Of a DNA stretch of 64,000 nucleotides, positions 1-64,000 are shown piece after piece (position 1 is the first letter of the stretch; every line of letters begins with the position of its first letter). The stretch spans positions 3,693 through 67,692 of the forward strand of contig JADZED010000049.1 in NCBI GenBank assembly GCA_020850715.1. The letters run 5' to 3'. Both the position numbers and the translations under genes were made by a program. The DNA is from Acidobacteriota bacterium. GTDB taxonomy: Bacteria > Acidobacteriota > Vicinamibacteria > Vicinamibacterales > CAVVIG01. The notes below the pieces were generated by a model. It did not search any database and had not been told where the DNA came from. It saw only the letters and a list, made by a program, of their open reading frames with translations.

Positions 1-1
1 G

Positions 2-1489
2 CGCCTCGTTTCGGGCGCCGCACGCGCCCAGTACACCAATCCGCGCCGCAACCAGGTGCTCGGCTCGGTCAGCTACTTCAAGCAGGGCTGGGGCGGGAGC
101 CACAACTTCAAGTTCGGATGGGAAGTCTTCCGCGAGACCAGCACGAACGGCAGCTTCGCGAACTCGTACAACAGCGTGCTCCACATCCTGCGCAACGGCG
201 CGCCGCTGGAGGTCTACCTCCTCGGCTATCCGCAGAATGCGACGCAGGGGCTCTGGAACACCGGACTGTACGTGACGGACACGTGGCGCGCGAGCGACAA
301 GATCAGCCTGAACCTGGGCGTGCGTTTCGACCGGTACCAGAACTTCCTCTCCCCGCAATCGCACCAGGCGGGCCGGTTCTTCCCGGAGACGGTGAACTTC
401 GCCGCCGTCAGCAACGTCCGCCTCTGGAACGTCGCCGCGCCGCGCGTGGGCGTCAGCTACAACGTAACGGGCGATGGCAAGACGGTCATCAAGGTCAACT
501 GGGGCCTCTACTGGAACAATCCCGGCACCTCGTCGTCGAACCCGAACGGGAGCTGGCAGAAGCGCTATGCCTGGTCGGACAAGAACGGCAACAGCGTGTG
601 GGACTCGGGTGAAGAAGGCCGGCTGATTTCCTCGTCGGGCGGCGTGGCGACCACCTCGCTCGACCCCAACCAGCAGGACCCCTACACCTACGACACGGCG
701 GTCTACCTGGAGCGCGAATTGATCGCAAACCTTGCGGTACGCGCCGGCTATGTGTACCGCACTCAGAATCAATTCAGCGGCACCATCAACACCAACCAGC
801 CGTACGAGGCGTTCAACGTGCCGACCACGATCCAGGATCCCGGACCGGACGGCAAGATCGGGACCGCAGACGACGGCGGGACGATTGCGGCGAAGAACCT
901 GGCAGCGGCCTATGTCGGCCTGCCGTCGGTGAACCTCGTCACGAACCAACCGGGCAGCTCGCGCTACGACACCTATGAGGTGACGATGACGAAGCGCTAC
1001 AGCCACAGGTGGAGCGCGCAGGCGGCGTACTCCCTGACCAAGAGTTGGGCATCGAGGACCCCGGTCAATCCGAACAACTGCATCAATGCGAACGCCGACT
1101 GCCAGGACGAGACGGTCGATTATTCGTTCAAGCTGAACGGCTCCTTCGACCTGCCGGCCGGTATCAAGCTGAGCCCGGTGTACCGTTTCCAGGCGGGCGA
1201 CAATTTCGGCCGGCAGTTCGTCGCCTCCGGGCTGAACTACGCGAACCCAACGCTCAATGCAGAGCCGACCAGGTCGCAGCGTGCGGAGAACATCAACGTC
1301 TTCGACCTCCGCGTCGACCGTGGAATCCAGATCAAGAGCTACCGGATTTCGCCGTTCCTCGACCTGTACAACCTGACGAACGGCAACGCTGTGCAGGACG
1401 TAACAATCAGCTCGGGCAGTTCGTATCTGCGCCCGATCAACATCGTGTCGCCGCGCATCGCGCGCGTCGGCATCAAGGTGGACTGGTAA
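2..1489 (+). CDS. TonB-dependent outer-membrane receptor, C-terminal beta-barrel part (5' end lies outside the window)
   Basis: The ORF is open to the window edge. It has an Asn/Gly/Tyr/Thr-rich alternating beta-strand pattern. It ends ...RIARVGIKVDW, with the terminal aromatic residue typical of OM barrels. A strong hairpin terminator follows. Confidence 0.8.
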   Translation, partial: RLVSGAARAQYTNPRRNQVLGSVSYFKQGWGGSHNFKFGWEVFRETSTNGSFANSYNSVLHILRNGAPLEVYLLGYPQNATQGLWNTGLYVTDTWRASDKISLNLGVRFDRYQNFLSPQSHQAGRFFPETVNFAAVSNVRLWNVAAPRVGVSYNVTGDGKTVIKVNWGLYWNNPGTSSSNPNGSWQKRYAWSDKNGNSVWDSGEEGRLISSSGGVATTSLDPNQQDPYTYDTAVYLERELIANLAVRAGYVYRTQNQFSGTINTNQPYEAFNVPTTIQDPGPDGKIGTADDGGTIAAKNLAAAYVGLPSVNLVTNQPGSSRYDTYEVTMTKRYSHRWSAQAAYSLTKSWASRTPVNPNNCINANADCQDETVDYSFKLNGSFDLPAGIKLSPVYRFQAGDNFGRQFVASGLNYANPTLNAEPTRSQRAENINVFDLRVDRGIQIKSYRISPFLDLYNLTNGNAVQDVTISSGSSYLRPINIVSPRIARVGIKVDW

Positions 1490-1532
1490 GGCCATCGTCC
1501 CGCAACGGCCGGCGTTCGAGAAGATCCTCTGG

Positions 1533-1571
1533 GGCTGGCGGCCCGACGGCCGCCAGCCTCTCTTTCTTGTT
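1533..1571 (+). terminator. Rho-independent terminator after the TonB-receptor gene
   Basis: Perfect 11-bp inverted repeat ggctggcggcc / ggccgccagcc with a 4-nt loop (cgac), followed by the T-rich tract tctctttcttgtt. Confidence 0.7.
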
Positions 1572-1856
1572 GGAGGCGGAGGCCACCGTCGGTCCGCGCC
1601 ACGGCTGCAGATCCAGCGACGCCTCGAGACTCAACCGACGAGCCACCGTGGGCATCTGGCGCCACGCGAGATGGTGACTCGGGATCACCTTTAGCGTCGC
1701 CGCCAGCCCGATCGCATCGGCCTGCGCCTGCGCCTGCCTGCAACCCTCTCCAATCCCAACGACATGCGGGCACGCGCGCGAACGCGCTCCGCGGTGCCTG
1801 GCTTGCGAGCGTGCGTGGCTGCGCAGTGCGCCATGCACGCGCGCAAGGAGGAACGT

Positions 1857-2195
1857 ATGACTCGGATGTATGCGTTGTTCACGGCGACTCTGCTCGCGAT
1901 CTCGGCGCCTTCCTTCGCGCAGGCCGCCAGGGAGGGCGTCGCTGCGCCGCGAAAGGCCGCAGCGGCAGTCGTCAACATCAACACGGCAGGCGTCGCGGAA
2001 CTGGAGACGCTGCCGGGCGTTGGCTCGAGGACGGCAGCGCTCATCGTGGAGTACCGCCAGAAGAACGGGCCGTTCAAGAAGATCGAGGAGCTCATGAACG
2101 TTCGGGGGAGGGGGGAGAAGACGTTTCTCAAGCTTCGCCCGCAGCTCACCATCGCCGGGACGGCAAGAGCCGCTGCGAGCGAGACGCGGCACTGA
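1857..2195 (+). CDS. comEA: ComEA-family helix-hairpin-helix DNA-binding/competence protein with signal peptide
   Basis: ATG at 1857 is preceded by aaggagg. Signal peptide MTRMYALFTATLLAISAPSFAQA. HhH core NINTAGVAELETLPGVGSRTAALIVEYRQKNGPFKKIEELMNVRG. Confidence 0.85.
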   Translation: MTRMYALFTATLLAISAPSFAQAAREGVAAPRKAAAAVVNINTAGVAELETLPGVGSRTAALIVEYRQKNGPFKKIEELMNVRGRGEKTFLKLRPQLTIAGTARAAASETRH

Positions 2196-2213
2196 GCGAA
2201 CGCAGCCAGCTCG

Positions 2214-2786
2214 ATGCGCGGCTATTGCCTGCTCGAAGTGTTGTTCGTGGGCTGGATCGGCATCGTGCTGGCTGCCATCGCCGTGCCGGGAATCCGGCGT
2301 TCGATCGACCAGCAACGCACCGTGGGGGCGGTGCGTTACCTGGCGACGCAATGCGCCCGGGCGCGCATGGTCGCGATCACGCAGGGGCGAGACGTGGCGT
2401 TGCAGTTCACCGGCGGTGTCGGCGGCTATACCTTCGCGATGTACGCCGATGGCAACGGCGACGGTGTCCGGACCCGCGATATCGAGCGGGGAGTCGATGT
2501 CGCGTTGAGCCGCCGCGAGCAGCTGTCGTCGGTATTTGCAGGGGTATCGTTCGGCGTGCCGGCGGGGCTGCCGCCGGTTGATACGGGTCCGCCTACCGAC
2601 GGCGATCCGCTGAAGCTCGGCGCCGGCAACCTGCTGTCGTTCTCGGCGCGCGGCACATCCTCGTCTGGCAGCCTCTACGTGAGAGGAGAGACGGGCGCGC
2701 AGTATGTGCTGCGGGCGTATGGCGAGACGGGGAAGACGCGTGTGCTCGCCTACGATCCGCGCTCGCGGACCTGGAGGCTGCGGTGA
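2214..2786 (+). CDS. GspH/FimT-like minor pseudopilin (prepilin-type N-terminus)
   Basis: N-terminus MRG|YCLLEVLFVGWIGIVLAAIAVP has Glu at +5 after the Gly and a hydrophobic helix. It has the ~190-aa size and the motif RTVGAVRYLATQCARARMVAI typical of GspH/FimT-type proteins. The C-terminus is Arg-rich (YDPRSRTWRLR). Confidence 0.65.
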   Translation: MRGYCLLEVLFVGWIGIVLAAIAVPGIRRSIDQQRTVGAVRYLATQCARARMVAITQGRDVALQFTGGVGGYTFAMYADGNGDGVRTRDIERGVDVALSRREQLSSVFAGVSFGVPAGLPPVDTGPPTDGDPLKLGAGNLLSFSARGTSSSGSLYVRGETGAQYVLRAYGETGKTRVLAYDPRSRTWRLR

Positions 2787-3076
2787 ACGGCGAGGAGCGG
2801 CGGCGCTCCTCCAGACGGACTGGGGTGGGGAGCCATGGCATCGTGGCAGCCCGGGTGCGACCTGGGCACGCGGCGTCGGTCATCGATATCTCGGCCGAAG
2901 GCGTTCTGCTCGAAACCGCTCATCGCCTGCTGCCGGGCACGGACATCGAGGTGCAATTGGAGACGTCGTCGAGCCGGATGTCGGTCCGGGGCCGCGTGCT
3001 GCGCTGCTCGGTGTCGGCGCTGCAGCCCTGCGTTCGCTACCGCGGGGCGATCGGGTTCGACCGCGCGCTGCCGTGA
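2783..3076 (+). CDS. Stand-alone PilZ-domain protein (putative c-di-GMP receptor)
   Basis: Both PilZ signature motifs are present: RRSSRR (RxxxR) and, 22 aa later, DISAEG (DxSxxG). The GTG start overlaps the upstream stop (GTGA). Confidence 0.7.
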   Translation: MNGEERRRSSRRTGVGSHGIVAARVRPGHAASVIDISAEGVLLETAHRLLPGTDIEVQLETSSSRMSVRGRVLRCSVSALQPCVRYRGAIGFDRALP

Positions 3077-3222
3077 TGGTCGGAAGGCGGTTCCTGCGGG
3101 TATCGTCTTCCCCCGGCGGGAAAGCGCCCCGTGCCCGGTTTGCGGGCAGACGTTACCCCAGCAGACCGCCTGACGATGGTGGTCATGCCGAAGCTGGCGG
3201 GCGTGCAACGCCCGTTCGGGCG

Positions 3223-3238
3223 TGGCATCTGATTTGGT
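3223..3238 (+). promoter_or_regulatory. Weak sigma-54-like -24/-12 candidate upstream of the AAA+ regulator
   Basis: TGGCAT-ctgat-TTGGt has correct GG-N10 spacing, but the -12 element reads GG instead of GC. It lies about 30 nt upstream of the ATG at 3269. Confidence 0.2.
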
Positions 3239-3268
3239 TCTCGGCGGACCGACCGAGCGGATCGCGAG

Positions 3269-4696
3269 ATGACGACTGCGACATCGGGTACTCCTCCGCC
3301 GCGCACCGTCCGCGGGCGCGATCGCCGCCAGGGAATCGCGCATGCGATCGCGGCGGTCGCGCACGGGCTCGAGCGTCGCGACGCCAGGTCGCTGCGGAGC
3401 GCATTCGAGCAGGCGCTGCGCGAGGTCTTGCCGCTGCGGGAGGTGCGGCTGCGCGATGCTGCCGGCCGCTGGAGGGACGGCGCGGAGCGAGCGGGCGGGC
3501 AGACGGTGACGATGGAGGTCTTCGGCGCCGCTGGCAACGGGGTGCTGGAGGCGACGTTCGAGCCTGGTTGTGCCGCCGGCGAGTGGGATCTGCAGTGCCT
3601 GAGCGCCCTGGCACAGCTCGGCGCGATCGTCCTCGAGATTGATCGGGGCCGAGGACCCGCCGCCGCCAGTCCCGGAACGACGGCGTCCGCGAAGTCAGGC
3701 GGGGCGCTGCTCGTCGGCTCGGCGCCGGCGATGCAGCGTCTGCGATCGACGCTCGCGCGCGTGGCGACAACGAGCTTCACCGTGCTCCTGGAAGGGGAGA
3801 GCGGCGTCGGCAAGGAGCTCGTGGCGCGAAGGATCCACGAGCTCAGCGCGCGCCGGCTCGGGCCATTTGTCGCCATCAACTGTGCGGCGCTCGTGGAAAC
3901 GCTTCTCGAGGCTGAGCTGTTCGGGATCGAGGAGCGCACGGCGACCGGCGTGCGGGGGCGGCGCGGCAAGTTCGAACAGGCGGCCGGCGGAACGCTCTTC
4001 CTCGACGAGGTCTCGGACCTGTCGCTCTCGGCGCAGGCGAAGCTGCTGCGCGCGATCCAGGATCTCGCGATCGAGCGGGTTGGCGCCAACGGCAGCCAGA
4101 AGGTCGACATCCGCGTGATCGCGGCCACCAACCGCAGCCTCGCCGAGCTGGTCGATCGCCGCCTGTTCCGCCTCGATCTCTTCTATCGCCTGAGCGGCGT
4201 CGACATCCGGGTCCCGCCGCTCCGCGAGCGTCGAGACGACGTCCGCGAGATCGCCGAATACTATCTCGCACGCCACCGGGCGACGCGCACGCTGACGCTC
4301 TCGCCGCCGGCGGCCGATGCCTTGACGACATACGACTGGCCGGGAAACGTTCGCGAGCTCGAGCGGCTCATCGAGCGGGCCGTGGCGCTCTGCGACGGCA
4401 ACCGGATCGAGCTCGACGACCTGCCGCCGGGGGTGCGCGGCGACTACGCCGCGACACTGATGCCGTCGGTCGAGCGCCGCGACTCGATGCGCGCGTGGGC
4501 CGGCCGCTACGCGCAGCTGGTCGTGAGCCGCTGCGGCGGCAACAAACGGCAGGCGTGCCGGATTCTCGGCGTCAGCTACCACACCTTGCAGTCGTATTTA
4601 CGGCAGCCGGCATCCGGTGCGCCGCCGCGCGGCGCCGCGTGGACCGGGGACGGTCGCGGGCTGTCTGCACCTTGCGGAACGCTTGACCGCGTGTGA
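3269..4696 (+). CDS. NtrC-family AAA+ transcriptional regulator (sigma-54 EBP-like, no receiver domain, degenerate GAFTGA loop, C-terminal Fis-type HTH)
   Basis: Walker A GESGVGKE; Walker B TLFLDEV; RVIAATNRSL...LFYRL; PPLRERRDDV; HTH GGNKRQACRILGVSYHTLQSYL. The N-terminal ~130 aa are not a CheY-like receiver. Confidence 0.88.
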   Translation: MTTATSGTPPPRTVRGRDRRQGIAHAIAAVAHGLERRDARSLRSAFEQALREVLPLREVRLRDAAGRWRDGAERAGGQTVTMEVFGAAGNGVLEATFEPGCAAGEWDLQCLSALAQLGAIVLEIDRGRGPAAASPGTTASAKSGGALLVGSAPAMQRLRSTLARVATTSFTVLLEGESGVGKELVARRIHELSARRLGPFVAINCAALVETLLEAELFGIEERTATGVRGRRGKFEQAAGGTLFLDEVSDLSLSAQAKLLRAIQDLAIERVGANGSQKVDIRVIAATNRSLAELVDRRLFRLDLFYRLSGVDIRVPPLRERRDDVREIAEYYLARHRATRTLTLSPPAADALTTYDWPGNVRELERLIERAVALCDGNRIELDDLPPGVRGDYAATLMPSVERRDSMRAWAGRYAQLVVSRCGGNKRQACRILGVSYHTLQSYLRQPASGAPPRGAAWTGDGRGLSAPCGTLDRV

Positions 4697-4742
4697 ATCG
4701 GCACAGTAGCATTGCCTGATCAGATCACACGAAAATCTCCCA

Positions 4743-5858
4743 ATGGAACAGGCCAGCACGGGCACTCTCAAGAGAACACCGCTCAACGCGCGCCATCGGG
4801 CGTCGGGCGCGAGAATGGTTCCTTTCGCCGGCTGGGAAATGCCGGTCGAATACTCCGGGATCGTCGCCGAGCACATGGCGGTGCGCGAGCGCGCCGGCCT
4901 CTTCGACGTCAGCCACATGGGGCAGATCGAGATCGCAGGCAAGGACGCGCTTGCCGCGGTGCAGCACATCTCGTCGAACGACGCGAGCAAGCTCGCTGTC
5001 GGACAGGCGCAGTACTCCGGCCTGCTCACCCCTGAAGGCACGTTCGTCGACGACATCCTCGTCTACCGCCAGGGTCCTTCGCACTTCCTCATCGTCGTCA
5101 ATGCCGGTGACATCCCGGGGGACTTCGCCTGGATCTCCGAGCACATCAAGCCGGCCGGCGATGCCTCCGCCGTCGACGCGAGCTCGCGCTACGCGCTGAT
5201 CTCGATCCAGGGGCCGGAGGCGCAGCGGGTCCTGCAGTCGCTCACCGCAGTGGATCTCGCCGCGATCAAGTACTACTGGTTCGTGCACGGCGAGGTTGCC
5301 GGCGTTCGCTCCACGATCTCGCGCACCGGCTATACCGGCGAGGACGGCTTCGAGGTGTTCGTGCCGCCGCAGGCAGCCGACGCGCTCTGGCAGGCGATGC
5401 TCGACGCCGGCAGGAGCGCCAGCGTGCTGCCGTGCGGTCTGGGCGCACGCGACACGCTGCGTCTCGAGGCGGCGATGCGTCTGTACGGCCAGGACATGGA
5501 TCGCACCGTGAGCGTTCTCGAGGCCGACCTCGGCTGGATCGTCGGCTGGAAGAAGGACGACTTCATCGGCGCGGCGGCGCTGCGGCAGCAGAAGGCATCG
5601 GGAGTCTCGCGCAAGATCGTCGGGTTCGAGATGCTGGAGCGCGGCATCGCGCGGCACGGCTACGACGTCTACGTCGGCGACCGGAAGGCCGGCGTCGTCA
5701 CCAGCGGCACGCAGACGCCGCTGCTGAAGAAGTCGATCGGCATGGGGTACCTGCCGATCGAGCACACCGCGCCGGGCACCGAGTTCGACGTGGATATCCG
5801 CGGCCGCCGGACGCGGGCGCGCGTGGTCCCGATGCCCTTCTACAAGAGGCAGAAGTAG
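4743..5858 (+). CDS. gcvT: Glycine cleavage system T protein (aminomethyltransferase)
   Basis: KRTPLNARHRASGARMVPFAGWEMPVEYSGIVAEHMAVRERAGLFDVSHMGQIEI is a textbook GcvT N-terminus. The gene is followed by gcvH and gcvP. Confidence 0.95.
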   Translation: MEQASTGTLKRTPLNARHRASGARMVPFAGWEMPVEYSGIVAEHMAVRERAGLFDVSHMGQIEIAGKDALAAVQHISSNDASKLAVGQAQYSGLLTPEGTFVDDILVYRQGPSHFLIVVNAGDIPGDFAWISEHIKPAGDASAVDASSRYALISIQGPEAQRVLQSLTAVDLAAIKYYWFVHGEVAGVRSTISRTGYTGEDGFEVFVPPQAADALWQAMLDAGRSASVLPCGLGARDTLRLEAAMRLYGQDMDRTVSVLEADLGWIVGWKKDDFIGAAALRQQKASGVSRKIVGFEMLERGIARHGYDVYVGDRKAGVVTSGTQTPLLKKSIGMGYLPIEHTAPGTEFDVDIRGRRTRARVVPMPFYKRQK

Positions 5859-5896
5859 GCCGGGCCGCGTCGCGGCGTCCGGCAATCAGGAGCGAC

Positions 5897-6274
5897 ATGG
5901 CGTCATATCCCGCTGGCTACAAGTACACGAAAGATCACGAGTGGATCGAGCTCTCGGGCGACCGCGGCAAAGTCGGCATCACCGACTATGCGCAGGCGCA
6001 GCTCGGCGATGTCGTCTATGTCGAGCTGCCCGAGGTGGGCGCGACGCTCAAGCAGGGCCAATCGTTCGGCACGATCGAGTCGGTCAAGGCCGTCTCCGAG
6101 CTCTACTCGCCGGTCACTGGAGAAGTCGTCGAGGTGAACGGCGCACTGAAGGACAAGCCCGAGTCGATCAACGCCACCCCGCACGAGAGCTGGATGGTCG
6201 TGATCCGGCTGACGCAGCCGTCGGAAGCCTCGGCGCTGCTCGACGCCACCCAATATCAGGCGCTCATCAAGTAG
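5897..6274 (+). CDS. gcvH: Glycine cleavage system H protein (lipoyl carrier)
   Basis: [39 protein letters not shown]...[12 protein letters not shown] contains the lipoyl-lysine motif ESVKA. Confidence 0.95.
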
Positions 6275-6278
6275 GCCC

Positions 6279-9146
6279 ATGCTCTCTTCAGAAGAACGAT
6301 TCCAGTCCCGCCATATCGGACCAGACACGACAGAGCGCGACACGATGCTCAAGGTGGTCGGCGCGTCCTCGCTGGACGCGCTGATCGACGAAGCCATTCC
6401 GCCCCGGATCCGGCTCGCCAAGCCGCTCGACCTGCCGGACGGAGAGACCGAGCACCGGTTCCTGCGCGGCCTGGCGGACACCGCCGGCCGCAACCGGATC
6501 CTGCGAACCTTCATCGGTCTTGGCTACTCCGACACCATCACGCCGAGCGTCATCCTGCGCAATGTGCTCGAGAATCCTGGCTGGTACACGCCCTACACGC
6601 CCTATCAGGCCGAGATCGCCCAGGGGCGCCTCGAAGCGCTGCTCAACTTCCAGACCATGGTGCGCGACCTCACCGGCACCGAGATCGCCAACGCGTCGCT
6701 CCTCGACGAGGCCACCGCGGCCGGCGAGGCGATGACCATGCTGCACCGCGTGAGCCGGAAGGGGGACGAAGCGAACCGCTTCTTCGTCTCGAGCGGCTGC
6801 TATCCGCAGACGCTCGACGTGCTCCGCTCGCGGGCAGAACCGCTCGGCATCGAACTGGTGGTTGGCGACCCGGCGGCACCCTTGTTCGACGATCGCACGT
6901 TCGGCGCGCTCGTTCAGACGCCCGACGAAGCCGGCCGGGTGCTGGACATCAGTGGCTTCATCGCCGCCGCCCGGAAGGCCGACGTCCTCGTGGCGGCCGC
7001 CACCGATCTGCTCGCGCTCACGCTCATCGCGCCGCCGGGCGAGCTGGGGGCCGACGTCGTGTTCGGCAACTCGCAGCGCTTCGGCGTGCCGCTCGGCTAC
7101 GGCGGCCCGCACGCCGCGTTCTTCGCCACCTCGGAGAAGCACGTCCGTCAGGCGCCAGGCCGCATCATCGGCGTGTCGATCGACGCCCACGGCAATCAGG
7201 CCTATCGCATGGCGCTGCAGACGCGCGAGCAGCACATCAGACGCGAGAAGGCGACGTCGAACATCTGCACCGCGCAGGCGCTACTGGCCAACATCGCGGG
7301 CCTGTACGCGGTGTTCCACGGGCCCAAGGGGTTGACGGCGATCGCGCGCCGCGTGCACGGCCTGGCCGCACTCCTCGAGCGGGAGCTGAAGGGGATCGGC
7401 CTCGCGCAGCGCAACGACGTCTATTTCGACACGCTCCGCCTCGATCTGCCCGCTGGATCGGCGGACAAGGTGCGCGACGCCGCTCTGGCCGCCGGACTCA
7501 ACTTCCGCTACCGCGACGACGGCGGCCTCAACATCGCGCTCGACGAGACGACCGAACTCGACGACGTGGCGGCGATTGTCTCGGCGGTCGCCGCGGGAAC
7601 CGGGAAGAAGGCTGGCGCGATCAACCGCTCGGAGGCCGGTCTCGATGCCGCCTATCCGGCCGGGCTGGCGCGCCGGACCGGGTTTCTGGCGCATCCGATC
7701 TTCAACTCGCATCACTCCGAGACGCAGATGATGCGGTACATCCGGGGCCTCGAGCGCAAGGACGTCGGCCTCGACACCTCGATGATCGCCCTGGGCTCCT
7801 GCACGATGAAGCTGAACGCGGCATCGGAGATGCTGCCGATCACGTGGCCCGGCTTCTCGAAGCTGCACCCGTTCGTTCCGGTCGAGCAGGCCCAGGGGTA
7901 CCAGCAGATCTTCAGGGAGCTCGAAGCGTCGCTGTGCGCGATCACCGGGTTCGCCGCAGTATCGCTGCAGCCCAACTCCGGCGCGCAGGGAGAGTTTGCC
8001 GGCCTGTCGGTGATCCGCGCGTACCACCACGATCGAGGCGATCGGCACCGCGACGTCGTGCTGATCCCGGCCTCGGCCCACGGCACCAATCCGGCGAGCG
8101 CCGCGATGGCCGGCATGAAGGTGGTGATCGTCGCGAGCACGAAAGAGGGCAATATCGACGTCGCCGATCTGCGAGCCAAAGCGCAGGCGAATGCGAAGAA
8201 CCTTGCTGCGCTGATGGTGACCTACCCGTCGACCCACGGCGTCTTCGAGGAGAGCATCCAGGACATCTGCGCCACCGTGCACGAGCACGGCGGCCAGGTC
8301 TACATGGACGGTGCGAACATGAATGCGCAGGTGGGCCTCACGAGCCCGGCGGCGATCGGCGCCGACCTCTGCCACCTGAACCTGCACAAGACCTTCGCCA
8401 TCCCGCACGGCGGCGGCGGCCCGGGCATGGGGCCGATTGCCGTCGCGGCGCATCTGGCGCCTTACCTCCCCGGGCACCCGGTCGTCCGAACGGGCGGCGC
8501 CAAGGCGACCCATGCGATCGCGGCGGCGCCGTGGAGCAGCGCGAGCATCCTGCTGATCTCGTACGCCTACATCAAGATGCTCGGCGGCCCCGGGATGACC
8601 GCGGCCACCCGCTTCGCCATCCTCAACGCCAACTACATCAAGGCGCGGCTCGAGAAGCATTATCCCGTGCTGTACACGCGGCCGAACGGCCGGGTGGCGC
8701 ACGAGATGATCTTCGACCTCCGGCCGCTCAAGCAGGCCAGCGGCATCGACGAGACCGACGTCGCCAAGCGCCTGATGGACTACGGTTTCCACGCCCCGAC
8801 GGTGTCGTTCCCCGTGGCCGGCACGCTCATGATCGAGCCGACCGAGAGCGAAGCGCAGGACGAGCTCGACCGCTTCTGCGACGCGATGATCTCGATCCGC
8901 GCTGAAATCCAGGCGGTGATCGACGGCAAGGCCGATCCGAAGGACAACGTGCTGAAGAACGCGCCGCACACAGCGGCCGTCGTGACCGCCGACGAGTGGA
9001 CCCACCCATACTCGCGAGAGCAGGCGGCCTTCCCGCTGCCCTTCGTGAGCGCGTCGAAGTTCTGGCCGCGCGTCGGGCGCATCGATGCCCCGTACGGCGA
9101 TCGCAACCTGATGTGCGCCTGCCCGCCGGTCGCCGAGTACGCGTGA
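6279..9146 (+). CDS. gcvP: Glycine dehydrogenase (decarboxylating), single-chain P protein
   Basis: 955 aa. FQSRHIGP..., [23 protein letters not shown], and [22 protein letters not shown] (PLP-lysine region). Confidence 0.97.
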
Positions 9147-9188
9147 GGAGCTGCAGGGAGACGGGGAAGTAGGGAGACAGGTGGGAGA

Positions 9189-9213
9189 GGGAGCGCGCTG
9201 ATCGGCGCGCCCC
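9189..9213. terminator. GC-rich hairpin between convergent gcvP and the aminotransferase gene (possible bidirectional terminator)
   Basis: ggga-gcgcgc / tgatcg loop / gcgcgc-ccc. There is no clear U-tract on either strand. Confidence 0.3.
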
Positions 9214-9249
9214 TTCCTCGTGCGAACCAGCGCGGGGGCGCTCGGCCGC

Positions 9250-10164
9250 TCAGGCCTGCTCCACGACCGGCGCCATCTCTCGCACCTTCCGGCGGAAGCC
9301 CTCCAGCAGGCGGGTCGTCACCGGCCCGGGCGTGCCGGCGCCGATCCGCCTATCGTCGACCTGCACGATCGGGACGATCTCGCGGGTCGTACTCGTGAGG
9401 AAGCACTCGTCGGCGCCGAACAGGTCGGCGTCTCGAAGCACCTGCTCACGCACCGGGATCCCCGCATCCGCCCCCACCTCGAACAGGAAGCCCCGGGTGA
9501 TGCCCGGCAGCAGGCCGGCATCGATCGGCGGCGTGAGAGCGGCGCCTTCCGAGACGACGAACAGATTCGATTGCGTGCACTCGACGAGCTCGCCGCGGTA
9601 GTTGCGCATGATCCCCTCGTACGCGCCGCGGGCGAACGCCCGCTGCATGGCGAGCGCGTTGTTCAGCAGGTTGTTCGACTTGATGAGAGGGCTGAGCGCC
9701 TGCGGATGGTTCCGCACGACGTCGACCAACGCCACCGTCACGCCGGCCGCGAAGACCGCAGCCGGCGGATCGACGTGCGGCTTCACGATGATGACGATCG
9801 TCGGCGCCGGGCAGGCCGCCGGGTCGTACGTGAGTTCGCCGACGCCGCGGGTGACGAGGATGCGTATGTAGGCCTCGCCGCCAGAGCCGCCCCTCAGCCC
9901 TGCGGCGGTCATCGTCTCGGCGATCTGGCGCCGGAGATGAGCGTCGTCGGGCGGAACCGCGAGCGCGATCATGCCGGCCGAGGCCCGCAGCCGCTGCATG
10001 TGCCGCTCGAACAGGAACGGCTGGCCTTGGTAGGTGCGCAGGGTCTCGTACACGCCCTCGCCGTAGAGAAAGCCGTGATCGAAAACCGGGACGACCGCGT
10101 CCTTCCCGTCGAAGATGGATCCGTTGACGTTGACGAAGGCAGCCACGCCTGCAGCGTACATCAT
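9250..10164 (-). CDS. Class IV (fold type IV) PLP aminotransferase, branched-chain/D-amino-acid aminotransferase-like
   Basis: PVFDHGFLYGEGVYETLRTY, FLFERHMQRLRASA, IKSNNLLNNALA, ECTQSNLFVV and GITRG motifs. Confidence 0.85.
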   Translation of the reverse strand: MMYAAGVAAFVNVNGSIFDGKDAVVPVFDHGFLYGEGVYETLRTYQGQPFLFERHMQRLRASAGMIALAVPPDDAHLRRQIAETMTAAGLRGGSGGEAYIRILVTRGVGELTYDPAACPAPTIVIIVKPHVDPPAAVFAAGVTVALVDVVRNHPQALSPLIKSNNLLNNALAMQRAFARGAYEGIMRNYRGELVECTQSNLFVVSEGAALTPPIDAGLLPGITRGFLFEVGADAGIPVREQVLRDADLFGADECFLTSTTREIVPIVQVDDRRIGAGTPGPVTTRLLEGFRRKVREMAPVVEQA

Positions 10165-10202
10165 GAAGTCCGCCGCGCAAAACCCTGGAGTAAGATGCCC
10201 GG

Positions 10203-11750
10203 ATGCGGGTCCTGAACGCGGCGCAGATGCGCGAGGCGGATCGGCGGACGATCGAGGAGATCGGCATCGGATCGCTGGTGCTGATGGAGAACGCCGGCCG
10301 GCAGGTCGTGGCGGCGATCGAAGCCCAGCACGGCGACCTGCTGGAGCGCCGGGTGGCCGTTCTGTGCGGCCGGGGCAACAACGGCGGCGACGGCTTCGTC
10401 GTCGCGCGGACGCTGTGGCAGCGCGGCATCGACGTGGCCGTCTTCCTGATCGGGTCCGTCGCGGAGGTGCGCGGCGACGCGCGCGTCAACCTCGAGATCC
10501 TCGGCCGACTCGGGATCGCCGTTGTCGAAGTGGCCGATAGCCAGGCCTGGGAGCTTCACGTCTCCGAGGTGCTGGACTGCGCGCTCATCGTCGATGCGAT
10601 TCTCGGCACCGGCCTCAACGCGCCGGTCACCGGCCTCCTCGAATCGCTCATCGCGGACGTCAATGCCTCCGGCGTCCCCGTCGTCTCGGTCGACCTGCCG
10701 TCCGGGTTGTCGGCCGATACGCCGGACACGCGCGGCGCCTCGATCGAGGCCGGCCTCACGGTAACGCTCGCGGCTCCGAAGCTTCCGCTCGTGCTGCCGC
10801 CGGCGGAAGTGCGCGCCGGCGACGTCGTCATCGCCGATATCGGCATCCCCACGGCGGTGGTCGACGCACTCGACGGTCCCCGTCTCGATCTGCTCACGCG
10901 GGCATCGGTCCGGACGCTAATCCCGCCTCGCGCCGCCGACAGCCACAAGGGAGACTACGGGCATGTGTTCGTGGTGGCCGGATCCTCAGGCAAGACGGGG
11001 GCCGCGCACCTCGCCGCCGTCGGCTCGCTCAGGTCGGGCGCCGGTCTCGTCACCGTCGCGACGCCCGCCGGGGTGCGGGCGATCGTCGCGGCGATGGGCA
11101 CGGAGTACATGACCGAAGCGCTCGCGGAAGGAGCGGATGGCCTCGATCCGGATGGCGTCGAGCGCCTCCTCGAGCTGGCGCGCGACGTCATCGCGATCGG
11201 CCCTGGCCTGGGGCAGGCCGGCGACACGCGGCGGTTCGTGCAGGCGCTCGTCGATCGTGCGACGATGCCGCTGGTGGTCGACGCCGACGGGCTCAATGCC
11301 TTCGTCGCCGAGCCGGACATGCTGGCGGGCCGCGACGGGCGTCCGGTGATCATCACGCCTCACCCCGGCGAAATGGCGCGGCTGGTCGGCATGTCGGCGG
11401 ACGAGGTGCAGGCGAGCCGGCTCGAGGTCGCACGCAACTTCGCGATCGCGCATCGGGTCTACGTGGTGTTGAAGGGCCACCGCACGCTAATCGCGACGCC
11501 GGACGAGAAGGTGTTCATCAATCCGACCGGGAATCCCGGAATGGCAACGGGCGGAACCGGCGACCTGCTCACCGGCATGATCGCCGCATGGGTCGGGCAG
11601 CTCCTCGACGCCGAAGCCGCGTGCAAGATCGCCGTCTACCTGCACGGTCTGGCAGGCGATCTCACGCGGGCGGAGCAGGGGGAGGTCGCGATGACCGCCG
11701 CCGACATTGCCGAGCGGATCGGGGACGCGATCACCGAGATTGGGGACTAG
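10203..11750 (+). CDS. nnr: Bifunctional NAD(P)H-hydrate repair enzyme (NAD(P)HX epimerase / ADP-dependent dehydratase)
   Basis: N-terminal YjeF_N domain (LMENAGRQV...CGRGNNGGDGFVVAR) plus a C-terminal carbohydrate-kinase domain (HKGDYGHVFVVAGS...GNPGMATGGTGDLLTG). Confidence 0.92.
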   Translation: MRVLNAAQMREADRRTIEEIGIGSLVLMENAGRQVVAAIEAQHGDLLERRVAVLCGRGNNGGDGFVVARTLWQRGIDVAVFLIGSVAEVRGDARVNLEILGRLGIAVVEVADSQAWELHVSEVLDCALIVDAILGTGLNAPVTGLLESLIADVNASGVPVVSVDLPSGLSADTPDTRGASIEAGLTVTLAAPKLPLVLPPAEVRAGDVVIADIGIPTAVVDALDGPRLDLLTRASVRTLIPPRAADSHKGDYGHVFVVAGSSGKTGAAHLAAVGSLRSGAGLVTVATPAGVRAIVAAMGTEYMTEALAEGADGLDPDGVERLLELARDVIAIGPGLGQAGDTRRFVQALVDRATMPLVVDADGLNAFVAEPDMLAGRDGRPVIITPHPGEMARLVGMSADEVQASRLEVARNFAIAHRVYVVLKGHRTLIATPDEKVFINPTGNPGMATGGTGDLLTGMIAAWVGQLLDAEAACKIAVYLHGLAGDLTRAEQGEVAMTAADIAERIGDAITEIGD

Positions 11751-11787
11751 GAACCTGAAGCCGAATCCAGGAGTTGGCGCGCGGGCG

Positions 11788-12201
11788 GTGGAACGGACGC
11801 AGTCGGCGGCCGGAACGGCGGCTGTCGGACGTCTGGTTGCGGCACGCCTGGAGCCGGGTTCGGTCGTGCTCTTGTGCGGCGATCTCGGGGCCGGGAAGAC
11901 GGCGTTCGTGAAGGGGCTGGCCGAAGGTCTCGGGGTGCCGCCGGAAGAGGTCAGCAGCCCGACGTTCACGCTCGTGCAGGAATACCGCGGCGGCCGGCTG
12001 CTGCTGTATCACGTCGATCTGTACCGTCTGAACGATCCCCGCGAGATCGAGGATCTGGGCCTCGACGAGATAGCGGCCGATGGCGTCCTGGCCGTCGAGT
12101 GGGCGGAGAAGTGGCCGCGCCCGCCCGATGGCGCCGTCGTCGTCCGGATCGTCCATGGCAACGACGACGAGCGCACCATCGAGATCGGGAATCTGGAATG
12201 A
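11788..12201 (+). CDS. tsaE: tRNA t6A37 biosynthesis ATPase TsaE (YjeE)
   Basis: LCGDLGAGKTAFVKGLAEGLG...SPTFTLVQEY...HVDLYRL. The start is uncertain. I chose the GTG at 11788 because the ORF-track start at 11707 overlaps nnr. Confidence 0.85.
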   Translation: MERTQSAAGTAAVGRLVAARLEPGSVVLLCGDLGAGKTAFVKGLAEGLGVPPEEVSSPTFTLVQEYRGGRLLLYHVDLYRLNDPREIEDLGLDEIAADGVLAVEWAEKWPRPPDGAVVVRIVHGNDDERTIEIGNLE

Positions 12202-12258
12202 AGGGCGCCGGAGCCATGCGCCCGAAACCGCGCCACGGGCCCGATGATCCGTTCCGTG

Positions 12259-16778
<4,520 letters not shown>

Positions 16779-16887
16779 CTACGGCGTTGGAAGGCCCGCG
16801 GGTATCCAGCAATTCTAACACGTGGGTTGGCCCCCTCCGGGCAGCGCGGCGGCGCCACGTCCGCCGGGGAGGTGCGGCCGGAATACG

Positions 16888-17805
16888 CTAGCGCGGGGCG
16901 ATCGGGGTGGTCAGCAGTTGCAGGGGGTTGAGCAGCTGGCCGTTGACGAGAATCTCGTAGTGAACGTGCGAACCGGTCGCTCGACCGGTCGCGCCCACCA
17001 GACCGATCACGTCGCCGCGCTTCACGACGTCGCCCTGTTTCACCTCGAATGCGCTCAGGTGCCCGTAGCGGGTCGTGAGGCCGAAACCATGATCGAGCAC
17101 CACCAGGTTGCCATAGTCGCCGTTGTACGCCGCGAAGTCCACCTGCCCGTCGGCGGTCGCGAAGACCGGCGAACCCTTTTCGAGCGAGATGTCGAGCCCC
17201 TGGTGGAACCCGCGCTGGTGCGTGAACGGATCGCTGCGTCCGCCGAAGGTGCCCGTGAGCCAGCCGTGCGCGGGCCAGATCGACGGCGTCGCGCTGGCCA
17301 GCGCCTCGGTGCGCTCGACGCCGCGCCGGACGTTGCTGAGGCGATGCTCCAGCGCCTGCAGCATCCGCCGCAGCATGCCGAACGTGTCCTCGGGAGAGGA
17401 GAGCGACGCGTCGACGAGGCTGCTGATGGTGGCGTTGGGGGCCGCGGTGCCACCCATCGCGCGGTTCTTGACGACAGCCGGCAGCTTCTGCATCGCCTGG
17501 AGTTCGGTCGGATCGATGGACGCACGGGTGCCCAGCTCGTTGATCACCCCTTCGAGCGACTGGATCTGGCCCGTCAGCTCGCCGGTGGCCGCACGATAGC
17601 TCGTGTTCTCGACCAGGAGCGCCTCGTTGGTGATCCGGAGCTGGTCGATGTCGCTCATCGCACTCCAGCGGGCGCCAAGGCCGATCAGCACCGGCAAGGC
17701 GTAGACGACACCCGCCAGCAGCAGGGTGGAGCGCAGACCCAGATTGAGCCGGCGCATGACGCCGCTGGTCCGATCCGCAATCAACACCGTATACCGTCGG
17801 GCCAT
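16888..17805 (-). CDS. M23/LytM-family peptidoglycan endopeptidase (membrane anchor + coiled coil + LytM domain)
   Basis: N-terminal TM segment LLLAGVVYALPVLIGLG. LytM motifs HQGLDIS, GNLVVLDHGFGLTTRYGHL and GATGRATGSHVHYEI. Confidence 0.88.
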   Translation of the reverse strand: MARRYTVLIADRTSGVMRRLNLGLRSTLLLAGVVYALPVLIGLGARWSAMSDIDQLRITNEALLVENTSYRAATGELTGQIQSLEGVINELGTRASIDPTELQAMQKLPAVVKNRAMGGTAAPNATISSLVDASLSSPEDTFGMLRRMLQALEHRLSNVRRGVERTEALASATPSIWPAHGWLTGTFGGRSDPFTHQRGFHQGLDISLEKGSPVFATADGQVDFAAYNGDYGNLVVLDHGFGLTTRYGHLSAFEVKQGDVVKRGDVIGLVGATGRATGSHVHYEILVNGQLLNPLQLLTTPIAPR

Positions 17806-18044
17806 CCGGTTCGTGAGTTCTCCAGGATACGGCAGAGCCGTGAGGCAACGTCGCGCAGAGCCTGCGCGAAAAACCTCAAAACTCTACCACATGGGCTCGG
17901 AACGCCCCAAGCTGGAAACGACGAGGCGAACAAAGGCCGAAGCCGTCGACCGACTCCTGCCTCCACCACGCCGCGAACGGCAGGATTCGAGGGCCAACCC
18001 GGAAGGTTGCGACACGGCGCGCGCGGCCATCGGCGATCGTGACG

Positions 18045-19553
18045 TCAGCCGGCCATCCGATACTGCAGCGCCTCGGCGACGTCGTCTTGCGCGATGGCTC
18101 CGCGCCCCGCGAGATCGGCGATCGTGCGGGCGACCTTCCGCATCCGGTCGAAGCCGCGGGCCGTCAGTGCGAGCCTCGCGGCGGCTGCGCTCAACAGCCG
18201 CGAGGATGCCGCGTCGAGCGCGCAGTGGCGGTGGATGAGCGATGGCGTGAGCTCGGCGTTGGTTCGGATCCGCTCGGATGCGTACCGCTGGTGCTGCCAG
18301 TCCCGCGCGGCAACGACCCGCGCGCGAACCGCCGCGGACGATTCGGCCGTCGAGCCGCCCCAGAGGGCATCGTGCGGCACCGCGGGGACTTCGACCGTCA
18401 GGTCAAGCCGATCCCGCAGCGGCCCTGACAGCCGGCCGCGATACCGGTCGATCTGTACCGGCGTGCAGCGGCATTCGCGCACCGGATCGCCGGCAAAGCC
18501 GCACGGGCAGGGATTCATCGCGCCGGCCAGAACGAAGCGGGCCGGGAACACGACCGTGCGCGCGGCGCGCGCCACCGTCACCGCGCCTTCCTCGAGCGGC
18601 TGCCGGAGCACCTCCAGCACGTGGCGGCTGAATTCGAGCATCTCGTCGAGGAACAGGACGCCGTGATGGGCGAGGCTGACCTCTCCCGGCCGCGGCTGCG
18701 CCCCGCCGCCCACGAGCGCCACGTCGGAGATCGTGTGATGGGGTGCGCGGAACGGGCGATCTGCGATCAGACCGGCGGGCGCCGGCAGCAGGCCGGCGAC
18801 CGAGTGGATCGAGGTGACCTCCAGCGCCTCGTCGAAGGTGAGCGGCGGAAGAACGCCCGCCATCCGCCGCGCCATCATCGTCTTGCCGGCGCCGGGCGGG
18901 CCGACGAGCAGCAGGTTGTGGCCGCCGGCGCACGCGATCTCGAGCGCACGCCGGGCGAGAAGCTGCCCGCGGACGTCGGCCAGGTCCGGCACGGTCGCCG
19001 GCCGGGCCGCGGCCTGCGCCGTCTGATGCGGCCGCACGCTCGACGGCGCATTGAGCGCCTGGACGGCCTCGGCGAGCGTCGAGACGCCGAACACCGTCAG
19101 GCCCGAGACAATCGCGGCCTCTGCGGCATTTTGCAGTGGCAGGAGGACGCCCGCCGCCTTCCACCGGCGGGCCGCTGCCGCAATCGGGAGGACTCCGCGC
19201 GTGGCATGGATCGAGCCGTCGAGCGACAATTCGCCGAGCAGCACGAACTCGGGAATGTCGCGCCGCTCGACGATCCCCAGCGCCGCCAGAATGCCGAGCG
19301 CGATCGGCAGGTCGAACGCGGCCCCAGCCTTCCTCACGTCGGCAGGCGCGAGGTTCACCGTGACACGGTGGGGCGGAAACTCGAAGCCTGAATTCCGAAT
19401 CGCGCTGCGAACACGGTCGCGACTCTCGCGGACGCTGGCGTCGGGCAGCCCCACCATCGCGAAGCTCGGGAAGCCGAACGAAACGTCGACTTCCACCTCC
19501 ACGGGCCAGGCGTCGACGCCGAAGAGCGCCGCCGTTCGCAGGCAGGCCAGCAT
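18045..19553 (-). CDS. comM: YifB/ComM-family Mg-chelatase-like AAA+ ATPase
   Basis: MLACLRTAALFGVDAWPVEVEVDVS (Lon-like N domain), Walker A GPPGAGKTMMA, GVLFLDEMLEF, and the C-terminal zinc ribbon CPCG...CRC. Confidence 0.9.
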   Translation of the reverse strand: MLACLRTAALFGVDAWPVEVEVDVSFGFPSFAMVGLPDASVRESRDRVRSAIRNSGFEFPPHRVTVNLAPADVRKAGAAFDLPIALGILAALGIVERRDIPEFVLLGELSLDGSIHATRGVLPIAAAARRWKAAGVLLPLQNAAEAAIVSGLTVFGVSTLAEAVQALNAPSSVRPHQTAQAAARPATVPDLADVRGQLLARRALEIACAGGHNLLLVGPPGAGKTMMARRMAGVLPPLTFDEALEVTSIHSVAGLLPAPAGLIADRPFRAPHHTISDVALVGGGAQPRPGEVSLAHHGVLFLDEMLEFSRHVLEVLRQPLEEGAVTVARAARTVVFPARFVLAGAMNPCPCGFAGDPVRECRCTPVQIDRYRGRLSGPLRDRLDLTVEVPAVPHDALWGGSTAESSAAVRARVVAARDWQHQRYASERIRTNAELTPSLIHRHCALDAASSRLLSAAAARLALTARGFDRMRKVARTIADLAGRGAIAQDDVAEALQYRMAG

Positions 19554-19749
19554 CCCCCCCGCCGGCTGCAAGGAGCGCCGCCACCATGCCCGCGGCGCGG
19601 ATTCAACGACTTACCGGCGATGATCCACGCCGGGTGGCATTTGCTGCCGTGCGGGCGTGCCTCCCGGCGTGCAGAGACTGATCAAAGAGTGCGTCGACGC
19701 CGATACCCTGTGTGTCCTATTCTCTAAGCCCATCTGGAGAGCGAGTCCC

Positions 19750-22479
19750 ATGCTTGATGCGTTCAAGAACATGACCGGCGGAAAGGCCCGGCAGGAGAAG
19801 CAGGTCTCCGAACTGGAGACGCTGATCGCGACCGCCCGCGAGGAGCGGACGGCCATCAGCGCCATGCTCAGCTCGCTGACTGCCCGCAGCGCGAAACTGA
19901 TGCCGCTCGGGAAGTCGCTCGAGCAGTTGACGGAGAAGGCCGCCACGGCCGCGACCCGCCTCGACGACATCGCCAAACGCCTGGCGTCGCTCGACGACCG
20001 GGCCAAGGATCTGGCCGAGGTCGACAAGCGCATCCAGGCGCTCAAGGAAGCCGCCAGGCAGGCCGAAGTCACGACGCAGAAAGCGCTCGGGCCCGACGGG
20101 GAGCTGCAGAAGCATCGCGAGGCCGTGCAGCACCTCTCGTCGCAGGCGCTGCAGACGCAGGCGACGCTCGACACGCTGAAGAAGGAGCGGACCGCCCTGG
20201 AGGATCTCCGGTCGCAGCTGCACGAGTCGGAAGGGGAGGTCAGGCAGTCGCTCGGCCAGGCATCCTCGCTGCGCGGAGAGCTCGATCAGATCCGCAGCGC
20301 GGCGACGACGCTCACCCAGGACTTCACGAAGATCCGCGAGTCGTCGCGCGAAGCGCGCGAAGACACCAACGCGGCGGTTGCCACGGTCAAGGAGGTCGAG
20401 AAGAAGCTCGTGCCGCTCCAGCAGCTCCACGAGCTGAGCCAGAGCACGGAAGAGCGCCTGAGCGCGCTGAACGCGCTCGCCGAGCATGTCTCCCGCAAGG
20501 CGAAGGCGCTCGACAGCCAGCAGCAGGCCGTCGAGCACGCCGTGGTTCAGGCGAACCGCGTCAACGAGATGGTCTGGTCGATGGACGCGCAGATCGCCAG
20601 GATCACCGAGGGCATGAAACAGGTTGCCCGCGCCGACGACACGATCGCGCGGATCGAGAAACTGAGCCAGGACACCGATCGGCAGATGGAGGCGGCCGCC
20701 AAGCTGCGGCAGGAAACCGAGCGTGAGACCGGCAAGCTGACCAAAGAAGCCGGCGTGGTGCTCGAGTCGGTGCGCGGGCAGGTCGACACGCTCGCGCTCA
20801 AGAAGAAGGAGTTCGAGGCATTCGAGGAGCGGCTGCGGGCACTGCAGGCATCGGTCGGCGACGCGGAAGCACGGATGCAGGCGATCGCGGCAAAGGACAA
20901 GCACCTGATCGCGCTGGGTGAGAAGACCGATGGGCTGTCGAAGCGGTTCGAGACGCTCTTCGGCCAGGCCGACGATCTCACCAGGCGCCAGCTCTCGCTC
21001 GAGGCGCTGCACGAGCGGCTCGCGCAGGTCGACGACCTGGCGAAGAAGGCCGCCTGGCAGATGGACGCGCTGAAGCAGAGCCGACAGGACCTCGACACAC
21101 TCCGCGGCGAGATTCAGGAGTTCCACAAAGCGCACGCGGACGCGGCGAAACTGGGCGACCGGCTGGGCGCCGATCGTCTCGCCCTGGAGACGTTCGTCGA
21201 GCGCATGAACGCGTTCTCGGCGCAGACACCCGAGCTCGAAGCAAAGCTCGACGGCATCACGAACAAGCTGAAGGCGGTCGAAGAGGGCGCGCAGAAGGCT
21301 ACCCGTCTGCAGGAGTCGGTCGCGGAGCTCGACGCGCAGATCTCGCGGGTGAGCGCCCGGCTGCCGTTCGTCGAGAAGCTCGAAGGCCGGCTCAACGGCC
21401 TCAACGTGCTGAGCGCCGAAGTCGATCGGAAGCTCGAAGAGCAGCTCGCGCGCCGCGCGGAGCTCGACACGTTGAAGACGGCGTGCGACGAGCTCGGGGC
21501 GCAGATGGAGAACGCTCAGCACAAGCTCGAAGGCGTTCACGCGCTCCAGACCCGGCTCGTGCCGCTGGTCGCCGAGCTCAGCGCGCTCCGCAAGGAGATT
21601 GGCGTTGCGCAGGAGCGCATCGGCGGGATCAAGCACGACGAAGCGGCGGTCGCCGAGCAGGAGAAGCGCTTCGCCGAACTGCTCGGCTCGAGCCGCGCGG
21701 TCGCCGCGGAAGTCGGCGAACGCACGAGGCAGATGCAGGCGCTGGCCGAGGAGCTCACCCGCGCGACCGGCGTCAAGGACGATCTGCTCGCCGAGCTGGA
21801 TCGCGTCCAGAGCCGCCAGCGCGACGCGCTGGGCCAGGTGCAGGCGACCGAGGATCAGCTCGCGCGCGCCGAGAACATGTTCAAACAGCTCGAGCAGCGG
21901 CGGACGCAGGTCGCTTTCGGCGAGAAGAAGCTCGCGGCCGTCGAGTCGCGTCTCGCCGAGATCAAGCAGCTGGCGACGCAGCTCGACGCGCACCTGGCCT
22001 CAGTCGCCGGCCGCGAGCAGGTCGTCCTCGCGGTGAAGGATGCCGTCGAACACGTGCACCAGATCAGCGCGCGGAGCAAGGCCGACCTGGATCACGTCGC
22101 CGCGCACCGGAGCGAGGTCGCGACGCTCAAGACCAGTGTGGACGAACTGCTGTCGCGGATCGCCGAGACCGACTCGCGAATGACGGCCATCGACGGCCGG
22201 CGCAAGATGGTCGACGAGGTGCAGACGAAGGCGAACGCCATCGTGCACCTGCTCGACGACGTGCGCATCAACCTCGAGACGCTCGGCGAACAGAAGGCCG
22301 TGGTGGACCACGTCGCGGAGAAGGCAGCAAAGCTGGAGTTCGTGCTGCAGGAGGCGCGCCAGACGCTGCGCACGCTGCAGCACGAGCGCGAACTGGCCGA
22401 ACGCATCGAGCAGGGTATCCGGCAGCTGCGCGCGACCGGCAAGCCCGACGAGAAGCGTCCGGCCCAGCAGGCCGGGTAA
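19750..22479 (+). CDS. 909-aa coiled-coil-rich protein of unknown function
   Basis: Continuous Ala/Glu/Leu/Gln/Arg/Lys-rich heptad-like sequence from residue ~15 to the C-terminus. I recognised no Walker, TM or signal motif. The start at MLDAFKNMTGG is chosen over the upstream GTG. Confidence 0.7.
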   Translation: MLDAFKNMTGGKARQEKQVSELETLIATAREERTAISAMLSSLTARSAKLMPLGKSLEQLTEKAATAATRLDDIAKRLASLDDRAKDLAEVDKRIQALKEAARQAEVTTQKALGPDGELQKHREAVQHLSSQALQTQATLDTLKKERTALEDLRSQLHESEGEVRQSLGQASSLRGELDQIRSAATTLTQDFTKIRESSREAREDTNAAVATVKEVEKKLVPLQQLHELSQSTEERLSALNALAEHVSRKAKALDSQQQAVEHAVVQANRVNEMVWSMDAQIARITEGMKQVARADDTIARIEKLSQDTDRQMEAAAKLRQETERETGKLTKEAGVVLESVRGQVDTLALKKKEFEAFEERLRALQASVGDAEARMQAIAAKDKHLIALGEKTDGLSKRFETLFGQADDLTRRQLSLEALHERLAQVDDLAKKAAWQMDALKQSRQDLDTLRGEIQEFHKAHADAAKLGDRLGADRLALETFVERMNAFSAQTPELEAKLDGITNKLKAVEEGAQKATRLQESVAELDAQISRVSARLPFVEKLEGRLNGLNVLSAEVDRKLEEQLARRAELDTLKTACDELGAQMENAQHKLEGVHALQTRLVPLVAELSALRKEIGVAQERIGGIKHDEAAVAEQEKRFAELLGSSRAVAAEVGERTRQMQALAEELTRATGVKDDLLAELDRVQSRQRDALGQVQATEDQLARAENMFKQLEQRRTQVAFGEKKLAAVESRLAEIKQLATQLDAHLASVAGREQVVLAVKDAVEHVHQISARSKADLDHVAAHRSEVATLKTSVDELLSRIAETDSRMTAIDGRRKMVDEVQTKANAIVHLLDDVRINLETLGEQKAVVDHVAEKAAKLEFVLQEARQTLRTLQHERELAERIEQGIRQLRATGKPDEKRPAQQAG

Positions 22480-22531
22480 CGGACCGCTTCCGCCCCGCTG
22501 AACGCAGACCTCGGCCGCGCCGGGCCCGATC

Positions 22532-24256
22532 TCAGTTGGCGGGCCTGTAGACCGTAATCCGCAATCCGGCCATCAACCGCGTGGGCGCGGGCAGCCGCGG
22601 ATTCCACGAGCGCAGCGCATCGACTGTCGTCTTGAACAGGCGGGCGACCGAGAAGAGCGTGTCGCCCTGCCGGATGCGGTAGGTGATCTTCACGCGGTCG
22701 GACACTGCGTCCTCTGCCAGCGCCCCGGCCGCATCGACCGTCGGGCGCACCTCGGCCGGCGGCGCCGGCTGTTCGGTGGCCGCCGCCATGAGCGGCGTCG
22801 CCTCGCGCGGCACGATCAGCTTGTCGCCAATCCGCACCCGCGCGCCCGTCTTCAGGTAGTTCGCCTCCGCCAGATCGGTCCGGCTCACGCGCAGCTTCCG
22901 CGCAATCGTCGAGAGCGTGTCCCCCTTCTTGGCCGTGTACCAGTTGAGCGTGACGAGATCCTCGCCGGATGTCTCGGCGATCCTCTCGAGCACCGCGTCG
23001 CCGGTGCCGAAGGGCACCTTCAGCTCGTACGATTCGGCTTTCACGGGGGTCGTCCATCGGCGCAGTTCGGGATTGAGCGCCTGGATCGCGTCCACGGTCG
23101 TGTCGGCCCACTCGGCGATTCGCCTGAGATCGACCGCCTGCGGGAGCGTGACCTTGTCGTAGGGCTGAGGCGGCTCGGTCGTGAGCTCGAAGCCGTACTG
23201 CGTCGGATTCCGCGCGATCACGATCGCCGCCAGAATCATCGGCACGTAGGCGCGCGTTTCGCGCGGCAGCACGCGCGGCTTCTCGGCGAGCGTCCAGAAG
23301 TCCGTGCTGCGGGCGCGCTTGATTGCCTTCTGCACCCGGCCCGGTCCGCCGTTGTACGAGGCCAGCGCCAGGTGCCAGTCGCCGTCGAAGAGGCCGCTGA
23401 GCGTCTTGAGATACTTCGCGGCCGCGACCGTCGCCTTCTGCGGGTCCGACCGCTCGTCCACATACCAGTCGGTGTGCAGGCCGTTCTCGCGGGCCGTCGC
23501 GGCCATGAACTGCCAGACGCCCTTGGCGCGCGCGCGGGAAAGGGCGTTGGGCTTGAAGGCGCTCTCGATCAGCGGCACGTAGGCGAGATCGAGCGGCAGC
23601 CCCTCGGCGCGGAACACGCTCTGGATCATCGGGAGATACCTGCTGCCGCGCTGCATGCCCTCCTGGATGAAATCGTGCAGCCGTCCCTGGAACAGCTCGA
23701 TGTAGGAGAGCACCCGGTCGTTCAGCGGAATCGGGATGTCATGGACGACATGGTCGAGATCGGAGCGCACGGCCCCGGCCAGGCCGGCCGCCGGCGCCGG
23801 CTCCCCGAAGGTGGACGACAGCGCCAGCAGGTCGTCGATGGACGCCGGCTCATACGGCTTCTCGGTGAAGCCGTCGCCCTGCGCGAGCGCCTTGATCTCG
23901 TACGCGCTGATGCGGTCGACCAGCCAGTCGAATCGCTCGCGCACCCGCGAGTCGGCGCGGCCGCCGAATGGCGACTCCAGCAGGACGTCGATCGCCTGGT
24001 TGAACTCCTGTTTGGCCGCCTCGAAATGCCCGGCGTCGAGCGCCTGCTGCCCTGCGCGGAAGTGCGTGTCGGAGGTCGCAATCAGCGCGTCGACCGGATC
24101 GTCGGCCGGCGCCTGCGGCCCGAGCACCGGCTCGGGAGGCGGCAGCAAGGGGATGGGCCTGCCTCGGGACGCCGACCCGCCAAGAGCCGAACTGCAGGCC
24201 GCGACGAAGGGAAGCAGCGCGAGAAGGACCCGCAACTGCCACTGAGCTCGTACCAT
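22532..24256 (-). CDS. MltD-like membrane-bound lytic transglycosylase lipoprotein with C-terminal LysM repeats
   Basis: Lipobox LPFVAAC. SLT core LAYVPLIESAFKPNALSRARAKGVWQFM...ASYNGGPG. At least two LysM repeats (YTAKKGDTLSTIARKL..., YRIRQGDTLFSVARLF...). Confidence 0.88.
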   Translation of the reverse strand: MVRAQWQLRVLLALLPFVAACSSALGGSASRGRPIPLLPPPEPVLGPQAPADDPVDALIATSDTHFRAGQQALDAGHFEAAKQEFNQAIDVLLESPFGGRADSRVRERFDWLVDRISAYEIKALAQGDGFTEKPYEPASIDDLLALSSTFGEPAPAAGLAGAVRSDLDHVVHDIPIPLNDRVLSYIELFQGRLHDFIQEGMQRGSRYLPMIQSVFRAEGLPLDLAYVPLIESAFKPNALSRARAKGVWQFMAATARENGLHTDWYVDERSDPQKATVAAAKYLKTLSGLFDGDWHLALASYNGGPGRVQKAIKRARSTDFWTLAEKPRVLPRETRAYVPMILAAIVIARNPTQYGFELTTEPPQPYDKVTLPQAVDLRRIAEWADTTVDAIQALNPELRRWTTPVKAESYELKVPFGTGDAVLERIAETSGEDLVTLNWYTAKKGDTLSTIARKLRVSRTDLAEANYLKTGARVRIGDKLIVPREATPLMAAATEQPAPPAEVRPTVDAAGALAEDAVSDRVKITYRIRQGDTLFSVARLFKTTVDALRSWNPRLPAPTRLMAGLRITVYRPAN

Positions 24257-24433
24257 TCCGGGCGCTCCGCGAGGCAGCCGGCGCCGGCCGGCCGCACCGT
24301 AAGTCGCCCCCCGCAGGCGGGGGCTCCGTGTTCTTCACGCGGGAGGGCTGGGGCCCCCGCACCTTGCCGCGCCACTCTAGCAGCGGTCGGGCCGCAGGTC
24401 AACAGTAAGTTCAATTGCCTCAGCAGTTACACC

Positions 24434-26230
24434 TCATCCTCGCCAGGGCACGACCGAGAGCAGGTGGTGCGGTTCGGCCAGGTCCCGCGCGGCCGGCGTG
24501 ATGATCGCGCGCTCGGACACGACAAGCGTGCGTCCCGTCTTGAGCGCCAGACGGACGTCCTCCTCGCAGACGAAGTCGAGTGGAGCCTCGCCGGGTACGG
24601 ACGGCGGCGGGGCGGCAGGCGCGGCGGCGGGCGCCGCGGTCAGGCCCGTGGGCGGGGAGCCCGGCGCGGCGCCCTCCGGCCTGAGTCCGCGCGAGCCGAG
24701 GAATTCGTCGATCCGTTGGGCGAGCGCGCCCGCCGGGATTCCCCTGGCAGCCGCCGGTCTTGGCGGAGCGGCCGGCAGCCGCGGCGCCCCGGCAACCTCG
24801 ACCGCCGATGGCGGCCGGCCCGACGCCGCGCGCTCGAAGCGATTCTGGACCGGCGTGATCTCGTAGGCCAGCCGTTTGACGTTCAGCAGGTGGAGCGGCG
24901 AAATGTTGTCCGACGTGATGTTCCCGCCGTAGCCGCCGCAGCCGAGGGTCATCGACGGATCGAGCCCGGTGGTCAGACCGATCGAGCCGAACGTGGTCGG
25001 CGTGTTCACGACGATCCGGAACGCCGGCTTCTTCAGGCCGAACTCGAGGATGATCGGCTCGCTGCGCGAATGGATGGACATCGTGTGGCCCATTCCGCCG
25101 TAGCGAAGGATCTGCCTGCAGCGTTCGCACCCCTCCTGCCAGTCCCGGACCACGTAGAACGCGAGCACGGGACAGAGCTTCTCGATGGACAGCGGATAGT
25201 CACGGCCGACACCCTCGAGCTCGGCGATCAGCACGCGCGTCCCGGCCGGCACGCCGACGCCGCACTGCTCGGCGATGAATGCGGCGCTCCTGCCGACCAG
25301 CCGCGGATTGGGCAGCCGCTGCGGCGTGACGAGGAGGCGTGCAACCGCTTCTGCTTCGGCGCGGCCGAGGAAGTACGCGCCCTGCGCCTGGAACTGGCGG
25401 CGTACCTCTTCGGCGATCGGCTCGTCGACCACCACCGAGTTCTCCGATGAGCAGAGCAGGCCGTTGTCGAACGTCTTGCCGGTGATGACGTCGCGCACCG
25501 CCTTGCCGACATCCGCGGTCCGCTCGATGAACGCCGGCGCGTTGCCCGGGCCGACGCCGTAGGCCGGCTTGCCGGCGCTGTAGGCGGCCCGCACCAGCCC
25601 CATCCCGCCCGTGGCCAGAATGACCGACACGTCGCGATGCCGCATCAGTTCCTGCGTGCCCTCGAGGCTGACGGTCGTCATCCAGTTGATCGCGCCCGGC
25701 GGCGCGCCGGCGCGCCGGGCCGCCTCGTCCAGCACCTCCGCGACCGCGGTGATGCACTTCACGGCGGAGGGGTGCGGACTCAGCACGATCGTGCAGCGCG
25801 CCTTGATCGCGATCAGGATCTTGTAGATCGCCGTCGAGGTCGGGTTGGTCGACGGCACGACGGCGGCCACGACCCCGAATGGCTCGGCGATCTCGACGAC
25901 CCGCTTATCGTCGTGCCGCGCGACGACCCCGACCGTCTTCATCGGCCGGATGAAGCGATAGATCTTCTGCGACGCGAACAGATTCTTCTGGATCTTGTCT
26001 TCGATCACGCCGAAGCCGGTTTCGTCGGCCGCCTGGCGGGCGAAGGCTTCGGCGTGCGAGGTCGCGGCCGCCGCCATGGCGTCGACCATCGCGTCGATGC
26101 GCTCCTGGTCGAGCTCCGCGAGCTGGAGCCATGCCTGCCTGGCGCGGCGTGCCAGTGCGCGCGCCTCGGCGATGGAGGCCAGGTCGCGATCGGTCGGGGG
26201 GAGAACGGCCGGATCAGTCACGAACGTCAC
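24434..26230 (-). CDS. CoA-acylating-type aldehyde dehydrogenase (AdhE/EutE/PduP-like ALDH domain) with ~135-aa C-terminal extension
   Basis: [21 protein letters not shown]...[16 protein letters not shown] contains the catalytic Cys context. The C-terminal extension has a Pro/Ala-rich linker, the amphipathic helix [16 protein letters not shown], and a terminal 49-aa module. The gene lies 76 nt downstream of a BMC-H gene. Confidence 0.85.
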
Positions 26231-26306
26231 TCCGCCGCGACCGGGGCCGGCGCGGTTTCGGCCCCGGCTGCAGCGCTCGTCTGCAGGCAGTCCTGACGCG
26301 TGAGCT

Positions 26307-26579
26307 TCACTTGGGCAGAATTCGTTCGACTTCGCCGTGCGGGCGCGGAATCACGTGGACAGACACGAGCTCGCCCACGCGCCGCGCGGCGGCGGCGCCC
26401 GCGTCGGTCGCCGCCTTCACGGCGCCGACGTCGCCGCGGACCATCACGGTCACGTAGCCGGCGCCGATGTACTCCTTGCCGACCAGCACGACGTTCGCCG
26501 CCTTGACCATCGCATCGGCGGCCTCGATCGATCCGATGAGTCCGCGGGTTTCAACCAGCCCGAGCGCTTCGGCCGCCAT
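26307..26579 (-). CDS. Bacterial microcompartment shell protein, BMC-H (PduA/EutM/CcmK-type single BMC domain)
   Basis: [81 protein letters not shown] is the canonical BMC-domain sequence pattern. Confidence 0.88.
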
Positions 26580-26598
26580 GGCGCGGAACTCTAGCAAA

Positions 26599-26628
26599 TT
26601 GCAGGGGATGCGGCAACCGCGGTATACT
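26599..26628 (+). promoter_or_regulatory. Sigma-70-like promoter candidate for the secretion/pilus operon
   Basis: TTGCAG - 18 nt - TATACT in the divergent intergenic region, about 90 nt upstream of the ATG at 26717. Confidence 0.4.
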
Positions 26629-26716
26629 GCCGCTCCCGTCCGACAGCGCAACTGGCGAGCAGCCCGGGTGAGGCTCGGACCATCGCATGATCGTGCAGAA
26701 TGGGCGCAGCCCGGCC

Positions 26717-27595
26717 ATGAACGCGACGACAACCCTGTGCACGCTGCTCGCGAGCGCGCTGTTGGCGTGCGGCTGCGGCAGGCCGGTGGAGTCCGAGCCT
26801 GCCGTCGCGACCCCGTCGGTCGCGCTCAGCCACGATCGCGCGCCGCTCGGCAGCCCGATCGACATCACCTACAGATTCGTTCCGGAGCCCGGCGCGAGCT
26901 TCGACGAGGACTACCGCGTCATGGTCCACGTCGTCGACATCGACGACGAGCTGATGTGGACCGACGACCACGACCCGCCGGTCCCGACGACCCAATGGAA
27001 GGCGGGGACGCCGGTCGAGTACACGCGCACCGTGTTCATTCCGGTGTATCCGTACGTCGGCGAGGCGTCGATCCAGGTGGGCCTGTACTCGACGCGCGGC
27101 GAGAAGCGCCTCGCGCTCTCCGGCAACGACACCGGCCAGCGCGCGTATGCGGTCGCGCGGCTGCAGCTGCTGCCGCAGACCGAGAACATCTTCACGCTGT
27201 TCAAGGATGGCTGGCACCAGGCGGAAGTGGCCGACACCAACACGTCGGTCGAATGGCAGTGGACGAAGAAGGACGCGACGCTGGCGTTCAAGAACCCGAA
27301 GAAGGACGCGACCTTCTACCTTGACGCGGACAACCCGGGCAACGTCTTCCACGACACGCAGCTGGTTACCGTGTCGATCAACGGGACGGTGGCACGGCAG
27401 TTCAGTCTCGCGCCGACCGAGCGTACCCTGCAGCGGATCCCGCTGCCGGCCGCCCAGCTCGGCGAGGGCGAAATGATTAGCCTCCAGATCGGCGTCGACA
27501 AGACGTTCGTGCCCGCGCTGGTGCCGCAGTCGACCAACCAGGATGCCCGAGAGCTCGGCATCCGTGTGTTCCATGCCTTCGTGGACGCTCGATGA
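26717..27595 (+). CDS. Lipoprotein of unknown function (first gene of the secretion/pilus operon)
   Basis: Signal peptide plus lipobox [21 protein letters not shown] recognised no catalytic motif. Its stop overlaps the next start (ATGA). Confidence 0.6.
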
Positions 27596-28251
27596 CGAGG
27601 CGGCCGGCGTGCTCGGCGGCCGTCGTGTCCCTGGCGTTGATCGCGTGCGGCGCCGCGCCTGCGAGCGCCGAACTGGCATTCTTCGCCACCGGGCGGACGC
27701 TTTCCATCAGCGGTCATCACCTGGAGGGCGGTGCGCTCGTGCTGACGCTGCGCAGCGGCGGCACGATCATCTGTGAACCGTCGATGATCTCCTCGATCGA
27801 GCCAGACGAGGTGCCGTATCCCGAGCCGCCGGTGGCGCAGGTCCCGCGCAGGGCGCCTGCGGCCGCCGCGCCGGCGTCCGCCGCGCGCTACGCAGCGGCG
27901 ATCGAACGGGTGTCGACGGCCGAGGGGGTCGATCCGGATCTCGTGCGTGCGGTGATTCAGGTGGAGTCGGCGTATCGTGCCGAGGCTCGATCGCCCAAAG
28001 GCGCGATGGGGCTGATGCAGCTGATGCCGTCGATCGCGCGGCAGTACGGCCTGGACGACCCGTTCGATCCGGTGGCGAACCTCGCGGCGGGCATCAGACA
28101 CCTGAAGCGTCTGCTGCTGCGCTATCCGCCGGCGCTGGCGCTGGCCGCCTACAACGCCGGCGAGGGCGCGGTGGCGCGCTTTGGCGGCATCCCGCCCTAT
28201 CCGGAGACGCGCGCGTATGTCTCGCGCGTGCTCGCCCTGGCGGGGAGCTGA
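27592..28251 (+). CDS. Soluble-lytic-transglycosylase (SLT, GH23) domain lipoprotein
   Basis: Lipobox SLALIACG. SLT motifs VIQVESAYRAEARSPKGAMGLMQLMP and AAYNAGEGAV. Confidence 0.85.
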   Translation: MTRRPACSAAVVSLALIACGAAPASAELAFFATGRTLSISGHHLEGGALVLTLRSGGTIICEPSMISSIEPDEVPYPEPPVAQVPRRAPAAAAPASAARYAAAIERVSTAEGVDPDLVRAVIQVESAYRAEARSPKGAMGLMQLMPSIARQYGLDDPFDPVANLAAGIRHLKRLLLRYPPALALAAYNAGEGAVARFGGIPPYPETRAYVSRVLALAGS

Positions 28252-28304
28252 CCTCAGCCTTTCCCCGCGCTGCACGGTCTGGCCGTCTCGATGGTTCAGC
28301 CGGC

Positions 28305-29534
28305 TTGCTACAATTGGACGCCGTGGAATACCGAGCTCGACTGGCATCGGCGACCGGTGAGATCACCGAAGGCGTGTATGCCGCCGAGAGCGAGTCGCGC
28401 CTGCGCCACGAGCTCGAAGAGAAGGGGCTCCACGTCCTCTCTCTCCGGCCGAAGCGTGCGCTCGTCGCGAGGCTGCCGCTGCCGGTGCGGCCGGCGGTGC
28501 CCACGCGGGAGTTCCTCGTCTTCAACCAGGAGCTGGCGACGCTGCTGAAGGCCGGCATGCCGCTGGTCCAGTCGCTCGATCTGCTGAAGCGCCGCGTCGC
28601 CTCGCCGGTATTCAAGTCGCTGCTCGAAGACGTGCACGACAAAGTGCGAGCCGGCACGGCGCTCTCGGACGCCTTCGCGGCGCACGGCGACCTCTTTCCG
28701 CGCGTCTACACCGCGTCGCTGCTCGCCGGGGAGCGCAGCGGCAACCTCGACGCCGTCCTGCGGCGCTATGTCGAGTACACGAAGGTCGTGGCGGCGGTGA
28801 AGCGGAAGACCGTCTCGGCGCTGGTCTATCCCTTCGTGCTGATCGCGCTCGCGGTCGCCCTGGTGGGGATCATCGTCTTGAAGGTCGTGCCCGCCTTCTC
28901 CGACTTCTATGCCGCGTTCGGCGCGCAGCTGCCCTTGATCACGCGCGTGATCGTTGCCGTCTCCGAGGCGCTCCGTGCGGAGTGGTCCGCGATCGTGCTG
29001 GCCACGGCCGCGGCCGGGGTGGCCCTGGCCGCCTGGATCCGCCGGCCAGGGCGGCAGGCGCAGCTCGATCGACTCGTGCTCGGCCTGCCGGGGATCGGGC
29101 CGACCGCGCGGAAGTTCGCGACGTCCCAGATGGCGCGAACGCTGGCCACGCTGCTGGGCGGCGGGCTGCCGCTGGTCAACGCCCTGGACATCGCCGCGCG
29201 TTCGGTGGGCAACCAGCACATCGGCGGGCAGCTCGACATCGTGGCCGTGCGGGTACGCGAAGGAGAGTCGTTCGCGGCGGCGCTCGAGCGGCGCGGGGCG
29301 TTTCCCGAGGTCGCGGTGAAGATGGCCGAGGTGGGCGAGTCGACCGGCGCGCTGCAGGAGATGCTCAACACGGTCGCCGACTTCTACGACGAGGAGATCG
29401 CGACCAGCCTCGAGCGCTTCGTCACGCTGGTCGAACCGGCGCTGCTCGTGATCATGGGCGTCGTCATCGCCGGCCTGCTCCTTGCGCTGTACATGCCGCT
29501 CTTCCAGCTCAGCTCGGTGCTCGCGGCCACCTAA
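28305..29534 (+). CDS. GspF/PilC-family inner-membrane platform protein
   Basis: 409 aa with two T2SSF repeats (FNQELATLLKAGMPLVQSL... and ARTLATLLGGGLPLVNAL...) and three TM segments. The start is TTG. Confidence 0.9.
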   Translation: MLQLDAVEYRARLASATGEITEGVYAAESESRLRHELEEKGLHVLSLRPKRALVARLPLPVRPAVPTREFLVFNQELATLLKAGMPLVQSLDLLKRRVASPVFKSLLEDVHDKVRAGTALSDAFAAHGDLFPRVYTASLLAGERSGNLDAVLRRYVEYTKVVAAVKRKTVSALVYPFVLIALAVALVGIIVLKVVPAFSDFYAAFGAQLPLITRVIVAVSEALRAEWSAIVLATAAAGVALAAWIRRPGRQAQLDRLVLGLPGIGPTARKFATSQMARTLATLLGGGLPLVNALDIAARSVGNQHIGGQLDIVAVRVREGESFAAALERRGAFPEVAVKMAEVGESTGALQEMLNTVADFYDEEIATSLERFVTLVEPALLVIMGVVIAGLLLALYMPLFQLSSVLAAT

Positions 29535-29537
29535 GCC

Positions 29538-31193
29538 ATGTCGTCCGCAAATCCGAACCCCGCCGATCTTCATCTCGGCACGGCCGAACCGGGCCCGGTC
29601 AGCGACGCCGACCGGCGCGCCGAGGTCGAGCAGGCGCGGCACCTGGCCGAACGGTACCGCCTCGAGCTGGTCGACATGGACGCGTTCAGGATCGACCAGG
29701 CGCTGTTCCGATCCATTCCGGCCGACCTGATGCTCCGCTACGGCTTCGTCCCGTACCGGCGCGAAGGGAAGACGCTGGCGATTGTCGTCTCCGATCCGAC
29801 CGATCTGCCGATGATCGACGAGCTGGGCGTGCTGCTGGAGACGCCGATCAAGGTGGCCGTCGGGCCGAAATCCGCGATCGCGGCGATTCTGAAGAAGAGC
29901 GAGAGCTCCACGCGCGTGCTGGAGGATGCGACCGAGAGCTTCCAGTTGCAGCTCCTCAAGGACGAAGACGGGGGCGAGGACAGCCTGACCGTCGAGCGGC
30001 TCACGAGCGACATCAGTCCGGTCATCCGCCTGGTCGACTCGACGATCTACACGGCCATTCAGCGGCGCGCCAGCGACATCCACATCGAGACGGCAGACGA
30101 CGCGGTCCACGTGAAGTACCGGGTCGACGGCGTGCTGCAGCCGGCGATGCGGCCGATCGCGAAGCAGTTTCACAGCCCGATCCTGTCGCGCATCAAGGTG
30201 ATGGCCGAGCTGGACATCGCCGAGAAGCGCGTGCCGCAGGACGGCCGCTTCCGGCTCCGGATGCCCGGCAAGACGATCGACTTCCGCGTCTCGGTGATGC
30301 CGAGCGTCCACGGCGAGGACGCGGTGATCCGCATCCTCGACAAGGAATCGATCAGCGAGCAGTTCACCGAACTGCGGCTCGACATCCTCGGGTTTCCCGA
30401 GCCGGAGCTGAAACGCTTCCGCAAGTACATCGCCGAGCCGTACGGCATGGTCCTGGTCACCGGGCCGACCGGCAGCGGCAAGACGACGACGCTCTACGCC
30501 GCGCTGTCGGAGATCAAGTCGTCGGAAGACAAGATCATCACCATCGAGGATCCGGTCGAGTACCAGCTCAAGGGGATTACGCAGATCCCGATCAACGAGA
30601 AGAAGGGGCTGACGTTTGCCCGCGGCCTCCGCTCGATCCTGCGCCACGATCCCGACAAGATCATGGTGGGAGAGATCCGCGACAACGAAACGGCGCAGAT
30701 CGCCATCAACTCGGCGCTCACCGGGCACCTGGTCTTCACGACCGTGCACGCCAACAACGTGCTCGACGTCCTCGGACGCTTCCTCAACATGGGCGTCGAG
30801 GCCTACCAGTTCGTCTCCGCGCTCAACTGCGTGCTCGCGCAGCGGCTGGTGCGCAATACCTGCCTCCACTGCAAGCGTCCGGTCGCAGTGACGCGCGCCA
30901 TGCTCGAGGAGTCGGGCCTCGATCCGGCGCTCGAGCGCACCCACACCTTCCATGAAGGCCGCGGCTGCATCGAGTGCGGCGGCACCGGCTACAAGGGGCG
31001 GACCGCCATCTGCGAGCTGCTCGATCTGACCGATCGCATCCGCGAGATGATCCTCGAGAAGCGGCCGACCTCCGAGATCAAGAAGGCGGCGCGCGAGGAC
31101 GGCATGCGCTTCCTCCGCGAATCGGCGGTCGAACGCGTGCTCGAAGGGGCGACGACGCTGCGCGAAATCAACAAGGTGACGTTCGTCGAATGA
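29538..31193 (+). CDS. GspE/PilB-family secretion/pilus assembly ATPase
   Basis: T2SSE_N domain at the N-terminus; Walker A GPTGSGKTTT; Asp box; Walker B IMVGEIRD; His box; tetracysteine CLHCK...CIECGGTG. Confidence 0.93.
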   Translation: MSSANPNPADLHLGTAEPGPVSDADRRAEVEQARHLAERYRLELVDMDAFRIDQALFRSIPADLMLRYGFVPYRREGKTLAIVVSDPTDLPMIDELGVLLETPIKVAVGPKSAIAAILKKSESSTRVLEDATESFQLQLLKDEDGGEDSLTVERLTSDISPVIRLVDSTIYTAIQRRASDIHIETADDAVHVKYRVDGVLQPAMRPIAKQFHSPILSRIKVMAELDIAEKRVPQDGRFRLRMPGKTIDFRVSVMPSVHGEDAVIRILDKESISEQFTELRLDILGFPEPELKRFRKYIAEPYGMVLVTGPTGSGKTTTLYAALSEIKSSEDKIITIEDPVEYQLKGITQIPINEKKGLTFARGLRSILRHDPDKIMVGEIRDNETAQIAINSALTGHLVFTTVHANNVLDVLGRFLNMGVEAYQFVSALNCVLAQRLVRNTCLHCKRPVAVTRAMLEESGLDPALERTHTFHEGRGCIECGGTGYKGRTAICELLDLTDRIREMILEKRPTSEIKKAAREDGMRFLRESAVERVLEGATTLREINKVTFVE

Positions 31194-32185
31194 GCGGTCT
31201 CCTCGCGCGCGCCCTTCGTGCCACCTCCGGACCGCCCGCGGCGGTCGAGCTGGCCGCCAATCGCGTATCGGGCGCCAGCATCGAGTGGCGCGGCGCCAGG
31301 CCCTCGATCGCGGCGCACGCCGTCGAGCCGCTGCCCGGGGGAGCGCTCGTGCCGTCGCTGACCGCGCACAACGCGCACGACCGCAAGACGGTCGTCGCCG
31401 CCATCGGCGCCGTGCTCGATCGCATCGGCCGGCCCCGGCGCATCGGGCTCGTGGTGCCCGACGTGGTGGCGAAGATCTCGATCATCCGCTTCGCGCAGCT
31501 GCCGACGCGGCCGCACGACCTCGATCAGCTGGTTCGCTGGCAGGTGCGGAAGACCACGCCGTTCCCCACCGACGAGGCCCGGCTCTCGTGTGCGCCCGGT
31601 CTGGCGTACGACGACGGCACCGACGTGCTGGTCTCGATTGCACGGCGCGAGATCGTCGAGGAGTACGAGAGCCTCTGCGCCGACGCGGGCGCCACCGCCG
31701 GCATCGTCGACATCGCGACGTTCAATATCGTCAACGCCGTGCTGGCGGCCTCCGGCCAGGCGCCGGCCGGCCCCCCGGCCGGCGCCGACACCGGCGACTG
31801 GCTGCTGGTGAACGTCGGCGTGGACTACGTGTCGATGGCACTGCTGCGCGGCTCGTGCGTGATCTTCTTCCGGAACCGCGCGGCCGATTCGGACGGCACG
31901 CTGGCCGACCTCGTCCATCAGTCGGCGATGTACTACGAGGACCGGCTGCAGGGCGCCGGCCTCGGCCGCGTCGTGCTGGCTGGTGCGGCCGAGCACGGGA
32001 TCCGCCACGCGGGCGACGTCGACCAGCTGCGCCGCATGCTCGAGCAGCGGCTGCACACGCCGGTCGACAGCGTCGACCCGCGCGGCGCCGCCGCCCTGAC
32101 GGATCGGATCTCGGCGGCGCCCGCGCTCCTCGACACGCTCGCGCCGCTGGTGGGGCTGCTGCTGCGCGATCGGGTGGCGGCATGA
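31190..32185 (+). CDS. PilM-like actin-fold assembly protein
   Basis: About 331 aa. IGLVVPDVVAKISIIRFAQLPTRPHDLDQLVRWQVRKTTPFP, and position upstream of PilN/PilO-like genes. ATGA overlap with the ATPase gene. Confidence 0.8.
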   Translation: MSGLLARALRATSGPPAAVELAANRVSGASIEWRGARPSIAAHAVEPLPGGALVPSLTAHNAHDRKTVVAAIGAVLDRIGRPRRIGLVVPDVVAKISIIRFAQLPTRPHDLDQLVRWQVRKTTPFPTDEARLSCAPGLAYDDGTDVLVSIARREIVEEYESLCADAGATAGIVDIATFNIVNAVLAASGQAPAGPPAGADTGDWLLVNVGVDYVSMALLRGSCVIFFRNRAADSDGTLADLVHQSAMYYEDRLQGAGLGRVVLAGAAEHGIRHAGDVDQLRRMLEQRLHTPVDSVDPRGAAALTDRISAAPALLDTLAPLVGLLLRDRVAA

Positions 32186-32778
32186 TTCGCACCAACCTCG
32201 CCACGCGTCCTTTCTACAACGAACGGCCGGTGCACGCCGCGCTGGCCGTCCTGGCGGCGCTGGCGATCGTCATCACTCTGTTCAACGTCACGAGCCTGAT
32301 CCGCTCCTCGCGCACCGACACGCGGTTTGGCGCCCAGGCGGCGCGCGACGAGGCGTCGGCGCGCGACCTGCAGGCGGAGGCGGCGCGGCTGCGCGCCACC
32401 GTCGACGCGCACGCGGTGGAGAACGCGTCGGAGGCGGCGCGGCTGGCCAACGACCTGATCGACCGCCGCACCTTCTCCTGGACCGAGCTGTTCAACCGGT
32501 TCGAGGCGACGCTGCCCGACCAGGTGCGCATCACGGCGGTCCGACCGCAGGTCGACGTCGCGAACGGCACCAGGCTGACCATCAACGTGATCGCCGCCGA
32601 CACCGACGACGTCGCCCAGTTCATGGAGAAGCTCGAGGCCACCGGCGCCTTCAAGGACCTGCGCGGTACGAGCCAGGAGCGGATCAACGAGCAGGGGATG
32701 CTCGAGGCGACCCTCGAGACGCGGTATGTGCCTGGCGGCGCCGCCCCCACGGCCGGCGCCGGAGGAGCGCGCCGGTGA
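32182..32778 (+). CDS. PilN-like bitopic assembly protein
   Basis: MIRTNLATRPFYNERP, then a single TM segment (AALAVLAALAIVITLF), a coiled coil and an alpha/beta domain. ATGA overlap. Confidence 0.75.
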   Translation: MIRTNLATRPFYNERPVHAALAVLAALAIVITLFNVTSLIRSSRTDTRFGAQAARDEASARDLQAEAARLRATVDAHAVENASEAARLANDLIDRRTFSWTELFNRFEATLPDQVRITAVRPQVDVANGTRLTINVIAADTDDVAQFMEKLEATGAFKDLRGTSQERINEQGMLEATLETRYVPGGAAPTAGAGGARR

Positions 32779-33353
32779 CGCCGCTCCGACGCGTCCTCGC
32801 CGACAAGCGACGCCTGATCGTTCCCGTCGCGATCGCGCTGCTGGCGAACCTCGGGTTGTATGTGTTCGCCGTGCGCCCGCTCAGCCGCCGGCAGGCGAGC
32901 GTGCAGGATCGGGCCGCCGCCGCCGCCCAGGCCCGGCGCGCGGCGGAGGAGGCGCTCGCTGCGGCCCACGCCCTGGTCGACGGCAAGAGCCGCGCGGACG
33001 AGGAACTCGCCACCTTCTACGACAAGGTGCTGCCGCCGAGCCTCTCCGACGCCAGGCGCATGACATACGCATCGCTGCCGACGCTCGCCCGCAAGACCAA
33101 CGTCACCTTCTCCGAGCGCCGCACCGAGCTGACGCAGACCGACACCACCGGCCGGCCGCTCGGACATCTCCAGATCCGGATGCAGCTCGCCGGCGACTAC
33201 GACAGCATCCGACAATTCATCTACGAGCTCGAAAACGCGCCGGAGTTCCTGATCCTGGACGACGTGGAGCTCGCGCAGAACGATCCGGCGCGGCCGCTCT
33301 CGTTGATCGTCGCGCTCTCGGCCTACTATCGCCTGGGCGACAATGGCATCTGA
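32775..33353 (+). CDS. PilO/GspM-like bitopic assembly protein
   Basis: N-terminal TM segment (IVPVAIALLANLGLYVFAV), a coiled coil, and a C-terminal ferredoxin-like region (LQIRMQLAGDYDSIRQFIYELENAPEFLILDDVEL). GTGA overlap. Confidence 0.65.
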   Translation: MTPLRRVLADKRRLIVPVAIALLANLGLYVFAVRPLSRRQASVQDRAAAAAQARRAAEEALAAAHALVDGKSRADEELATFYDKVLPPSLSDARRMTYASLPTLARKTNVTFSERRTELTQTDTTGRPLGHLQIRMQLAGDYDSIRQFIYELENAPEFLILDDVELAQNDPARPLSLIVALSAYYRLGDNGI

Positions 33354-33888
33354 CTGGCGCCGGCCGCTCCTCTTCGGCGCGGTCGCTTTCGGCCTCCTTC
33401 TTGCGGCCTATCGCCTCTGGCCCCGGACGTCTGCGGGCGCCGCCCCATCGTCGAATCAGGCGGGCACGGCCCGGAACGCGCGATCGGACGCCGAACGTGC
33501 GCCGCTGGCGGGGCCCGACGTGCGGCTCGAGACCCTCGCGGGAGAGCGAACCGCGCCCGGCGCCGGCGGTCGCGACCTGTTTCGTTTCAAGCCGCGCGCG
33601 GCGCCGCCGCCGTCCGAGCCGGCGCGTCCCGCCCCGATGCGCCCCGAGCCGGCCGGCCCGCCGGCAGCCGCCCCCGTGCAGCCGATCGCGTTGAAGTTCA
33701 TCGGGATCATCGACCGCGGCGGGCAGCGGATCGCCGTATTGAGCGATTCGGCGGGCCATGTGGATTACGGCGCGGAAGGGGCCATAATCGGGGGCCGGTA
33801 TCGGGTGCTGAAGATCGGCGTCGAGTCGATCGAAATGGCGCACCTCGATGGGCGCGGACGACAGGTGATTCGGCTCACGGGATCGTGA
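33343..33888 (+). CDS. PilP/GspC-like protein (TM anchor, Pro-rich linker, small beta domain)
   Basis: TM segment LLFGAVAFGLLLAAY, a Pro/Ala linker, and a C-terminal LKFIGIIDRGGQRIAVLSD...GGRYRVLKIGVESIEM beta-domain pattern. Position immediately upstream of the secretin. Confidence 0.5.
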   Translation: MASDWRRPLLFGAVAFGLLLAAYRLWPRTSAGAAPSSNQAGTARNARSDAERAPLAGPDVRLETLAGERTAPGAGGRDLFRFKPRAAPPPSEPARPAPMRPEPAGPPAAAPVQPIALKFIGIIDRGGQRIAVLSDSAGHVDYGAEGAIIGGRYRVLKIGVESIEMAHLDGRGRQVIRLTGS

Positions 33889-36509
33889 TGGATTGCACAT
33901 TGCACATGGCTGATGGTGGACTGGCGGGCCGGCCGGGGCCGCGGCTGACGAACGGCGCCCCGGTCCCGGCGGGCCGCCGGCGTTCGCGCACCGCTGCGGC
34001 CGGACTCCTCGCCCTGCTGGCGCTGGCGGCGGTTGGCTGCGCGGCCTCGCAGGCCTTCAGGCAGGGGGCGGCGGCCACCCGGCGCGGCGACCTCGACGAA
34101 GCGGTCGTCGCGTACCGCCGGGCCGTACAGGCCGATCCCGACAACCCGAACTTCAAGATCGCGCTGGAGCGCGCGATGATGGCCGCCTCGCGCGCGCACC
34201 TCGAGCGGGCGCGCGCCTTCGAGGAGCAGAATCAGCTCGAGGCGGCGCTGAGCGCGTACCGGCTGGCCAGCGAGAACGACGTCACCAACCGCAGCGCCGC
34301 CGCGAAGGTGAGCGAACTGGAGCGGACGATCCGCGACCGCATCGAAGCGGCGCGGCCGGAGCCGCCGATCACGGCGCTGCGCGCGCGCGCGGCCGCCGCG
34401 GCCGCCGAGCCGATCCTCAACCCGGCGTCGCGCGAGCCGCTGACCGTGCGCTTCCCGAATGCGAATGTCCGCGACGTCCTCAACTTCATCGGCAACGCCA
34501 CCGGAATCAACATCTCGTACGATCGCGAGGTTCCCGATCGCCAGACGCAGATCCAGCTCGACGGCGTCACGCTCGAGCAGGCGCTGAACCAGATCATGAC
34601 GATGAACGGCCTGTCGTACAAGGTCGTCAACGAACGCTCGATCTTCGTCTTTCCGGACACGCCGCAGAAGCACAATCAGTACGACGAGCAGGTCGTGCGC
34701 ACCTTCTACATCTCGCACGCGGACCCGACCGAACTCGGGCAGCTCTTGAGCACCATCATGCGCATGCCGGGCGTGGCCATCCAGCCGGCGATCGTCCCGA
34801 ACAAGACCGCCAACACGATCACGGTCCGCGGGACGACTTCGGTCGTGCAGATCATCGAGCGGATCATCGCGCAGAACGACAAGCCGCGGGCCGAGATCGT
34901 CGTCGACGTCGAGATCCTCGAGGTGAACCGGACCCGCGCCAAGGCCTATGGCCTCAACCTCTCGGACTACGCGCTCGGCACGCTGTTCTCGCCTGAAGTA
35001 TCGCCGAGCGGATCGACCTCCGGTGGCGGGTCGGGCAGCGGCGGGAGCGGGGGGACCGGAGGCGGCACCACCAGCACCACCGGCGGCGCTTCGACGGCGC
35101 CGGGCAAGCTCGCCTCGCCGCCGCCGTTCAACCTGAACACGATCTCGCGCGGCGTCACGACCGCCGATTTCTATCTCGCGGTGCCCACCGCGATCGTGAA
35201 ATTCCTGGAGAGCGACAGCCAGACGAAGCTGATCGCGAAGCCGCAGTTGCGCGGCGCCGAGGGCAGCAAGCTCACGCTGAAGCTCGGCGACCGCATCCCG
35301 GTGATTTCCACCGCCTTCACGCCGATCGCCGGCGGCGGCGCCGGCGTGAACCCGCTCAGCACCTACAACTACCAGGACATCGGCGTGAACATCGACATGA
35401 CGCCGCGCGTGACGCTCGAAGGGGACATCATCCTCGATCTCACTCTCGAAAACCTGTCGCTCGGCGCCAACGTCTCGGTGGCCGGCAACGACGTGCCGTC
35501 GTTCGGCCAGCGCAGCGTCACGACCCGCCTGCGGCTGCGCGACGGCGAGTCGAATCTGCTCGCCGGTCTGCTGCGCGAAGACGAGCGCCGCTCGCTCGAG
35601 GGATTCCCGGGGGCAATTCATCTGCCGATACTGAAGCAGCTGTTCTCGGCGAACGACACGAGCATCGCCCAGACCGACATCGTGATGCTGCTGACGCCCC
35701 ACGTCATCCGCACCCACGAGCTCAGCGAGACCGATCTCGCGCCGATCTACATCGGCTCGCAGCAGAACCTGGCGATTGGCGGCGCGCCGCCGCTCATCGC
35801 CGGAAGCCCCGAGCCGGAGCCGCAGCCCGTCCCGGCGCCGGCCGGACCTGCGGCGCCTGTGCCGGAGCCGGTCGGCCCGCAGACCCGAGCACCGGCGGGC
35901 ACGACCATCGTCGCCCCGCCGGGCACCTCGCCCGTGCCGGGCACCGTGCTCATCCCGACACCGGCACCGCTGCCGACGCCGCCGCCGCAGCCGGAGCCCA
36001 CGCCGCCGGCCGCGCCGGATCCGGCCGCAGCCGCGCCGGCGCCGGAGCCCGCACCGGCAGCGCTCGACAACGTGACGACGCAGACGCCGGGAGTCGGTTC
36101 GGCGCTGCTGATCATCTCGCCGCCCGGGCCGGCCATGCGCGTGGGCGGCGGGCCCTACACGGTGCCCATCTCGATCACCAACGTCTCTCGGCTCTCGACG
36201 ATCGCGCTCACGATGACCTTCGATCCCGGCGTGCTCCGCGTACGCACCGTGCAGGAAGGAAGCTTCATGCGCAGCGGCGGCGTCACGGTGAGCTTCGTGC
36301 AGCAGGTGACCGGAGGGCGCATCGACATCACGCTGAGCCGCGCGGCGGACGCCACTGGCGCCTCGGGCACGGGGCTGCTGGCCGCGGTGCTCTTCGATGC
36401 CATCGGTCCCGGCGCGTCGACGCTGTCCCTGGCCGGCAGCGCGACCGGACCGGGCGGCACCGCGATGGGGCTGCAATTCCGGCCGGTCGCCGTCACCGTA
36501 GAGCCGTGA
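33885..36509 (+). CDS. Secretin (GspD/PilQ family) lipoprotein with N-terminal TPR-like region, Gly/Ser/Thr-rich insertion, Pro-rich linker and C-terminal cohesin-like domain
   Basis: Lipobox LALAAVGC. TPR-like helices (GDLDEAVVAYRRAVQADPDN..., NQLEAALSAYRLA). N0/N1 domains (VRDVLNFIGNATGINISYD...). Secretin core (KLIAKPQLRGAEGSKLTLKLGDRIPV...FPGAIHLPILKQLFS...IVMLLTPHVI). The last 135 aa show a cohesin pattern (YTVPISITNVSRLSTIALTMTFDPGVLRVRTVQEGSFM). Confidence 0.9.
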   Translation: MMDCTLHMADGGLAGRPGPRLTNGAPVPAGRRRSRTAAAGLLALLALAAVGCAASQAFRQGAAATRRGDLDEAVVAYRRAVQADPDNPNFKIALERAMMAASRAHLERARAFEEQNQLEAALSAYRLASENDVTNRSAAAKVSELERTIRDRIEAARPEPPITALRARAAAAAAEPILNPASREPLTVRFPNANVRDVLNFIGNATGINISYDREVPDRQTQIQLDGVTLEQALNQIMTMNGLSYKVVNERSIFVFPDTPQKHNQYDEQVVRTFYISHADPTELGQLLSTIMRMPGVAIQPAIVPNKTANTITVRGTTSVVQIIERIIAQNDKPRAEIVVDVEILEVNRTRAKAYGLNLSDYALGTLFSPEVSPSGSTSGGGSGSGGSGGTGGGTTSTTGGASTAPGKLASPPPFNLNTISRGVTTADFYLAVPTAIVKFLESDSQTKLIAKPQLRGAEGSKLTLKLGDRIPVISTAFTPIAGGGAGVNPLSTYNYQDIGVNIDMTPRVTLEGDIILDLTLENLSLGANVSVAGNDVPSFGQRSVTTRLRLRDGESNLLAGLLREDERRSLEGFPGAIHLPILKQLFSANDTSIAQTDIVMLLTPHVIRTHELSETDLAPIYIGSQQNLAIGGAPPLIAGSPEPEPQPVPAPAGPAAPVPEPVGPQTRAPAGTTIVAPPGTSPVPGTVLIPTPAPLPTPPPQPEPTPPAAPDPAAAAPAPEPAPAALDNVTTQTPGVGSALLIISPPGPAMRVGGGPYTVPISITNVSRLSTIALTMTFDPGVLRVRTVQEGSFMRSGGVTVSFVQQVTGGRIDITLSRAADATGASGTGLLAAVLFDAIGPGASTLSLAGSATGPGGTAMGLQFRPVAVTVEP

Positions 36510-36973
36510 TCGGCAGACAGAACGGCTACACGTTTGTCGAGCTGATCGTCGTCGCCACCATCGTGATGATTCTGGCGTCGGCCATCATGCCGCTCGCCAG
36601 AGTGACCGCGACGCGGCAGCGCGAGGTCGAACTGCGCCGCGCGTTGCGCGAGATGCGGGTTGCCATCGACAAGTACAAGGATCAGGCCGACCTGGGCAAC
36701 ATCAGCCCGACGGAAATCAAGGTCGGGAGCGAGAACTACCCGCCCACGCTGCAGGTCCTGGTCGACGGCGTGACGGCGGCGAACGACGCCACCGGCCGCA
36801 AGCTGAAGTTCCTGCGGCGGATTCCGGTCGACCCGATGACGCGCGGCGACTGGGGGCTGCGGTCGTACCAGGACGAGCCCGACGCGCGCGCCTGGGGCGG
36901 CCAGAACGTGTTCGATGTCCATACCACCTCGGAGGGCACCGCGCTTGACGGCACGAAATACTCCGACTGGTAG
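36506..36973 (+). CDS. GspG-like major pseudopilin (copy 1)
   Basis: Prepilin N-terminus MIGRQNG|YTFVELIVVATIVMILASAIMP. GspG-type core LREMRVAIDKYKD... . C-terminus SEGTALDGTKYSDW. Confidence 0.85.
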   Translation: MIGRQNGYTFVELIVVATIVMILASAIMPLARVTATRQREVELRRALREMRVAIDKYKDQADLGNISPTEIKVGSENYPPTLQVLVDGVTAANDATGRKLKFLRRIPVDPMTRGDWGLRSYQDEPDARAWGGQNVFDVHTTSEGTALDGTKYSDW

Positions 36974-37358
36974 GCCGGCGGCCGGTTTCACGCTCATCGA
37001 ACTGCTGGTCGTGGTGTCGCTGATCATGCTGATCTCGACGATGGCGATGACGCAGTACCGCAACGGGGTCGTCCATGCGAAAGAAGCGGTGCTGCAAGAG
37101 GATCTGTTCCGGCTGCGGGACGCGATCGATCAGTATTACGCCGACAAGGGGCAGTATCCGCAGTCGCTCGACGCGCTGGTGACCGACGGCTACGTACGGC
37201 AGATTCCGGAGGATCCGATCACCGGGAGCGCCGCGACGTGGCAGGAAGTTCCGGCCGAGCCCGATCCGAACAACCCGATGGGGGAGCCTGGCGTATTCAA
37301 CGTCAGGAGCGGCTCGGAGGGGACGGCGCTCGATGGGACGAAGTATTCGGAGTGGTAG
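36915..37358 (+). CDS. GspG-like major pseudopilin (copy 2)
   Basis: G|FTLIELLVVVSLIMLISTMAM. LRDAIDQYYADKGQYPQSLDALVTDGYVRQIPEDPITG is the GspG hallmark. C-terminus SEGTALDGTKYSEW. The only ATG/GTG start in frame (36915) overlaps copy 1 by 59 nt, so the start is uncertain. Confidence 0.8.
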   Translation: MSIPPRRAPRLTARNTPTGRPAAGFTLIELLVVVSLIMLISTMAMTQYRNGVVHAKEAVLQEDLFRLRDAIDQYYADKGQYPQSLDALVTDGYVRQIPEDPITGSAATWQEVPAEPDPNNPMGEPGVFNVRSGSEGTALDGTKYSEW

Positions 37359-37498
37359 GAGGGTCGCCAGCCGGCGGTCTCGGTCATCAGTCGCCGCCGG
37401 TCGCAGCCCTCAGTCCGCAGTTACCGTGGAAACGCTCGGATCTGCGTCCAACCGCCGGTAGCGTCCGGATTCTGCACGGCCTCGGCCGCTGTCGAAGA

Positions 37499-38782
37499 CT
37501 ACTTCACGATGATGATCGTCGTCGCCGTCGCCTGGCCGCCGCTCGTGTCGGTCGCCGTGACGCTTGGGTAGTACGAACCCGCCTGCGCGTAGGTGTGCGG
37601 CACCTTGATGCCGGTGCCGCTCTGCGCACCTAGATTCACCTGAGGGGACCCGTCTCCGAAATTGACGACGACGCTCTGGATCGTGGCCCCGGTGGCCGCG
37701 GTGGCCACCGTGGCCGTGATGGTGAAGGTGACCAGCGTGACGTTCGCGTTCGGGTTCGCGTTGTCCGGCAGGATGCTGACGGTCGGAGGCATCTTCGCCG
37801 CCACGGTCACCTGGGCAAGGCCGGCGAACGAATCGCCGTTGGAATCGGTGACCGTCGCCGTGATGGTGTAGGTGCCCGATGAGCTGTAGGTGTGCGAAAG
37901 CGGCACCGTGCCCGATGCCGCGCCGAGCGCCTGCGACTGGCCGTCCCCGAAGTTCACGACGACATTGCGAATCGCGCTGCCGCCAACCGGATCGACCTTG
38001 AGCGTCAAGGCCACGGGCAGGCCGGCAACCGGCGAGCTCGTCGTGATCGTGAACGCGATGCCCGGCGCGGCGTTGACCGTCACCGTGATCGAGTTCGACG
38101 GTGCGGCCGTCGTGGTCGTGCCTGATGTCGAGGCGACCCCGGCGGTGGCGGTAACCTTCGTCGTCTTTCCAGTGGTCAACGTCGTTCTGGCGGCGCCCGA
38201 GGCGTCGGTCGTGACGACCGCCAGACCCACGGAGCCGGCGTCGGTGCTGAACGTCACGGGAATGCCGGCGAGGGGATTGCCCGACGAATCGTTCACCGTC
38301 GCCGTGATCGTCGACGACCCGCCGCTCGACGGCAGCGACAGCGGGGACGCGCTCATCACGATGCTGCTGACCGCCGCGGCGCCGACCGCGATCTTCACCG
38401 CGCCGGTCGCGCCGGCCGACACGCCGCCGGAGATTGCCGTGATCGTCGCCGTGCCCGATGCGCCGTTGGCCGAGAACGTCGTCGCCGCCCGGCCGCTGAT
38501 GTCGGTCTCGACCTCCGCCGGCGCGACCGTGCCGAGCGTCGTCGTAAAGGTGACCAGCGTGCCCGCGTGCGGCGGCGTGCCCGATGGCTCGATCACCTGC
38601 GCCACAATCGTCGTCTTGCCGGTGGCGGAGAGCGACGTGGCGAGTGCATTGAGCGTGATCGTCGAACCCGACGGCGCGAGCAGCGGCACCTTCTGACAGG
38701 CGACCGCCGCGGCCACGAGCGCCGCGAGCGCGCACGCCGAGACGGCGCGGAGAGCGCGTGTTATCATGAAAGCGCGCAACAT
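37499..38782 (-). CDS. Surface/periplasmic lipoprotein with tandem bacterial Ig-like (Big) repeats and two PKD-like domains
   Basis: Lipobox AAAVAC. Repeated ...GTATITA...G...VTF.T..G... modules. Two PKD-type motifs (VVVNFGDGQSQ...HTYSSSGTYTITATVTDSNG and VVVNFGDGSPQ...HTYAQAGSYYPSVTATDTSG). The start is ambiguous within 38767-38794. Confidence 0.75.
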   Translation of the reverse strand: MLRAFMITRALRAVSACALAALVAAAVACQKVPLLAPSGSTITLNALATSLSATGKTTIVAQVIEPSGTPPHAGTLVTFTTTLGTVAPAEVETDISGRAATTFSANGASGTATITAISGGVSAGATGAVKIAVGAAAVSSIVMSASPLSLPSSGGSSTITATVNDSSGNPLAGIPVTFSTDAGSVGLAVVTTDASGAARTTLTTGKTTKVTATAGVASTSGTTTTAAPSNSITVTVNAAPGIAFTITTSSPVAGLPVALTLKVDPVGGSAIRNVVVNFGDGQSQALGAASGTVPLSHTYSSSGTYTITATVTDSNGDSFAGLAQVTVAAKMPPTVSILPDNANPNANVTLVTFTITATVATAATGATIQSVVVNFGDGSPQVNLGAQSGTGIKVPHTYAQAGSYYPSVTATDTSGGQATATTIIIVK

Positions 38783-38792
38783 CTTAGCTTCC

Positions 38793-39485
38793 ATGAAGTT
38801 AGCGGGTCAAGCGCGCGAAGACGGCTACGCAATGGCGGCGCTGCTCGTGGGCATGGCGGTCATGGCCGTCATGACGAGCGTCGCCATGCCGGTCTGGTCG
38901 CGCATGGTGCAGCGGGAGAAGGAAGAGGAACTCGTCTTCCGCGGCCAGCAGTACGCGCGGGCCATCGGGCTGTTCCAACGCAAGTTCGCCAACGCTGCGC
39001 CGCCGAGCCTCGACCTCCTCGTCGAGCAGAAGTTCCTGCGCAAGAAATACAAGGACCCGATCACCAACGACGACTTCGTGCCGATCACGCAGGCGCAGGC
39101 GCAGCAGCCGGGGGCGGCCGGCGCGCTCACCCCGGGTAGCGGCGGGCAGACCCCGGTTCCGGGGAGCGGCCGCGCACCGGCGCGCCCGTCGGGCACTGGC
39201 GCCGCGGGCGGTCGAGGCCCTGGCACGCCGGCTGGAGGCATTGTCGGCGTGACGAGCAAGAGCACCCGCGAATCGATTCGTCTCTACAACGGGCGCAATC
39301 ACTACAACGAGTGGCAGTTCGTGTACGCACCGCCGGCGGCCACCCCCGCGCAGGGCGCGCGGCCGGGGGCGGCGGGTCCTGGTCTGGGCGGCCGTCCCGG
39401 AGCGCAGGGACGGCCGCCGGGCACCGCTCGCGAGGCGCCGCTCATGGGCTCGCCGCGGCCCCGACCGCGCCCCGCCGGCCGTTGA
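38793..39485 (+). CDS. Atypical pseudopilin-like protein (prepilin-like N-terminal helix without Glu5, Gly/Pro-rich segments)
   Basis: MKLAGQAREDG|YAMAALLVGMAVMAVMTSVAMPVW, followed by EEELVFRGQQYARAIGLFQRKF and IVGVTSKSTRESIRLYNGRNHYNEWQFVY. The start is ambiguous (38766 or 38793). Confidence 0.6.
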   Translation: MKLAGQAREDGYAMAALLVGMAVMAVMTSVAMPVWSRMVQREKEEELVFRGQQYARAIGLFQRKFANAAPPSLDLLVEQKFLRKKYKDPITNDDFVPITQAQAQQPGAAGALTPGSGGQTPVPGSGRAPARPSGTGAAGGRGPGTPAGGIVGVTSKSTRESIRLYNGRNHYNEWQFVYAPPAATPAQGARPGAAGPGLGGRPGAQGRPPGTAREAPLMGSPRPRPRPAGR

Positions 39486-39552
39486 TGAGCGTTCCGTTCT
39501 CATCGCGGACACCCGCCCTTCGAGATCAGCGCGCTCGAGGCGCCAGGTCCGC

Positions 39553-40641
39553 TCAAATGGCTGCCGCGGCGTCATGAAATGCCCGGCGGACTTGCCGCAT
39601 CTGCGCGAGCGTGCCGCCGCTGCACACGCGGTTCGCCAGCAGCACGAAGTAGCGGTCGCGTTCCGGGTCGATCCACAGCGACGTCCCCGTGAAACCGGTA
39701 TGGCCGATCGCAGTCGCCGACATCCTGGTGCCGCACGACGAGGTCGGGAGCATCGTGTCCCAGCCGAGTGCGCGCGAACTGCCGGGCACGCAGCTTCGGG
39801 CCGCGAAACGGGCGACGAGGTGGGCGGGCCAGCGCGTTGAGGCGTCGCGGCTCGCCTCCGCGGCGCCTGCCGCGCCTGCCGGATTGCGCAACGCCCTCAG
39901 GACGACGCGGGCGAAGGCACCCACCGCGCCAGCGGTCCCGAACAGTCCTGCGTGGCCGGCCACTCCGCCGAGCGCGCTCGCGTAGCTGTCGTGAACCTCG
40001 CCCGCCAGCAGACGCCCGCGGCGCGGATCCTCTGACAGCGGCAGGGTCGGCGCCGCCAGCCTGCGGAGCGGGGGCTCGGGCGCGAACGGCAACGGCCCCG
40101 CACCGAGCGCGCCAGCGATTGCATCAAACTGCGCCGCGAGCGTGGCGCCGCCGCGCGCCGCAAGAAGGAAACCCAGCAGGATGAAGTCCAGGTCGCTGTA
40201 GAGCGACCCGGTGCGCGGCTCGTACTCGAGCGCGATCGCGCAGATCTCGTGCTCGAACTCGCGCCGGCCGCTAGGCGGCGCGTCCACGAGCCGCGCCGGA
40301 AGCCCCGCGGCATGCTCGAGCAGGTCGGCGACGGTCGTCGCCTCGCGGCCGCGGCCCACCCATTCCGGGAAGAAGGCGCGTACGGGCTCGTCGAGGCGCA
40401 TCGCTCCCCGCGTCACCAGGTCCATCGCGACGCTGACGGTGGCAATGACCTTCGTGAGCGAGGCGAGATCGAACAGCGTCTCGCGCATCGCCGGCGCCGC
40501 CTCCGCATCGAACGTCAGCGTTCCGAACGCCTCGCTCCAGAGGCTGTCGCGGCTCGTGCCGACGTCGACCGCCGCGGCCGGAAACACGCGCGCACGAACC
40601 GCCTCGCTGACGATCTGCCGGGCGTGCGCGGGGCCGCTCAT
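39553..40641 (-). CDS. Serine hydrolase, beta-lactamase/AmpH/PBP4*-like family
   Basis: SxxK motif in FDLASLTKVIATV, with the overall class C/AmpH-like pattern (...YSDLDFILLG..., HTGFTGTSLWIDP). Confidence 0.85.
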   Translation of the reverse strand: MSGPAHARQIVSEAVRARVFPAAAVDVGTSRDSLWSEAFGTLTFDAEAAPAMRETLFDLASLTKVIATVSVAMDLVTRGAMRLDEPVRAFFPEWVGRGREATTVADLLEHAAGLPARLVDAPPSGRREFEHEICAIALEYEPRTGSLYSDLDFILLGFLLAARGGATLAAQFDAIAGALGAGPLPFAPEPPLRRLAAPTLPLSEDPRRGRLLAGEVHDSYASALGGVAGHAGLFGTAGAVGAFARVVLRALRNPAGAAGAAEASRDASTRWPAHLVARFAARSCVPGSSRALGWDTMLPTSSCGTRMSATAIGHTGFTGTSLWIDPERDRYFVLLANRVCSGGTLAQMRQVRRAFHDAAAAI

Positions 40642-40653
40642 CGGTCCCGCCGG

Positions 40654-41889
40654 CTAACGTTCCCCGAACGCCGCGCGGCCGACCTGCGCCAGGCCGTCCC
40701 CGCCGCGGGCAGGATCCACGAGGCTGTCGTAGGAGAAGAGGATGACGCCGTCGGCGCGCTGGCGGCGCGCATTGCGGACCGCCTCGACGATCTGCGCCGA
40801 GGGCATCCGGTAGGCGCCGATGCCGGCCCACAGCCCGTGCGCGCCGGCGAGTTCGCGCGCGGCGGCGATCTGCGTCGTGAAGAGTCCGGCATCGGTCGTA
40901 TAGGCCATCGGGCAGACGACGTCGAGGAGCCCGCGCGTGAGCCAGTCGCGCCAGTTCTGCAAGCGGTGGCGGGCGGCATCGACCGAGTCGGGCACGACGG
41001 CGGCGCTCACGATTGCCCCGGGGCGCGCGGCCTTGATCGTGGCGCGCAGCCGCGCGACCAGGTCGCTCAGGCGGCTCATGCGGAACCCGCGCCAGCGCTC
41101 GGGAAACGCCTCGGCGTACGCCGCAGGCGACTGCGCCAGGCGCGCGTCATGGTTCCGCAGGTCGGCGCGCGAGAGGTCGATCGCGAGGTCGCGCCGGAAG
41201 GCCAGCAGCGCCTCGCGGCTGTAGTCGAACTCGTCGGACGGGTAGCGGACGTAGTCGAGGTGCACGCCGTCCACGGCGTAGCGGCGGACGATGTCGCGGA
41301 CCACACCCAGCGTGTACTCGACGGACCCCTCCGCGATGGGCGAGAGATACAGCCCCTCGATCGCCTCCGGCCTGCTGCGCACGTAGCCCGCGAGCCGCTC
41401 GAGGTACTCGGGCCGCCGCGGCTCCATCGCCCACAGGTCCGACGCGAGCACCCTGGGCACCATCAGCCATTCAGGATGTTGGTAGATCACGTGATCGCGC
41501 GAAGCGGGCAGCATCGCGGCGCTCGCGATGAGGTTGACGTTCATCCAGGCGTGTACCCGCAGGCCTGCCTGGTGCGCGCGCGCGATCGTCATCGCGAGCG
41601 GGTCGAAGTCGGCGGCGGCCGGATCGAGCGCCGGGGCGCGCGGCTCGTCGCCGCCGGCGTAGTAGGCATCGCCGCGTCCGCGGACCTGCACGACGAGCGT
41701 GTTGAACCCGCTGGCGGCTGCGGAGCCGACCATCGCCTCGACCGCCGCGGGCGAGGTCAGCGCGGTCCGGACCACCCAGAGCGCGCGGACCTCGGCAGAA
41801 GCGGCGCCGGCCGGCTTGAAGAGGGCGACGGCCATCGCCGCGGCGAAGACGATCGATCTGGCCGGTCCCGGGAGGCGCCGCACGGGCAT
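40654..41889 (-). CDS. Glycoside-hydrolase-like family 10 (GHL10 / DUF187, YngK-like) protein with signal peptide
   Basis: VRALWVVRTALTSP..., GFNTLVVQVRGRGDAYY, RVHAWMNV and DGVHLDYVRYP. The 743-aa ORF-track entry is a read-through of the upstream frame. Confidence 0.8.
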   Translation of the reverse strand: MPVRRLPGPARSIVFAAAMAVALFKPAGAASAEVRALWVVRTALTSPAAVEAMVGSAAASGFNTLVVQVRGRGDAYYAGGDEPRAPALDPAAADFDPLAMTIARAHQAGLRVHAWMNVNLIASAAMLPASRDHVIYQHPEWLMVPRVLASDLWAMEPRRPEYLERLAGYVRSRPEAIEGLYLSPIAEGSVEYTLGVVRDIVRRYAVDGVHLDYVRYPSDEFDYSREALLAFRRDLAIDLSRADLRNHDARLAQSPAAYAEAFPERWRGFRMSRLSDLVARLRATIKAARPGAIVSAAVVPDSVDAARHRLQNWRDWLTRGLLDVVCPMAYTTDAGLFTTQIAAARELAGAHGLWAGIGAYRMPSAQIVEAVRNARRQRADGVILFSYDSLVDPARGGDGLAQVGRAAFGER

Positions 41890-41900
41890 CGAACGCCTGA

Positions 41901-42845
41901 TCAGCCGACCCGGAGGAGCTTGCGCAGGCGCGGCTCGACGTCTTCGCCAATCGCGTCGCGCACGAAGTCGTGCGCGCGGCGCAGACGGGAAAGCGCCTGC
42001 GTGTAGGTGAGCCCTCCCTTCTGCATCACGAGCGCCGCCTTCACGTTCCAGCGGGCGCGCCGGAGTAGCAGGTCGGCCTCGTCGTACTCGAGGCCGGTGA
42101 CGATCGTCACGATGCGGCGCGCGCGGTCGCGCAGCTTCTGCGACCCGGTCTGGAGATCGACCATGAGGTTGCCGTAGGTCTTGCCGATGCGCACCATCGC
42201 CGCGGTGGTGAGCATGTTGAGGACGATCTTGGTGGCCGTACCCGCCTTCAGGCGCGTCGACCCGGCGATCACCTCGGCGCCCACGTCTGGCGCGATCGTC
42301 AGATCGACAAAGGTCTGCAGCTCGGTGTGCGGATCGCAGGTGACGAAGATGATCTTCATGCCGGCGCGCCGGGCGCGCGTCAGCGCGCCGCGGACGAACT
42401 GCGTCATCCCGCTCGCCGACACGCCGATCACGACGTCCTTGCGGGTCGGCCGCAGGCGGTTGATCGAGCGGGCGCCCTCCTCGTAGTTGTCCTCCACACC
42501 CTCCTTCGCGCTGAAGATCGCGTTCTTGCCGCCCGCCATGATCGCGTGGACCAGCTCGGGCGGCGTGCCGAAGGTGAGCGGCATCTCGGCGGATTCGACG
42601 ATCCCGAGCCGGCCGCTCGTGCCGGCGCCCACGAAGACGATGCGCCCGCCCTTGCGGAGCGCCTGCGTGATGATCTCGACGCCCACCGCGATCCGGTCCT
42701 TCTCGCGCTGGACCGCGGCGAGCATCCGGCGATCCTCGTTGATCATCAGGTCGACGATGTCGCCGGGGGAGAGCTTGTCGATCGCGAGCGTCGCGGGGTT
42801 GATGGCCTCGGTGGGAAGCGATTGCCACTTGGAGCGTACAGGCAT
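41901..42845 (-). CDS. murQ: N-acetylmuramic acid 6-phosphate etherase
   Basis: LPTEAINPATLAIDKLSP..., SIS domain RIVFVGAGTSGRLG, and ...STRLKAGTATKIVLNMLTT. Confidence 0.9.
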   Translation of the reverse strand: MPVRSKWQSLPTEAINPATLAIDKLSPGDIVDLMINEDRRMLAAVQREKDRIAVGVEIITQALRKGGRIVFVGAGTSGRLGIVESAEMPLTFGTPPELVHAIMAGGKNAIFSAKEGVEDNYEEGARSINRLRPTRKDVVIGVSASGMTQFVRGALTRARRAGMKIIFVTCDPHTELQTFVDLTIAPDVGAEVIAGSTRLKAGTATKIVLNMLTTAAMVRIGKTYGNLMVDLQTGSQKLRDRARRIVTIVTGLEYDEADLLLRRARWNVKAALVMQKGGLTYTQALSRLRRAHDFVRDAIGEDVEPRLRKLLRVG

Positions 42846-42910
42846 CTAGGCCGACCTCAAGAGCACACGCCGCGGATACTATCATACGCTGTGCGCGGCG
42901 CGGCCCTCCG

Positions 42911-43786
42911 ATGATCGACGCCTATCTGAACCATCTGCGCGTCGAGCGCCGCCTCGCCGATCACACGCTCGAGAGCTACGCCCGCGACCTGCGCGCGCTG
43001 GCGCGCTTCGCGGCCGGCCTCGACCGCGCGCCCGAGGCACTGGACCGCCGCGCACTCGAGGCGTTCGTCCGCCGGCAGATGAGCGCCGGGCTGTCGCCCC
43101 GATCGGTCGCGCGGGCGGTCGCGGCGGTGCGCGGCTACTACCGCTTTCTCGCCATCGGCGGGCGCCTCGCCGAGAACCCCGCCGACGGCCTGCGGCCGCC
43201 GCAGGCGTGGCCGGCGCTGCCCAAGTTCCTGGCGATCGACGAGGTGGATGCGCTGCTGGCGCAGCCCGACGTCGCGACGCCACGCGGGCTGCGGGACCGC
43301 GCGATGATCGAACTGCTGTACGCGACCGGCATGCGCGTGTCGGAACTGGTCGGCGTGCGCGCTTCCGATCTGCACCTCGACGAGCACTACCTGACGTGCA
43401 TCGGCAAGGGCAGCAAGGAGCGATTGATCCCGATGGGAGACGAGGCGGCCGCCTGGATCCGCCGCTACGCGGACGACGCGCGCCCGCGCCTCGCCAGGAA
43501 GAGGTCGTCGCCGCGTCTGTTCCTGAATGCACGCGGCGGCACGCTCAGCCGCGTCGGCTTCTGGAAGATCCTCAAGGCCCACGCCGCGCGGGCGGGCCTC
43601 CGGCAGGCGATCAGCCCCCACGTGCTGCGGCACTCCTTCGCCACGCACCTGCTCGAGCGGGGCGCCGACCTGCGCGCGATCCAGTTGATGCTCGGGCACG
43701 CGGATCTCTCGACCACGCAGATCTACACGCACGTCCTCGAGGCGCGGCTCAAGGCCGTGTACGATCGCTTTCACCCCCGCGCCTGA
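42911..43786 (+). CDS. xerD: Tyrosine site-specific recombinase XerD (XerC/XerD family)
   Basis: YLNHLRVERRLADHTLESYARDLRAL. Catalytic R...HxxR...Y is present (ATGMRVSELVG, HVLRHSFATHLLERGADLRAIQLMLGHADLSTTQIYTHV). The XerD versus XerC assignment is tentative. Confidence 0.85.
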   Translation: MIDAYLNHLRVERRLADHTLESYARDLRALARFAAGLDRAPEALDRRALEAFVRRQMSAGLSPRSVARAVAAVRGYYRFLAIGGRLAENPADGLRPPQAWPALPKFLAIDEVDALLAQPDVATPRGLRDRAMIELLYATGMRVSELVGVRASDLHLDEHYLTCIGKGSKERLIPMGDEAAAWIRRYADDARPRLARKRSSPRLFLNARGGTLSRVGFWKILKAHAARAGLRQAISPHVLRHSFATHLLERGADLRAIQLMLGHADLSTTQIYTHVLEARLKAVYDRFHPRA

Positions 43787-43941
43787 TTTGCTAGACTTAG
43801 CCGTTTCAGCGAGCTGGGCCGCGGCACCACCGGCGACACCCTGGACCGACGGGGATTCCCCTTCGTTCGCGTCCGCCGTGTCCTTCGTGATCACGCGACG
43901 CCGGGCGCGTTTCGACCACCTCTACCGAAGGAGCACTCGGC

Positions 43942-45093
<1,152 letters not shown>

Positions 45094-45098
45094 ATCCT

Positions 45099-46883
45099 TT
45101 GAAGCCTCGTCTTCTGGCCGCGGCGATCCTGGGGCTCGCCGCGGCCGGACTCTTCAGCATCACCCTTCCGCCCGCCCGTCTTGCGCTTCCGACTCCATTC
45201 TCCGACGGTTCGATTCCCGGCGTCGTCCACGTGCACACCAATCGCTCGGACGGCCAGAGCGGGATCGACCTCATCGCCGCAGCCGCCGCGCGCGCCGGCC
45301 TGAAGTTCGTCGTGTTCACCGACCACGGCGACGCGACCGCACCGCCCCAGCCGCCCGCGTATCGCGGCGGCGTGCTCTGCATCGATGCCGTCGAAATCAG
45401 CACCTCCGGCGGCCACGTCGTGGCGCTCGACATGCCGGCCGCCCCCTACCCGCTTGCCGGCGAGCCGGCCGCCGTGATCGAAGACATCCATCGCCTCGGC
45501 GGCTTCGCCATCGCCGCCCACCCTGATTCGCCGAGGCCCGAGCTGCGATGGCGCGACTGGGAGGCGCCGGTCGACGGGGTCGAGACGCTGAACCTCGATA
45601 CCGGGTGGCGTACGTGGGCGCAGCGCGCGGGCCTGCCCGGCCAGGGCACGGCACCCGTCGGCGGCGGAGACCAAGGATCGAGCCCCTGGCGGGCGCGCGC
45701 CCGCTTGCTGACGGCGCTGCTCGGCTACCCGTTCCGGCCGGTCGAGACGATCGGCGCCCTGTCGCACGCGCGGGCGAACATCGGTCCCTACGCAGCCCTC
45801 ATCGAGCGTCGCCGGGTGATCTCGATTGCCGGCGCCGACGCCCACGCCCGCCTCGAGTACCGCGGCGACGGATCGGGATCTGGACCGTCGCTCCCGCTCC
45901 CCGGCTACCTGCCGACATTCCGCGCGATGTCGGTGCACGTCACGACCGAGCGCCCCTTCACCGGCGATCCCATCGAAGACGGCCGGCTGGTGGTAGCGGC
46001 GATCCGCGCCGGCCGTCTGTACACCGTCGTCGACGCGCTGGCGACGCCGGCGTCAATCGAGTTCAGCGCGGCCAACGCGTCCGGCACAGCAAGACCGGGA
46101 GATCTGCTGGCGCCGGGAGGGGCGATCAAACTGACGGTGCACAGCAACATGCCGCCCGAGTTCGAAGCGACGATCTGGAACGGCGGCGAGCCGATCGGCG
46201 CGGCTCACCGGGAGCAGGAGTTCACGGTGGCGCCGTCGTCGCAGACCGGCGCGTTCTGGGTCAGCATCGCCTCGACGCGAGACGGCCAGGAAGGCTCGAC
46301 CTGGATCCGCACGAACCCGATCTACGTGCGCGCCAGCCCCGAACCGATCGCGCCCGCGACCGAGCAGGATGATGTCGCGTCATCCGAGCCCGAAGGGGAG
46401 CCGTTGTTCGACGGCGAGACGATGGCGGGATGGGCCGTCGAGCACGACACGAGCTCGCAGGGCGCGGTGAACGTGGCCCAACTGGTCGACGGCCGGGCGC
46501 TCCTGCTTCGCTTCGGGCTCGGGGACGGCGGTCCGGCCGCCTCGCCCTTCGTCGCGCTCGTGCGCGACATACCCGCAGGGCTCCCGCCGGGAGCCAGGGT
46601 CGCGTTCGAAATCCGATCGGAGCAGCCGATGCGCGTGTCCCTCCAGGTCCGCGCGCCGGGGGGGGCCGAGCCGGGGGAGCGATGGCAGACGTCGCTCTAT
46701 GCCGAGCCGACGCCGCGCGCGTACTCCATCCCGATCGCCGTCCTCACGCCTGCCGGAGCGGCCGGCACGCCGCATGCGCCCTTCCAGGAGATCCGCAGCC
46801 TGCTGTTTGTCGTCGACTCGCTCAATACACGTCCGGGAGCCTCGAGCCGGCTGTGGGTCTCGAGGCCGGCGCTGGCGAGGTAG
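45099..46883 (+). CDS. PHP-domain (CehA/McbA-like) metal-dependent phosphoesterase with signal/anchor and C-terminal beta-rich domains
   Basis: GVVHVHTNRSDGQSGIDLIAAAAARAGLKFVVFTDHGD is a PHP motif, followed later by AAHPDS. TTG start inferred at 45099, 3 nt (tcc) after the metK stop. The ORF-track start (45042) overlaps metK. Confidence 0.7.
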   Translation: MKPRLLAAAILGLAAAGLFSITLPPARLALPTPFSDGSIPGVVHVHTNRSDGQSGIDLIAAAAARAGLKFVVFTDHGDATAPPQPPAYRGGVLCIDAVEISTSGGHVVALDMPAAPYPLAGEPAAVIEDIHRLGGFAIAAHPDSPRPELRWRDWEAPVDGVETLNLDTGWRTWAQRAGLPGQGTAPVGGGDQGSSPWRARARLLTALLGYPFRPVETIGALSHARANIGPYAALIERRRVISIAGADAHARLEYRGDGSGSGPSLPLPGYLPTFRAMSVHVTTERPFTGDPIEDGRLVVAAIRAGRLYTVVDALATPASIEFSAANASGTARPGDLLAPGGAIKLTVHSNMPPEFEATIWNGGEPIGAAHREQEFTVAPSSQTGAFWVSIASTRDGQEGSTWIRTNPIYVRASPEPIAPATEQDDVASSEPEGEPLFDGETMAGWAVEHDTSSQGAVNVAQLVDGRALLLRFGLGDGGPAASPFVALVRDIPAGLPPGARVAFEIRSEQPMRVSLQVRAPGGAEPGERWQTSLYAEPTPRAYSIPIAVLTPAGAAGTPHAPFQEIRSLLFVVDSLNTRPGASSRLWVSRPALAR

Positions 46884-47051
46884 GCGGAAGCCGGCGCCGC
46901 ATCGGCCAATCTGACGCGACCATCGACGGCCGGCCAGGGTGCGCAACGCAACGTGCACATTCGCGCGGACGAGATGTCCCGCCTCGTCGACGGCCCGGCG
47001 TACCGGTCGCAATCATTTCTTTCCGAGGAGCAGCAGGGTGCGCCGCGGTGT

Positions 47052-49412
47052 CTATGTCCGGGCGCTGAGAATCAGATAGCCCGCCACGGCTCCAAACAGG
47101 ATATTCGGCGCCCATGCCGCCAGCATCGGCGCAATCCATCCGGCGGCGCCGATCGCCCCGAACACGCTCATCGCCGTCCAGTACACGATCGCGACGACGA
47201 TGCCGATCCCGATGCCGTACAGCGCGCCGCGCCTGCCGGTCGTCACGGCGAAGGGCACCGCGAGCATCGTCATGATCAGCGTAACGAACGGAAAGGCGAT
47301 CTTCCGCTGGAGCTGCACCATGTAGGGCACGGCGTTGAAGCCGCTGACGTGCAACTGCTCGACGTAGGTCCTGAGCTCCCGATACGTCATGCGCTCGGCG
47401 TCAGGTTCGTCGGTCTTGAAATAGTCGGGGGGCTCGAGATCGATCGCGCGTTGCGTGAACGGGTCGTAGGTGACCTTGACCGCACCCGTGTCGGTCCCAG
47501 CCGGGTCGGCGAACGTACGCCGCCAGCCGTCGCGCGCCGTCCAGCCGGGCGTCGGACCGCCGTTTCGAACCAGGTCGACCTGCCGGGCATACATCAGGCC
47601 GCTCAGGCGCCATCGGCCGGGATCGAGCTGGTAGGTCGATAGATTGTTGAAGCGGTTCGTCCGCGCATCGAAGAAGTCGTAATGGTAGATGTCGCCGTTC
47701 TCGGACACGATCCAGCGTCGATCCAGCGCGCCTTCGCTGAGCGGCGGATAGCCGCGGATGACGCGATTCAGCTGCCCCGCCTCGCGATTCGAGTAGGCGA
47801 GCACCTTCTCCTGCAGGCCGAACAGCAGCGCGCTCGCGAGCAGCGCGAAAGCGACCAGCGGCGCGGCGGCACGGTAGAGGCTGATGCCGCACGCCTTCAT
47901 GATCACGAGCTCGCTGTTCTTCGTCATCAGCCCTATGGTGACCAGCGCCGACACGAGCGCCGCCATCGGGATCACGTAGTAGACGAATTGGGGCGTCTGG
48001 AAGAAGAAGTAGCGCAGCATCACGCCCGCAGTCGTGTTGCCGCGAAACAGCTTCTCGGCCAGGTCCATGAAGGTGGAGATGTAGAAGATGCCGAGCAGCG
48101 ACACGACCGCAACGACGAAGGTCCGCAGGTACTGTCGCGCGACGTAGAGATCCAGCAGGCCGGGCCGCGGCAGGTTCAGGTGCGGCACGCGGACGACGAG
48201 CACAACGCGCGGGGGCGGCTGCACGACCGCCGCGCTTCCGGGCCCCGGGGCGCCCCCGGCAGGAGGAACCCGGCGCCAGAACGCCGGGATCGTGAGCCGG
48301 ATCGGCTGGTCGGCCGACCGCACGCGCCAGGCCAGCAGCAGCGTGCCCGCGACGGCAATCAGGATGTTCGGCAGCCACGGTCCGAGCTCTGCCGGCAGCT
48401 GGCCGCCCTTGGCGAGCGAGCGGCCGGTCCACATGATGATGTAGTAGACGAAGACGACGCCGAAGCCGAGCACGAAGCTCGCAAGCTTGCCGTCCTTGCG
48501 ATGGCTCACGCCAAGCCCCAGGCCGATCAGCGCCAGCACCAGGCAGGCCGCCGGGAGCGAGAACTTCTGCTGAATCATCAGCCGCTGGTCGTAGGCCGGA
48601 TCGGCGCGCGCGGCGGCGGCGGCGATGTCCGCCCGCAGTTCCGCGATCGTCATCTCCGGCGCGCCCTTCAGGATCTGAACGCGCGGGAACACCGTCTCGG
48701 CATCGAGGTTGAGCACCACCGTCTCGAGGGTCGAGGTCTCGTACTCATCCGGCTTTGCCGCGAACGTCGTATGGCGCGCGGCCGCCGTCAGGACGAGCTG
48801 CACCGTCCGTTTGCCCTGGTCGACGAGGAGCCGGCCCTCCCTGGCGAAGTACACCGTCGTCTGGCCAGGCTGCGTCGAATCGGCGAGGAAGACGTCCTGC
48901 CACCGGCCGTCGGTCGCGCGGTCGCGGACATACAGCACCCGGTTCGGGAACTGGTCGAAGAACACGCGCGGCTTCACGTCGTTCTGGGCCTTGGAGGCGA
49001 CGACGCCGAAGGTAATCTCGCGGAAGCGCTGGTTGGCCTGGGGAAGCGCGACGATGGTCACCCAGGCGTTGAAGGCGCAGGCGGCGATGGCGAGCACGCC
49101 GATCGGCCAGAGCAGGCGCAGCACGCTGACGCCGCACGCCTGCAGCGCCACGAACTCGCGGTCGGCCGACATCCGCCCGAGCGCCATCAGGATGCCGACG
49201 AGCAGCGCCATCGGGATCACGATGCTCAGCGAGGAGGGGAGCAGCGTGATCAGGACCTGGACGACGGTGTACCAGTCGACACCCTTCTCGATCAGCTTCT
49301 CCCCCTGATCCAGAATGACCGGGATCTCGAGGACGAAAGCGAGAAGCACCAGTCCGATCAGGAAGGGGACCAGCGCCTGGCGCACCAGGTACCGATCGAG
49401 GAGTCTCAGCAC
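47052..49412 (-). CDS. Fused LptF-LptG LPS-export permease (two YjgP/YjgQ modules in one reading frame)
   Basis: Module 1 begins (V)LRLLDRYLVRQALVPFL... . Module 2 begins ...GLLDLYVARQYLRTFVVAV... . There is no stop codon between them. Each module has the 6-TM plus periplasmic beta-jellyroll layout. Confidence 0.8.
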   Translation of the reverse strand: MLRLLDRYLVRQALVPFLIGLVLLAFVLEIPVILDQGEKLIEKGVDWYTVVQVLITLLPSSLSIVIPMALLVGILMALGRMSADREFVALQACGVSVLRLLWPIGVLAIAACAFNAWVTIVALPQANQRFREITFGVVASKAQNDVKPRVFFDQFPNRVLYVRDRATDGRWQDVFLADSTQPGQTTVYFAREGRLLVDQGKRTVQLVLTAAARHTTFAAKPDEYETSTLETVVLNLDAETVFPRVQILKGAPEMTIAELRADIAAAAARADPAYDQRLMIQQKFSLPAACLVLALIGLGLGVSHRKDGKLASFVLGFGVVFVYYIIMWTGRSLAKGGQLPAELGPWLPNILIAVAGTLLLAWRVRSADQPIRLTIPAFWRRVPPAGGAPGPGSAAVVQPPPRVVLVVRVPHLNLPRPGLLDLYVARQYLRTFVVAVVSLLGIFYISTFMDLAEKLFRGNTTAGVMLRYFFFQTPQFVYYVIPMAALVSALVTIGLMTKNSELVIMKACGISLYRAAAPLVAFALLASALLFGLQEKVLAYSNREAGQLNRVIRGYPPLSEGALDRRWIVSENGDIYHYDFFDARTNRFNNLSTYQLDPGRWRLSGLMYARQVDLVRNGGPTPGWTARDGWRRTFADPAGTDTGAVKVTYDPFTQRAIDLEPPDYFKTDEPDAERMTYRELRTYVEQLHVSGFNAVPYMVQLQRKIAFPFVTLIMTMLAVPFAVTTGRRGALYGIGIGIVVAIVYWTAMSVFGAIGAAGWIAPMLAAWAPNILFGAVAGYLILSART

Positions 49413-49464
49413 CGGAGCGACCAGATTAGCACCATCGCTGATACGAGGCGGCGCACGGACGCGC

Positions 49465-50370
49465 CTACCCCCAGGCCCCGTTGTCGGCGTATCCCAGCCG
49501 GCGAAGCTCCGCGCCGGCGACCTCCTCGAAGATCGCCCTCGCGTCCGCGTCGAACAGCTCGCGCCAGCGTCCGGCTCGCCCGACATTGAACGTCGCGGCC
49601 TGCTGGTCGAACAGGCGATCGCAAATCCCTTCGATTCGCGAGTCCTGATGCTGGAGCCCGAGGAAGGACGCAATCCGCGCGATCTCGGCGCGCTGGCGTT
49701 CTCGAGTCCCTCCGCCTCTCTCGCCGACGAGCGTCTCGAACCGCGAGAAGATCACGCGGGGATGTTGCTCCCACAGGAGGTAGCTGCGCAACACCGTGCC
49801 GATGTCGGCAAAGCCCGTGTAGCCGTCATAGTACCCGGAGCGCACGACCGCTTCGTCCCGCCGGCAGGCGGCCGCCGGCGCTCCAACGATGGCGGCCCGC
49901 AGCTTGGCGGCCTCGTCGGGCAGCGATTCGAAGTATGCGCGAAGCACGTGCGGCTTCAGGCGGCAGACGTGGTCGACGAACGAGATCACGACATCGCGGG
50001 GATCGCGCAGCATCACGACGACGCGCAGGTCCATCCGCGCGGCCATGCGGAGCACGGGTGGGCTCGCGGCCAGGTGACCCCAGGCAAAACGGGTTCCGGC
50101 CATCCGCGCGAGTTGCGCCGCATGACGCTGCCACGGCTGATAGGGCTCCAAGGTCAGCGGGCGGCGCCGCAGCTCGAGAAGGCCGTTGAGCGCGCCCATC
50201 AGCAGGTGTGTCCCGGCCTTGGGCGCCGAGGTCAGCAGGATCTTGCTCCCAGAGGAGCCGTCGCGAAATCGATCGACCCAATCGAGCAGGGCTTCCTCGC
50301 CGCTGTGGAGCAGGCGCCCGGAATAGGACCGCCAGATCGATTGCGGCTGTGTTGGACGTTCCACTCGCAT
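49465..50370 (-). CDS. PAPS-dependent sulfotransferase family protein
   Basis: 5'-PSB-like motif SAPKAGTHLL and 3'-PB-like motif VVMLRDPRDVVISF. Confidence 0.78.
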   Translation of the reverse strand: MRVERPTQPQSIWRSYSGRLLHSGEEALLDWVDRFRDGSSGSKILLTSAPKAGTHLLMGALNGLLELRRRPLTLEPYQPWQRHAAQLARMAGTRFAWGHLAASPPVLRMAARMDLRVVVMLRDPRDVVISFVDHVCRLKPHVLRAYFESLPDEAAKLRAAIVGAPAAACRRDEAVVRSGYYDGYTGFADIGTVLRSYLLWEQHPRVIFSRFETLVGERGGGTRERQRAEIARIASFLGLQHQDSRIEGICDRLFDQQAATFNVGRAGRWRELFDADARAIFEEVAGAELRRLGYADNGAWG

Positions 50371-50438
50371 GCTGTCCGGCCGGATGGCCGCGATCCCCGG
50401 GTGGAAGCGGCCGTGAAGTTCGAGTGTAGATTAGCAGG

Positions 50439-52643
50439 ATGACGCGCGTCGCTCTACTCTGGCACATGCACCAGCCGTTCTACGAGGATCTGGTCACCGG
50501 CGAGCACATCCTGCCGTGGGTGCGTCTCCATGCCTTGAAGGACTATTTCGGCATGGCGGCGCTGCTGCGCGAGTTTCCCCGTGTGCGGGCCACCTTCAAC
50601 CTGGTGCCATCGCTGCTCGTGCAGATCGAGGCGTTTGCCGAGAACCGGGCGCGCGACCACCATCTCGAGCTGGGGCTGAAACCGGCGGCGGCGCTGACCG
50701 AGCCCGAAGGCGCCTTCGTGGTCGAGCATTTCTTCCACGCCCATCGCGAGCACATGATCGGCGCCTTTTCGCGGTATGCCGAGCTGTTCCATCGCCGAGG
50801 CAGCGACTCCGGATCGCCGGAGCATTGGCGCGCCGTGGCGGCGCGCTTCTCGCCCGATGATCTCCGCGACCTGCAGGTGCTCCACAAGCTCGCCTGGGTC
50901 GATCCGATGTATCGAGAGCACGATTCGCGCGTGCAGGCGCTCGCGGCGAAGGGAACGGGCTTCGCCGAAGAGGACAAGGCGGTCCTGCGCGAGGTGGAGC
51001 TCGAGATCCTGGGCAAAGTCATTCCCGAATACCGCGAGGCCGCGAGCCGCGGCCAGGTCGAGCTGTCGACGTCGCCGTTCTATCACCCGATCCTGCCGCT
51101 GCTGTGCGACACGGACGTGTACCTCGCGACTCATCCGGCCTCGCCGATGCCACGCCGGCGGTTTCAGCACCCCGAGGACGCCGACGCTCAGTTGCGCCGG
51201 GCGATCGCATGCCATCGGCGGCTGTTCGGCCAGAGCCCGGCAGGGCTGTGGCCATCGGAAGGATCCGTCTCGAACGCGATGGTGCCGCTTGCGGCCGCCG
51301 CCGGCTTCGGATGGATGGCGAGCGATGAACTGGTGCTCTCGCGGACGCTCGGCGTCGAACTCCGGCGCGACGACCAGGGCCATCTCGTTGAGCCGGAGAT
51401 TCTGTACGCGCCGCGGGCGGTGCGGTCCGGATCAACGTCGATCGCGTGCCTGTTCCGCGACCACCTGCTCTCGGACCTGATCGGCTTCACCTATGCCGGA
51501 TGGCCGGCGGAGGCGGCCGCCAGCGACTTCTGCGCGCGGCTGCTCGAGGCCGGACGTCGTTACGAAGCGCGTACCGGCGGGGGAGAGGCCACCATCCCGA
51601 TCATCCTGGACGGCGAGAACGCCTGGGAGCACTTCCCGGGGGGCGGCCGGCCGTTTCTGCGCGCTTTGTACGGGAGGCTGGAGCGAACGCCTGGGCTGAC
51701 CACCGTGACCTGCACGGAGGCGTGCGCCGGCGTCCGGCCACCCCTGGACGGAATCTTCCCCGGCTCCTGGATTGACGCGAACTTCTACATCTGGATCGGC
51801 CATGCGGACGACCGCACCGCCTGGACGCAACTGGCGGACGCGCGCCGCGCGCTCGACCAGACGCCTGACGCGAGCGAATCGGCGCGGTCGAAGGCGTATG
51901 AAGAGGCGCTCATCGCCGAAGGCAGCGACTGGTTCTGGTGGTACGGCGACGACCACACGTCGGCGCAGGATGCCGCCTTCGACGATCTGTTCCGCCGGCA
52001 CCTGCGGAACGTGTACGGCCTGCTCGGCCTGCCGATCCCGGACGACCTCTTTGTAACCAACATCTCGACGGCCGCAGCCTCGGCGCAGCATGTCGAGCCG
52101 ACCGTCTTCCTCAGGCCGACGATCGACGGCGAAGAGACGAACTACTTCGAGTGGCTCGGCGCCGGCGTGCTCGAGGGCCGCGAGGCTTCCGGGGCGATGC
52201 AGGCGGTGTCGCCCCAGGCGGCCGGCATCAGGCGAGTCCTCTTCGGGTTCGACGCCGAGCGTCTCTACGTCCGGGTCGACGGCGCCCGACCGCTGGTCGA
52301 GCTTCTCGGAGACGGAAGCGCTGTGACCGTGAAGTTCCTCGATCCAGCCGGCGTGTCGTTTACGGCGCGTCAGGTCTCCGGGCACCTGGCGCCCGATTTC
52401 GAGCATCCGGAGGCACCGGACGGCCGAGGGGCCGGATCGATCGACGCGACGCTGGCGGTCGGCTCGGTGCTCGAACTGGCGGTGCGGTTCGCCGCGCTGC
52501 GGGCGCAGCCCGGCCGCGAGGTCTCGTTTGTGGTGCTGGTGACCGACGCGGCGGGCGTCGAGCGCGAACGGTATCCGGTGAATCGGCCGATCGAGGTGCG
52601 GATCCCCGAAGTCGACTTCGAGGCGCGGCATTGGGATGCGTAG
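50439..52643 (+). CDS. Glycoside hydrolase family 57 protein (alpha-glucan branching/amylopullulanase-like)
   Basis: LLWHMHQPFYEDL..., WVRLHALKDYFGM, ELSTSPFYHPILPLL, WPSEGSVS, ILDGENAWEH and GSDWFWWYGDDH. Confidence 0.9.
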   Translation: MTRVALLWHMHQPFYEDLVTGEHILPWVRLHALKDYFGMAALLREFPRVRATFNLVPSLLVQIEAFAENRARDHHLELGLKPAAALTEPEGAFVVEHFFHAHREHMIGAFSRYAELFHRRGSDSGSPEHWRAVAARFSPDDLRDLQVLHKLAWVDPMYREHDSRVQALAAKGTGFAEEDKAVLREVELEILGKVIPEYREAASRGQVELSTSPFYHPILPLLCDTDVYLATHPASPMPRRRFQHPEDADAQLRRAIACHRRLFGQSPAGLWPSEGSVSNAMVPLAAAAGFGWMASDELVLSRTLGVELRRDDQGHLVEPEILYAPRAVRSGSTSIACLFRDHLLSDLIGFTYAGWPAEAAASDFCARLLEAGRRYEARTGGGEATIPIILDGENAWEHFPGGGRPFLRALYGRLERTPGLTTVTCTEACAGVRPPLDGIFPGSWIDANFYIWIGHADDRTAWTQLADARRALDQTPDASESARSKAYEEALIAEGSDWFWWYGDDHTSAQDAAFDDLFRRHLRNVYGLLGLPIPDDLFVTNISTAAASAQHVEPTVFLRPTIDGEETNYFEWLGAGVLEGREASGAMQAVSPQAAGIRRVLFGFDAERLYVRVDGARPLVELLGDGSAVTVKFLDPAGVSFTARQVSGHLAPDFEHPEAPDGRGAGSIDATLAVGSVLELAVRFAALRAQPGREVSFVVLVTDAAGVERERYPVNRPIEVRIPEVDFEARHWDA

Positions 52644-52722
52644 GAGCCGAGGTGCGAGGCGTTGAAGGGACCAGGCAGGGTTCGATCCGGCGCACAAACC
52701 ATCCACAGGGCCCTTTCGCTGG

Positions 52723-52746
52723 CATTATCGAATGAGTCCGATAATG
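52723..52746. repeat. Perfect 8-bp inverted repeat (cattatcg-N8-cgataatg) inside an AT-rich island
   Basis: Read directly from the sequence. It is embedded in a stretch of about 46 bp (52723-52768) that is far more AT-rich than the rest of the window. Confidence 0.8.
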
Positions 52747-53077
52747 TATCTTATGTTAACTATCAACCGTCGAGCGCCAGTCGAGCATCTCCGCGGCACC
52801 GCTCTGGCGGCCTGGTCCCGGCGGCCACTCCGCGGCAGCCGCGCCGGCTGCCTCCGCGCGCTGCTCGCCGAGACGCGTCGACACCGCCGTCGCTCATTGC
52901 CGGCCTGGCCGGCCGTGCCGCCTGCCCAAGCACGCGTCCTCGGCCCTCTGGCGCGAGCGCGAGGCAGCATCGGAGCCCATAACCGTGCGACATCCCGGTA
53001 CGGTTCGCGGCCAGGCGCGCCGCAACTCCGGGCCGACCCCTGGTGCAGCGTACCGCTCCCGACGTCGGCTGCCCGGC

Positions 53078-53899
53078 TTAACGATCCTTGCGGAGCTCGC
53101 GCAGGACGTTCTCGAGCGCGTCGATGACCTCCTCGCGGGAGGCGCGCCCCTTGTTGAAACTGAGCTTGAGGTTGAAGGTCTTGGCCGGCGGCCGGAACGC
53201 AAAGACGTAATGCTTCGGCCGTCCTGGCTTCGGCTTGGCGACCGCTTCGCGCAGCCGCTGGCGCGTGGGGCTGCCCTGGGCGATCAACTGCTCGACGAGA
53301 GCGGTCATTTTCTCCGGGGTGTCCTGACGAACCACCTGCAGGAGCAACGACTTGGAGGAAATGTCGGCCAGCCGACACAGATCCCGGACCTCGGGTGGCA
53401 TCGCCTGCAGCGTCAGCGTTTCGGTGACCGACGAGCGCGACTTGCCCAGGCGCCGCGCCAGCTCCTCGTGCGTGTACCCGCAGCTCTCCGCCAGGCCGTG
53501 CAGCGCTTCGGATTCCTCGAACGGGGTCAGATCCTTGCGCTGCAGGTTCTCGATGAGCGCCAGTTCCAGCATCTCGGCGTCGCCGACGTCGCGCACGACG
53601 ACCGGCAGTTCGCGCAGCCCGAGCTGGACCGACGCCTGGTAGCGTCGTTCGCCGGCGACAATCTGGAAGCGGCCGGCACGCTGGCGCACGACCAGCGGCT
53701 CGAGGATCCCTTTCTCGGCGATCGACGCGATCAGCTCGGAGAGATCGCCCATGACCTGCCGGGGCTGATGGGGATTCGGATCGATTTCGTCGATCGGCAC
53801 CAGCCGGCCGACCGGCGTTCCGGCCGACGCCGCCAGCGCCTCCACGTAGTGCTCGTCGTGCCGCATCGACACCGTCGTCGGCAGCCCTCGTCTAGGCAC
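53078..53899 (-). CDS. parB: Chromosome partitioning protein ParB/Spo0J
   Basis: IDPNPHQPR, LEPLVVRQ..GRFQIVAGERRYQAS, and HTH LTHEELARRLGKSRSSVTETL. GTG at 53899 is preceded by aggagg. The alternative GTG is at 53917. Confidence 0.92.
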   Translation of the reverse strand: MPRRGLPTTVSMRHDEHYVEALAASAGTPVGRLVPIDEIDPNPHQPRQVMGDLSELIASIAEKGILEPLVVRQRAGRFQIVAGERRYQASVQLGLRELPVVVRDVGDAEMLELALIENLQRKDLTPFEESEALHGLAESCGYTHEELARRLGKSRSSVTETLTLQAMPPEVRDLCRLADISSKSLLLQVVRQDTPEKMTALVEQLIAQGSPTRQRLREAVAKPKPGRPKHYVFAFRPPAKTFNLKLSFNKGRASREEVIDALENVLRELRKDR

Positions 53900-54647
53900 G
53901 GTCGATAACCTCCTCACAGAGGCGATAGTACTCGGTCGCCCCTGTCGACTCGGGCGCGAAGGTGAAGATCGATTCCTTGTAGGCCGGACTTTCCTCCAGC
54001 CGGACGCTCTTGGTGATGACCGTCTTGAAGACCTTCCCGCCGAAGACCTTCTGGATCTGCGTCCGGATGTCGCGCGCCAGCGCGGTCCGCTTGTCGTGCA
54101 TCGTGATCACCACGCCAAGGATCCGCAGTCCCGGGTTCGGCCGCGCCCGCACCTTCTCGATCGTCTCGAGCAGATCATCGGTCCCTTCGAGCGCGAAGTA
54201 GGAGGACTGGATCGGAATGAGCAGGTGGGTCGCCGCAACCAGCGCATTCACCGTGAGCAGCCCGAGGGTCGGCGGGCAGTCGATGACCACCTGCGGATAC
54301 GCCTGGCGCAGCGGCTCGAGCTTGTCCTTGAGCCGGAAGTGCGCATCCATCTCCCCCACCAGCTTGGCCTCGAGCTTCGCCAGCGCGATGCGCGAGGGCG
54401 CGATCGACAGATGCTCGACCGGAGACGGCACGACCACGTCGGCCAGCGACACCGAGGGCTCCGCGATGGCGTCGTAGACGCTGCGCGTCACCGTTGCCAT
54501 GTCGAGAAACGACATCGTGCTGTTGGCCTGGGGATCGAGATCGATGAGCAGGGTGGGACGGCCGCGCAGCGCGAGCGCCGCGGCCAGGTTGATGGCGGTG
54601 GTCGTCTTGCCGACACCCCCCTTCTGATTCGCGATGGCGACAATCAT
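53892..54647 (-). CDS. parA: Chromosome partitioning ATPase ParA/Soj
   Basis: Deviant Walker A IVAIANQKGGVGKTTTAINLAAALA, and VIDCPPTLG. Confidence 0.95.
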   Translation of the reverse strand: MIVAIANQKGGVGKTTTAINLAAALALRGRPTLLIDLDPQANSTMSFLDMATVTRSVYDAIAEPSVSLADVVVPSPVEHLSIAPSRIALAKLEAKLVGEMDAHFRLKDKLEPLRQAYPQVVIDCPPTLGLLTVNALVAATHLLIPIQSSYFALEGTDDLLETIEKVRARPNPGLRILGVVITMHDKRTALARDIRTQIQKVFGGKVFKTVITKSVRLEESPAYKESIFTFAPESTGATEYYRLCEEVIDRA

Positions 54648-54677
54648 GGCGCAGGGTCGGCGGCGATTGTAGCAGAC

Positions 54678-55163
54678 CTACATCTTGTATTTCCCCAACT
54701 CGTCCGGATCGAGGCTCTCGAGCCACTTGTGCAGCCGCTCGGCATCGTGCGGATCGGTCGAGAAGTCGACCGTCTTGGCGTGGTCGATCACCGCCTCCTC
54801 GACGAAGATCGGCGCGCGCGTCCGCAGCGCCAGCGCCAGCGCATCGCTCGGCCGGGCGTCGATCGCCACCGTGTCGCCGCCAAGCCCGAGGTAGATGAGC
54901 GCATAGAAGGTGTTCTCCTGCAGGTCCGAGACGACGACCTTCCGGACCGTGGCGTGCAGGTCCGCGATGATGTTGCGCAGCAGATCGTGCGTCATCGGCC
55001 GCGGCGTCGCGATGTTCTCGATCTGGAGCGCGATCGCGTTCGCCTCGAAGATGCCGACCCAGATGGGCAGCACCTTCTGCCCCTCCTTGTCGCGGAGGAT
55101 CACAATCGGCATGTTGGTGACCGGGTCGACCATCAGACCCTTGATGCTCATCTCGATCTGCAT
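54678..55163 (-). CDS. Bifunctional nuclease domain (BFN/DUF151) protein
   Basis: MVDPVTNMPIVILRDKEGQKVLPIWVGIFEANAIALQIENIATPRPMTHDLL. Confidence 0.85.
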   Translation of the reverse strand: MQIEMSIKGLMVDPVTNMPIVILRDKEGQKVLPIWVGIFEANAIALQIENIATPRPMTHDLLRNIIADLHATVRKVVVSDLQENTFYALIYLGLGGDTVAIDARPSDALALALRTRAPIFVEEAVIDHAKTVDFSTDPHDAERLHKWLESLDPDELGKYKM

Positions 55164-55172
55164 GGCTACAAC

Positions 55173-56588
55173 CTAGGCGCGAGCGCCCTCCGTGTCAAAC
55201 CCTGTGTCGTCCTGGCGCGGTGCGGCGCTCCCCGGCGCCGAAGGCTCGGCCGCCCGCCCCCAGACGCTGTGCGGTCCCGCCCGCTCCACAATGACCGGCA
55301 CCGTCCGCCCGATCCAGACCGCCGGTCCCGGCAGGTTCACCACCACGTTGGTCGACGTCCGTCCCGAGAGTTCGGTCTCGCGCCGCCGGCTCGCCGCATC
55401 GATCAGCACGTCGACACGCGATCCGACCAGCGCCTCGTGGAGCCCCGTCTGGATCGCACGCTGCCGCGCCTGCAGCGCCACGATGCGCGCCGTCTTCACC
55501 GGCTCCGGCACCTCGTCCGGCAGCCGCCGGGCGGCCAGCGTGTTGGGACGCTCGGAGTACTTGAACGAGAACATGCCATGGTAGCCGACCGCCTCGACGA
55601 GCGTCAGGGTGTCCTCGAAGTCGGCCTCGCTCTCTCCGGGGAACCCGACGATCACGTCGGTCGAGAGCGCCACCTCGGGCAGCGTCTCACGAATGCGCGC
55701 GACCAGATCCAGGTAGCCCTCGCGTGTGTAACGCCGGCGCATCGCGCGCAGCACCCGCGTCGCGCCCGACTGCACGGGCAGGTGGAGGTGACGGCAGACT
55801 TTCGGCAGCCCCGCCATTGCCGCCAGCAGCCGCGGCGTGACGTGCCGCGGGTGCGGACTGGCGAAACGGATCCGTTCGATGCCGGCGACCTCGTGAATCG
55901 CCTCGAGAAGGCCGGCAAAGTCGCACGGCGGATCGTCGGGCGCTTCGTAGTGATTGACGATCTGGCCGAGCAATTGCACTTCCCGCCGCCCGCTGCGAGC
56001 CGCTTCCTGCACCTCGGCGAGAATGTCGGCTTTGGCGCGCATCCGTTCGTGCCCGCGCGTGTACGGCACGACGCAGAAGCTGCAGAATTCATTGCACCCC
56101 TCGATGATGGTGACATAGGCCTTCACCGGATCGCCGCGCCGTGTCACCCCGAGCGGCCAACTCACGTCGTCCTGCGCACCGAGGTCGATGAGCGCCGGCG
56201 GCCCGCTCCTCCGCGAAGCTGACCGCCGCGCCGCTGCGTCCACCAGCATCGGCAGCCGCCGGATCGCCTGCGTGCCGACGATCACGTCGGCAACGCCGGG
56301 CGAACGCGCCAGCAGCGCAGCCCCTTCCTGCTGCGCCACGCAGCCGGCGATGGCCACAATCGGGTCGTGCCCCTGCTCGGCCGCCAGTTCGCGCAGTTCG
56401 CCGAGCCGCGTGTACAGCTTCTCCTCGGCCCGCTCCCGCACGCTGCAGGTGTTGATCACCACCACATCGGCGTCGGCCGCCTCGGCGGTGGCCTCGTATC
56501 CCGCCTGCTCGAGCAGGCCCGCCATCCGCTCGGAATCGTGGACGTTCATCTGGCAGCCGAACGTCTCGATGAGGTACTTACGCGCCAC
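55173..56588 (-). CDS. miaB: tRNA-2-methylthio-N6-dimethylallyladenosine synthase (radical SAM methylthiotransferase)
   Basis: YLIETFGCQMNVHDSE (UPF0004 domain), radical SAM CNEFCSFCVVP, and a TRAM domain at the C-terminus. Confidence 0.95.
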   Translation of the reverse strand: MARKYLIETFGCQMNVHDSERMAGLLEQAGYEATAEAADADVVVINTCSVRERAEEKLYTRLGELRELAAEQGHDPIVAIAGCVAQQEGAALLARSPGVADVIVGTQAIRRLPMLVDAAARRSASRRSGPPALIDLGAQDDVSWPLGVTRRGDPVKAYVTIIEGCNEFCSFCVVPYTRGHERMRAKADILAEVQEAARSGRREVQLLGQIVNHYEAPDDPPCDFAGLLEAIHEVAGIERIRFASPHPRHVTPRLLAAMAGLPKVCRHLHLPVQSGATRVLRAMRRRYTREGYLDLVARIRETLPEVALSTDVIVGFPGESEADFEDTLTLVEAVGYHGMFSFKYSERPNTLAARRLPDEVPEPVKTARIVALQARQRAIQTGLHEALVGSRVDVLIDAASRRRETELSGRTSTNVVVNLPGPAVWIGRTVPVIVERAGPHSVWGRAAEPSAPGSAAPRQDDTGFDTEGARA

Positions 56589-58392
56589 GGCGCTTTACGC
56601 CCTTCCGGTTCTTTGTCGCCACGGTCTTGGCCGCCTCCGTGCCTCTTTCGGTTTCGCCTTTCGCCCTTTCGCTTTCGCCCTCTCGCCTGTCGCCTGTCGG
56701 GTCCGCCGGTTCCGGCCCTCGCGCCTCCGTTCCGGCGCCCGCGGCCAGCATGGTGCGGATCGTCTCCCGGAGCGCCGGCGTCGGCGTTCCGCCCAGCATC
56801 CGGCCAAGCTCGTCCATTCGCGCGTCGGCATCCAGCCGCCGGACGGTTGTATGGGTCCGCCCGCCCTCGACCCGCTTGGCGATCTCGAAGTGGGCGTCGG
56901 CGCGGGCCGCAATCTGCGGCAGATGCGTGATGCAGAGCACCTGGAACGCCGACCCCAGCGCCCGCAGGTTGCGTCCGACGATGTCCGCCGTGCGGCCGCC
57001 AATGCCGGCATCGACCTCGTCGAAGATCAGCCCAGGCGCTTCCGCGCCAGGCTGGCGGTCGGCGGCGGCCGTGAAGCCGCAGCGCGTGGCCGTGGTGAGC
57101 GTCTTGATCGCGAGCATCAGACGCGACAGTTCGCCGCCCGAGACGATGCGCGCCAGCGGACGCAGATCTTCGCCGGGGTTGGGCGAGACGAAGAACTCGG
57201 CCGCATCGATGCCCGACCGGGTCCATGCCTCCTCGCTCTCTGCAGCCTCGTCGAAGCGGATTTCGAATCGGGTGCCCTCCATGGCCAAGTCGCCGACCAG
57301 GGCGACCAGTCGCGACGCGAAGTCGGCCGCGCGCTGGCGCCGCGCCGCCGAGAGCGCGCGGGCGCGGGCCAGGTAGTCGGCCGCAGCCGCTTCCCGCCTG
57401 GCTTCGAGCTCGCCGATACGGGCATCGCCGTTCGCCAGATCGCTCAGCTCCTCCCGCAGGCTGGACCGCTTCGCGACGACATCGGCGAGCGTCCCGCCGT
57501 GCTTCCGCTTCAACCGCTCGAGCTGCGCCAGCCGCTCATCGACCTGCTGCAGTCGGTCCGGCGAAGCCTGTATGCTCCCCGCGTAGTCGCGCAGGAACGC
57601 GGCAAGATCCTCGAGCTGTCCCTTCAGCCCGGCGCGAGCCTCGAGATACGGCTGGAATTTCGGATCCAGCGCCGCCAGCTCGCCGACCCGGCGCCAGACG
57701 CCCCCGAGCCGCGGCAGCACGGCGTCGTCGCTCTCGTAAAGGGATGCGTAACCCTCGAGGCAGAGGCGCTCCACGCGCTCGGCGCCCGCCAGGACGCGCC
57801 GGAGCGCACCGAGCTCCTCGTCTTCTGCCGGCAGCGGCGCCACACGGTCCAGCTCCGCCAACTGGAAGACGACGAGCTCCTGCCGTGCTTCGCGATCGGC
57901 GAGCGCGCGACGCATCAGGCTCAGCTCGTCGCGGCAGTGCCGGTAGCGGAGGAATGCGGCCTCGACTGCGGCCGCCTCGGCCTCGAGGCCGCCAAAGGCA
58001 TCGAGCACATCGAGATGGCTGGCCGGGTCGAGCAGCGTGTGATGTTCGTGCTGGCCGTGCAGCTCGATCAAGCGCTCGGCAAGCGCCTTCAGGCCGCCGA
58101 TCGGCGTGAGATCGCCGTTCACGTACGCGCGGCTCCGTCCCTGCGTCGTGATTTCACGCCGGATCAGGAATTCCTCGCCGGCGTGCTCGAAGATCGCCTC
58201 GACGCTGGCGGTGGTCTCGCCCGTGCGAATCAGGTCGGCCGACGCGCGGCCGCCCAGGAGCAGACCGACCGCTTCGACGAGCATGGATTTTCCGGCTCCA
58301 GTTTCGCCGGTCAGGACGTTGAGGCCGGGTTCGAACTCAATCTCGGCCGCATCAATCACCGCCAGGTGTCGTATCCGGAGGAAGCGAAGCAT
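56578..58392 (-). CDS. recN: DNA repair protein RecN with extended charged C-terminal tail
   Basis: MLRFLRIRHLAVIDAAEIEFEPGLNVLTGETGAGKS, a long coiled coil, and SGGELSRLMLAIK...LIFDEVDAGIGG. It overlaps the miaB start by 11 nt. Confidence 0.93.
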   Translation of the reverse strand: MLRFLRIRHLAVIDAAEIEFEPGLNVLTGETGAGKSMLVEAVGLLLGGRASADLIRTGETTASVEAIFEHAGEEFLIRREITTQGRSRAYVNGDLTPIGGLKALAERLIELHGQHEHHTLLDPASHLDVLDAFGGLEAEAAAVEAAFLRYRHCRDELSLMRRALADREARQELVVFQLAELDRVAPLPAEDEELGALRRVLAGAERVERLCLEGYASLYESDDAVLPRLGGVWRRVGELAALDPKFQPYLEARAGLKGQLEDLAAFLRDYAGSIQASPDRLQQVDERLAQLERLKRKHGGTLADVVAKRSSLREELSDLANGDARIGELEARREAAAADYLARARALSAARRQRAADFASRLVALVGDLAMEGTRFEIRFDEAAESEEAWTRSGIDAAEFFVSPNPGEDLRPLARIVSGGELSRLMLAIKTLTTATRCGFTAAADRQPGAEAPGLIFDEVDAGIGGRTADIVGRNLRALGSAFQVLCITHLPQIAARADAHFEIAKRVEGGRTHTTVRRLDADARMDELGRMLGGTPTPALRETIRTMLAAGAGTEARGPEPADPTGDRREGESERAKGETERGTEAAKTVATKNRKGVKRRGA

Positions 58393-58425
58393 GGCGAATG
58401 CGAGAACTCCAATGCTAACATAGGT

Positions 58426-58454
58426 TTGACAGCAGTTTCACGCCGTGATACAGT
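58426..58454 (+). promoter_or_regulatory. Near-consensus sigma-70 promoter upstream of tolQ
   Basis: TTGACA - 17 nt - TACAGT in the recN/tolQ divergent intergenic region. Confidence 0.5.
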
Positions 58455-58622
58455 TCTGCGCTTTCAGGCCGGATCACGCTCCTGTCGTCCGGCGGCGCTG
58501 TCCCAGCGGCGCAATCCGATGTGGCGGAGGGCCGTTTGCGCACGCTTGGAAGCCCTTTCTTCGCCCTGCTTCAGCAGGCGGAGGGTGGTGGGGCCGTGCC
58601 TGACCTCGGGACCGGGCTCGTC

Positions 58623-59294
58623 ATGCCCGAGAGCCCCGTATCTCAGGCGGTTCTCGGACTCCTGCTCCTGTTCTCGGTCATCTCCTGGGGCATCATTCTC
58701 TACAAGCTGATCATCTATCGCCGGACGACGAGCCAGACCAGACAGTTTCTCGAGGTGTTCCGGCGCAGCAGCAAGTTCTCCGAGGTTCAGGCGGTCTGCC
58801 GATCGCTCTCGGAGAGCCCGCTGGTCGGGCTCTTCCAGTCGGGATATGCCGAGCTCACCGCGCAACTGCGACAGCCGGGACAGCCCGAGCCGGCGCCCAG
58901 TCCGGCCGCGCCGGGTGCTCGTCCAACCGTCAGGAGCATCACGGCGGTGGACCGCGCGTTGATGCGTGCTTCGGTGGTCGAAGTCAACAAGCTCGAGCGC
59001 TACGTCGGCTTCCTCGCTACCACGGCCAGCATCACGCCGTTCATCGGGCTGTTCGGCACGGTGCTCGGCATCATGGCCGCGTTCCAGGGCATCGGCCAGA
59101 CCGGCTCCACCAACCTTGGCGTCGTCGCCCCGGGCATTGCCGACGCGCTGATTGCGACGGCCGCGGGCCTGTTTGCGGCGATTCCGGCCGTGTACTTCTA
59201 CAACCATTTCACGCATCGCGTGAAGGTGTTCGCCTCCGAGATGGACGATTTCGCGATGGAGTTCCTGAACATCGTGGAACGCAACTTTACCTGA
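58623..59294 (+). CDS. tolQ: Tol-Pal system proton channel TolQ (MotA/TolQ/ExbB family)
   Basis: Three TM segments, the motif TASITPFIGLFGTVLGIM, and position upstream of tolR-tolA-tolB-pal. Confidence 0.88.
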   Translation: MPESPVSQAVLGLLLLFSVISWGIILYKLIIYRRTTSQTRQFLEVFRRSSKFSEVQAVCRSLSESPLVGLFQSGYAELTAQLRQPGQPEPAPSPAAPGARPTVRSITAVDRALMRASVVEVNKLERYVGFLATTASITPFIGLFGTVLGIMAAFQGIGQTGSTNLGVVAPGIADALIATAAGLFAAIPAVYFYNHFTHRVKVFASEMDDFAMEFLNIVERNFT

Positions 59295-59307
59295 GGCTCG
59301 CCGCGTC

Positions 59308-59766
59308 ATGCCCAAGGTTCAACAAGCGGCGCCGGTCGCGGGGCGCGGACATCGCGGCCGCCGTGTGGCCACCTCGCTCGCCGAGATCAATGTCGTCCCG
59401 CTCGTGGACGTGATGCTGGTGCTGCTCATCATCTTCATGGTGACGGCGCCGATGATCCAGCGCGGCGTCGAAGTGAACATTCCCGTCTCGACCCGGTCGA
59501 CGGAAATCTCGACCGAGCGCGTGTTCGTGAGCATCCCGCTCTCCTACCGCCAGGACCACGTCGTATTTCTTTCCGAGAAGCCGATCGGCCCCGCGGTGTT
59601 CCAGGAGCGGGTGCGACAGGCGATGGAGGGCCGCGCGAAGAAGGAGGTCTTCCTGCGGGGCGACGCCGGCGTGCAATATCAGGAATTGATGGAGGTCTTC
59701 GATCAGTTGAAGGCCGCGGGCGTCGAAACGGTCGGGCTGGTCACCAAGCTGCCGGGCGAGCGCTGA
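59308..59766 (+). CDS. tolR: Tol-Pal system protein TolR (ExbD/TolR family)
   Basis: AEINVVPLVDVMLVLLIIFMVTAP, with the conserved Asp in the TM segment. Confidence 0.88.
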   Translation: MPKVQQAAPVAGRGHRGRRVATSLAEINVVPLVDVMLVLLIIFMVTAPMIQRGVEVNIPVSTRSTEISTERVFVSIPLSYRQDHVVFLSEKPIGPAVFQERVRQAMEGRAKKEVFLRGDAGVQYQELMEVFDQLKAAGVETVGLVTKLPGER

Positions 59767-60542
59767 TGGAAGTGACCGACGTCCTGCGCGGCCGGATGGA
59801 ACAGCCTGGCGGCTTCCAGACGATGGTCGCCGTGTCGGGAGTGCTCCATGCGGCGGCCATCGGCGCGCTGCTGCTCGCGCCGCGTGGACTGCTCCAGCGC
59901 GCGTCGGAACCGGACGCGCCCGTGATGACGATCTCGCTCGGCGGCGGTGAGGGACCGCGCAACGGCGGCATCACGCCGATGGGTGGCCGGGCGGTCCAGG
60001 CGGAAGCCCCGCCGGAGGCGCCGCGCCAGACGATGCGGCCGCCGGCCGCGCGGACGCCGCTCATGGAACTGCCGCTCCCGAAGGCGCGGACGGTCAAGCC
60101 GGCGCCGAAGGTCGCCGAGGCGCCCGACTCGGCCCGCGGCCGGACGCCGTCGCGCGGCAAGGAGGCGGCGGCTGGCAGTTCGCCGTCCGAGACCGGCGCG
60201 CGGGGGCAGGGCTTCGGACTGTCCACCGGCGGCGGTCCCGGCGCCGGCTCGACGATCGACGCCATCAACTTCTGCTGCCCCGACTACATCGTGCAGATGC
60301 TCGATCGCATCCGCAGCAACTGGGTCCAGCGCGCGGAGTCGGCCGGCACCAATACCGTGAAGTTCACGATCCAGCGCGACGGCCGCATCGCCGACGTAGT
60401 GCTCGAGAAATCCAGCGGCTACAGCAACCTCGACCTGGCGTCGCAGCGGGCGCTGCTCGTCACCCGGACGTTGAATCCGCTGCCCGCCGGCTACCCGAAT
60501 CCTTCGTTGACCATGCACCTCAATTTCGAATACGTCCCATGA
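59766..60542 (+). CDS. tolA: TolA/TonB-family energy-transducer protein (TM anchor, Pro/Ala-rich spacer, TonB_C-like domain)
   Basis: TM segment AVSGVLHAAAIGALLLA, a Pro-rich spacer, a C-terminal domain ...VKFTIQRDGRIADVVLEKSSGYSNLDLASQRALL..., and operon position. Confidence 0.7.
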   Translation: MEVTDVLRGRMEQPGGFQTMVAVSGVLHAAAIGALLLAPRGLLQRASEPDAPVMTISLGGGEGPRNGGITPMGGRAVQAEAPPEAPRQTMRPPAARTPLMELPLPKARTVKPAPKVAEAPDSARGRTPSRGKEAAAGSSPSETGARGQGFGLSTGGGPGAGSTIDAINFCCPDYIVQMLDRIRSNWVQRAESAGTNTVKFTIQRDGRIADVVLEKSSGYSNLDLASQRALLVTRTLNPLPAGYPNPSLTMHLNFEYVP

Positions 60543-61951
60543 TTCGGATTCTTCGTTTCTTCGCAACGTTCGCCGTGGCGTTCGGCGTCGGTCTCGCCGC
60601 CGATGGCGTGCGCCCGCAGGCCCCGGCCCAGCCGGCGCCGTCGTCACCGGCGCCGTCGTCACCGGCGCCGGCGCCGGCGCAGCAGCCGAGCGAGCTCAGC
60701 ACCACGATCACCAGCGACAGTTCCGGTGCGCCGCCGCGGTTCGCCGTGCCCGACTTCATTCCGCTGTCACCCGACGCCGAAACGGCCGCGATCGCGAAGA
60801 CGCTCGGCCAGGTGCTCTGGGACGACCTGAGCTTCGAGCGGGAGTTCGCCATGATCCCGCGCGACACCTACCGGACCATTCCGGCGGCCGCCTCTTTCGA
60901 GGCGGTGCCGCTCGATCGCTGGCGCGAGCTGAATCCCGACGCGCTCCTCATCGGCGCCGTCCAGAAGACGGCTGACGGCCTTCGAATCGAGGCGCGCCTG
61001 TTCAACATGCGGTCGATGCAGGCGGTGTTCGGCAAGGAGTACCGCGGCAGCGCGGCCAATCCGCGGCTGTTCGCGCACACGATCGCCGACGAGATCTACC
61101 AGCAGCAGCGCGCGCTGCGGGGGGTCGCCCGCACGCGGCTCACCTTCAGCTCCGACCGCGACGGAGAGCGCATGCGCGGGACAATCGAGGAGCGCAGCGT
61201 GAAGGAGATCTACATCTCCGACTACGACGGGGCCAACCAGCGACGCGTCACGACCGGACGGTCATTGAACATCACGCCCGCCTGGTCGCCTGACGCCCGC
61301 TCGATCGCGTACACCTCGTATCGTCGCGGGGCGCCGAACATCCTGATCTCGAACCTGTATCTCGGCACGCTCGACGAACTGACGAGCGGCTCGACGCAGA
61401 GCTTTCTGCCGGCCTGGTCGCCCGACGGCACGCGCGTGGCCTTCTTCTCGACCCGCGACGGCAACTCGGAAATCTACGTGGCCAACCGCGACGGCACGAA
61501 CGTGCGGCGGCTGACCAACCACCCCGCGATCGACAGCACGCCCACCTGGTCGCCCTCCGGCACGCAGATCGCGTTCACGTCGGACCGCTCAGGCACGCCC
61601 CAGATCTACGTCATGGGCGCCGATGGCCTTGGCCTGCAGCGGGTCTCGGCCGACGGCTACTGCGATCGGCCCACGTGGTCGCCCGCGCCGTACAACGAGA
61701 TCGCGTATGCCGCACGCACCGGCCCCGGCTTCGACATCAAGGTGAAGGATTTGGCGAGCGGCCAGGTGCGCCAGCTCACCTTCGGCGAAGGTACCAACGA
61801 GAGCCCGTCGTTCTCCCCCAACGGCCGGCACATCGCCTTCACGTCGACCCGCTCGGGGAAGACGCAGGTGTTCACGATGACGCGCGATGGTCGCGACGTG
61901 CGGCAGATCACGCGGGCGGGCAACAACTATCAACCGGACTGGTCCAAGTGA
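60539..61951 (+). CDS. tolB: Tol-Pal system beta-propeller protein TolB
   Basis: Repeated P.WSPDG..IAF.S.R.G...I motifs (at least 5 blades visible). ATGA overlap with tolA. Confidence 0.92.
60632..60670 (+). repeat. 15-bp tandem repeat (about 2.6 copies) inside the tolB 5' region
   Basis: ccggcgccgtcgtca occurs twice, then ccggcgccg. It encodes [13 protein letters not shown] in the signal-peptide-proximal linker. Confidence 0.8.
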
Positions 61952-61965
61952 CGCAAGAGGTAGCG

Positions 61966-62529
61966 ATGACGCATCGACGATCGGCGGCGGTCTTCTTCAC
62001 GGCGGCACTGCTTCTGGCGGCTGTTGGATGCCACAAGAACGTCGCGCCCGTGCCGCGGCCCGCGCCGCCGCCGGCCTCCATCGAGCGTCCGCCTGCGCCG
62101 CCGGAGCCGGTGGGCGAGCCGGTCGCGGTGCCGCCCGAACCTTTGCAGGAGGACACGATCGCTTCGTCTTCGCTCGATGATCTCAATCGGAGCTCGCCGC
62201 TCGGCCCGGTCTTCTTCGAGCTCGACAGCAGCGAGATCAACGCGGCCGGCCAGCGGGTGCTCGATGCGAACGCCGCCGCGCTCAAGCGGTACCCGTCCTG
62301 GGTCGTCACCATCGAAGGGCATTGCGACGAACGTGGAACCGCCGAGTACAATCTGGCTCTGGGCGAGCGCCGGGCCGTCTCGGCGCGCGCCTATCTGGTG
62401 TCGCTCGGCATCTCACCGGACCGTCTCCGGACGGTGAGCTACGGCAAGGAGTTTCCGTTCGATCCCGGCCACGACGACGCGGCCTACGCCAGGAACCGGC
62501 GCGCCCACTTCGTCATCACCGCGAAGTGA
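61966..62529 (+). CDS. pal: Peptidoglycan-associated lipoprotein Pal (OmpA-C domain)
   Basis: Lipobox LLLAAVGC. OmpA-like domain [24 protein letters not shown]...NRRAHFV. Confidence 0.92.
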
Positions 62530-62554
62530 ACGACGCGTGCTTCGAGGAGCGCCT

Positions 62555-63421
62555 ATGAGATTCGGACTCGCCGCCGGCCTGCTGGTGCTGGCCGCCGGCT
62601 TGGTGCCGGCGGCTCCTGCCGCTGCGCAGAGCCGGGAGCAGCGGCAGATGATGGCCGACCTGCGCATTCTGCAGGAGCAGACGGCGGTCATGCAGAACCT
62701 GATCGCCCAGCTCGGCGACGCGCTGAAGGCAATCAGCCAGCGGCTCGACGACCAGACGAGCGCCACGCGCCGGGCATTTGCCGATCAGAAGCTGATCATC
62801 GACACGCTGTCGACCGATCTGCGCGTCGTGCGCGAGAAGGTCGACGACAACAACGTGCGGATCGGATCGCTGACCGCCGAGATCGAGTCGGTGCGCAGGA
62901 CCGTGGCCGCCCTGACGGCGCCGCCGGCCGTCACCACGGCCGAAGGCACGGCCGCGGCTTCCGCACCGGGCGCCGCGCCGCCGGCGGCGGACCAGTCCGC
63001 CGCCGTGCCCGCGCCAGCCGCAACGCCTGCGCTCGGCACTTCGCCGCAGCGCGCCTGGGACACGGCGTTCTCCGACTACGTCGGGGGGCAGTACGACCTG
63101 GCCGTCCTCGGCTTCGAGGCCTACATCCGCGACTTCCCGAAATCGGATCAAGCCGACAACGCACAACTGCTGATCGGCAAAGCGCTGATTCTCGATAATC
63201 AGTACGACAAGGCGGTGGAGGCGCTCGACACGCTGATTCGCAATTATCCGGACGGCGACACGGTCGCGGAGGCCTACTACCAGAAGGGCATCTCGCTGCA
63301 GCACCTCGGCGAAGTCGACAAGGCGCGCGAGGCGCTGAGCACGACGGTGAAGAACTATCCCGACAGCGACGCGGCGCTGCTCGCCAGGCAGAAGCTCACC
63401 GCGCTGGCCAAGCCCGAGTAG
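62555..63421 (+). CDS. cpoB: Tol-Pal system protein CpoB/YbgF (coiled coil + TPR)
   Basis: Signal peptide, the N-terminal coiled coil LRILQEQTAVMQNLIAQLGDAL, and C-terminal TPR repeats (YDLAVLGFEAYIRDFPKSD..., AEAYYQKGISL...). ATG at 62555 follows gaggag. Confidence 0.85.
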   Translation: MRFGLAAGLLVLAAGLVPAAPAAAQSREQRQMMADLRILQEQTAVMQNLIAQLGDALKAISQRLDDQTSATRRAFADQKLIIDTLSTDLRVVREKVDDNNVRIGSLTAEIESVRRTVAALTAPPAVTTAEGTAAASAPGAAPPAADQSAAVPAPAATPALGTSPQRAWDTAFSDYVGGQYDLAVLGFEAYIRDFPKSDQADNAQLLIGKALILDNQYDKAVEALDTLIRNYPDGDTVAEAYYQKGISLQHLGEVDKAREALSTTVKNYPDSDAALLARQKLTALAKPE

Positions 63422-63438
63422 GGTAGAATGGCGCCCCT

Positions 63439-63870
63439 ATGGGAAGCGTCAACAAGGTAATCCTCGTCGGCAATCTCGGTCGCGACGCCGAACTGCGCTA
63501 CACGCCGGGCGGCGCGCCGGTTGCGACGCTCAACATGGCGACGACCGAGGTATGGAACGACAAAGCGGGCCAGAAGCAGGAAAAGACCGAGTGGCACCGC
63601 GTGATTGTCTGGGGCAAGTCGGCCGAATCGCTTGCCGAGTACCTCACCAAGGGCAAGCAGATCTACGTCGAGGGGCGGTTGCAGACGCGCCAGTGGGACG
63701 ACAAGGACGGCAACAAGCGCTACACGACTGAAATCCGCAGCGACCGTATCGTGCTGCTCGGCGGCGGCGGGCGCGGTGGCGGGATGGCGCGCGGCGGCGG
63801 GGCCGACGAGGCGGGCGGCGGCGACCACGAGCCGTCGCAGCCGCTGACCGACGACGATATCCCTTTCTAG
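63439..63870 (+). CDS. ssb: Single-stranded DNA-binding protein
   Basis: [37 protein letters not shown]...[10 protein letters not shown], a Gly-rich linker, and the acidic tail DDDIPF. Confidence 0.95.
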
Positions 63871-64000
63871 AGCCTCGGAGTCTCAGGGAGGTGCGGATCT
63901 GAGCGTCTGGAAATCGGAGATGTGAGAACTCCCGCTCAGCCCTGCTTCCGGTCTTCCCTCCCATACCGGTCTTCGAGCCGTACGACGTCGTGCAGCTCCG

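Follow-up and report, generated by a model that had tools for sequence, protein, structure and literature searches.

A probable satellite locus of an ACI-type microcompartment in a Vicinamibacterales-like acidobacterium

The 64,000 nucleotides of acidobacterial DNA analyzed here (the window) encode, side by side, a BMC-H shell protein and an aldehyde dehydrogenase (AldDH), which very probably constitute the satellite locus of an ACI-type bacterial microcompartment (BMC) in a Vicinamibacterales-like acidobacterium. A preliminary description of the sequence had left two possibilities, namely a satellite of a main locus encoded elsewhere or an orphan, very reduced and uncharacterized shell-plus-enzyme pair. 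The former is supported and the latter is not, because the pair corresponds to an already catalogued ACI satellite, so that the remaining genes of the compartment would be located elsewhere in the genome. For the window's own genome, such a main locus is to be expected from its relatives and from the published catalogue.

The gene pair and its surroundings

The BMC-H gene (26307..26579, minus strand) encodes a protein of 90 aa consisting of a single full-length BMC domain, which matches PF00936 from end to end (positions 1-75 of 75, E 1.4e-28), as the preliminary description had proposed. The AldDH gene follows downstream on the same strand as an ORF of 598 aa (24434..26230; PF00171; MCC7417190.1 at NCBI), and the reported distance of 76 nt between the two ORFs (26231..26306) was borne out. 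The true start of the AldDH is probably a GTG codon at 26221 with a GGAG sequence 9 nt upstream, which would shorten the protein to 595 aa, the length of the NCBI model, and extend the spacer to 85 nt. No terminator-like site is present in the 76-nt spacer, the length of which differs among relatives, and the two genes are presumably co-transcribed. A GC hairpin between the genes was rejected as a feature, as its energy is not unusual (z -1.8).

The pair is flanked by genes for an SLT-LysM protein (22532..24256, minus strand) and an SLT protein (27592..28251, plus strand) as well as by a type IV pilus/T2SS-like operon from 28305 onward, which was recognized by its position and by synteny with Pfam-annotated relatives. 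This agrees with the lytic transglycosylase and the secretion operon described earlier. The window had also been said to contain no other BMC genes, and none were found: in-house HMMs built from 47 BMC-P and 210 BMC-H sequences and run on the six-frame ORFs of at least 50 aa detected no shell gene in the 64 kb beyond the one BMC-H. Likewise, Pfam scans of 30 further genes and the neighbours, leaving aside a dozen other, mostly small ORFs, revealed no PTAC, Fe-ADH, class II aldolase, or 2-hydroxyacid dehydrogenase.

The BMC-H protein resembles hexamers of the PduA/EutM type in its single PF00936 domain, an edge lysine (K26), and the motif PRPH at positions 78-81, and it is about 78% identical to what we take to be the reference sequence of PduA. 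It differs from these proteins in its pore motif, which is GAG instead of GSG, and in being a dedicated satellite paralogue encoded apart from vertex proteins. More than 100 database clusters share 92-98% identity with the protein. The earlier judgement that a single type of BMC-H is unable to close a shell on its own was right.

The proteins of the window correspond to the NCBI entries MCC7417190/91/95, which derive from a MAG named 'Acidobacteria bacterium'/Acidobacteriota. While the AldDH is 100% identical to a protein of this MAG, it shares 72-78% identity with proteins from Vicinamibacterales, the order for which its nearest relatives are named; one relative MAG is labelled gp6, and Vicinamibacteria correspond to subdivision 6 of the Acidobacteria. 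The BMC-H gene lies directly upstream of the AldDH gene in all 30 assessable acidobacterial loci, which were retrieved through BMC-H in a search of genome contigs and therefore carry this gene by construction. The adjacency extends over lineages that bear the names Vicinamibacterales, Pyrinomonadaceae, Terriglobia, Sulfopaludibacter, and others. Within Vicinamibacterales, the gene content around the pair matches that of the window, with genes for a secretin, PilO/N/M, T2SSE, T2SSF, an SLT protein, and an unknown protein, then BMC-H, AldDH, and an SLT-LysM protein.

The aldehyde dehydrogenase and its C-terminal tail

The catalytic body of the AldDH (aa 13-462; 24845..26194, minus strand) is of the AdhE/EutE-like, CoA-acylating type. 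The best solved relative found by phmmer against the PDB is 3K9D (E 6e-146 over aa 13-461), and further matches comprise the acetylating enzyme 5J78, AdhE N-domains, and the acetylating SSA-DH 8CEI. Both motifs quoted for this class are present, namely GVGPGN at 225-230 and a ten-residue motif at 254-263, which was aligned with FDNGTICASE of 3K9D and includes the predicted catalytic Cys260 (codon 25451..25453, minus strand). Among 120 homologues, the mean column conservation of aa 1-470 is 0.90. The assignment to the CoA-acylating AdhE/EutE/PduP class made in the preliminary description is thus supported by the closest solved structures and by the motifs; the enzyme is predicted to depend on CoA. 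It shares its ALDH subfamily, and a catalytic Cys within the motif FDNGxxCxxE, with EutE/PduP and the N-terminal domain of AdhE. EutE/PduP serve as aldehyde-consuming core enzymes of metabolosomes, a role that they would share with the ACI AldDH.

The diagnostic feature of the AldDH is a C-terminal tail consisting of an encapsulation peptide (EP) and an extra domain, which had escaped the preliminary description. The tail begins with a poorly conserved, Pro/Ala-rich linker (aa ~463-482; 24785..24844, minus strand), delimited by its composition and low column conservation. It is followed by a conserved EP segment (aa ~483-516; 24683..24784, minus strand) with the pattern PRLPxAPxRPAxxxGIxxxALxxRIDxFLGSRG, for which AlphaFold2 predicts a helix at aa 500-513 (24692-24733, minus strand; pLDDT of the block 81-84). 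A second poorly conserved linker rich in Pro, Ala, and Gly (aa 517-549; 24584..24682, minus strand; pLDDT ~52) makes the EP segment a conserved island between variable stretches. The hydrophobic moment of the proposed EP is 0.42-0.54; as 0.42 is reached by 12% of shuffled sequences, its amphipathicity is unremarkable. The protein ends with a conserved domain of about 50 aa (aa 550-598; 24437..24583, minus strand), which has a conservation of 0.83, is retained across acidobacterial lineages in the alignment, and is predicted by AlphaFold2 to adopt a beta-alpha-beta-alpha-beta arrangement (pLDDT 88-94). All of the closest 120 database relatives of the AldDH, the best of at least 8000, carry the ACI tail, whereas it is absent from cytosolic relatives, with PDB matches stopping near aa 460. 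In EutE/PduP the EP is short and N-terminal, whereas the ACI AldDH has it inside a long C-terminal tail, ahead of an additional folded module.

The ACI catalogue and the main loci of relatives

The ACI-type BMC and its satellite locus have been described in the catalogue of Sutter, Melnicki, Schulz, Woyke & Kerfeld (2021, Nat Commun 12:3809, Supplementary Data 2). According to this work, the type occurs only in Acidobacteria, mainly in subdivisions 4 and 6, and its AldDh is consistently encoded on a satellite, separate from the main locus. Toward its C-terminus, this enzyme carries an EP and then a domain of unknown function of about 50 aa, and it is "occasionally" accompanied by a BMC-H of the class H_fuchsia (standard PRPH) or H_royalpurple (PRPF). 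The main locus encodes a class II aldolase (PF00596) with a C-terminal EP, a 2-hydroxyacid dehydrogenase, a BMC-P triplet, a BMC-H, and a protein of about 80 aa with three Cys residues; a substrate similar to fuculose phosphate or rhamnulose phosphate has been suggested for the aldolase (Sutter et al. 2021).

Comparison with this catalogue shows that the architecture of the window matches the ACI satellite, from which it does not differ structurally: the host is acidobacterial, the AldDH is encoded off the main locus, and a BMC-H with the motif PRPH is adjacent. The anatomy of the tail also agrees with the catalogue description (helix at 500-513 followed by a 49-aa domain). The motif at 78-81, taken by itself, is consistent with H_fuchsia. 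In contrast to the "occasional" association reported there, the AldDH follows BMC-H in every one of the loci found here, all of which were found via BMC-H. Luteitalea and Vicinamibacter are not named in the catalogue supplements (Sutter et al. 2021). Judging from the MCC accession series, the MAG containing the window was probably deposited after the data freeze of the catalogue in March 2020 and would therefore be a further instance of the ACI satellite.

In the search of genome contigs with BMC-H, only satellites consisting of BMC-H and AldDH were found in Acidobacteria, with no main locus within ±10 kb. Main loci were recovered with a GC-biased degenerate DNA pattern for BMC-P and agree with the catalogue. 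They encode, in this order, PdxJ, a TPR protein, a 3-Cys protein of about 86 aa, an aldolase with EP, BMC-H, three BMC-P, a protein of about 70 aa, and a 2-hydroxyacid dehydrogenase (2-Hacid_dh), and they contain neither an AldDH nor a PTAC. Thus, compared with EutE/PduP systems, both the ACI satellite and the main locus lack a PTAC and an alcohol dehydrogenase. The two loci coexist in the MAG GCA_035259385.1, where contig DATFWL010000088.1 bears the satellite, whose AldDH shares 72% identity with that of the window, and contig DATFWL010000394.1 bears the main locus with the aldolase with EP, BMC-H, three BMC-P, and the 2-hydroxyacid dehydrogenase. The two loci were linked through the proximity of their accessions (HJZ71444, HJZ75481), and the evidence for their co-occurrence is strong but not absolute, as MAG bins can mix related populations. 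The BMC-H of the window shares 94% identity with the satellite BMC-H of this MAG, but only 77-79% with main-locus BMC-H proteins, marking it as a distinct satellite paralogue. Accessions of the MCC7417xxx series were not among the top aldolase matches. A complete BMC locus of known type is therefore present in a relative, and for the genome of the window it is presumed from relatives and the catalogue.

That a relative has this pair in matching surroundings together with a full main locus also bears on the most serious rival, according to which the main locus has been lost and the pair is a truly orphan system, in which sheets or tubes of BMC-H scaffold the AldDH without a closed shell. The lack of any other BMC gene within 64 kb would fit such a system, which is nevertheless highly improbable given this coexistence and the consistent placement of the AldDh on a satellite in the catalogue. 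Furthermore, at least 8000 relatives were found for each of the AldDH and the aldolase, including many proteins from soil metagenomes that bear the same lineage names, and the retention of the EP and the terminal module points to encapsulation of the AldDH. Slightly less probable still is a satellite of another BMC type with an ACI-related AldDh, such as FRAG8 or MIC3. In the catalogue, the FRAG8 AldDh, which has a C-terminal EP, is the closest to that of ACI, and the ACI AldDh is grouped with MIC3; however, FRAG8 is mostly found in Gemmatimonadetes, the catalogue trees label MIC3 entries as Planctomycetes, the window and all its close relatives belong to Acidobacteriota/Vicinamibacterales, and this lineage yielded main loci of the ACI type. 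The least probable reading, an ordinary cytosolic AdhE-like AldDH placed beside a shell gene by chance and with no functional link to it, draws on the great similarity of the catalytic body to non-BMC AdhE N-domains and on the presumptive nature of the co-transcription, but it is at odds with the adjacency of both genes across lineages, with a conserved tail that cytosolic relatives lack, and with the recurrence of the terminal module in proteins from BMC loci.

The terminal module and the proposed role of the satellite

The terminal domain of the AldDH has no significant match in Pfam, in profile searches of PDB sequences, or in Foldseek, which returned nothing from the PDB below E 0.28. Three of 19 members matched the C-terminal end of the PduM family (Pfam PDU_like) with E 0.01, too weakly to pass the family cut-off. 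An alignment with residues 4-39 of EutQ from E. coli gave 38% identity over 34 columns with an hhalign probability of 61%; the resemblance is weak and depends on a single short motif, DV/IR..A...G....V....IITPxARD. In local databases, the domain profile matched the termini of EutQ, PduL, EutT-type proteins, and flavoproteins encoded in BMC loci with E values from 2e-7 to 0.1. A search of 1.84 billion representative proteins revealed no other architectures among the best 150 matches listed; the 17 that were inspected completely proved to be AldDH tails, fragments, or chimeric calls, and the others looked similar.

The N-terminal H1/H2 region of EutQ has been described as a shell-cargo linker of the Eut compartment in Salmonella (Sci Adv 2025, PMC12487888), and PduM as a shell-cargo linker of the Pdu compartment (Nat Commun 2022, PMC9132943). 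While these are separate linker proteins, the module of the AldDH is fused to an enzyme that has an EP of its own. Tentatively, the terminal domain could belong to a widespread, uncurated BMC module that is the same as the shell-binding H1/H2 region of EutQ, a proposal derived from sequence comparison that we regard as possible but somewhat less probable than its opposite. Such a module may be characterized by the motif (D/E)-(V/I)-R-x-A-x3-G-x3-V-x4-I-I-T-P-x-A-R-D and a beta-alpha-beta-alpha-beta fold, and it may also occur at the termini of PduL, EutT-type adenosyltransferases, PF02441 flavoproteins, a class II aldolase, and PduM.

As a satellite of an ACI-type BMC, the pair would supply two parts of an organelle, the rest of which would be encoded elsewhere: the aldolase with its C-terminal EP, a second BMC-H, three BMC-P, two small Cys-rich proteins, and the 2-hydroxyacid dehydrogenase. 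Inside the shell, the aldolase would release an aldehyde, probably from a sugar phosphate, which the AldDH would oxidize to an acyl-CoA with NAD+, and oxidation within the shell would confine the toxic intermediate. The AldDH would be recruited by its tail, in which the amphipathic helix between flexible Pro/Ala linkers would act as encapsulation peptide and the terminal module of about 50 aa would provide a second shell contact, as the H1/H2 region does in EutQ. As a conserved paralogue, the co-encoded BMC-H would become part of the shell facets, where it may serve as the docking tile for the AldDH. Parts of an organelle are likewise encoded at a conserved distal site in the case of CcmK3/CcmK4 of beta-carboxysomes and of the HO-type satellite (two BMC-P and an aldolase); such satellites encode either only shell paralogues or an aldolase, whereas the ACI satellite carries the core AldDH.

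The locus is one more copy of a satellite that has already been described, in a very common soil lineage. To our knowledge, ACI compartments have never been studied experimentally, and the at least 8000 relatives of each enzyme indicate that they are abundant in soil Acidobacteria, so that the account given here of the AldDH tail and the two ACI loci represents a useful starting point. What is new is a modest lead, namely that the terminal domain resembles the N-terminus of EutQ in sequence. If this likeness were true, the ACI AldDH, with a classical EP and its own shell anchor, would be a self-contained shell-cargo linker, and the satellite BMC-H would be its dedicated docking tile. Reuse of a EutQ-like module on many BMC enzymes would add another general targeting device to the classical encapsulation peptide, which would bear on the tethering of cargo core and shell and on the engineering of synthetic compartments.

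The BMC-H and aldehyde dehydrogenase genes

Both open reading frames of the pair lie where the preliminary description had placed them. The gene at 26307..26579(-) encodes a 90-aa protein that is matched end to end by PF00936 (E 1.4e-28, Pfam), which confirms it as a BMC-domain protein; an edge lysine (K26), a PRPH motif (78-81) and a GAG pore motif are present. The gene at 24434..26230(-) encodes a 598-aa aldehyde dehydrogenase (AldDH) with a PF00171 match in Pfam. The solved proteins closest to it in sequence are CoA-acylating, namely 3K9D (E 6e-146, aa 13-461), 5J78, the N-domains of AdhE, and 8CEI, and Cys260 is the predicted catalytic residue within a 10-residue motif, which supports the earlier assignment to the CoA-acylating type on sequence grounds. 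At NCBI, the AldDH and BMC-H are found as MCC7417190.1 and MCC7417191.1 of the MAG 'Acidobacteria bacterium', on a contig of 139.5 kb. Among the matches listed, identity to the next AldDH relatives is 72-78%, and all named ones belong to the Vicinamibacterales.

Two in-frame GTG codons at 26221-26230 (-) are candidate starts of the AldDH gene. Because a GGAG sequence lies 9 nt 5' of the second codon and the NCBI model has 595 aa, the 598-aa frame is probably three codons too long, with translation starting at GTG 26221. No terminator-like site was found in the 76-nt spacer between the two genes. An 8-bp GC hairpin in this spacer at 26241-26267 (-), CCGGGGCC ... GGCCCCGG, was rejected as a feature, its folding energy not being unusual (z -1.8). 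Spacer length varies among relatives, the called genes overlapping at one extreme and lying 76 nt apart at the other.

HMMs from 47 BMC-P and 210 BMC-H sequences, run over all six-frame ORFs of at least 50 aa, identified the BMC-H gene as the single shell gene of the window. In Pfam, 30 other genes are of the housekeeping kind (glycine cleavage, SecA, ComM, pilin-like, MetK, XerC, LptFG, ParAB, MiaB, RecN, TolQ/B), and no phosphotransacylase (PTAC), Fe-ADH, class II aldolase or 2-hydroxyacid dehydrogenase is among them. The earlier statement that the window holds no further BMC genes therefore stands. One 873-aa ORF at 47052-49673 (-) has two LptF/LptG permease-family matches; either LptF and LptG are fused in it, or the ORF has been called too long.

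The ACI satellite and its main locus

The pair is an already catalogued satellite locus of the ACI type, the Acidobacteria-exclusive BMC type in the survey of Sutter et al. 2021 (PMC8217296). The ACI AldDh described there lies consistently on a satellite and is sometimes accompanied by a BMC-H (PMC8217296, Supplementary Data 2), and comparison of the AldDH tail and the adjacent BMC-H with the catalogue yields the ACI satellite. The MAG of the window was probably deposited after the catalogue. According to the catalogue, the ACI main locus combines a pfam00596 aldolase, which has an encapsulation peptide (EP) at its C-terminus, with a hydroxyacid dehydrogenase, a BMC-H and a BMC-P triplet; it also encodes small proteins in which Cys or His residues are conserved (PMC8217296).

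Metagenome contigs were scanned with a GC-biased degenerate DNA pattern for the BMC-P motif DxxGAGxGExV. The matches were mostly genuine BMC-P genes, many arranged as a BMC-H with three BMC-P. In five of six such loci with 65-68% G+C, a gene of ~310-350 aa lies immediately 5' of the BMC-H and its product ends ...EIRLTYRELSALIEDAIRSLR; the contig of the sixth stops short of this position. A ~315-aa gene follows the BMC-P triplet, likewise in five of the six. Three of the upstream genes were assigned by Pfam to class II aldolases (PF00596) and two of the downstream genes to D-2-hydroxyacid dehydrogenases (PF00389/PF02826). By their gene content, these loci represent the ACI main locus.

A profile built from four main-locus aldolases retrieved at least 7997 relatives, the best match listed being HJZ75481.1 from a Vicinamibacterales MAG. 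The same assembly, GCA_035259385.1, encodes HJZ71444.1, a 598-aa AldDH with 72% identity to that of the window. Its BMC-H/AldDH pair is located on DATFWL010000088.1 in exactly the neighbourhood seen in the window, and its main locus on DATFWL010000394.1 consists of PdxJ, TPR, an 88-aa protein, aldolase, BMC-H, three BMC-P, a 65-aa protein and 2-Hacid_dh. The other main loci examined have the same gene order in a housekeeping context, and neither AldDH nor PTAC was present in any of them. The preliminary description had called the pair orphan and, as one of two readings, uncharacterised, which would be at odds with a complete BMC locus of known type elsewhere in the genome; such a locus exists in this relative, on another contig than the satellite. 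Together with the catalogue match, this speaks against both terms and supports the other reading it had offered, a satellite of a main locus elsewhere; the main locus is presumably present in the window's own MAG.

Two small proteins recur in the main loci (L216 1216-1482 and 3922-4119; L208 6092-6349 and 8418-8633). The first, ~86 aa, has a hydrophobic N-terminus, three conserved Cys and a TRASH/YHS-like motif (RDPVCG..V.P..AV....G....FCS..CRDKYR). The second, ~70 aa, ends in CLIEP.VRCNHCGYC.S.GH, consistent with the conserved Cys and His of the catalogue's small ACI proteins (PMC8217296), and has an N-terminal amphipathic helix in most copies. Identities are 94-97% among the satellite BMC-H proteins and among those of the main loci, against 76-79% from one group to the other; the two are separate conserved paralogues. 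The BMC-H at L216 2593-2886 differs from that at 26307-26579 of the window at the C-terminus and near the pore loop, where a 14-residue segment of the latter corresponds to GWEKIGAGYVTAIV.

By analogy with characterised metabolosomes and following the catalogue's proposal, the ACI aldolase would generate an aldehyde within the shell, which the AldDH would convert into acyl-CoA with NAD+. Recycling of the cofactor may fall to the 2-hydroxyacid dehydrogenase.

Conservation of the pair and its neighbourhood

Scanning species-representative genomes with the BMC-H of the window yielded 31 acidobacterial loci; 30 of them could be assessed, and in each the AldDH directly follows the BMC-H. The neighbourhood found in the window recurs on Vicinamibacterales contigs, which are as long as 4 Mb. 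On one flank, secretin, PilO/N/M, T2SSE, T2SSF, SLT and an unannotated ~300-aa gene precede the BMC-H; the AldDH is followed by SLT-LysM and then ComM, with a ~900-aa coiled-coil protein between them in several relatives. Given this constant gene order, the pair is a fixed part of the chromosome, inherited vertically rather than inserted recently. The unannotated gene of the window (26687-27595 (+), 302 aa) is divergent from the BMC-H and without a Pfam match, and its N-terminus resembles that of a lipoprotein; a gene of 258-316 aa occupies this site in every Vicinamibacterales relative examined. The 940-aa coiled-coil protein at 19657-22479 (+) has only spurious Pfam hits, and several relatives have a 907-912-aa counterpart in the same place.

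The Pyrinomonadaceae satellite is larger. On chromosome OY970389.1 (L041 10001-16227) it comprises BMC-H, AldDH, BMC-P, ACT, Zn-ribbon, DUF711, an unknown protein and a second BMC-H, and five further subdivision 4 loci (L016, L050, L055, L064, L066) likewise have H, AldDH, BMC-P and a second BMC-H. This expansion fits the catalogue's remark on an occasional fourth BMC-P (PMC8217296).

Four loci of Candidatus Poribacteria (L004, L007, L008, L013, about 10001-11845) carry a lone BMC-H 82-84% identical to that of the window, with no AldDH or BMC-P within ±10 kb. In at least three of them an ORF with the AldDH terminal-domain module follows it; the one in L008 has a weak, sub-threshold match to PF02441 flavoproteins. 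These loci are probably of the catalogue's fragmented (FRAG) type.

The C-terminal tail of the aldehyde dehydrogenase

Over 120 homologues, conservation is 0.90 in the catalytic body, falls to 0.45 in a Pro/Ala-rich stretch and rises again to 0.83 in the last 49 residues, the terminal domain (550-598). The Pro/Ala-rich stretch contains a conserved island, PRLPxAPxRPAxxxGIxxxALxxRIDxFLGSRG. With an alignment of 24 tails, AlphaFold2 predicted residues 500-513 to be helical (block pLDDT 81-84), the linkers to be disordered and the terminal domain to form a beta-alpha-beta-alpha-beta unit (pLDDT 88-94). This domain is conserved as well in the distant AldDH enzymes of Pyrinomonadaceae (subdivision 4). 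This anatomy agrees exactly with the catalogue's ACI AldDh, an EP close to the C-terminus followed by a ~50-aa domain (PMC8217296). The hydrophobic moment of the putative EP helix (0.42-0.54) is not exceptional, so the EP is called on conservation, context and the catalogue rather than on amphipathicity.

The terminal domain had no significant match in Pfam, PDB sequences or Foldseek. When 1.84 billion representative proteins were searched, it lay at the extreme C-terminus in each of the best 150 matches; the 17 examined over their full length proved to be AldDH tails, fragments or chimeric calls. A terminal-domain profile was run on 13,359 ORFs from the retrieved loci and the E. coli eut region. 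After AldDH tails, it matched the C-terminal extension of a PduL-type PTAC (E 1.8e-7), EutQ N-termini including E. coli b2460 (three best E 8e-5 to 0.02, a fourth only 0.8), the N-terminus of E. coli EutT (E 0.08) and C-termini of PF02441 flavoproteins. In 6,659 independent metagenome-locus ORFs, the module was found in another PTAC, an EutT-type adenosyltransferase, a flavoprotein and a class II aldolase. All matches placed adjoin shell or AldDH genes, both ORF sets consisting of BMC loci and their flanks. The motif IITPxARD is common to the terminal domain and the matched BMC-locus proteins; carriers are L051 5202-6224, L192 3865-4713, L087 18503-19306 (E. coli eutT), L094 4215-4952 and L088 1-1080, with further ones in L078, L008, L018, L045 and L145.

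In hhalign, the terminal domain aligned with residues 4-39 of E. coli EutQ at 38% identity (probability 61%), and the match to the PduM C-terminus was sub-threshold. Residues 9-41 (H1/H2) of Salmonella EutQ bind the shell and H3/H4 bind cargo EPs (PMC12487888), and PduM mediates shell-cargo binding (PMC9132943). On account of the matches to the shell-binding N-terminus of EutQ, to PduM and to other BMC-locus proteins, the terminal domain might, as a tentative proposal that we hold to be somewhat doubtful, be a shell-contact module of a recurrent EutQ/PduM kind. The catalogue leaves the function of this domain unknown, and its supplementary text treats EutQ, PduM and flavoproteins without linking them through a shell module (PMC8217296). 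This possible identity of the AldDH terminal domain is the sole new lead that emerges from the pair.

What the first reader, a model, noticed from the sequence alone, without database searches (positions are those of the whole stretch)
33885..36509. Secretin with three accessory parts: N-terminal TPR region, a Gly/Ser/Thr-rich insertion in the secretin core, and a C-terminal cohesin-like domain on a Pro-rich stalk
The 874-aa lipoprotein has a TPR-like segment (nt ~34050-34335) before the N0/N1 and secretin domains. It has a low-complexity insertion, SPSGSTSGGGSGSGGSGGTGGGTTSTTGGASTAPG (nt ~34990-35125). After the secretin core there is a ~105-aa Pro-rich linker (nt ~35780-36100). The final 135 aa (nt 36101-36506) follow the cohesin pattern: GGGPYTVPISITNVSRLSTIALTMTFDPGVLRVRTVQEGSFM...GRIDITLSRA...GTGLLAAVLFDAIGPG. 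Cohesins are protein-docking modules that bind dockerins. One tethered to a secretin could recruit a partner protein to the outer-membrane pore. I saw no dockerin-like (DxNxDGxxxxxD duplicated) sequence in any ORF of this window. Any partner would therefore be encoded elsewhere or be non-canonical.
Basis: partly seen in the sequence, partly recalled or inferred. Interest (0 to 1): 0.65.

Follow-up and report, generated by a model that had tools for sequence, protein, structure and literature searches.

The report
Secretin pore with tethered cohesin module
This gene encodes the outer-membrane pore of a pilus/secretion machine that carries a genuine cohesin docking domain on a long proline-rich tether, a fusion conserved across the soil order Vicinamibacterales, with an unknown binding partner.

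Summary
ORF 33885-36509 (+) encodes an 874-aa lipoprotein secretin with these parts:
- lipobox Cys52
- TPR region, aa 54-172
- N0/STN and N1 domains
- Gly/Ser/Thr-rich loop, aa 369-405
- secretin core, aa 441-612
- Pro-rich linker, aa 641-735
- C-terminal module, aa 737-873

The C-terminal module passes Pfam's cohesin threshold, though narrowly (25.1 vs 24.1 bits). Its model is confident (pLDDT 92), and all 50 best PDB fold matches are cohesins.

The fusion is not an assembly artefact. The GTDB scan found relatives of the cohesin module at 213 places, and all 85 related loci examined have the same gene order (PilC/B/M/N/O, a PilP-like gene, the secretin, then pseudopilins).

One refinement: the Gly/Ser/Thr run lies in the variable beta-lip region upstream of the Pfam secretin core, not inside it.

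I found no dockerin in the window or in about 1 Mb of related loci, so the partner, the function and the side of the membrane remain inferred. My best reading is a self-piloted liposecretin ringed by 12-15 tethered periplasmic docking modules. I found no paper describing this fusion. I rate it a new variant of a known kind, of moderate interest.

The parts
33885..36509 (+). Whole gene: 874-aa liposecretin with TPR, N0, N1, beta-lip, secretin core, Pro-rich linker and cohesin
   Evidence: ORF. Pfam domains. Thousands of full-length homologs with the same architecture.
33885..34040 (+). Signal peptide and lipobox ending at Cys52 (LAAVGC)
   Evidence: C52 invariant and G51/A53 at least 90% conserved in 92 sequences. 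Candidate start codons at 33885, 33888 and 33906.
34044..34400 (+). TPR helical-repeat region (aa 54-172), read as a built-in pilotin-like module
   Evidence: TPR_1, TPR_2 and TPR_11 above the Pfam gathering score. Consensus-TPR PDB matches down to E 1e-28. AlphaFold2 helices 35-172 with pLDDT >90. The pilotin role is inferred by analogy.
34440..34928 (+). N0/STN domain (aa 186-266) and N1-type Secretin_N domain (aa 270-348)
   Evidence: PF07660 and PF03958 above the gathering score. AlphaFold2 alpha/beta domains with pLDDT 80-90.
34974..35159 (+). Beta-lip-position region (aa 364-425), including the Gly/Ser/Thr-rich low-complexity loop (aa ~369-405, nt 34989-35099)
   Evidence: pLDDT <50 for aa 364-425. 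Loop length 11-47 aa and 66% G/S/T in 128 homologs. It aligns to the variable region of GspD between N3 and the secretin core. The domain order N3, beta-lip, secretin is stated in PMC10653833.
35205..35720 (+). Secretin core (aa 441-612)
   Evidence: PF00263 E 3.5e-29. PDB sequence matches to GspD, PilQ, pIV and RcpA. Foldseek matches to PilQ, InvG and PulD.
35721..35804 (+). Conserved post-secretin segment (aa 613-640, DLxPIYIGSQQNLxxGGxPPLIA)
   Evidence: 70% mean identity with no gaps in 128 homologs. Two short low-confidence helices in the model. Role unknown.
35805..36089 (+). Pro-rich flexible linker (aa 641-735)
   Evidence: 35% Pro on average, length 64-138 aa, 39% identity. pLDDT <60.
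35910..35960 (+). Near-invariant short motif inside the linker (aa 676-692, VAPPG(S/T)SPVPGTVL(V/I)P)
   Evidence: P678, G680, P683, P685 and G686 invariant in 92 sequences. Column conservation 0.9-0.99. It degenerates to a PG(I/V)VP(L/I)xP patch in the most divergent orthologs. AlphaFold2 does not dock it in the monomer model.
36093..36503 (+). C-terminal cohesin module (aa 737-873)
   Evidence: PF00963 25.1 bits vs 24.1 cutoff. 2xdh cohesin E 3e-4. AlphaFold2 pLDDT 92.4. Top 50 Foldseek PDB matches are all cohesins. The family profile also hits multi-cohesin proteins.
27592..28251 (+). SLT lytic transglycosylase at the head of the cluster
   Evidence: PF01464 E 3e-24. Found at the same position in L001 and L084.
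28305..29534 (+). Platform protein (GspF/PilC-like)
   Evidence: PF00482 E 8e-58. GspF and PilC NCBIfam hits, both below their cutoffs.
29538..31193 (+). Assembly ATPase (GspE/PilB-like) with an N-terminal MshEN domain
   Evidence: PF00437 E 8e-132 and PF05157 E 3e-19. GspE and PilB score almost equally.
31190..33353 (+). PilM (31190-32185), PilN (32182-32778) and PilO/GspM-like (32775-33353)
   Evidence: PF11104, PF05137 and PF10741. Start positions.
33343..33888 (+). 181-aa membrane-anchored protein at the PilP/GspC position
   Evidence: It sits between the PilO-like gene and the secretin. It has an N-terminal hydrophobic segment, a Pro-rich spacer and a C-terminal beta-rich part. No Pfam, NCBIfam or PDB hit. 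Present in 77 of 85 related loci. The PilP-like identity is inferred.
36506..37358 (+). Two GspG-like pseudopilins (36506-36973 and 36915-37358)
   Evidence: N_methyl and T2SSG hits. Best NCBIfam hit is GspG, below cutoff. A pseudopilin lies directly downstream of the secretin in 80 of 85 loci.
37499..38794 (-). Lipoprotein with Big_1 and PKD Ig-like domains, usually adjacent to the cluster
   Evidence: PF02369 and PF18911. Present in 67 of 85 loci but absent next to the cluster in L085. It is a candidate cargo or accessory protein only by position.
38766..39485 (+). Third pilin-like protein (hydrophobic N-terminus GYAMAALLVGMAV, no Glu5)
   Evidence: Translation. Weak ComGE hit. Present in 65 of 85 loci.

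Best explanation
Shown:
- The gene encodes the outer-membrane secretin of a lineage-specific type IV filament machine. By domain content this machine sits between a type II secretion system and a type IVa pilus.
- The machine is a conserved feature of Vicinamibacterales (Acidobacteriota).
- The secretin is a lipoprotein with an N-terminal TPR region and a C-terminal module that has a true cohesin sequence and fold.

Inferred:
- The lipidated TPR region acts as a built-in pilotin, like the separate TPR lipoproteins PilF, PilW, Tgl and TadD. It would take the protein to the outer membrane and help its beta-lip insert.
- The Gly/Ser/Thr-rich loop is the surface-facing turn of that beta-lip.
- Secretin C-termini lie on the periplasmic side, just under the outer membrane. 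The Pro-rich tether (64-138 residues) would therefore hang the cohesin in the periplasm.
- A 12-15-mer pore would then carry a crown of 12-15 mobile docking modules.
- These modules would bind a protein encoded elsewhere in the genome. That protein could be cargo or an accessory factor, with a dockerin-like or non-canonical ligand, and would be concentrated at the pore entrance.
- The near-invariant linker motif PPG(S/T)SPVPGTV is a second, separate binding element of unknown partner.
For: Domain identities:
- Pfam and NCBIfam on the protein.
- PDB sequence matches for the full protein and for the TPR region.
- Cohesin by sequence.
- Cohesin by fold: pLDDT 92.4, and the top 50 PDB matches are all cohesins.

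Selection on the module: the cohesin is 70% identical across 128 homologs against 74% for the secretin core, while the linker is 39% identical and varies in length.

Orthology and breadth:
- More than 3,400 homologs found. The 120 best listed are all about 800-890 aa except one 682-aa entry.
- The same architecture holds down to about 39% identity.
- The GTDB scan found 213 places encoding a relative of the cohesin module. The 80 loci kept are nearly all labelled Vicinamibacterales or Acidobacteriota.
- Gene order is conserved in 85 related loci.

Relatives of this cohesin clade take part in cohesin-dockerin systems:
- The family profile hits proteins with 4-7 cohesin copies.
- One of these sits beside a canonical Dockerin_1 protein.

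Lipoprotein status: Cys52 is invariant.

Literature basis for the inferred steps:
- TPR lipoprotein pilotins act on the secretin beta-lip, and T2SS/T3SS pilotins bind the C-terminal S-domain (PMC10653833).
- The C-terminal residues of the secretin RcpA bind the outer-membrane lipoprotein TadD (PMC10499894).
- HxcQ is described as a self-piloted liposecretin (a title in the reference list of PMC12475490).
Against: - No partner was found. There is no dockerin-like module in the window or in about 1 Mb of related loci. These loci all cover the same genomic neighbourhood, so this says little about the rest of the genome.
- The Pfam cohesin score is only just above threshold.
- The periplasmic location is inferred from other secretins and was not tested.
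- AlphaFold2 did not dock the linker motif or the TPR region onto anything in the monomer model.
- Conservation within the cohesin did not single out the dockerin-binding sheet.
- The system reaches no curated NCBIfam cutoff for GspD, PilQ, GspE, PilB or GspG. Whether it secretes proteins or builds a pilus is therefore unknown.
Confidence: 0.55

Rival explanations
1. The cohesin is displayed on the cell surface. The Pro-rich stalk reaches the outside, and the cohesins capture dockerin-bearing enzymes as they leave the pore. This would be a secretin-anchored, cellulosome-like assembly.
For: - Pro-rich linkers followed by cohesins are the usual layout of extracellular scaffoldins (general knowledge).
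- The nearest non-secretin relatives are multi-cohesin proteins with T9SS sorting domains, so they are surface proteins.
- Another relative sits next to a canonical dockerin protein.
Against: - In solved secretins the C-terminus and S-domain are periplasmic and meet periplasmic lipoprotein pilotins (PMC10653833 and PMC10499894).
- No known route takes a secretin C-terminal extension across the outer membrane.
- No dockerin was found nearby.
Confidence: 0.1
2. The cohesin is a self-assembly or stabilising element. It binds the conserved linker motif, or the TPR region, of neighbouring protomers. This would form a collar that clamps the multimer, replacing the S-domain and pilotin.
For: - A near-invariant hydrophobic motif lies in the same linker.
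- The motif (V-x-A-PPG-S/T-S/T) resembles the start of the cohesin's first strand (I-I-S-PPG-T/P-T). This would fit strand exchange or a decayed duplicate (read directly from the alignment).
- No external partner was found.
Against: - AlphaFold2 leaves the motif unstructured and undocked in the monomer model (pLDDT <50).
- The motif decays in divergent orthologs while the cohesin is kept.
- Both linker segments vary widely in length (sd 6.6 and 9.8 residues), which fits a fixed collar poorly.
Confidence: 0.15
3. The module keeps the cohesin fold but does not dock a protein. It could bind peptidoglycan or a polysaccharide, or act only as a folded spacer or plug.
For: - The Pfam score is marginal.
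- Identity to characterised cohesins is 10-24%.
- No conserved surface patch could be identified.
Against: - It is about as conserved as the pore-forming core over a deep lineage.
- All the best structural neighbours are protein-docking cohesins.
Confidence: 0.12
4. The fusion is an artefact, a frameshift or mis-assembly that joins a secretin gene to a separate cohesin gene.
For: Short cohesin-only proteins exist in the databases.
Against: - Most of those short proteins come from contigs of only about 1-6 kb, so they look like fragments cut at contig ends.
- The one checked on a long contig is a piece of a frameshifted secretin: in L003 the secretin is split into several ORFs.
- The intact fusion recurs in the full-length homologs. 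It also occurs in all 85 related loci examined, and the secretin and cohesin parts of the window ORF share one reading frame.
Confidence: 0.01

Closest known systems
Liposecretins and self-piloted secretins (HxcQ of Pseudomonas aeruginosa)
   Same: An N-terminal lipobox on the secretin itself. No separate pilotin gene is seen in the cluster. HxcQ is cited through the reference list of PMC12475490.
   Different: This protein adds a roughly 120-residue TPR region after the lipid anchor and a C-terminal tether with a cohesin. As far as I know, HxcQ has neither.
TPR lipoprotein pilotins PilF, PilW, Tgl (type IVa pili) and TadD (Tad pili)
   Same: A lipidated TPR module associated with a secretin. 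According to PMC10653833 and PMC10499894, these proteins help the secretin insert and multimerise.
   Different: Here the TPR module is fused in cis to the secretin N-terminus. The only direct similarity is a weak Tgl hit (E 0.039), so the pilotin function is inferred.
Amuc_1098 family type IV pilus outer membrane protein (NCBIfam NF042912)
   Same: A secretin with an N-terminal TPR-like region. There is a partial hit at E 1e-11 over aa 48-151.
   Different: The score is 43.5 bits against a cutoff of 750, so this protein is not a member. Only the N-terminal part of that profile matched this protein.
Secretin S-domain plus pilotin (PulD-PulS, GspD-AspS)
   Same: A C-terminal element of the secretin used to dock another protein at the periplasmic face of the outer membrane (PMC10653833).
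   Different: The S-domain is short and follows the barrel directly. Here a roughly 135-residue beta-sandwich cohesin sits on a tether of about 100 residues.
Non-cellulosomal cohesins (Archaeoglobus fulgidus 2XDH; Clostridium perfringens glycoside-hydrolase cohesins 2JH2, 2W1N, 2VO8)
   Same: They are the best sequence and fold matches. Like this module, they are single cohesins outside cellulosomes.
   Different: None of them is part of a secretin or of any Gram-negative envelope machine. Identity is only 10-24%.
Canonical GspD (T2SS) and PilQ (T4aP) secretins
   Same: N0 and N1 domains, a secretin core, and neighbouring PilM/N/O, ATPase, platform and pseudopilin genes.
   Different: Below both curated cutoffs: GspD 130 vs 351 bits and PilQ 116 vs 284 bits. 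No AMIN domains. It also carries the extra TPR and cohesin modules.

Membership tests
Secretin superfamily (PF00263) | Secretin domain above the Pfam gathering score | tested here: met
   102 bits vs 27.5, E 3.5e-29. PDB sequence and fold matches to GspD, PilQ, InvG and pIV.
Secretin superfamily (PF00263) | Periplasmic N0/STN and N1-type domains upstream of the core | tested here: met
   PF07660 31.3 bits vs 28.4, and PF03958 34.2 bits vs 28.2. Both domains are modelled.
Secretin superfamily (PF00263) | Encoded with type IV filament / T2SS assembly genes | tested here: met
   T2SSF, T2SSE, PilM, PilN, PilO-like and pseudopilin genes flank it. The order is conserved in 85 loci.
Secretin superfamily (PF00263) | Forms a 12-15-mer outer-membrane channel | not testable with these tools
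   Only monomer prediction was available.
T2SS secretin GspD (TIGR02517 equivalog) | Score above the curated cutoff | tested here: not met
   130.4 bits vs 351.35.
Type IV pilus secretin PilQ (TIGR02515) | Score above the curated cutoff | tested here: not met
   116.5 bits vs 284.35. No AMIN domain was detected.
Cohesin (PF00963) | HMM score above the gathering score | tested here: met
   25.1 bits vs 24.1, which is marginal. Orthologs score up to 43 bits. Precomputed PF00963 hits appear on most listed homologs.
Cohesin (PF00963) | Nine-stranded beta-sandwich (jelly-roll) fold matching solved cohesins | tested here: met
   Model pLDDT 92.4 and pTM 0.86. The top 50 Foldseek PDB matches are all cohesins, E down to 1e-9, TM 0.6-0.78.
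Cohesin (PF00963) | Binds a dockerin (or dockerin-like) module | not testable with these tools
   This needs a binding experiment or multimer modelling with a candidate partner.
Cohesin (PF00963) | A cognate dockerin is encoded in the same genome | tested here: inconclusive
   None in the 64-kb window or in 85 related loci (about 1 Mb, all the same neighbourhood). The positive control in L086 was recovered. The rest of the genome could not be searched.
TPR lipoprotein pilotins (PilF/PilW/Tgl/TadD type) | Lipobox and TPR repeats | tested here: met
   Invariant Cys52. TPR hits. Helical repeats with pLDDT >90.
TPR lipoprotein pilotins (PilF/PilW/Tgl/TadD type) | A separate polypeptide that acts on the secretin | tested here: not met
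   It is fused to the secretin N-terminus. At most it is a cis analogue, not a family member. The Tgl model hit is only E 0.039.
Secretin S-domain | Short helical C-terminal domain directly after the barrel that binds a pilotin | tested here: inconclusive
   The conserved aa 613-640 segment has two very short, low-confidence helices. No sequence match to known S-domains was seen.

The most novel reading that the evidence does not exclude
The 12-15 tethered cohesins form a capture device built into a Gram-negative envelope machine. They would fish for dockerin-like tagged proteins and deliver or hold them at the secretin. This could happen in the periplasm, as cargo recruitment, or at the cell surface, as retention of secreted enzymes. 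Either way it would be the first cohesin-dockerin-type docking used by a type II secretion or type IV pilus system, in one of the most abundant soil bacterial orders.
Probability: 0.25. Interest if true: 0.8.

Novelty: new variant of a known kind. Interest (0 to 1): 0.55.

Why it matters
How secretins recognise cargo and accessory proteins is still only partly understood. Known accessory modules on secretins include AMIN domains, S-domains and lipid anchors. I know of no described case of a dedicated, widely used protein-docking module such as a cohesin on a secretin.

A cohesin conserved on the pore of a core envelope machine across Vicinamibacterales points to a specific, selectable interaction. 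That interaction could be found by pull-down. Finding it would give a handle on what this uncharacterised machine exports or assembles in a major but poorly studied soil lineage.

It would also extend cohesin biology beyond cellulosomes and Gram-positive or archaeal surfaces. The tether-plus-cohesin could be a ready-made tag for attaching proteins to secretins in engineered systems.

Tried and rejected
1. Frameshift or mis-assembly. Rejected. Most of the short cohesin-only database proteins come from contigs of about 1-6 kb. The one I checked on a long contig is a piece of a broken secretin gene.

2. Dockerin search. A strict and then a relaxed duplicated Ca-loop pattern found nothing in the window or in the 85 related loci. 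The relaxed pattern recovered the control dockerin in L086.

3. Linker-like motif [ST]P[VIL]PG[ST] in the third pilin-like ORF (nt 39150). I considered it as a possible shared ligand. It is absent from all but one of the 65 orthologs, so it is a chance match.

4. Mapping a conserved binding face on the cohesin. Weighted conservation over 250 orthologs highlights mainly structural Gly/Pro plus R769 and R785, with no bias toward one sheet.

5. Linker as a fixed-length ruler. Rejected, because both linker segments vary in length.

6. Looking for cohesin-less close relatives, to date the fusion. Nearly all of the 120 best hits of the divergent ortholog P0327 are again 777-872 aa with the same architecture, so no outgroup was reached.

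7. Assigning the machine to T2SS or T4aP. NCBIfam scores are similar for both, and all are below their cutoffs. Fold search of the full model matches all secretin classes.

8. Identifying the 181-aa upstream protein as PilP or GspC by sequence. No Pfam, NCBIfam or PDB hit, so it remains an inference from position.

9. Literature. Four searches found no paper on a secretin-cohesin fusion. The review of non-cellulosomal cohesins by Peer et al. (2009) is not in the library, so I could not check whether it lists this architecture.

Full report
**1. The observation**

The window has about 68-70% G+C. ORF 33885-36509 (+) is 874 aa and has the high third-position G+C typical of real genes here. Its first possible start codons, GTG 33885 and ATG 33888, overlap the stop codon of the upstream ORF. 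ATG 33906 is the start used for the database copy, P0001.

Pfam finds the following:
- TPR_1, TPR_2 and TPR_11 at aa 58-89
- STN at aa 208-257
- Secretin_N at aa 271-336
- Secretin at aa 441-609 (E 3.5e-29)
- Cohesin PF00963 at aa 759-839, at 25.1 bits against a gathering score of 24.1

NCBIfam gives partial GspD, PilQ, MshL and SctC hits, all far below their curated cutoffs. It also gives a partial hit to the TPR-bearing Amuc_1098 secretin family.

**2. The C-terminal module is a cohesin**

- By sequence, the best PDB match of the last 148 residues is 2xdh, a non-cellulosomal cohesin (E 3e-4). Cellulosomal cohesins follow. A profile built from 43 orthologous modules gives the same answer.
- By fold, AlphaFold2 with that alignment gives an all-beta model with pLDDT 92.4 and pTM 0.86.
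- All 50 best Foldseek matches in the PDB are cohesins. They start with 2xdh (E 1e-9, TM 0.73/0.78) and the Clostridium perfringens cohesin-like modules.
- The same profile, searched against 1.84 billion representative proteins, finds two classes of hit. One is the orthologous secretins. The other is proteins with 4-7 tandem cohesins.
- Some of the tandem-cohesin proteins carry T9SS sorting domains.
- One tandem-cohesin protein lies next to a protein with a textbook duplicated dockerin.

The module therefore belongs to the cohesin family, and its nearest non-secretin relatives work in cohesin-dockerin settings.

**3. The fusion is real and widespread**

- The full protein has more than 3,400 database homologs. 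The 120 best listed are about 800-890 aa (one is 682 aa), at 61-81% identity. Most already carry a precomputed PF00963 hit.
- Representatives down to about 39% identity keep the whole architecture: TPR, STN, Secretin_N, Secretin, linker, cohesin.
- Nearly all of the 120 best relatives of a divergent member are again 777-872 aa with the same domains.
- A scan of one genome per GTDB species found 213 places encoding a relative of the cohesin module. The 80 loci kept are almost all labelled Vicinamibacterales or Acidobacteriota, including subgroup 6, with a few evidently mislabelled bins.
- Most short cohesin-only database proteins come from contigs of about 1-6 kb. The one checked on a long contig is a piece of a frameshifted secretin.

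Across 128 full-length homologs, identity to the window protein is:

| Region | Identity | Length range |
|---|---|---|
| Cohesin | 70% | 127-134 aa |
| Secretin core | 74% | not measured |
| TPR region | 66% | not measured |
| Pro-rich linker | 39% | 64-138 aa |
| Gly/Ser/Thr loop | 43% | 11-47 aa |

The module is under purifying selection comparable to that on the pore itself.

**4. Gene context**

The secretin sits in a conserved cluster:
- SLT transglycosylase
- GspF/PilC-like platform protein
- GspE/PilB-like ATPase with an MshEN domain
- PilM, PilN and a PilO/GspM-like protein
- a 181-aa membrane-anchored protein at the PilP/GspC position
- the secretin
- two GspG-like pseudopilins
- on the opposite strand, a Big_1/PKD lipoprotein
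- a third pilin-like protein

The order is kept in 85 related loci, within the limits of the flanks fetched. A pseudopilin lies directly downstream of the secretin in 80 of 85. Even the flanking housekeeping genes are syntenic in divergent members. This marks one orthologous, vertically inherited locus.

None of the components reaches a curated GspD/E/F/G or PilQ/B/C cutoff. I therefore call it a type IV filament machine of undetermined output.

**5. The other accessory parts**

- *Lipoprotein.* Cys52 of the lipobox is invariant in 92 sequences, so the protein is a lipoprotein.
- *TPR region.* The full-length model gives confident helical repeats for aa 35-172. This region matches consensus TPR proteins strongly.
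- *Pilotin analogy.* Separate TPR lipoproteins (PilF, PilW, Tgl, TadD) are the pilotins of type IV and Tad secretins. Tgl, PilF and PilW are proposed to hold the secretin's unfolded beta-lip (PMC10653833 and PMC10499894).
- *Self-piloting.* HxcQ is cited as a self-piloted liposecretin. By analogy I read the lipidated TPR region as a cis pilotin. This is an inference.
- *Gly/Ser/Thr run.* It lies between the last N-domain and the start of PF00263, in a stretch AlphaFold2 leaves unmodelled (aa 364-425, pLDDT <50).
- *What the run aligns to.* It aligns to the variable region of GspD between N3 and the core. [quoted passage not shown]
- *Reading of the run.* It is best described as a low-complexity, length-variable loop within the beta-lip region, probably its outward turn. 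It is not an insertion inside the conserved core.

**6.

The Pro-rich linker is not uniformly variable. A motif at aa 676-692, VAPPG(S/T)SPVPGTVL(V/I)P, is nearly invariant. P678, G680, P683, P685 and G686 are invariant in 92 sequences.

The Pro-rich stretches on both sides vary in length. In the most divergent orthologs the motif decays to a hydrophobic PG(I/V)VP(L/I)xP patch. AlphaFold2 does not dock it in the monomer. It looks like a short linear binding motif, and its partner is unknown.

The segment just after the barrel (aa 613-640) is also conserved.

**7. How it most likely works**

- *Shown:* a liposecretin of a conserved envelope machine carries a selected, correctly folding cohesin on a flexible tether.
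- *Inferred, location:* in characterised secretins the C-terminus meets periplasmic lipoprotein pilotins. The tether and cohesin should therefore be periplasmic, just under the outer membrane.
- *Inferred, copy number:* there should be one cohesin per protomer, so 12-15 per pore.
- *Inferred, function:* the simplest role is to bind and concentrate a specific protein at the pore. That protein could be cargo or an accessory factor, and it is encoded elsewhere.
- *Partner search:* I found no dockerin in the window or in about 1 Mb of related loci, with a working positive control. All these loci cover the same neighbourhood, so the genome-wide question stays open.

Rivals are:
- surface display with capture of secreted dockerin enzymes;
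- a self-binding collar that uses the linker motif or the TPR region;
- a non-docking role for the fold.

An artefactual fusion is excluded.

**8. Comparison with known systems, and novelty**

The parts are all known kinds: secretin, liposecretin, TPR pilotin-like region and non-cellulosomal cohesin. The combination is what is unusual, above all a cohesin tethered to a secretin C-terminus.

Four full-text searches found no paper that describes it. The main review of non-cellulosomal cohesins could not be read. Automated annotations call these proteins 'general secretion pathway protein D', 'secretin N-terminal domain-containing protein' or 'hypothetical protein'.

The architecture is already visible in precomputed Pfam hits, so it is not hidden from databases.

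I rate it a new variant of a known kind with moderate interest (0.55). It is a clear, lineage-wide and testable oddity, but it has no identified partner and no evidence yet on function or topology.

Noticed in passing
window 35910-35960 (aa 676-692 of the secretin): A near-invariant motif, VAPPG(S/T)SPVPGTVL(V/I)P, lies inside the otherwise variable Pro-rich linker. Its first half (x-PPG-S/T-S/T) resembles the start of the cohesin's first strand (IISPPGxT). It could be a short linear binding motif or the remnant of a duplicated strand.
   Followed up: partly
window 35721-35804 (aa 613-640): A conserved segment directly after the secretin barrel (DLxPIYIGSQQNLxxGGxPPLIA) has two very short, low-confidence helices in the model. 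It may be a reduced S-domain-like element.
   Followed up: no
window 38766-39485 (+): A third pilin-like gene has a hydrophobic N-terminus (GYAMAALLVGMAV) but no Glu5, and a Gly/Pro-rich tail. It is present in 65 of 85 related loci and looks like a minor pseudopilin.
   Followed up: partly
window 37499-38794 (-): A lipoprotein with Big_1 and PKD Ig-like domains lies next to the cluster in 67 of 85 loci but not in L085. By position it could be a cargo or surface component of the machine.
   Followed up: partly
window 26687-27595 (+): A 302-aa predicted lipoprotein with no Pfam or NCBIfam hit sits just upstream of the SLT gene at the head of the cluster. A gene of similar size occupies the same place in L001, L084 and L085.
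   Followed up: no
window 26307-26582 (-) and 24434-26230 (-): A single BMC-H-type microcompartment shell protein lies next to a long aldehyde dehydrogenase with a Pro/Ala-rich C-terminal extension. The pair is syntenic in L001, L084 and L085. No other microcompartment genes are nearby.
   Followed up: no
window 47052-49673 (-): An 873-aa protein has two LptF_LptG matches. It appears to be a fused LptF-LptG lipopolysaccharide export permease.
   Followed up: no
window 19657-22479 (+): A 940-aa protein has only weak coiled-coil-type Pfam hits (COG4_N, BLOC1_2, NPV_P10). It is probably a long coiled-coil protein of unknown function.
   Followed up: no
window 36506-36973 and 36915-37358 (+): Both pseudopilins end in nearly the same motif (SEGTALDGTKYSDW and SEGTALDGTKYSEW). 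From memory, I read this as the C-terminal Ca-binding loop typical of GspG, not as a dockerin. The two ORFs overlap by 59 nt as called, so the second probably starts further downstream.
   Followed up: partly
locus L086 (63% G+C, from another organism), 2017-16032: This is a non-cellulosomal cohesin-dockerin gene cluster. It has a 1,274-aa protein with about six cohesins, two membrane-anchored single-cohesin proteins, and a 1,118-aa TSP3-repeat protein ending in a canonical duplicated dockerin.
   Followed up: partly
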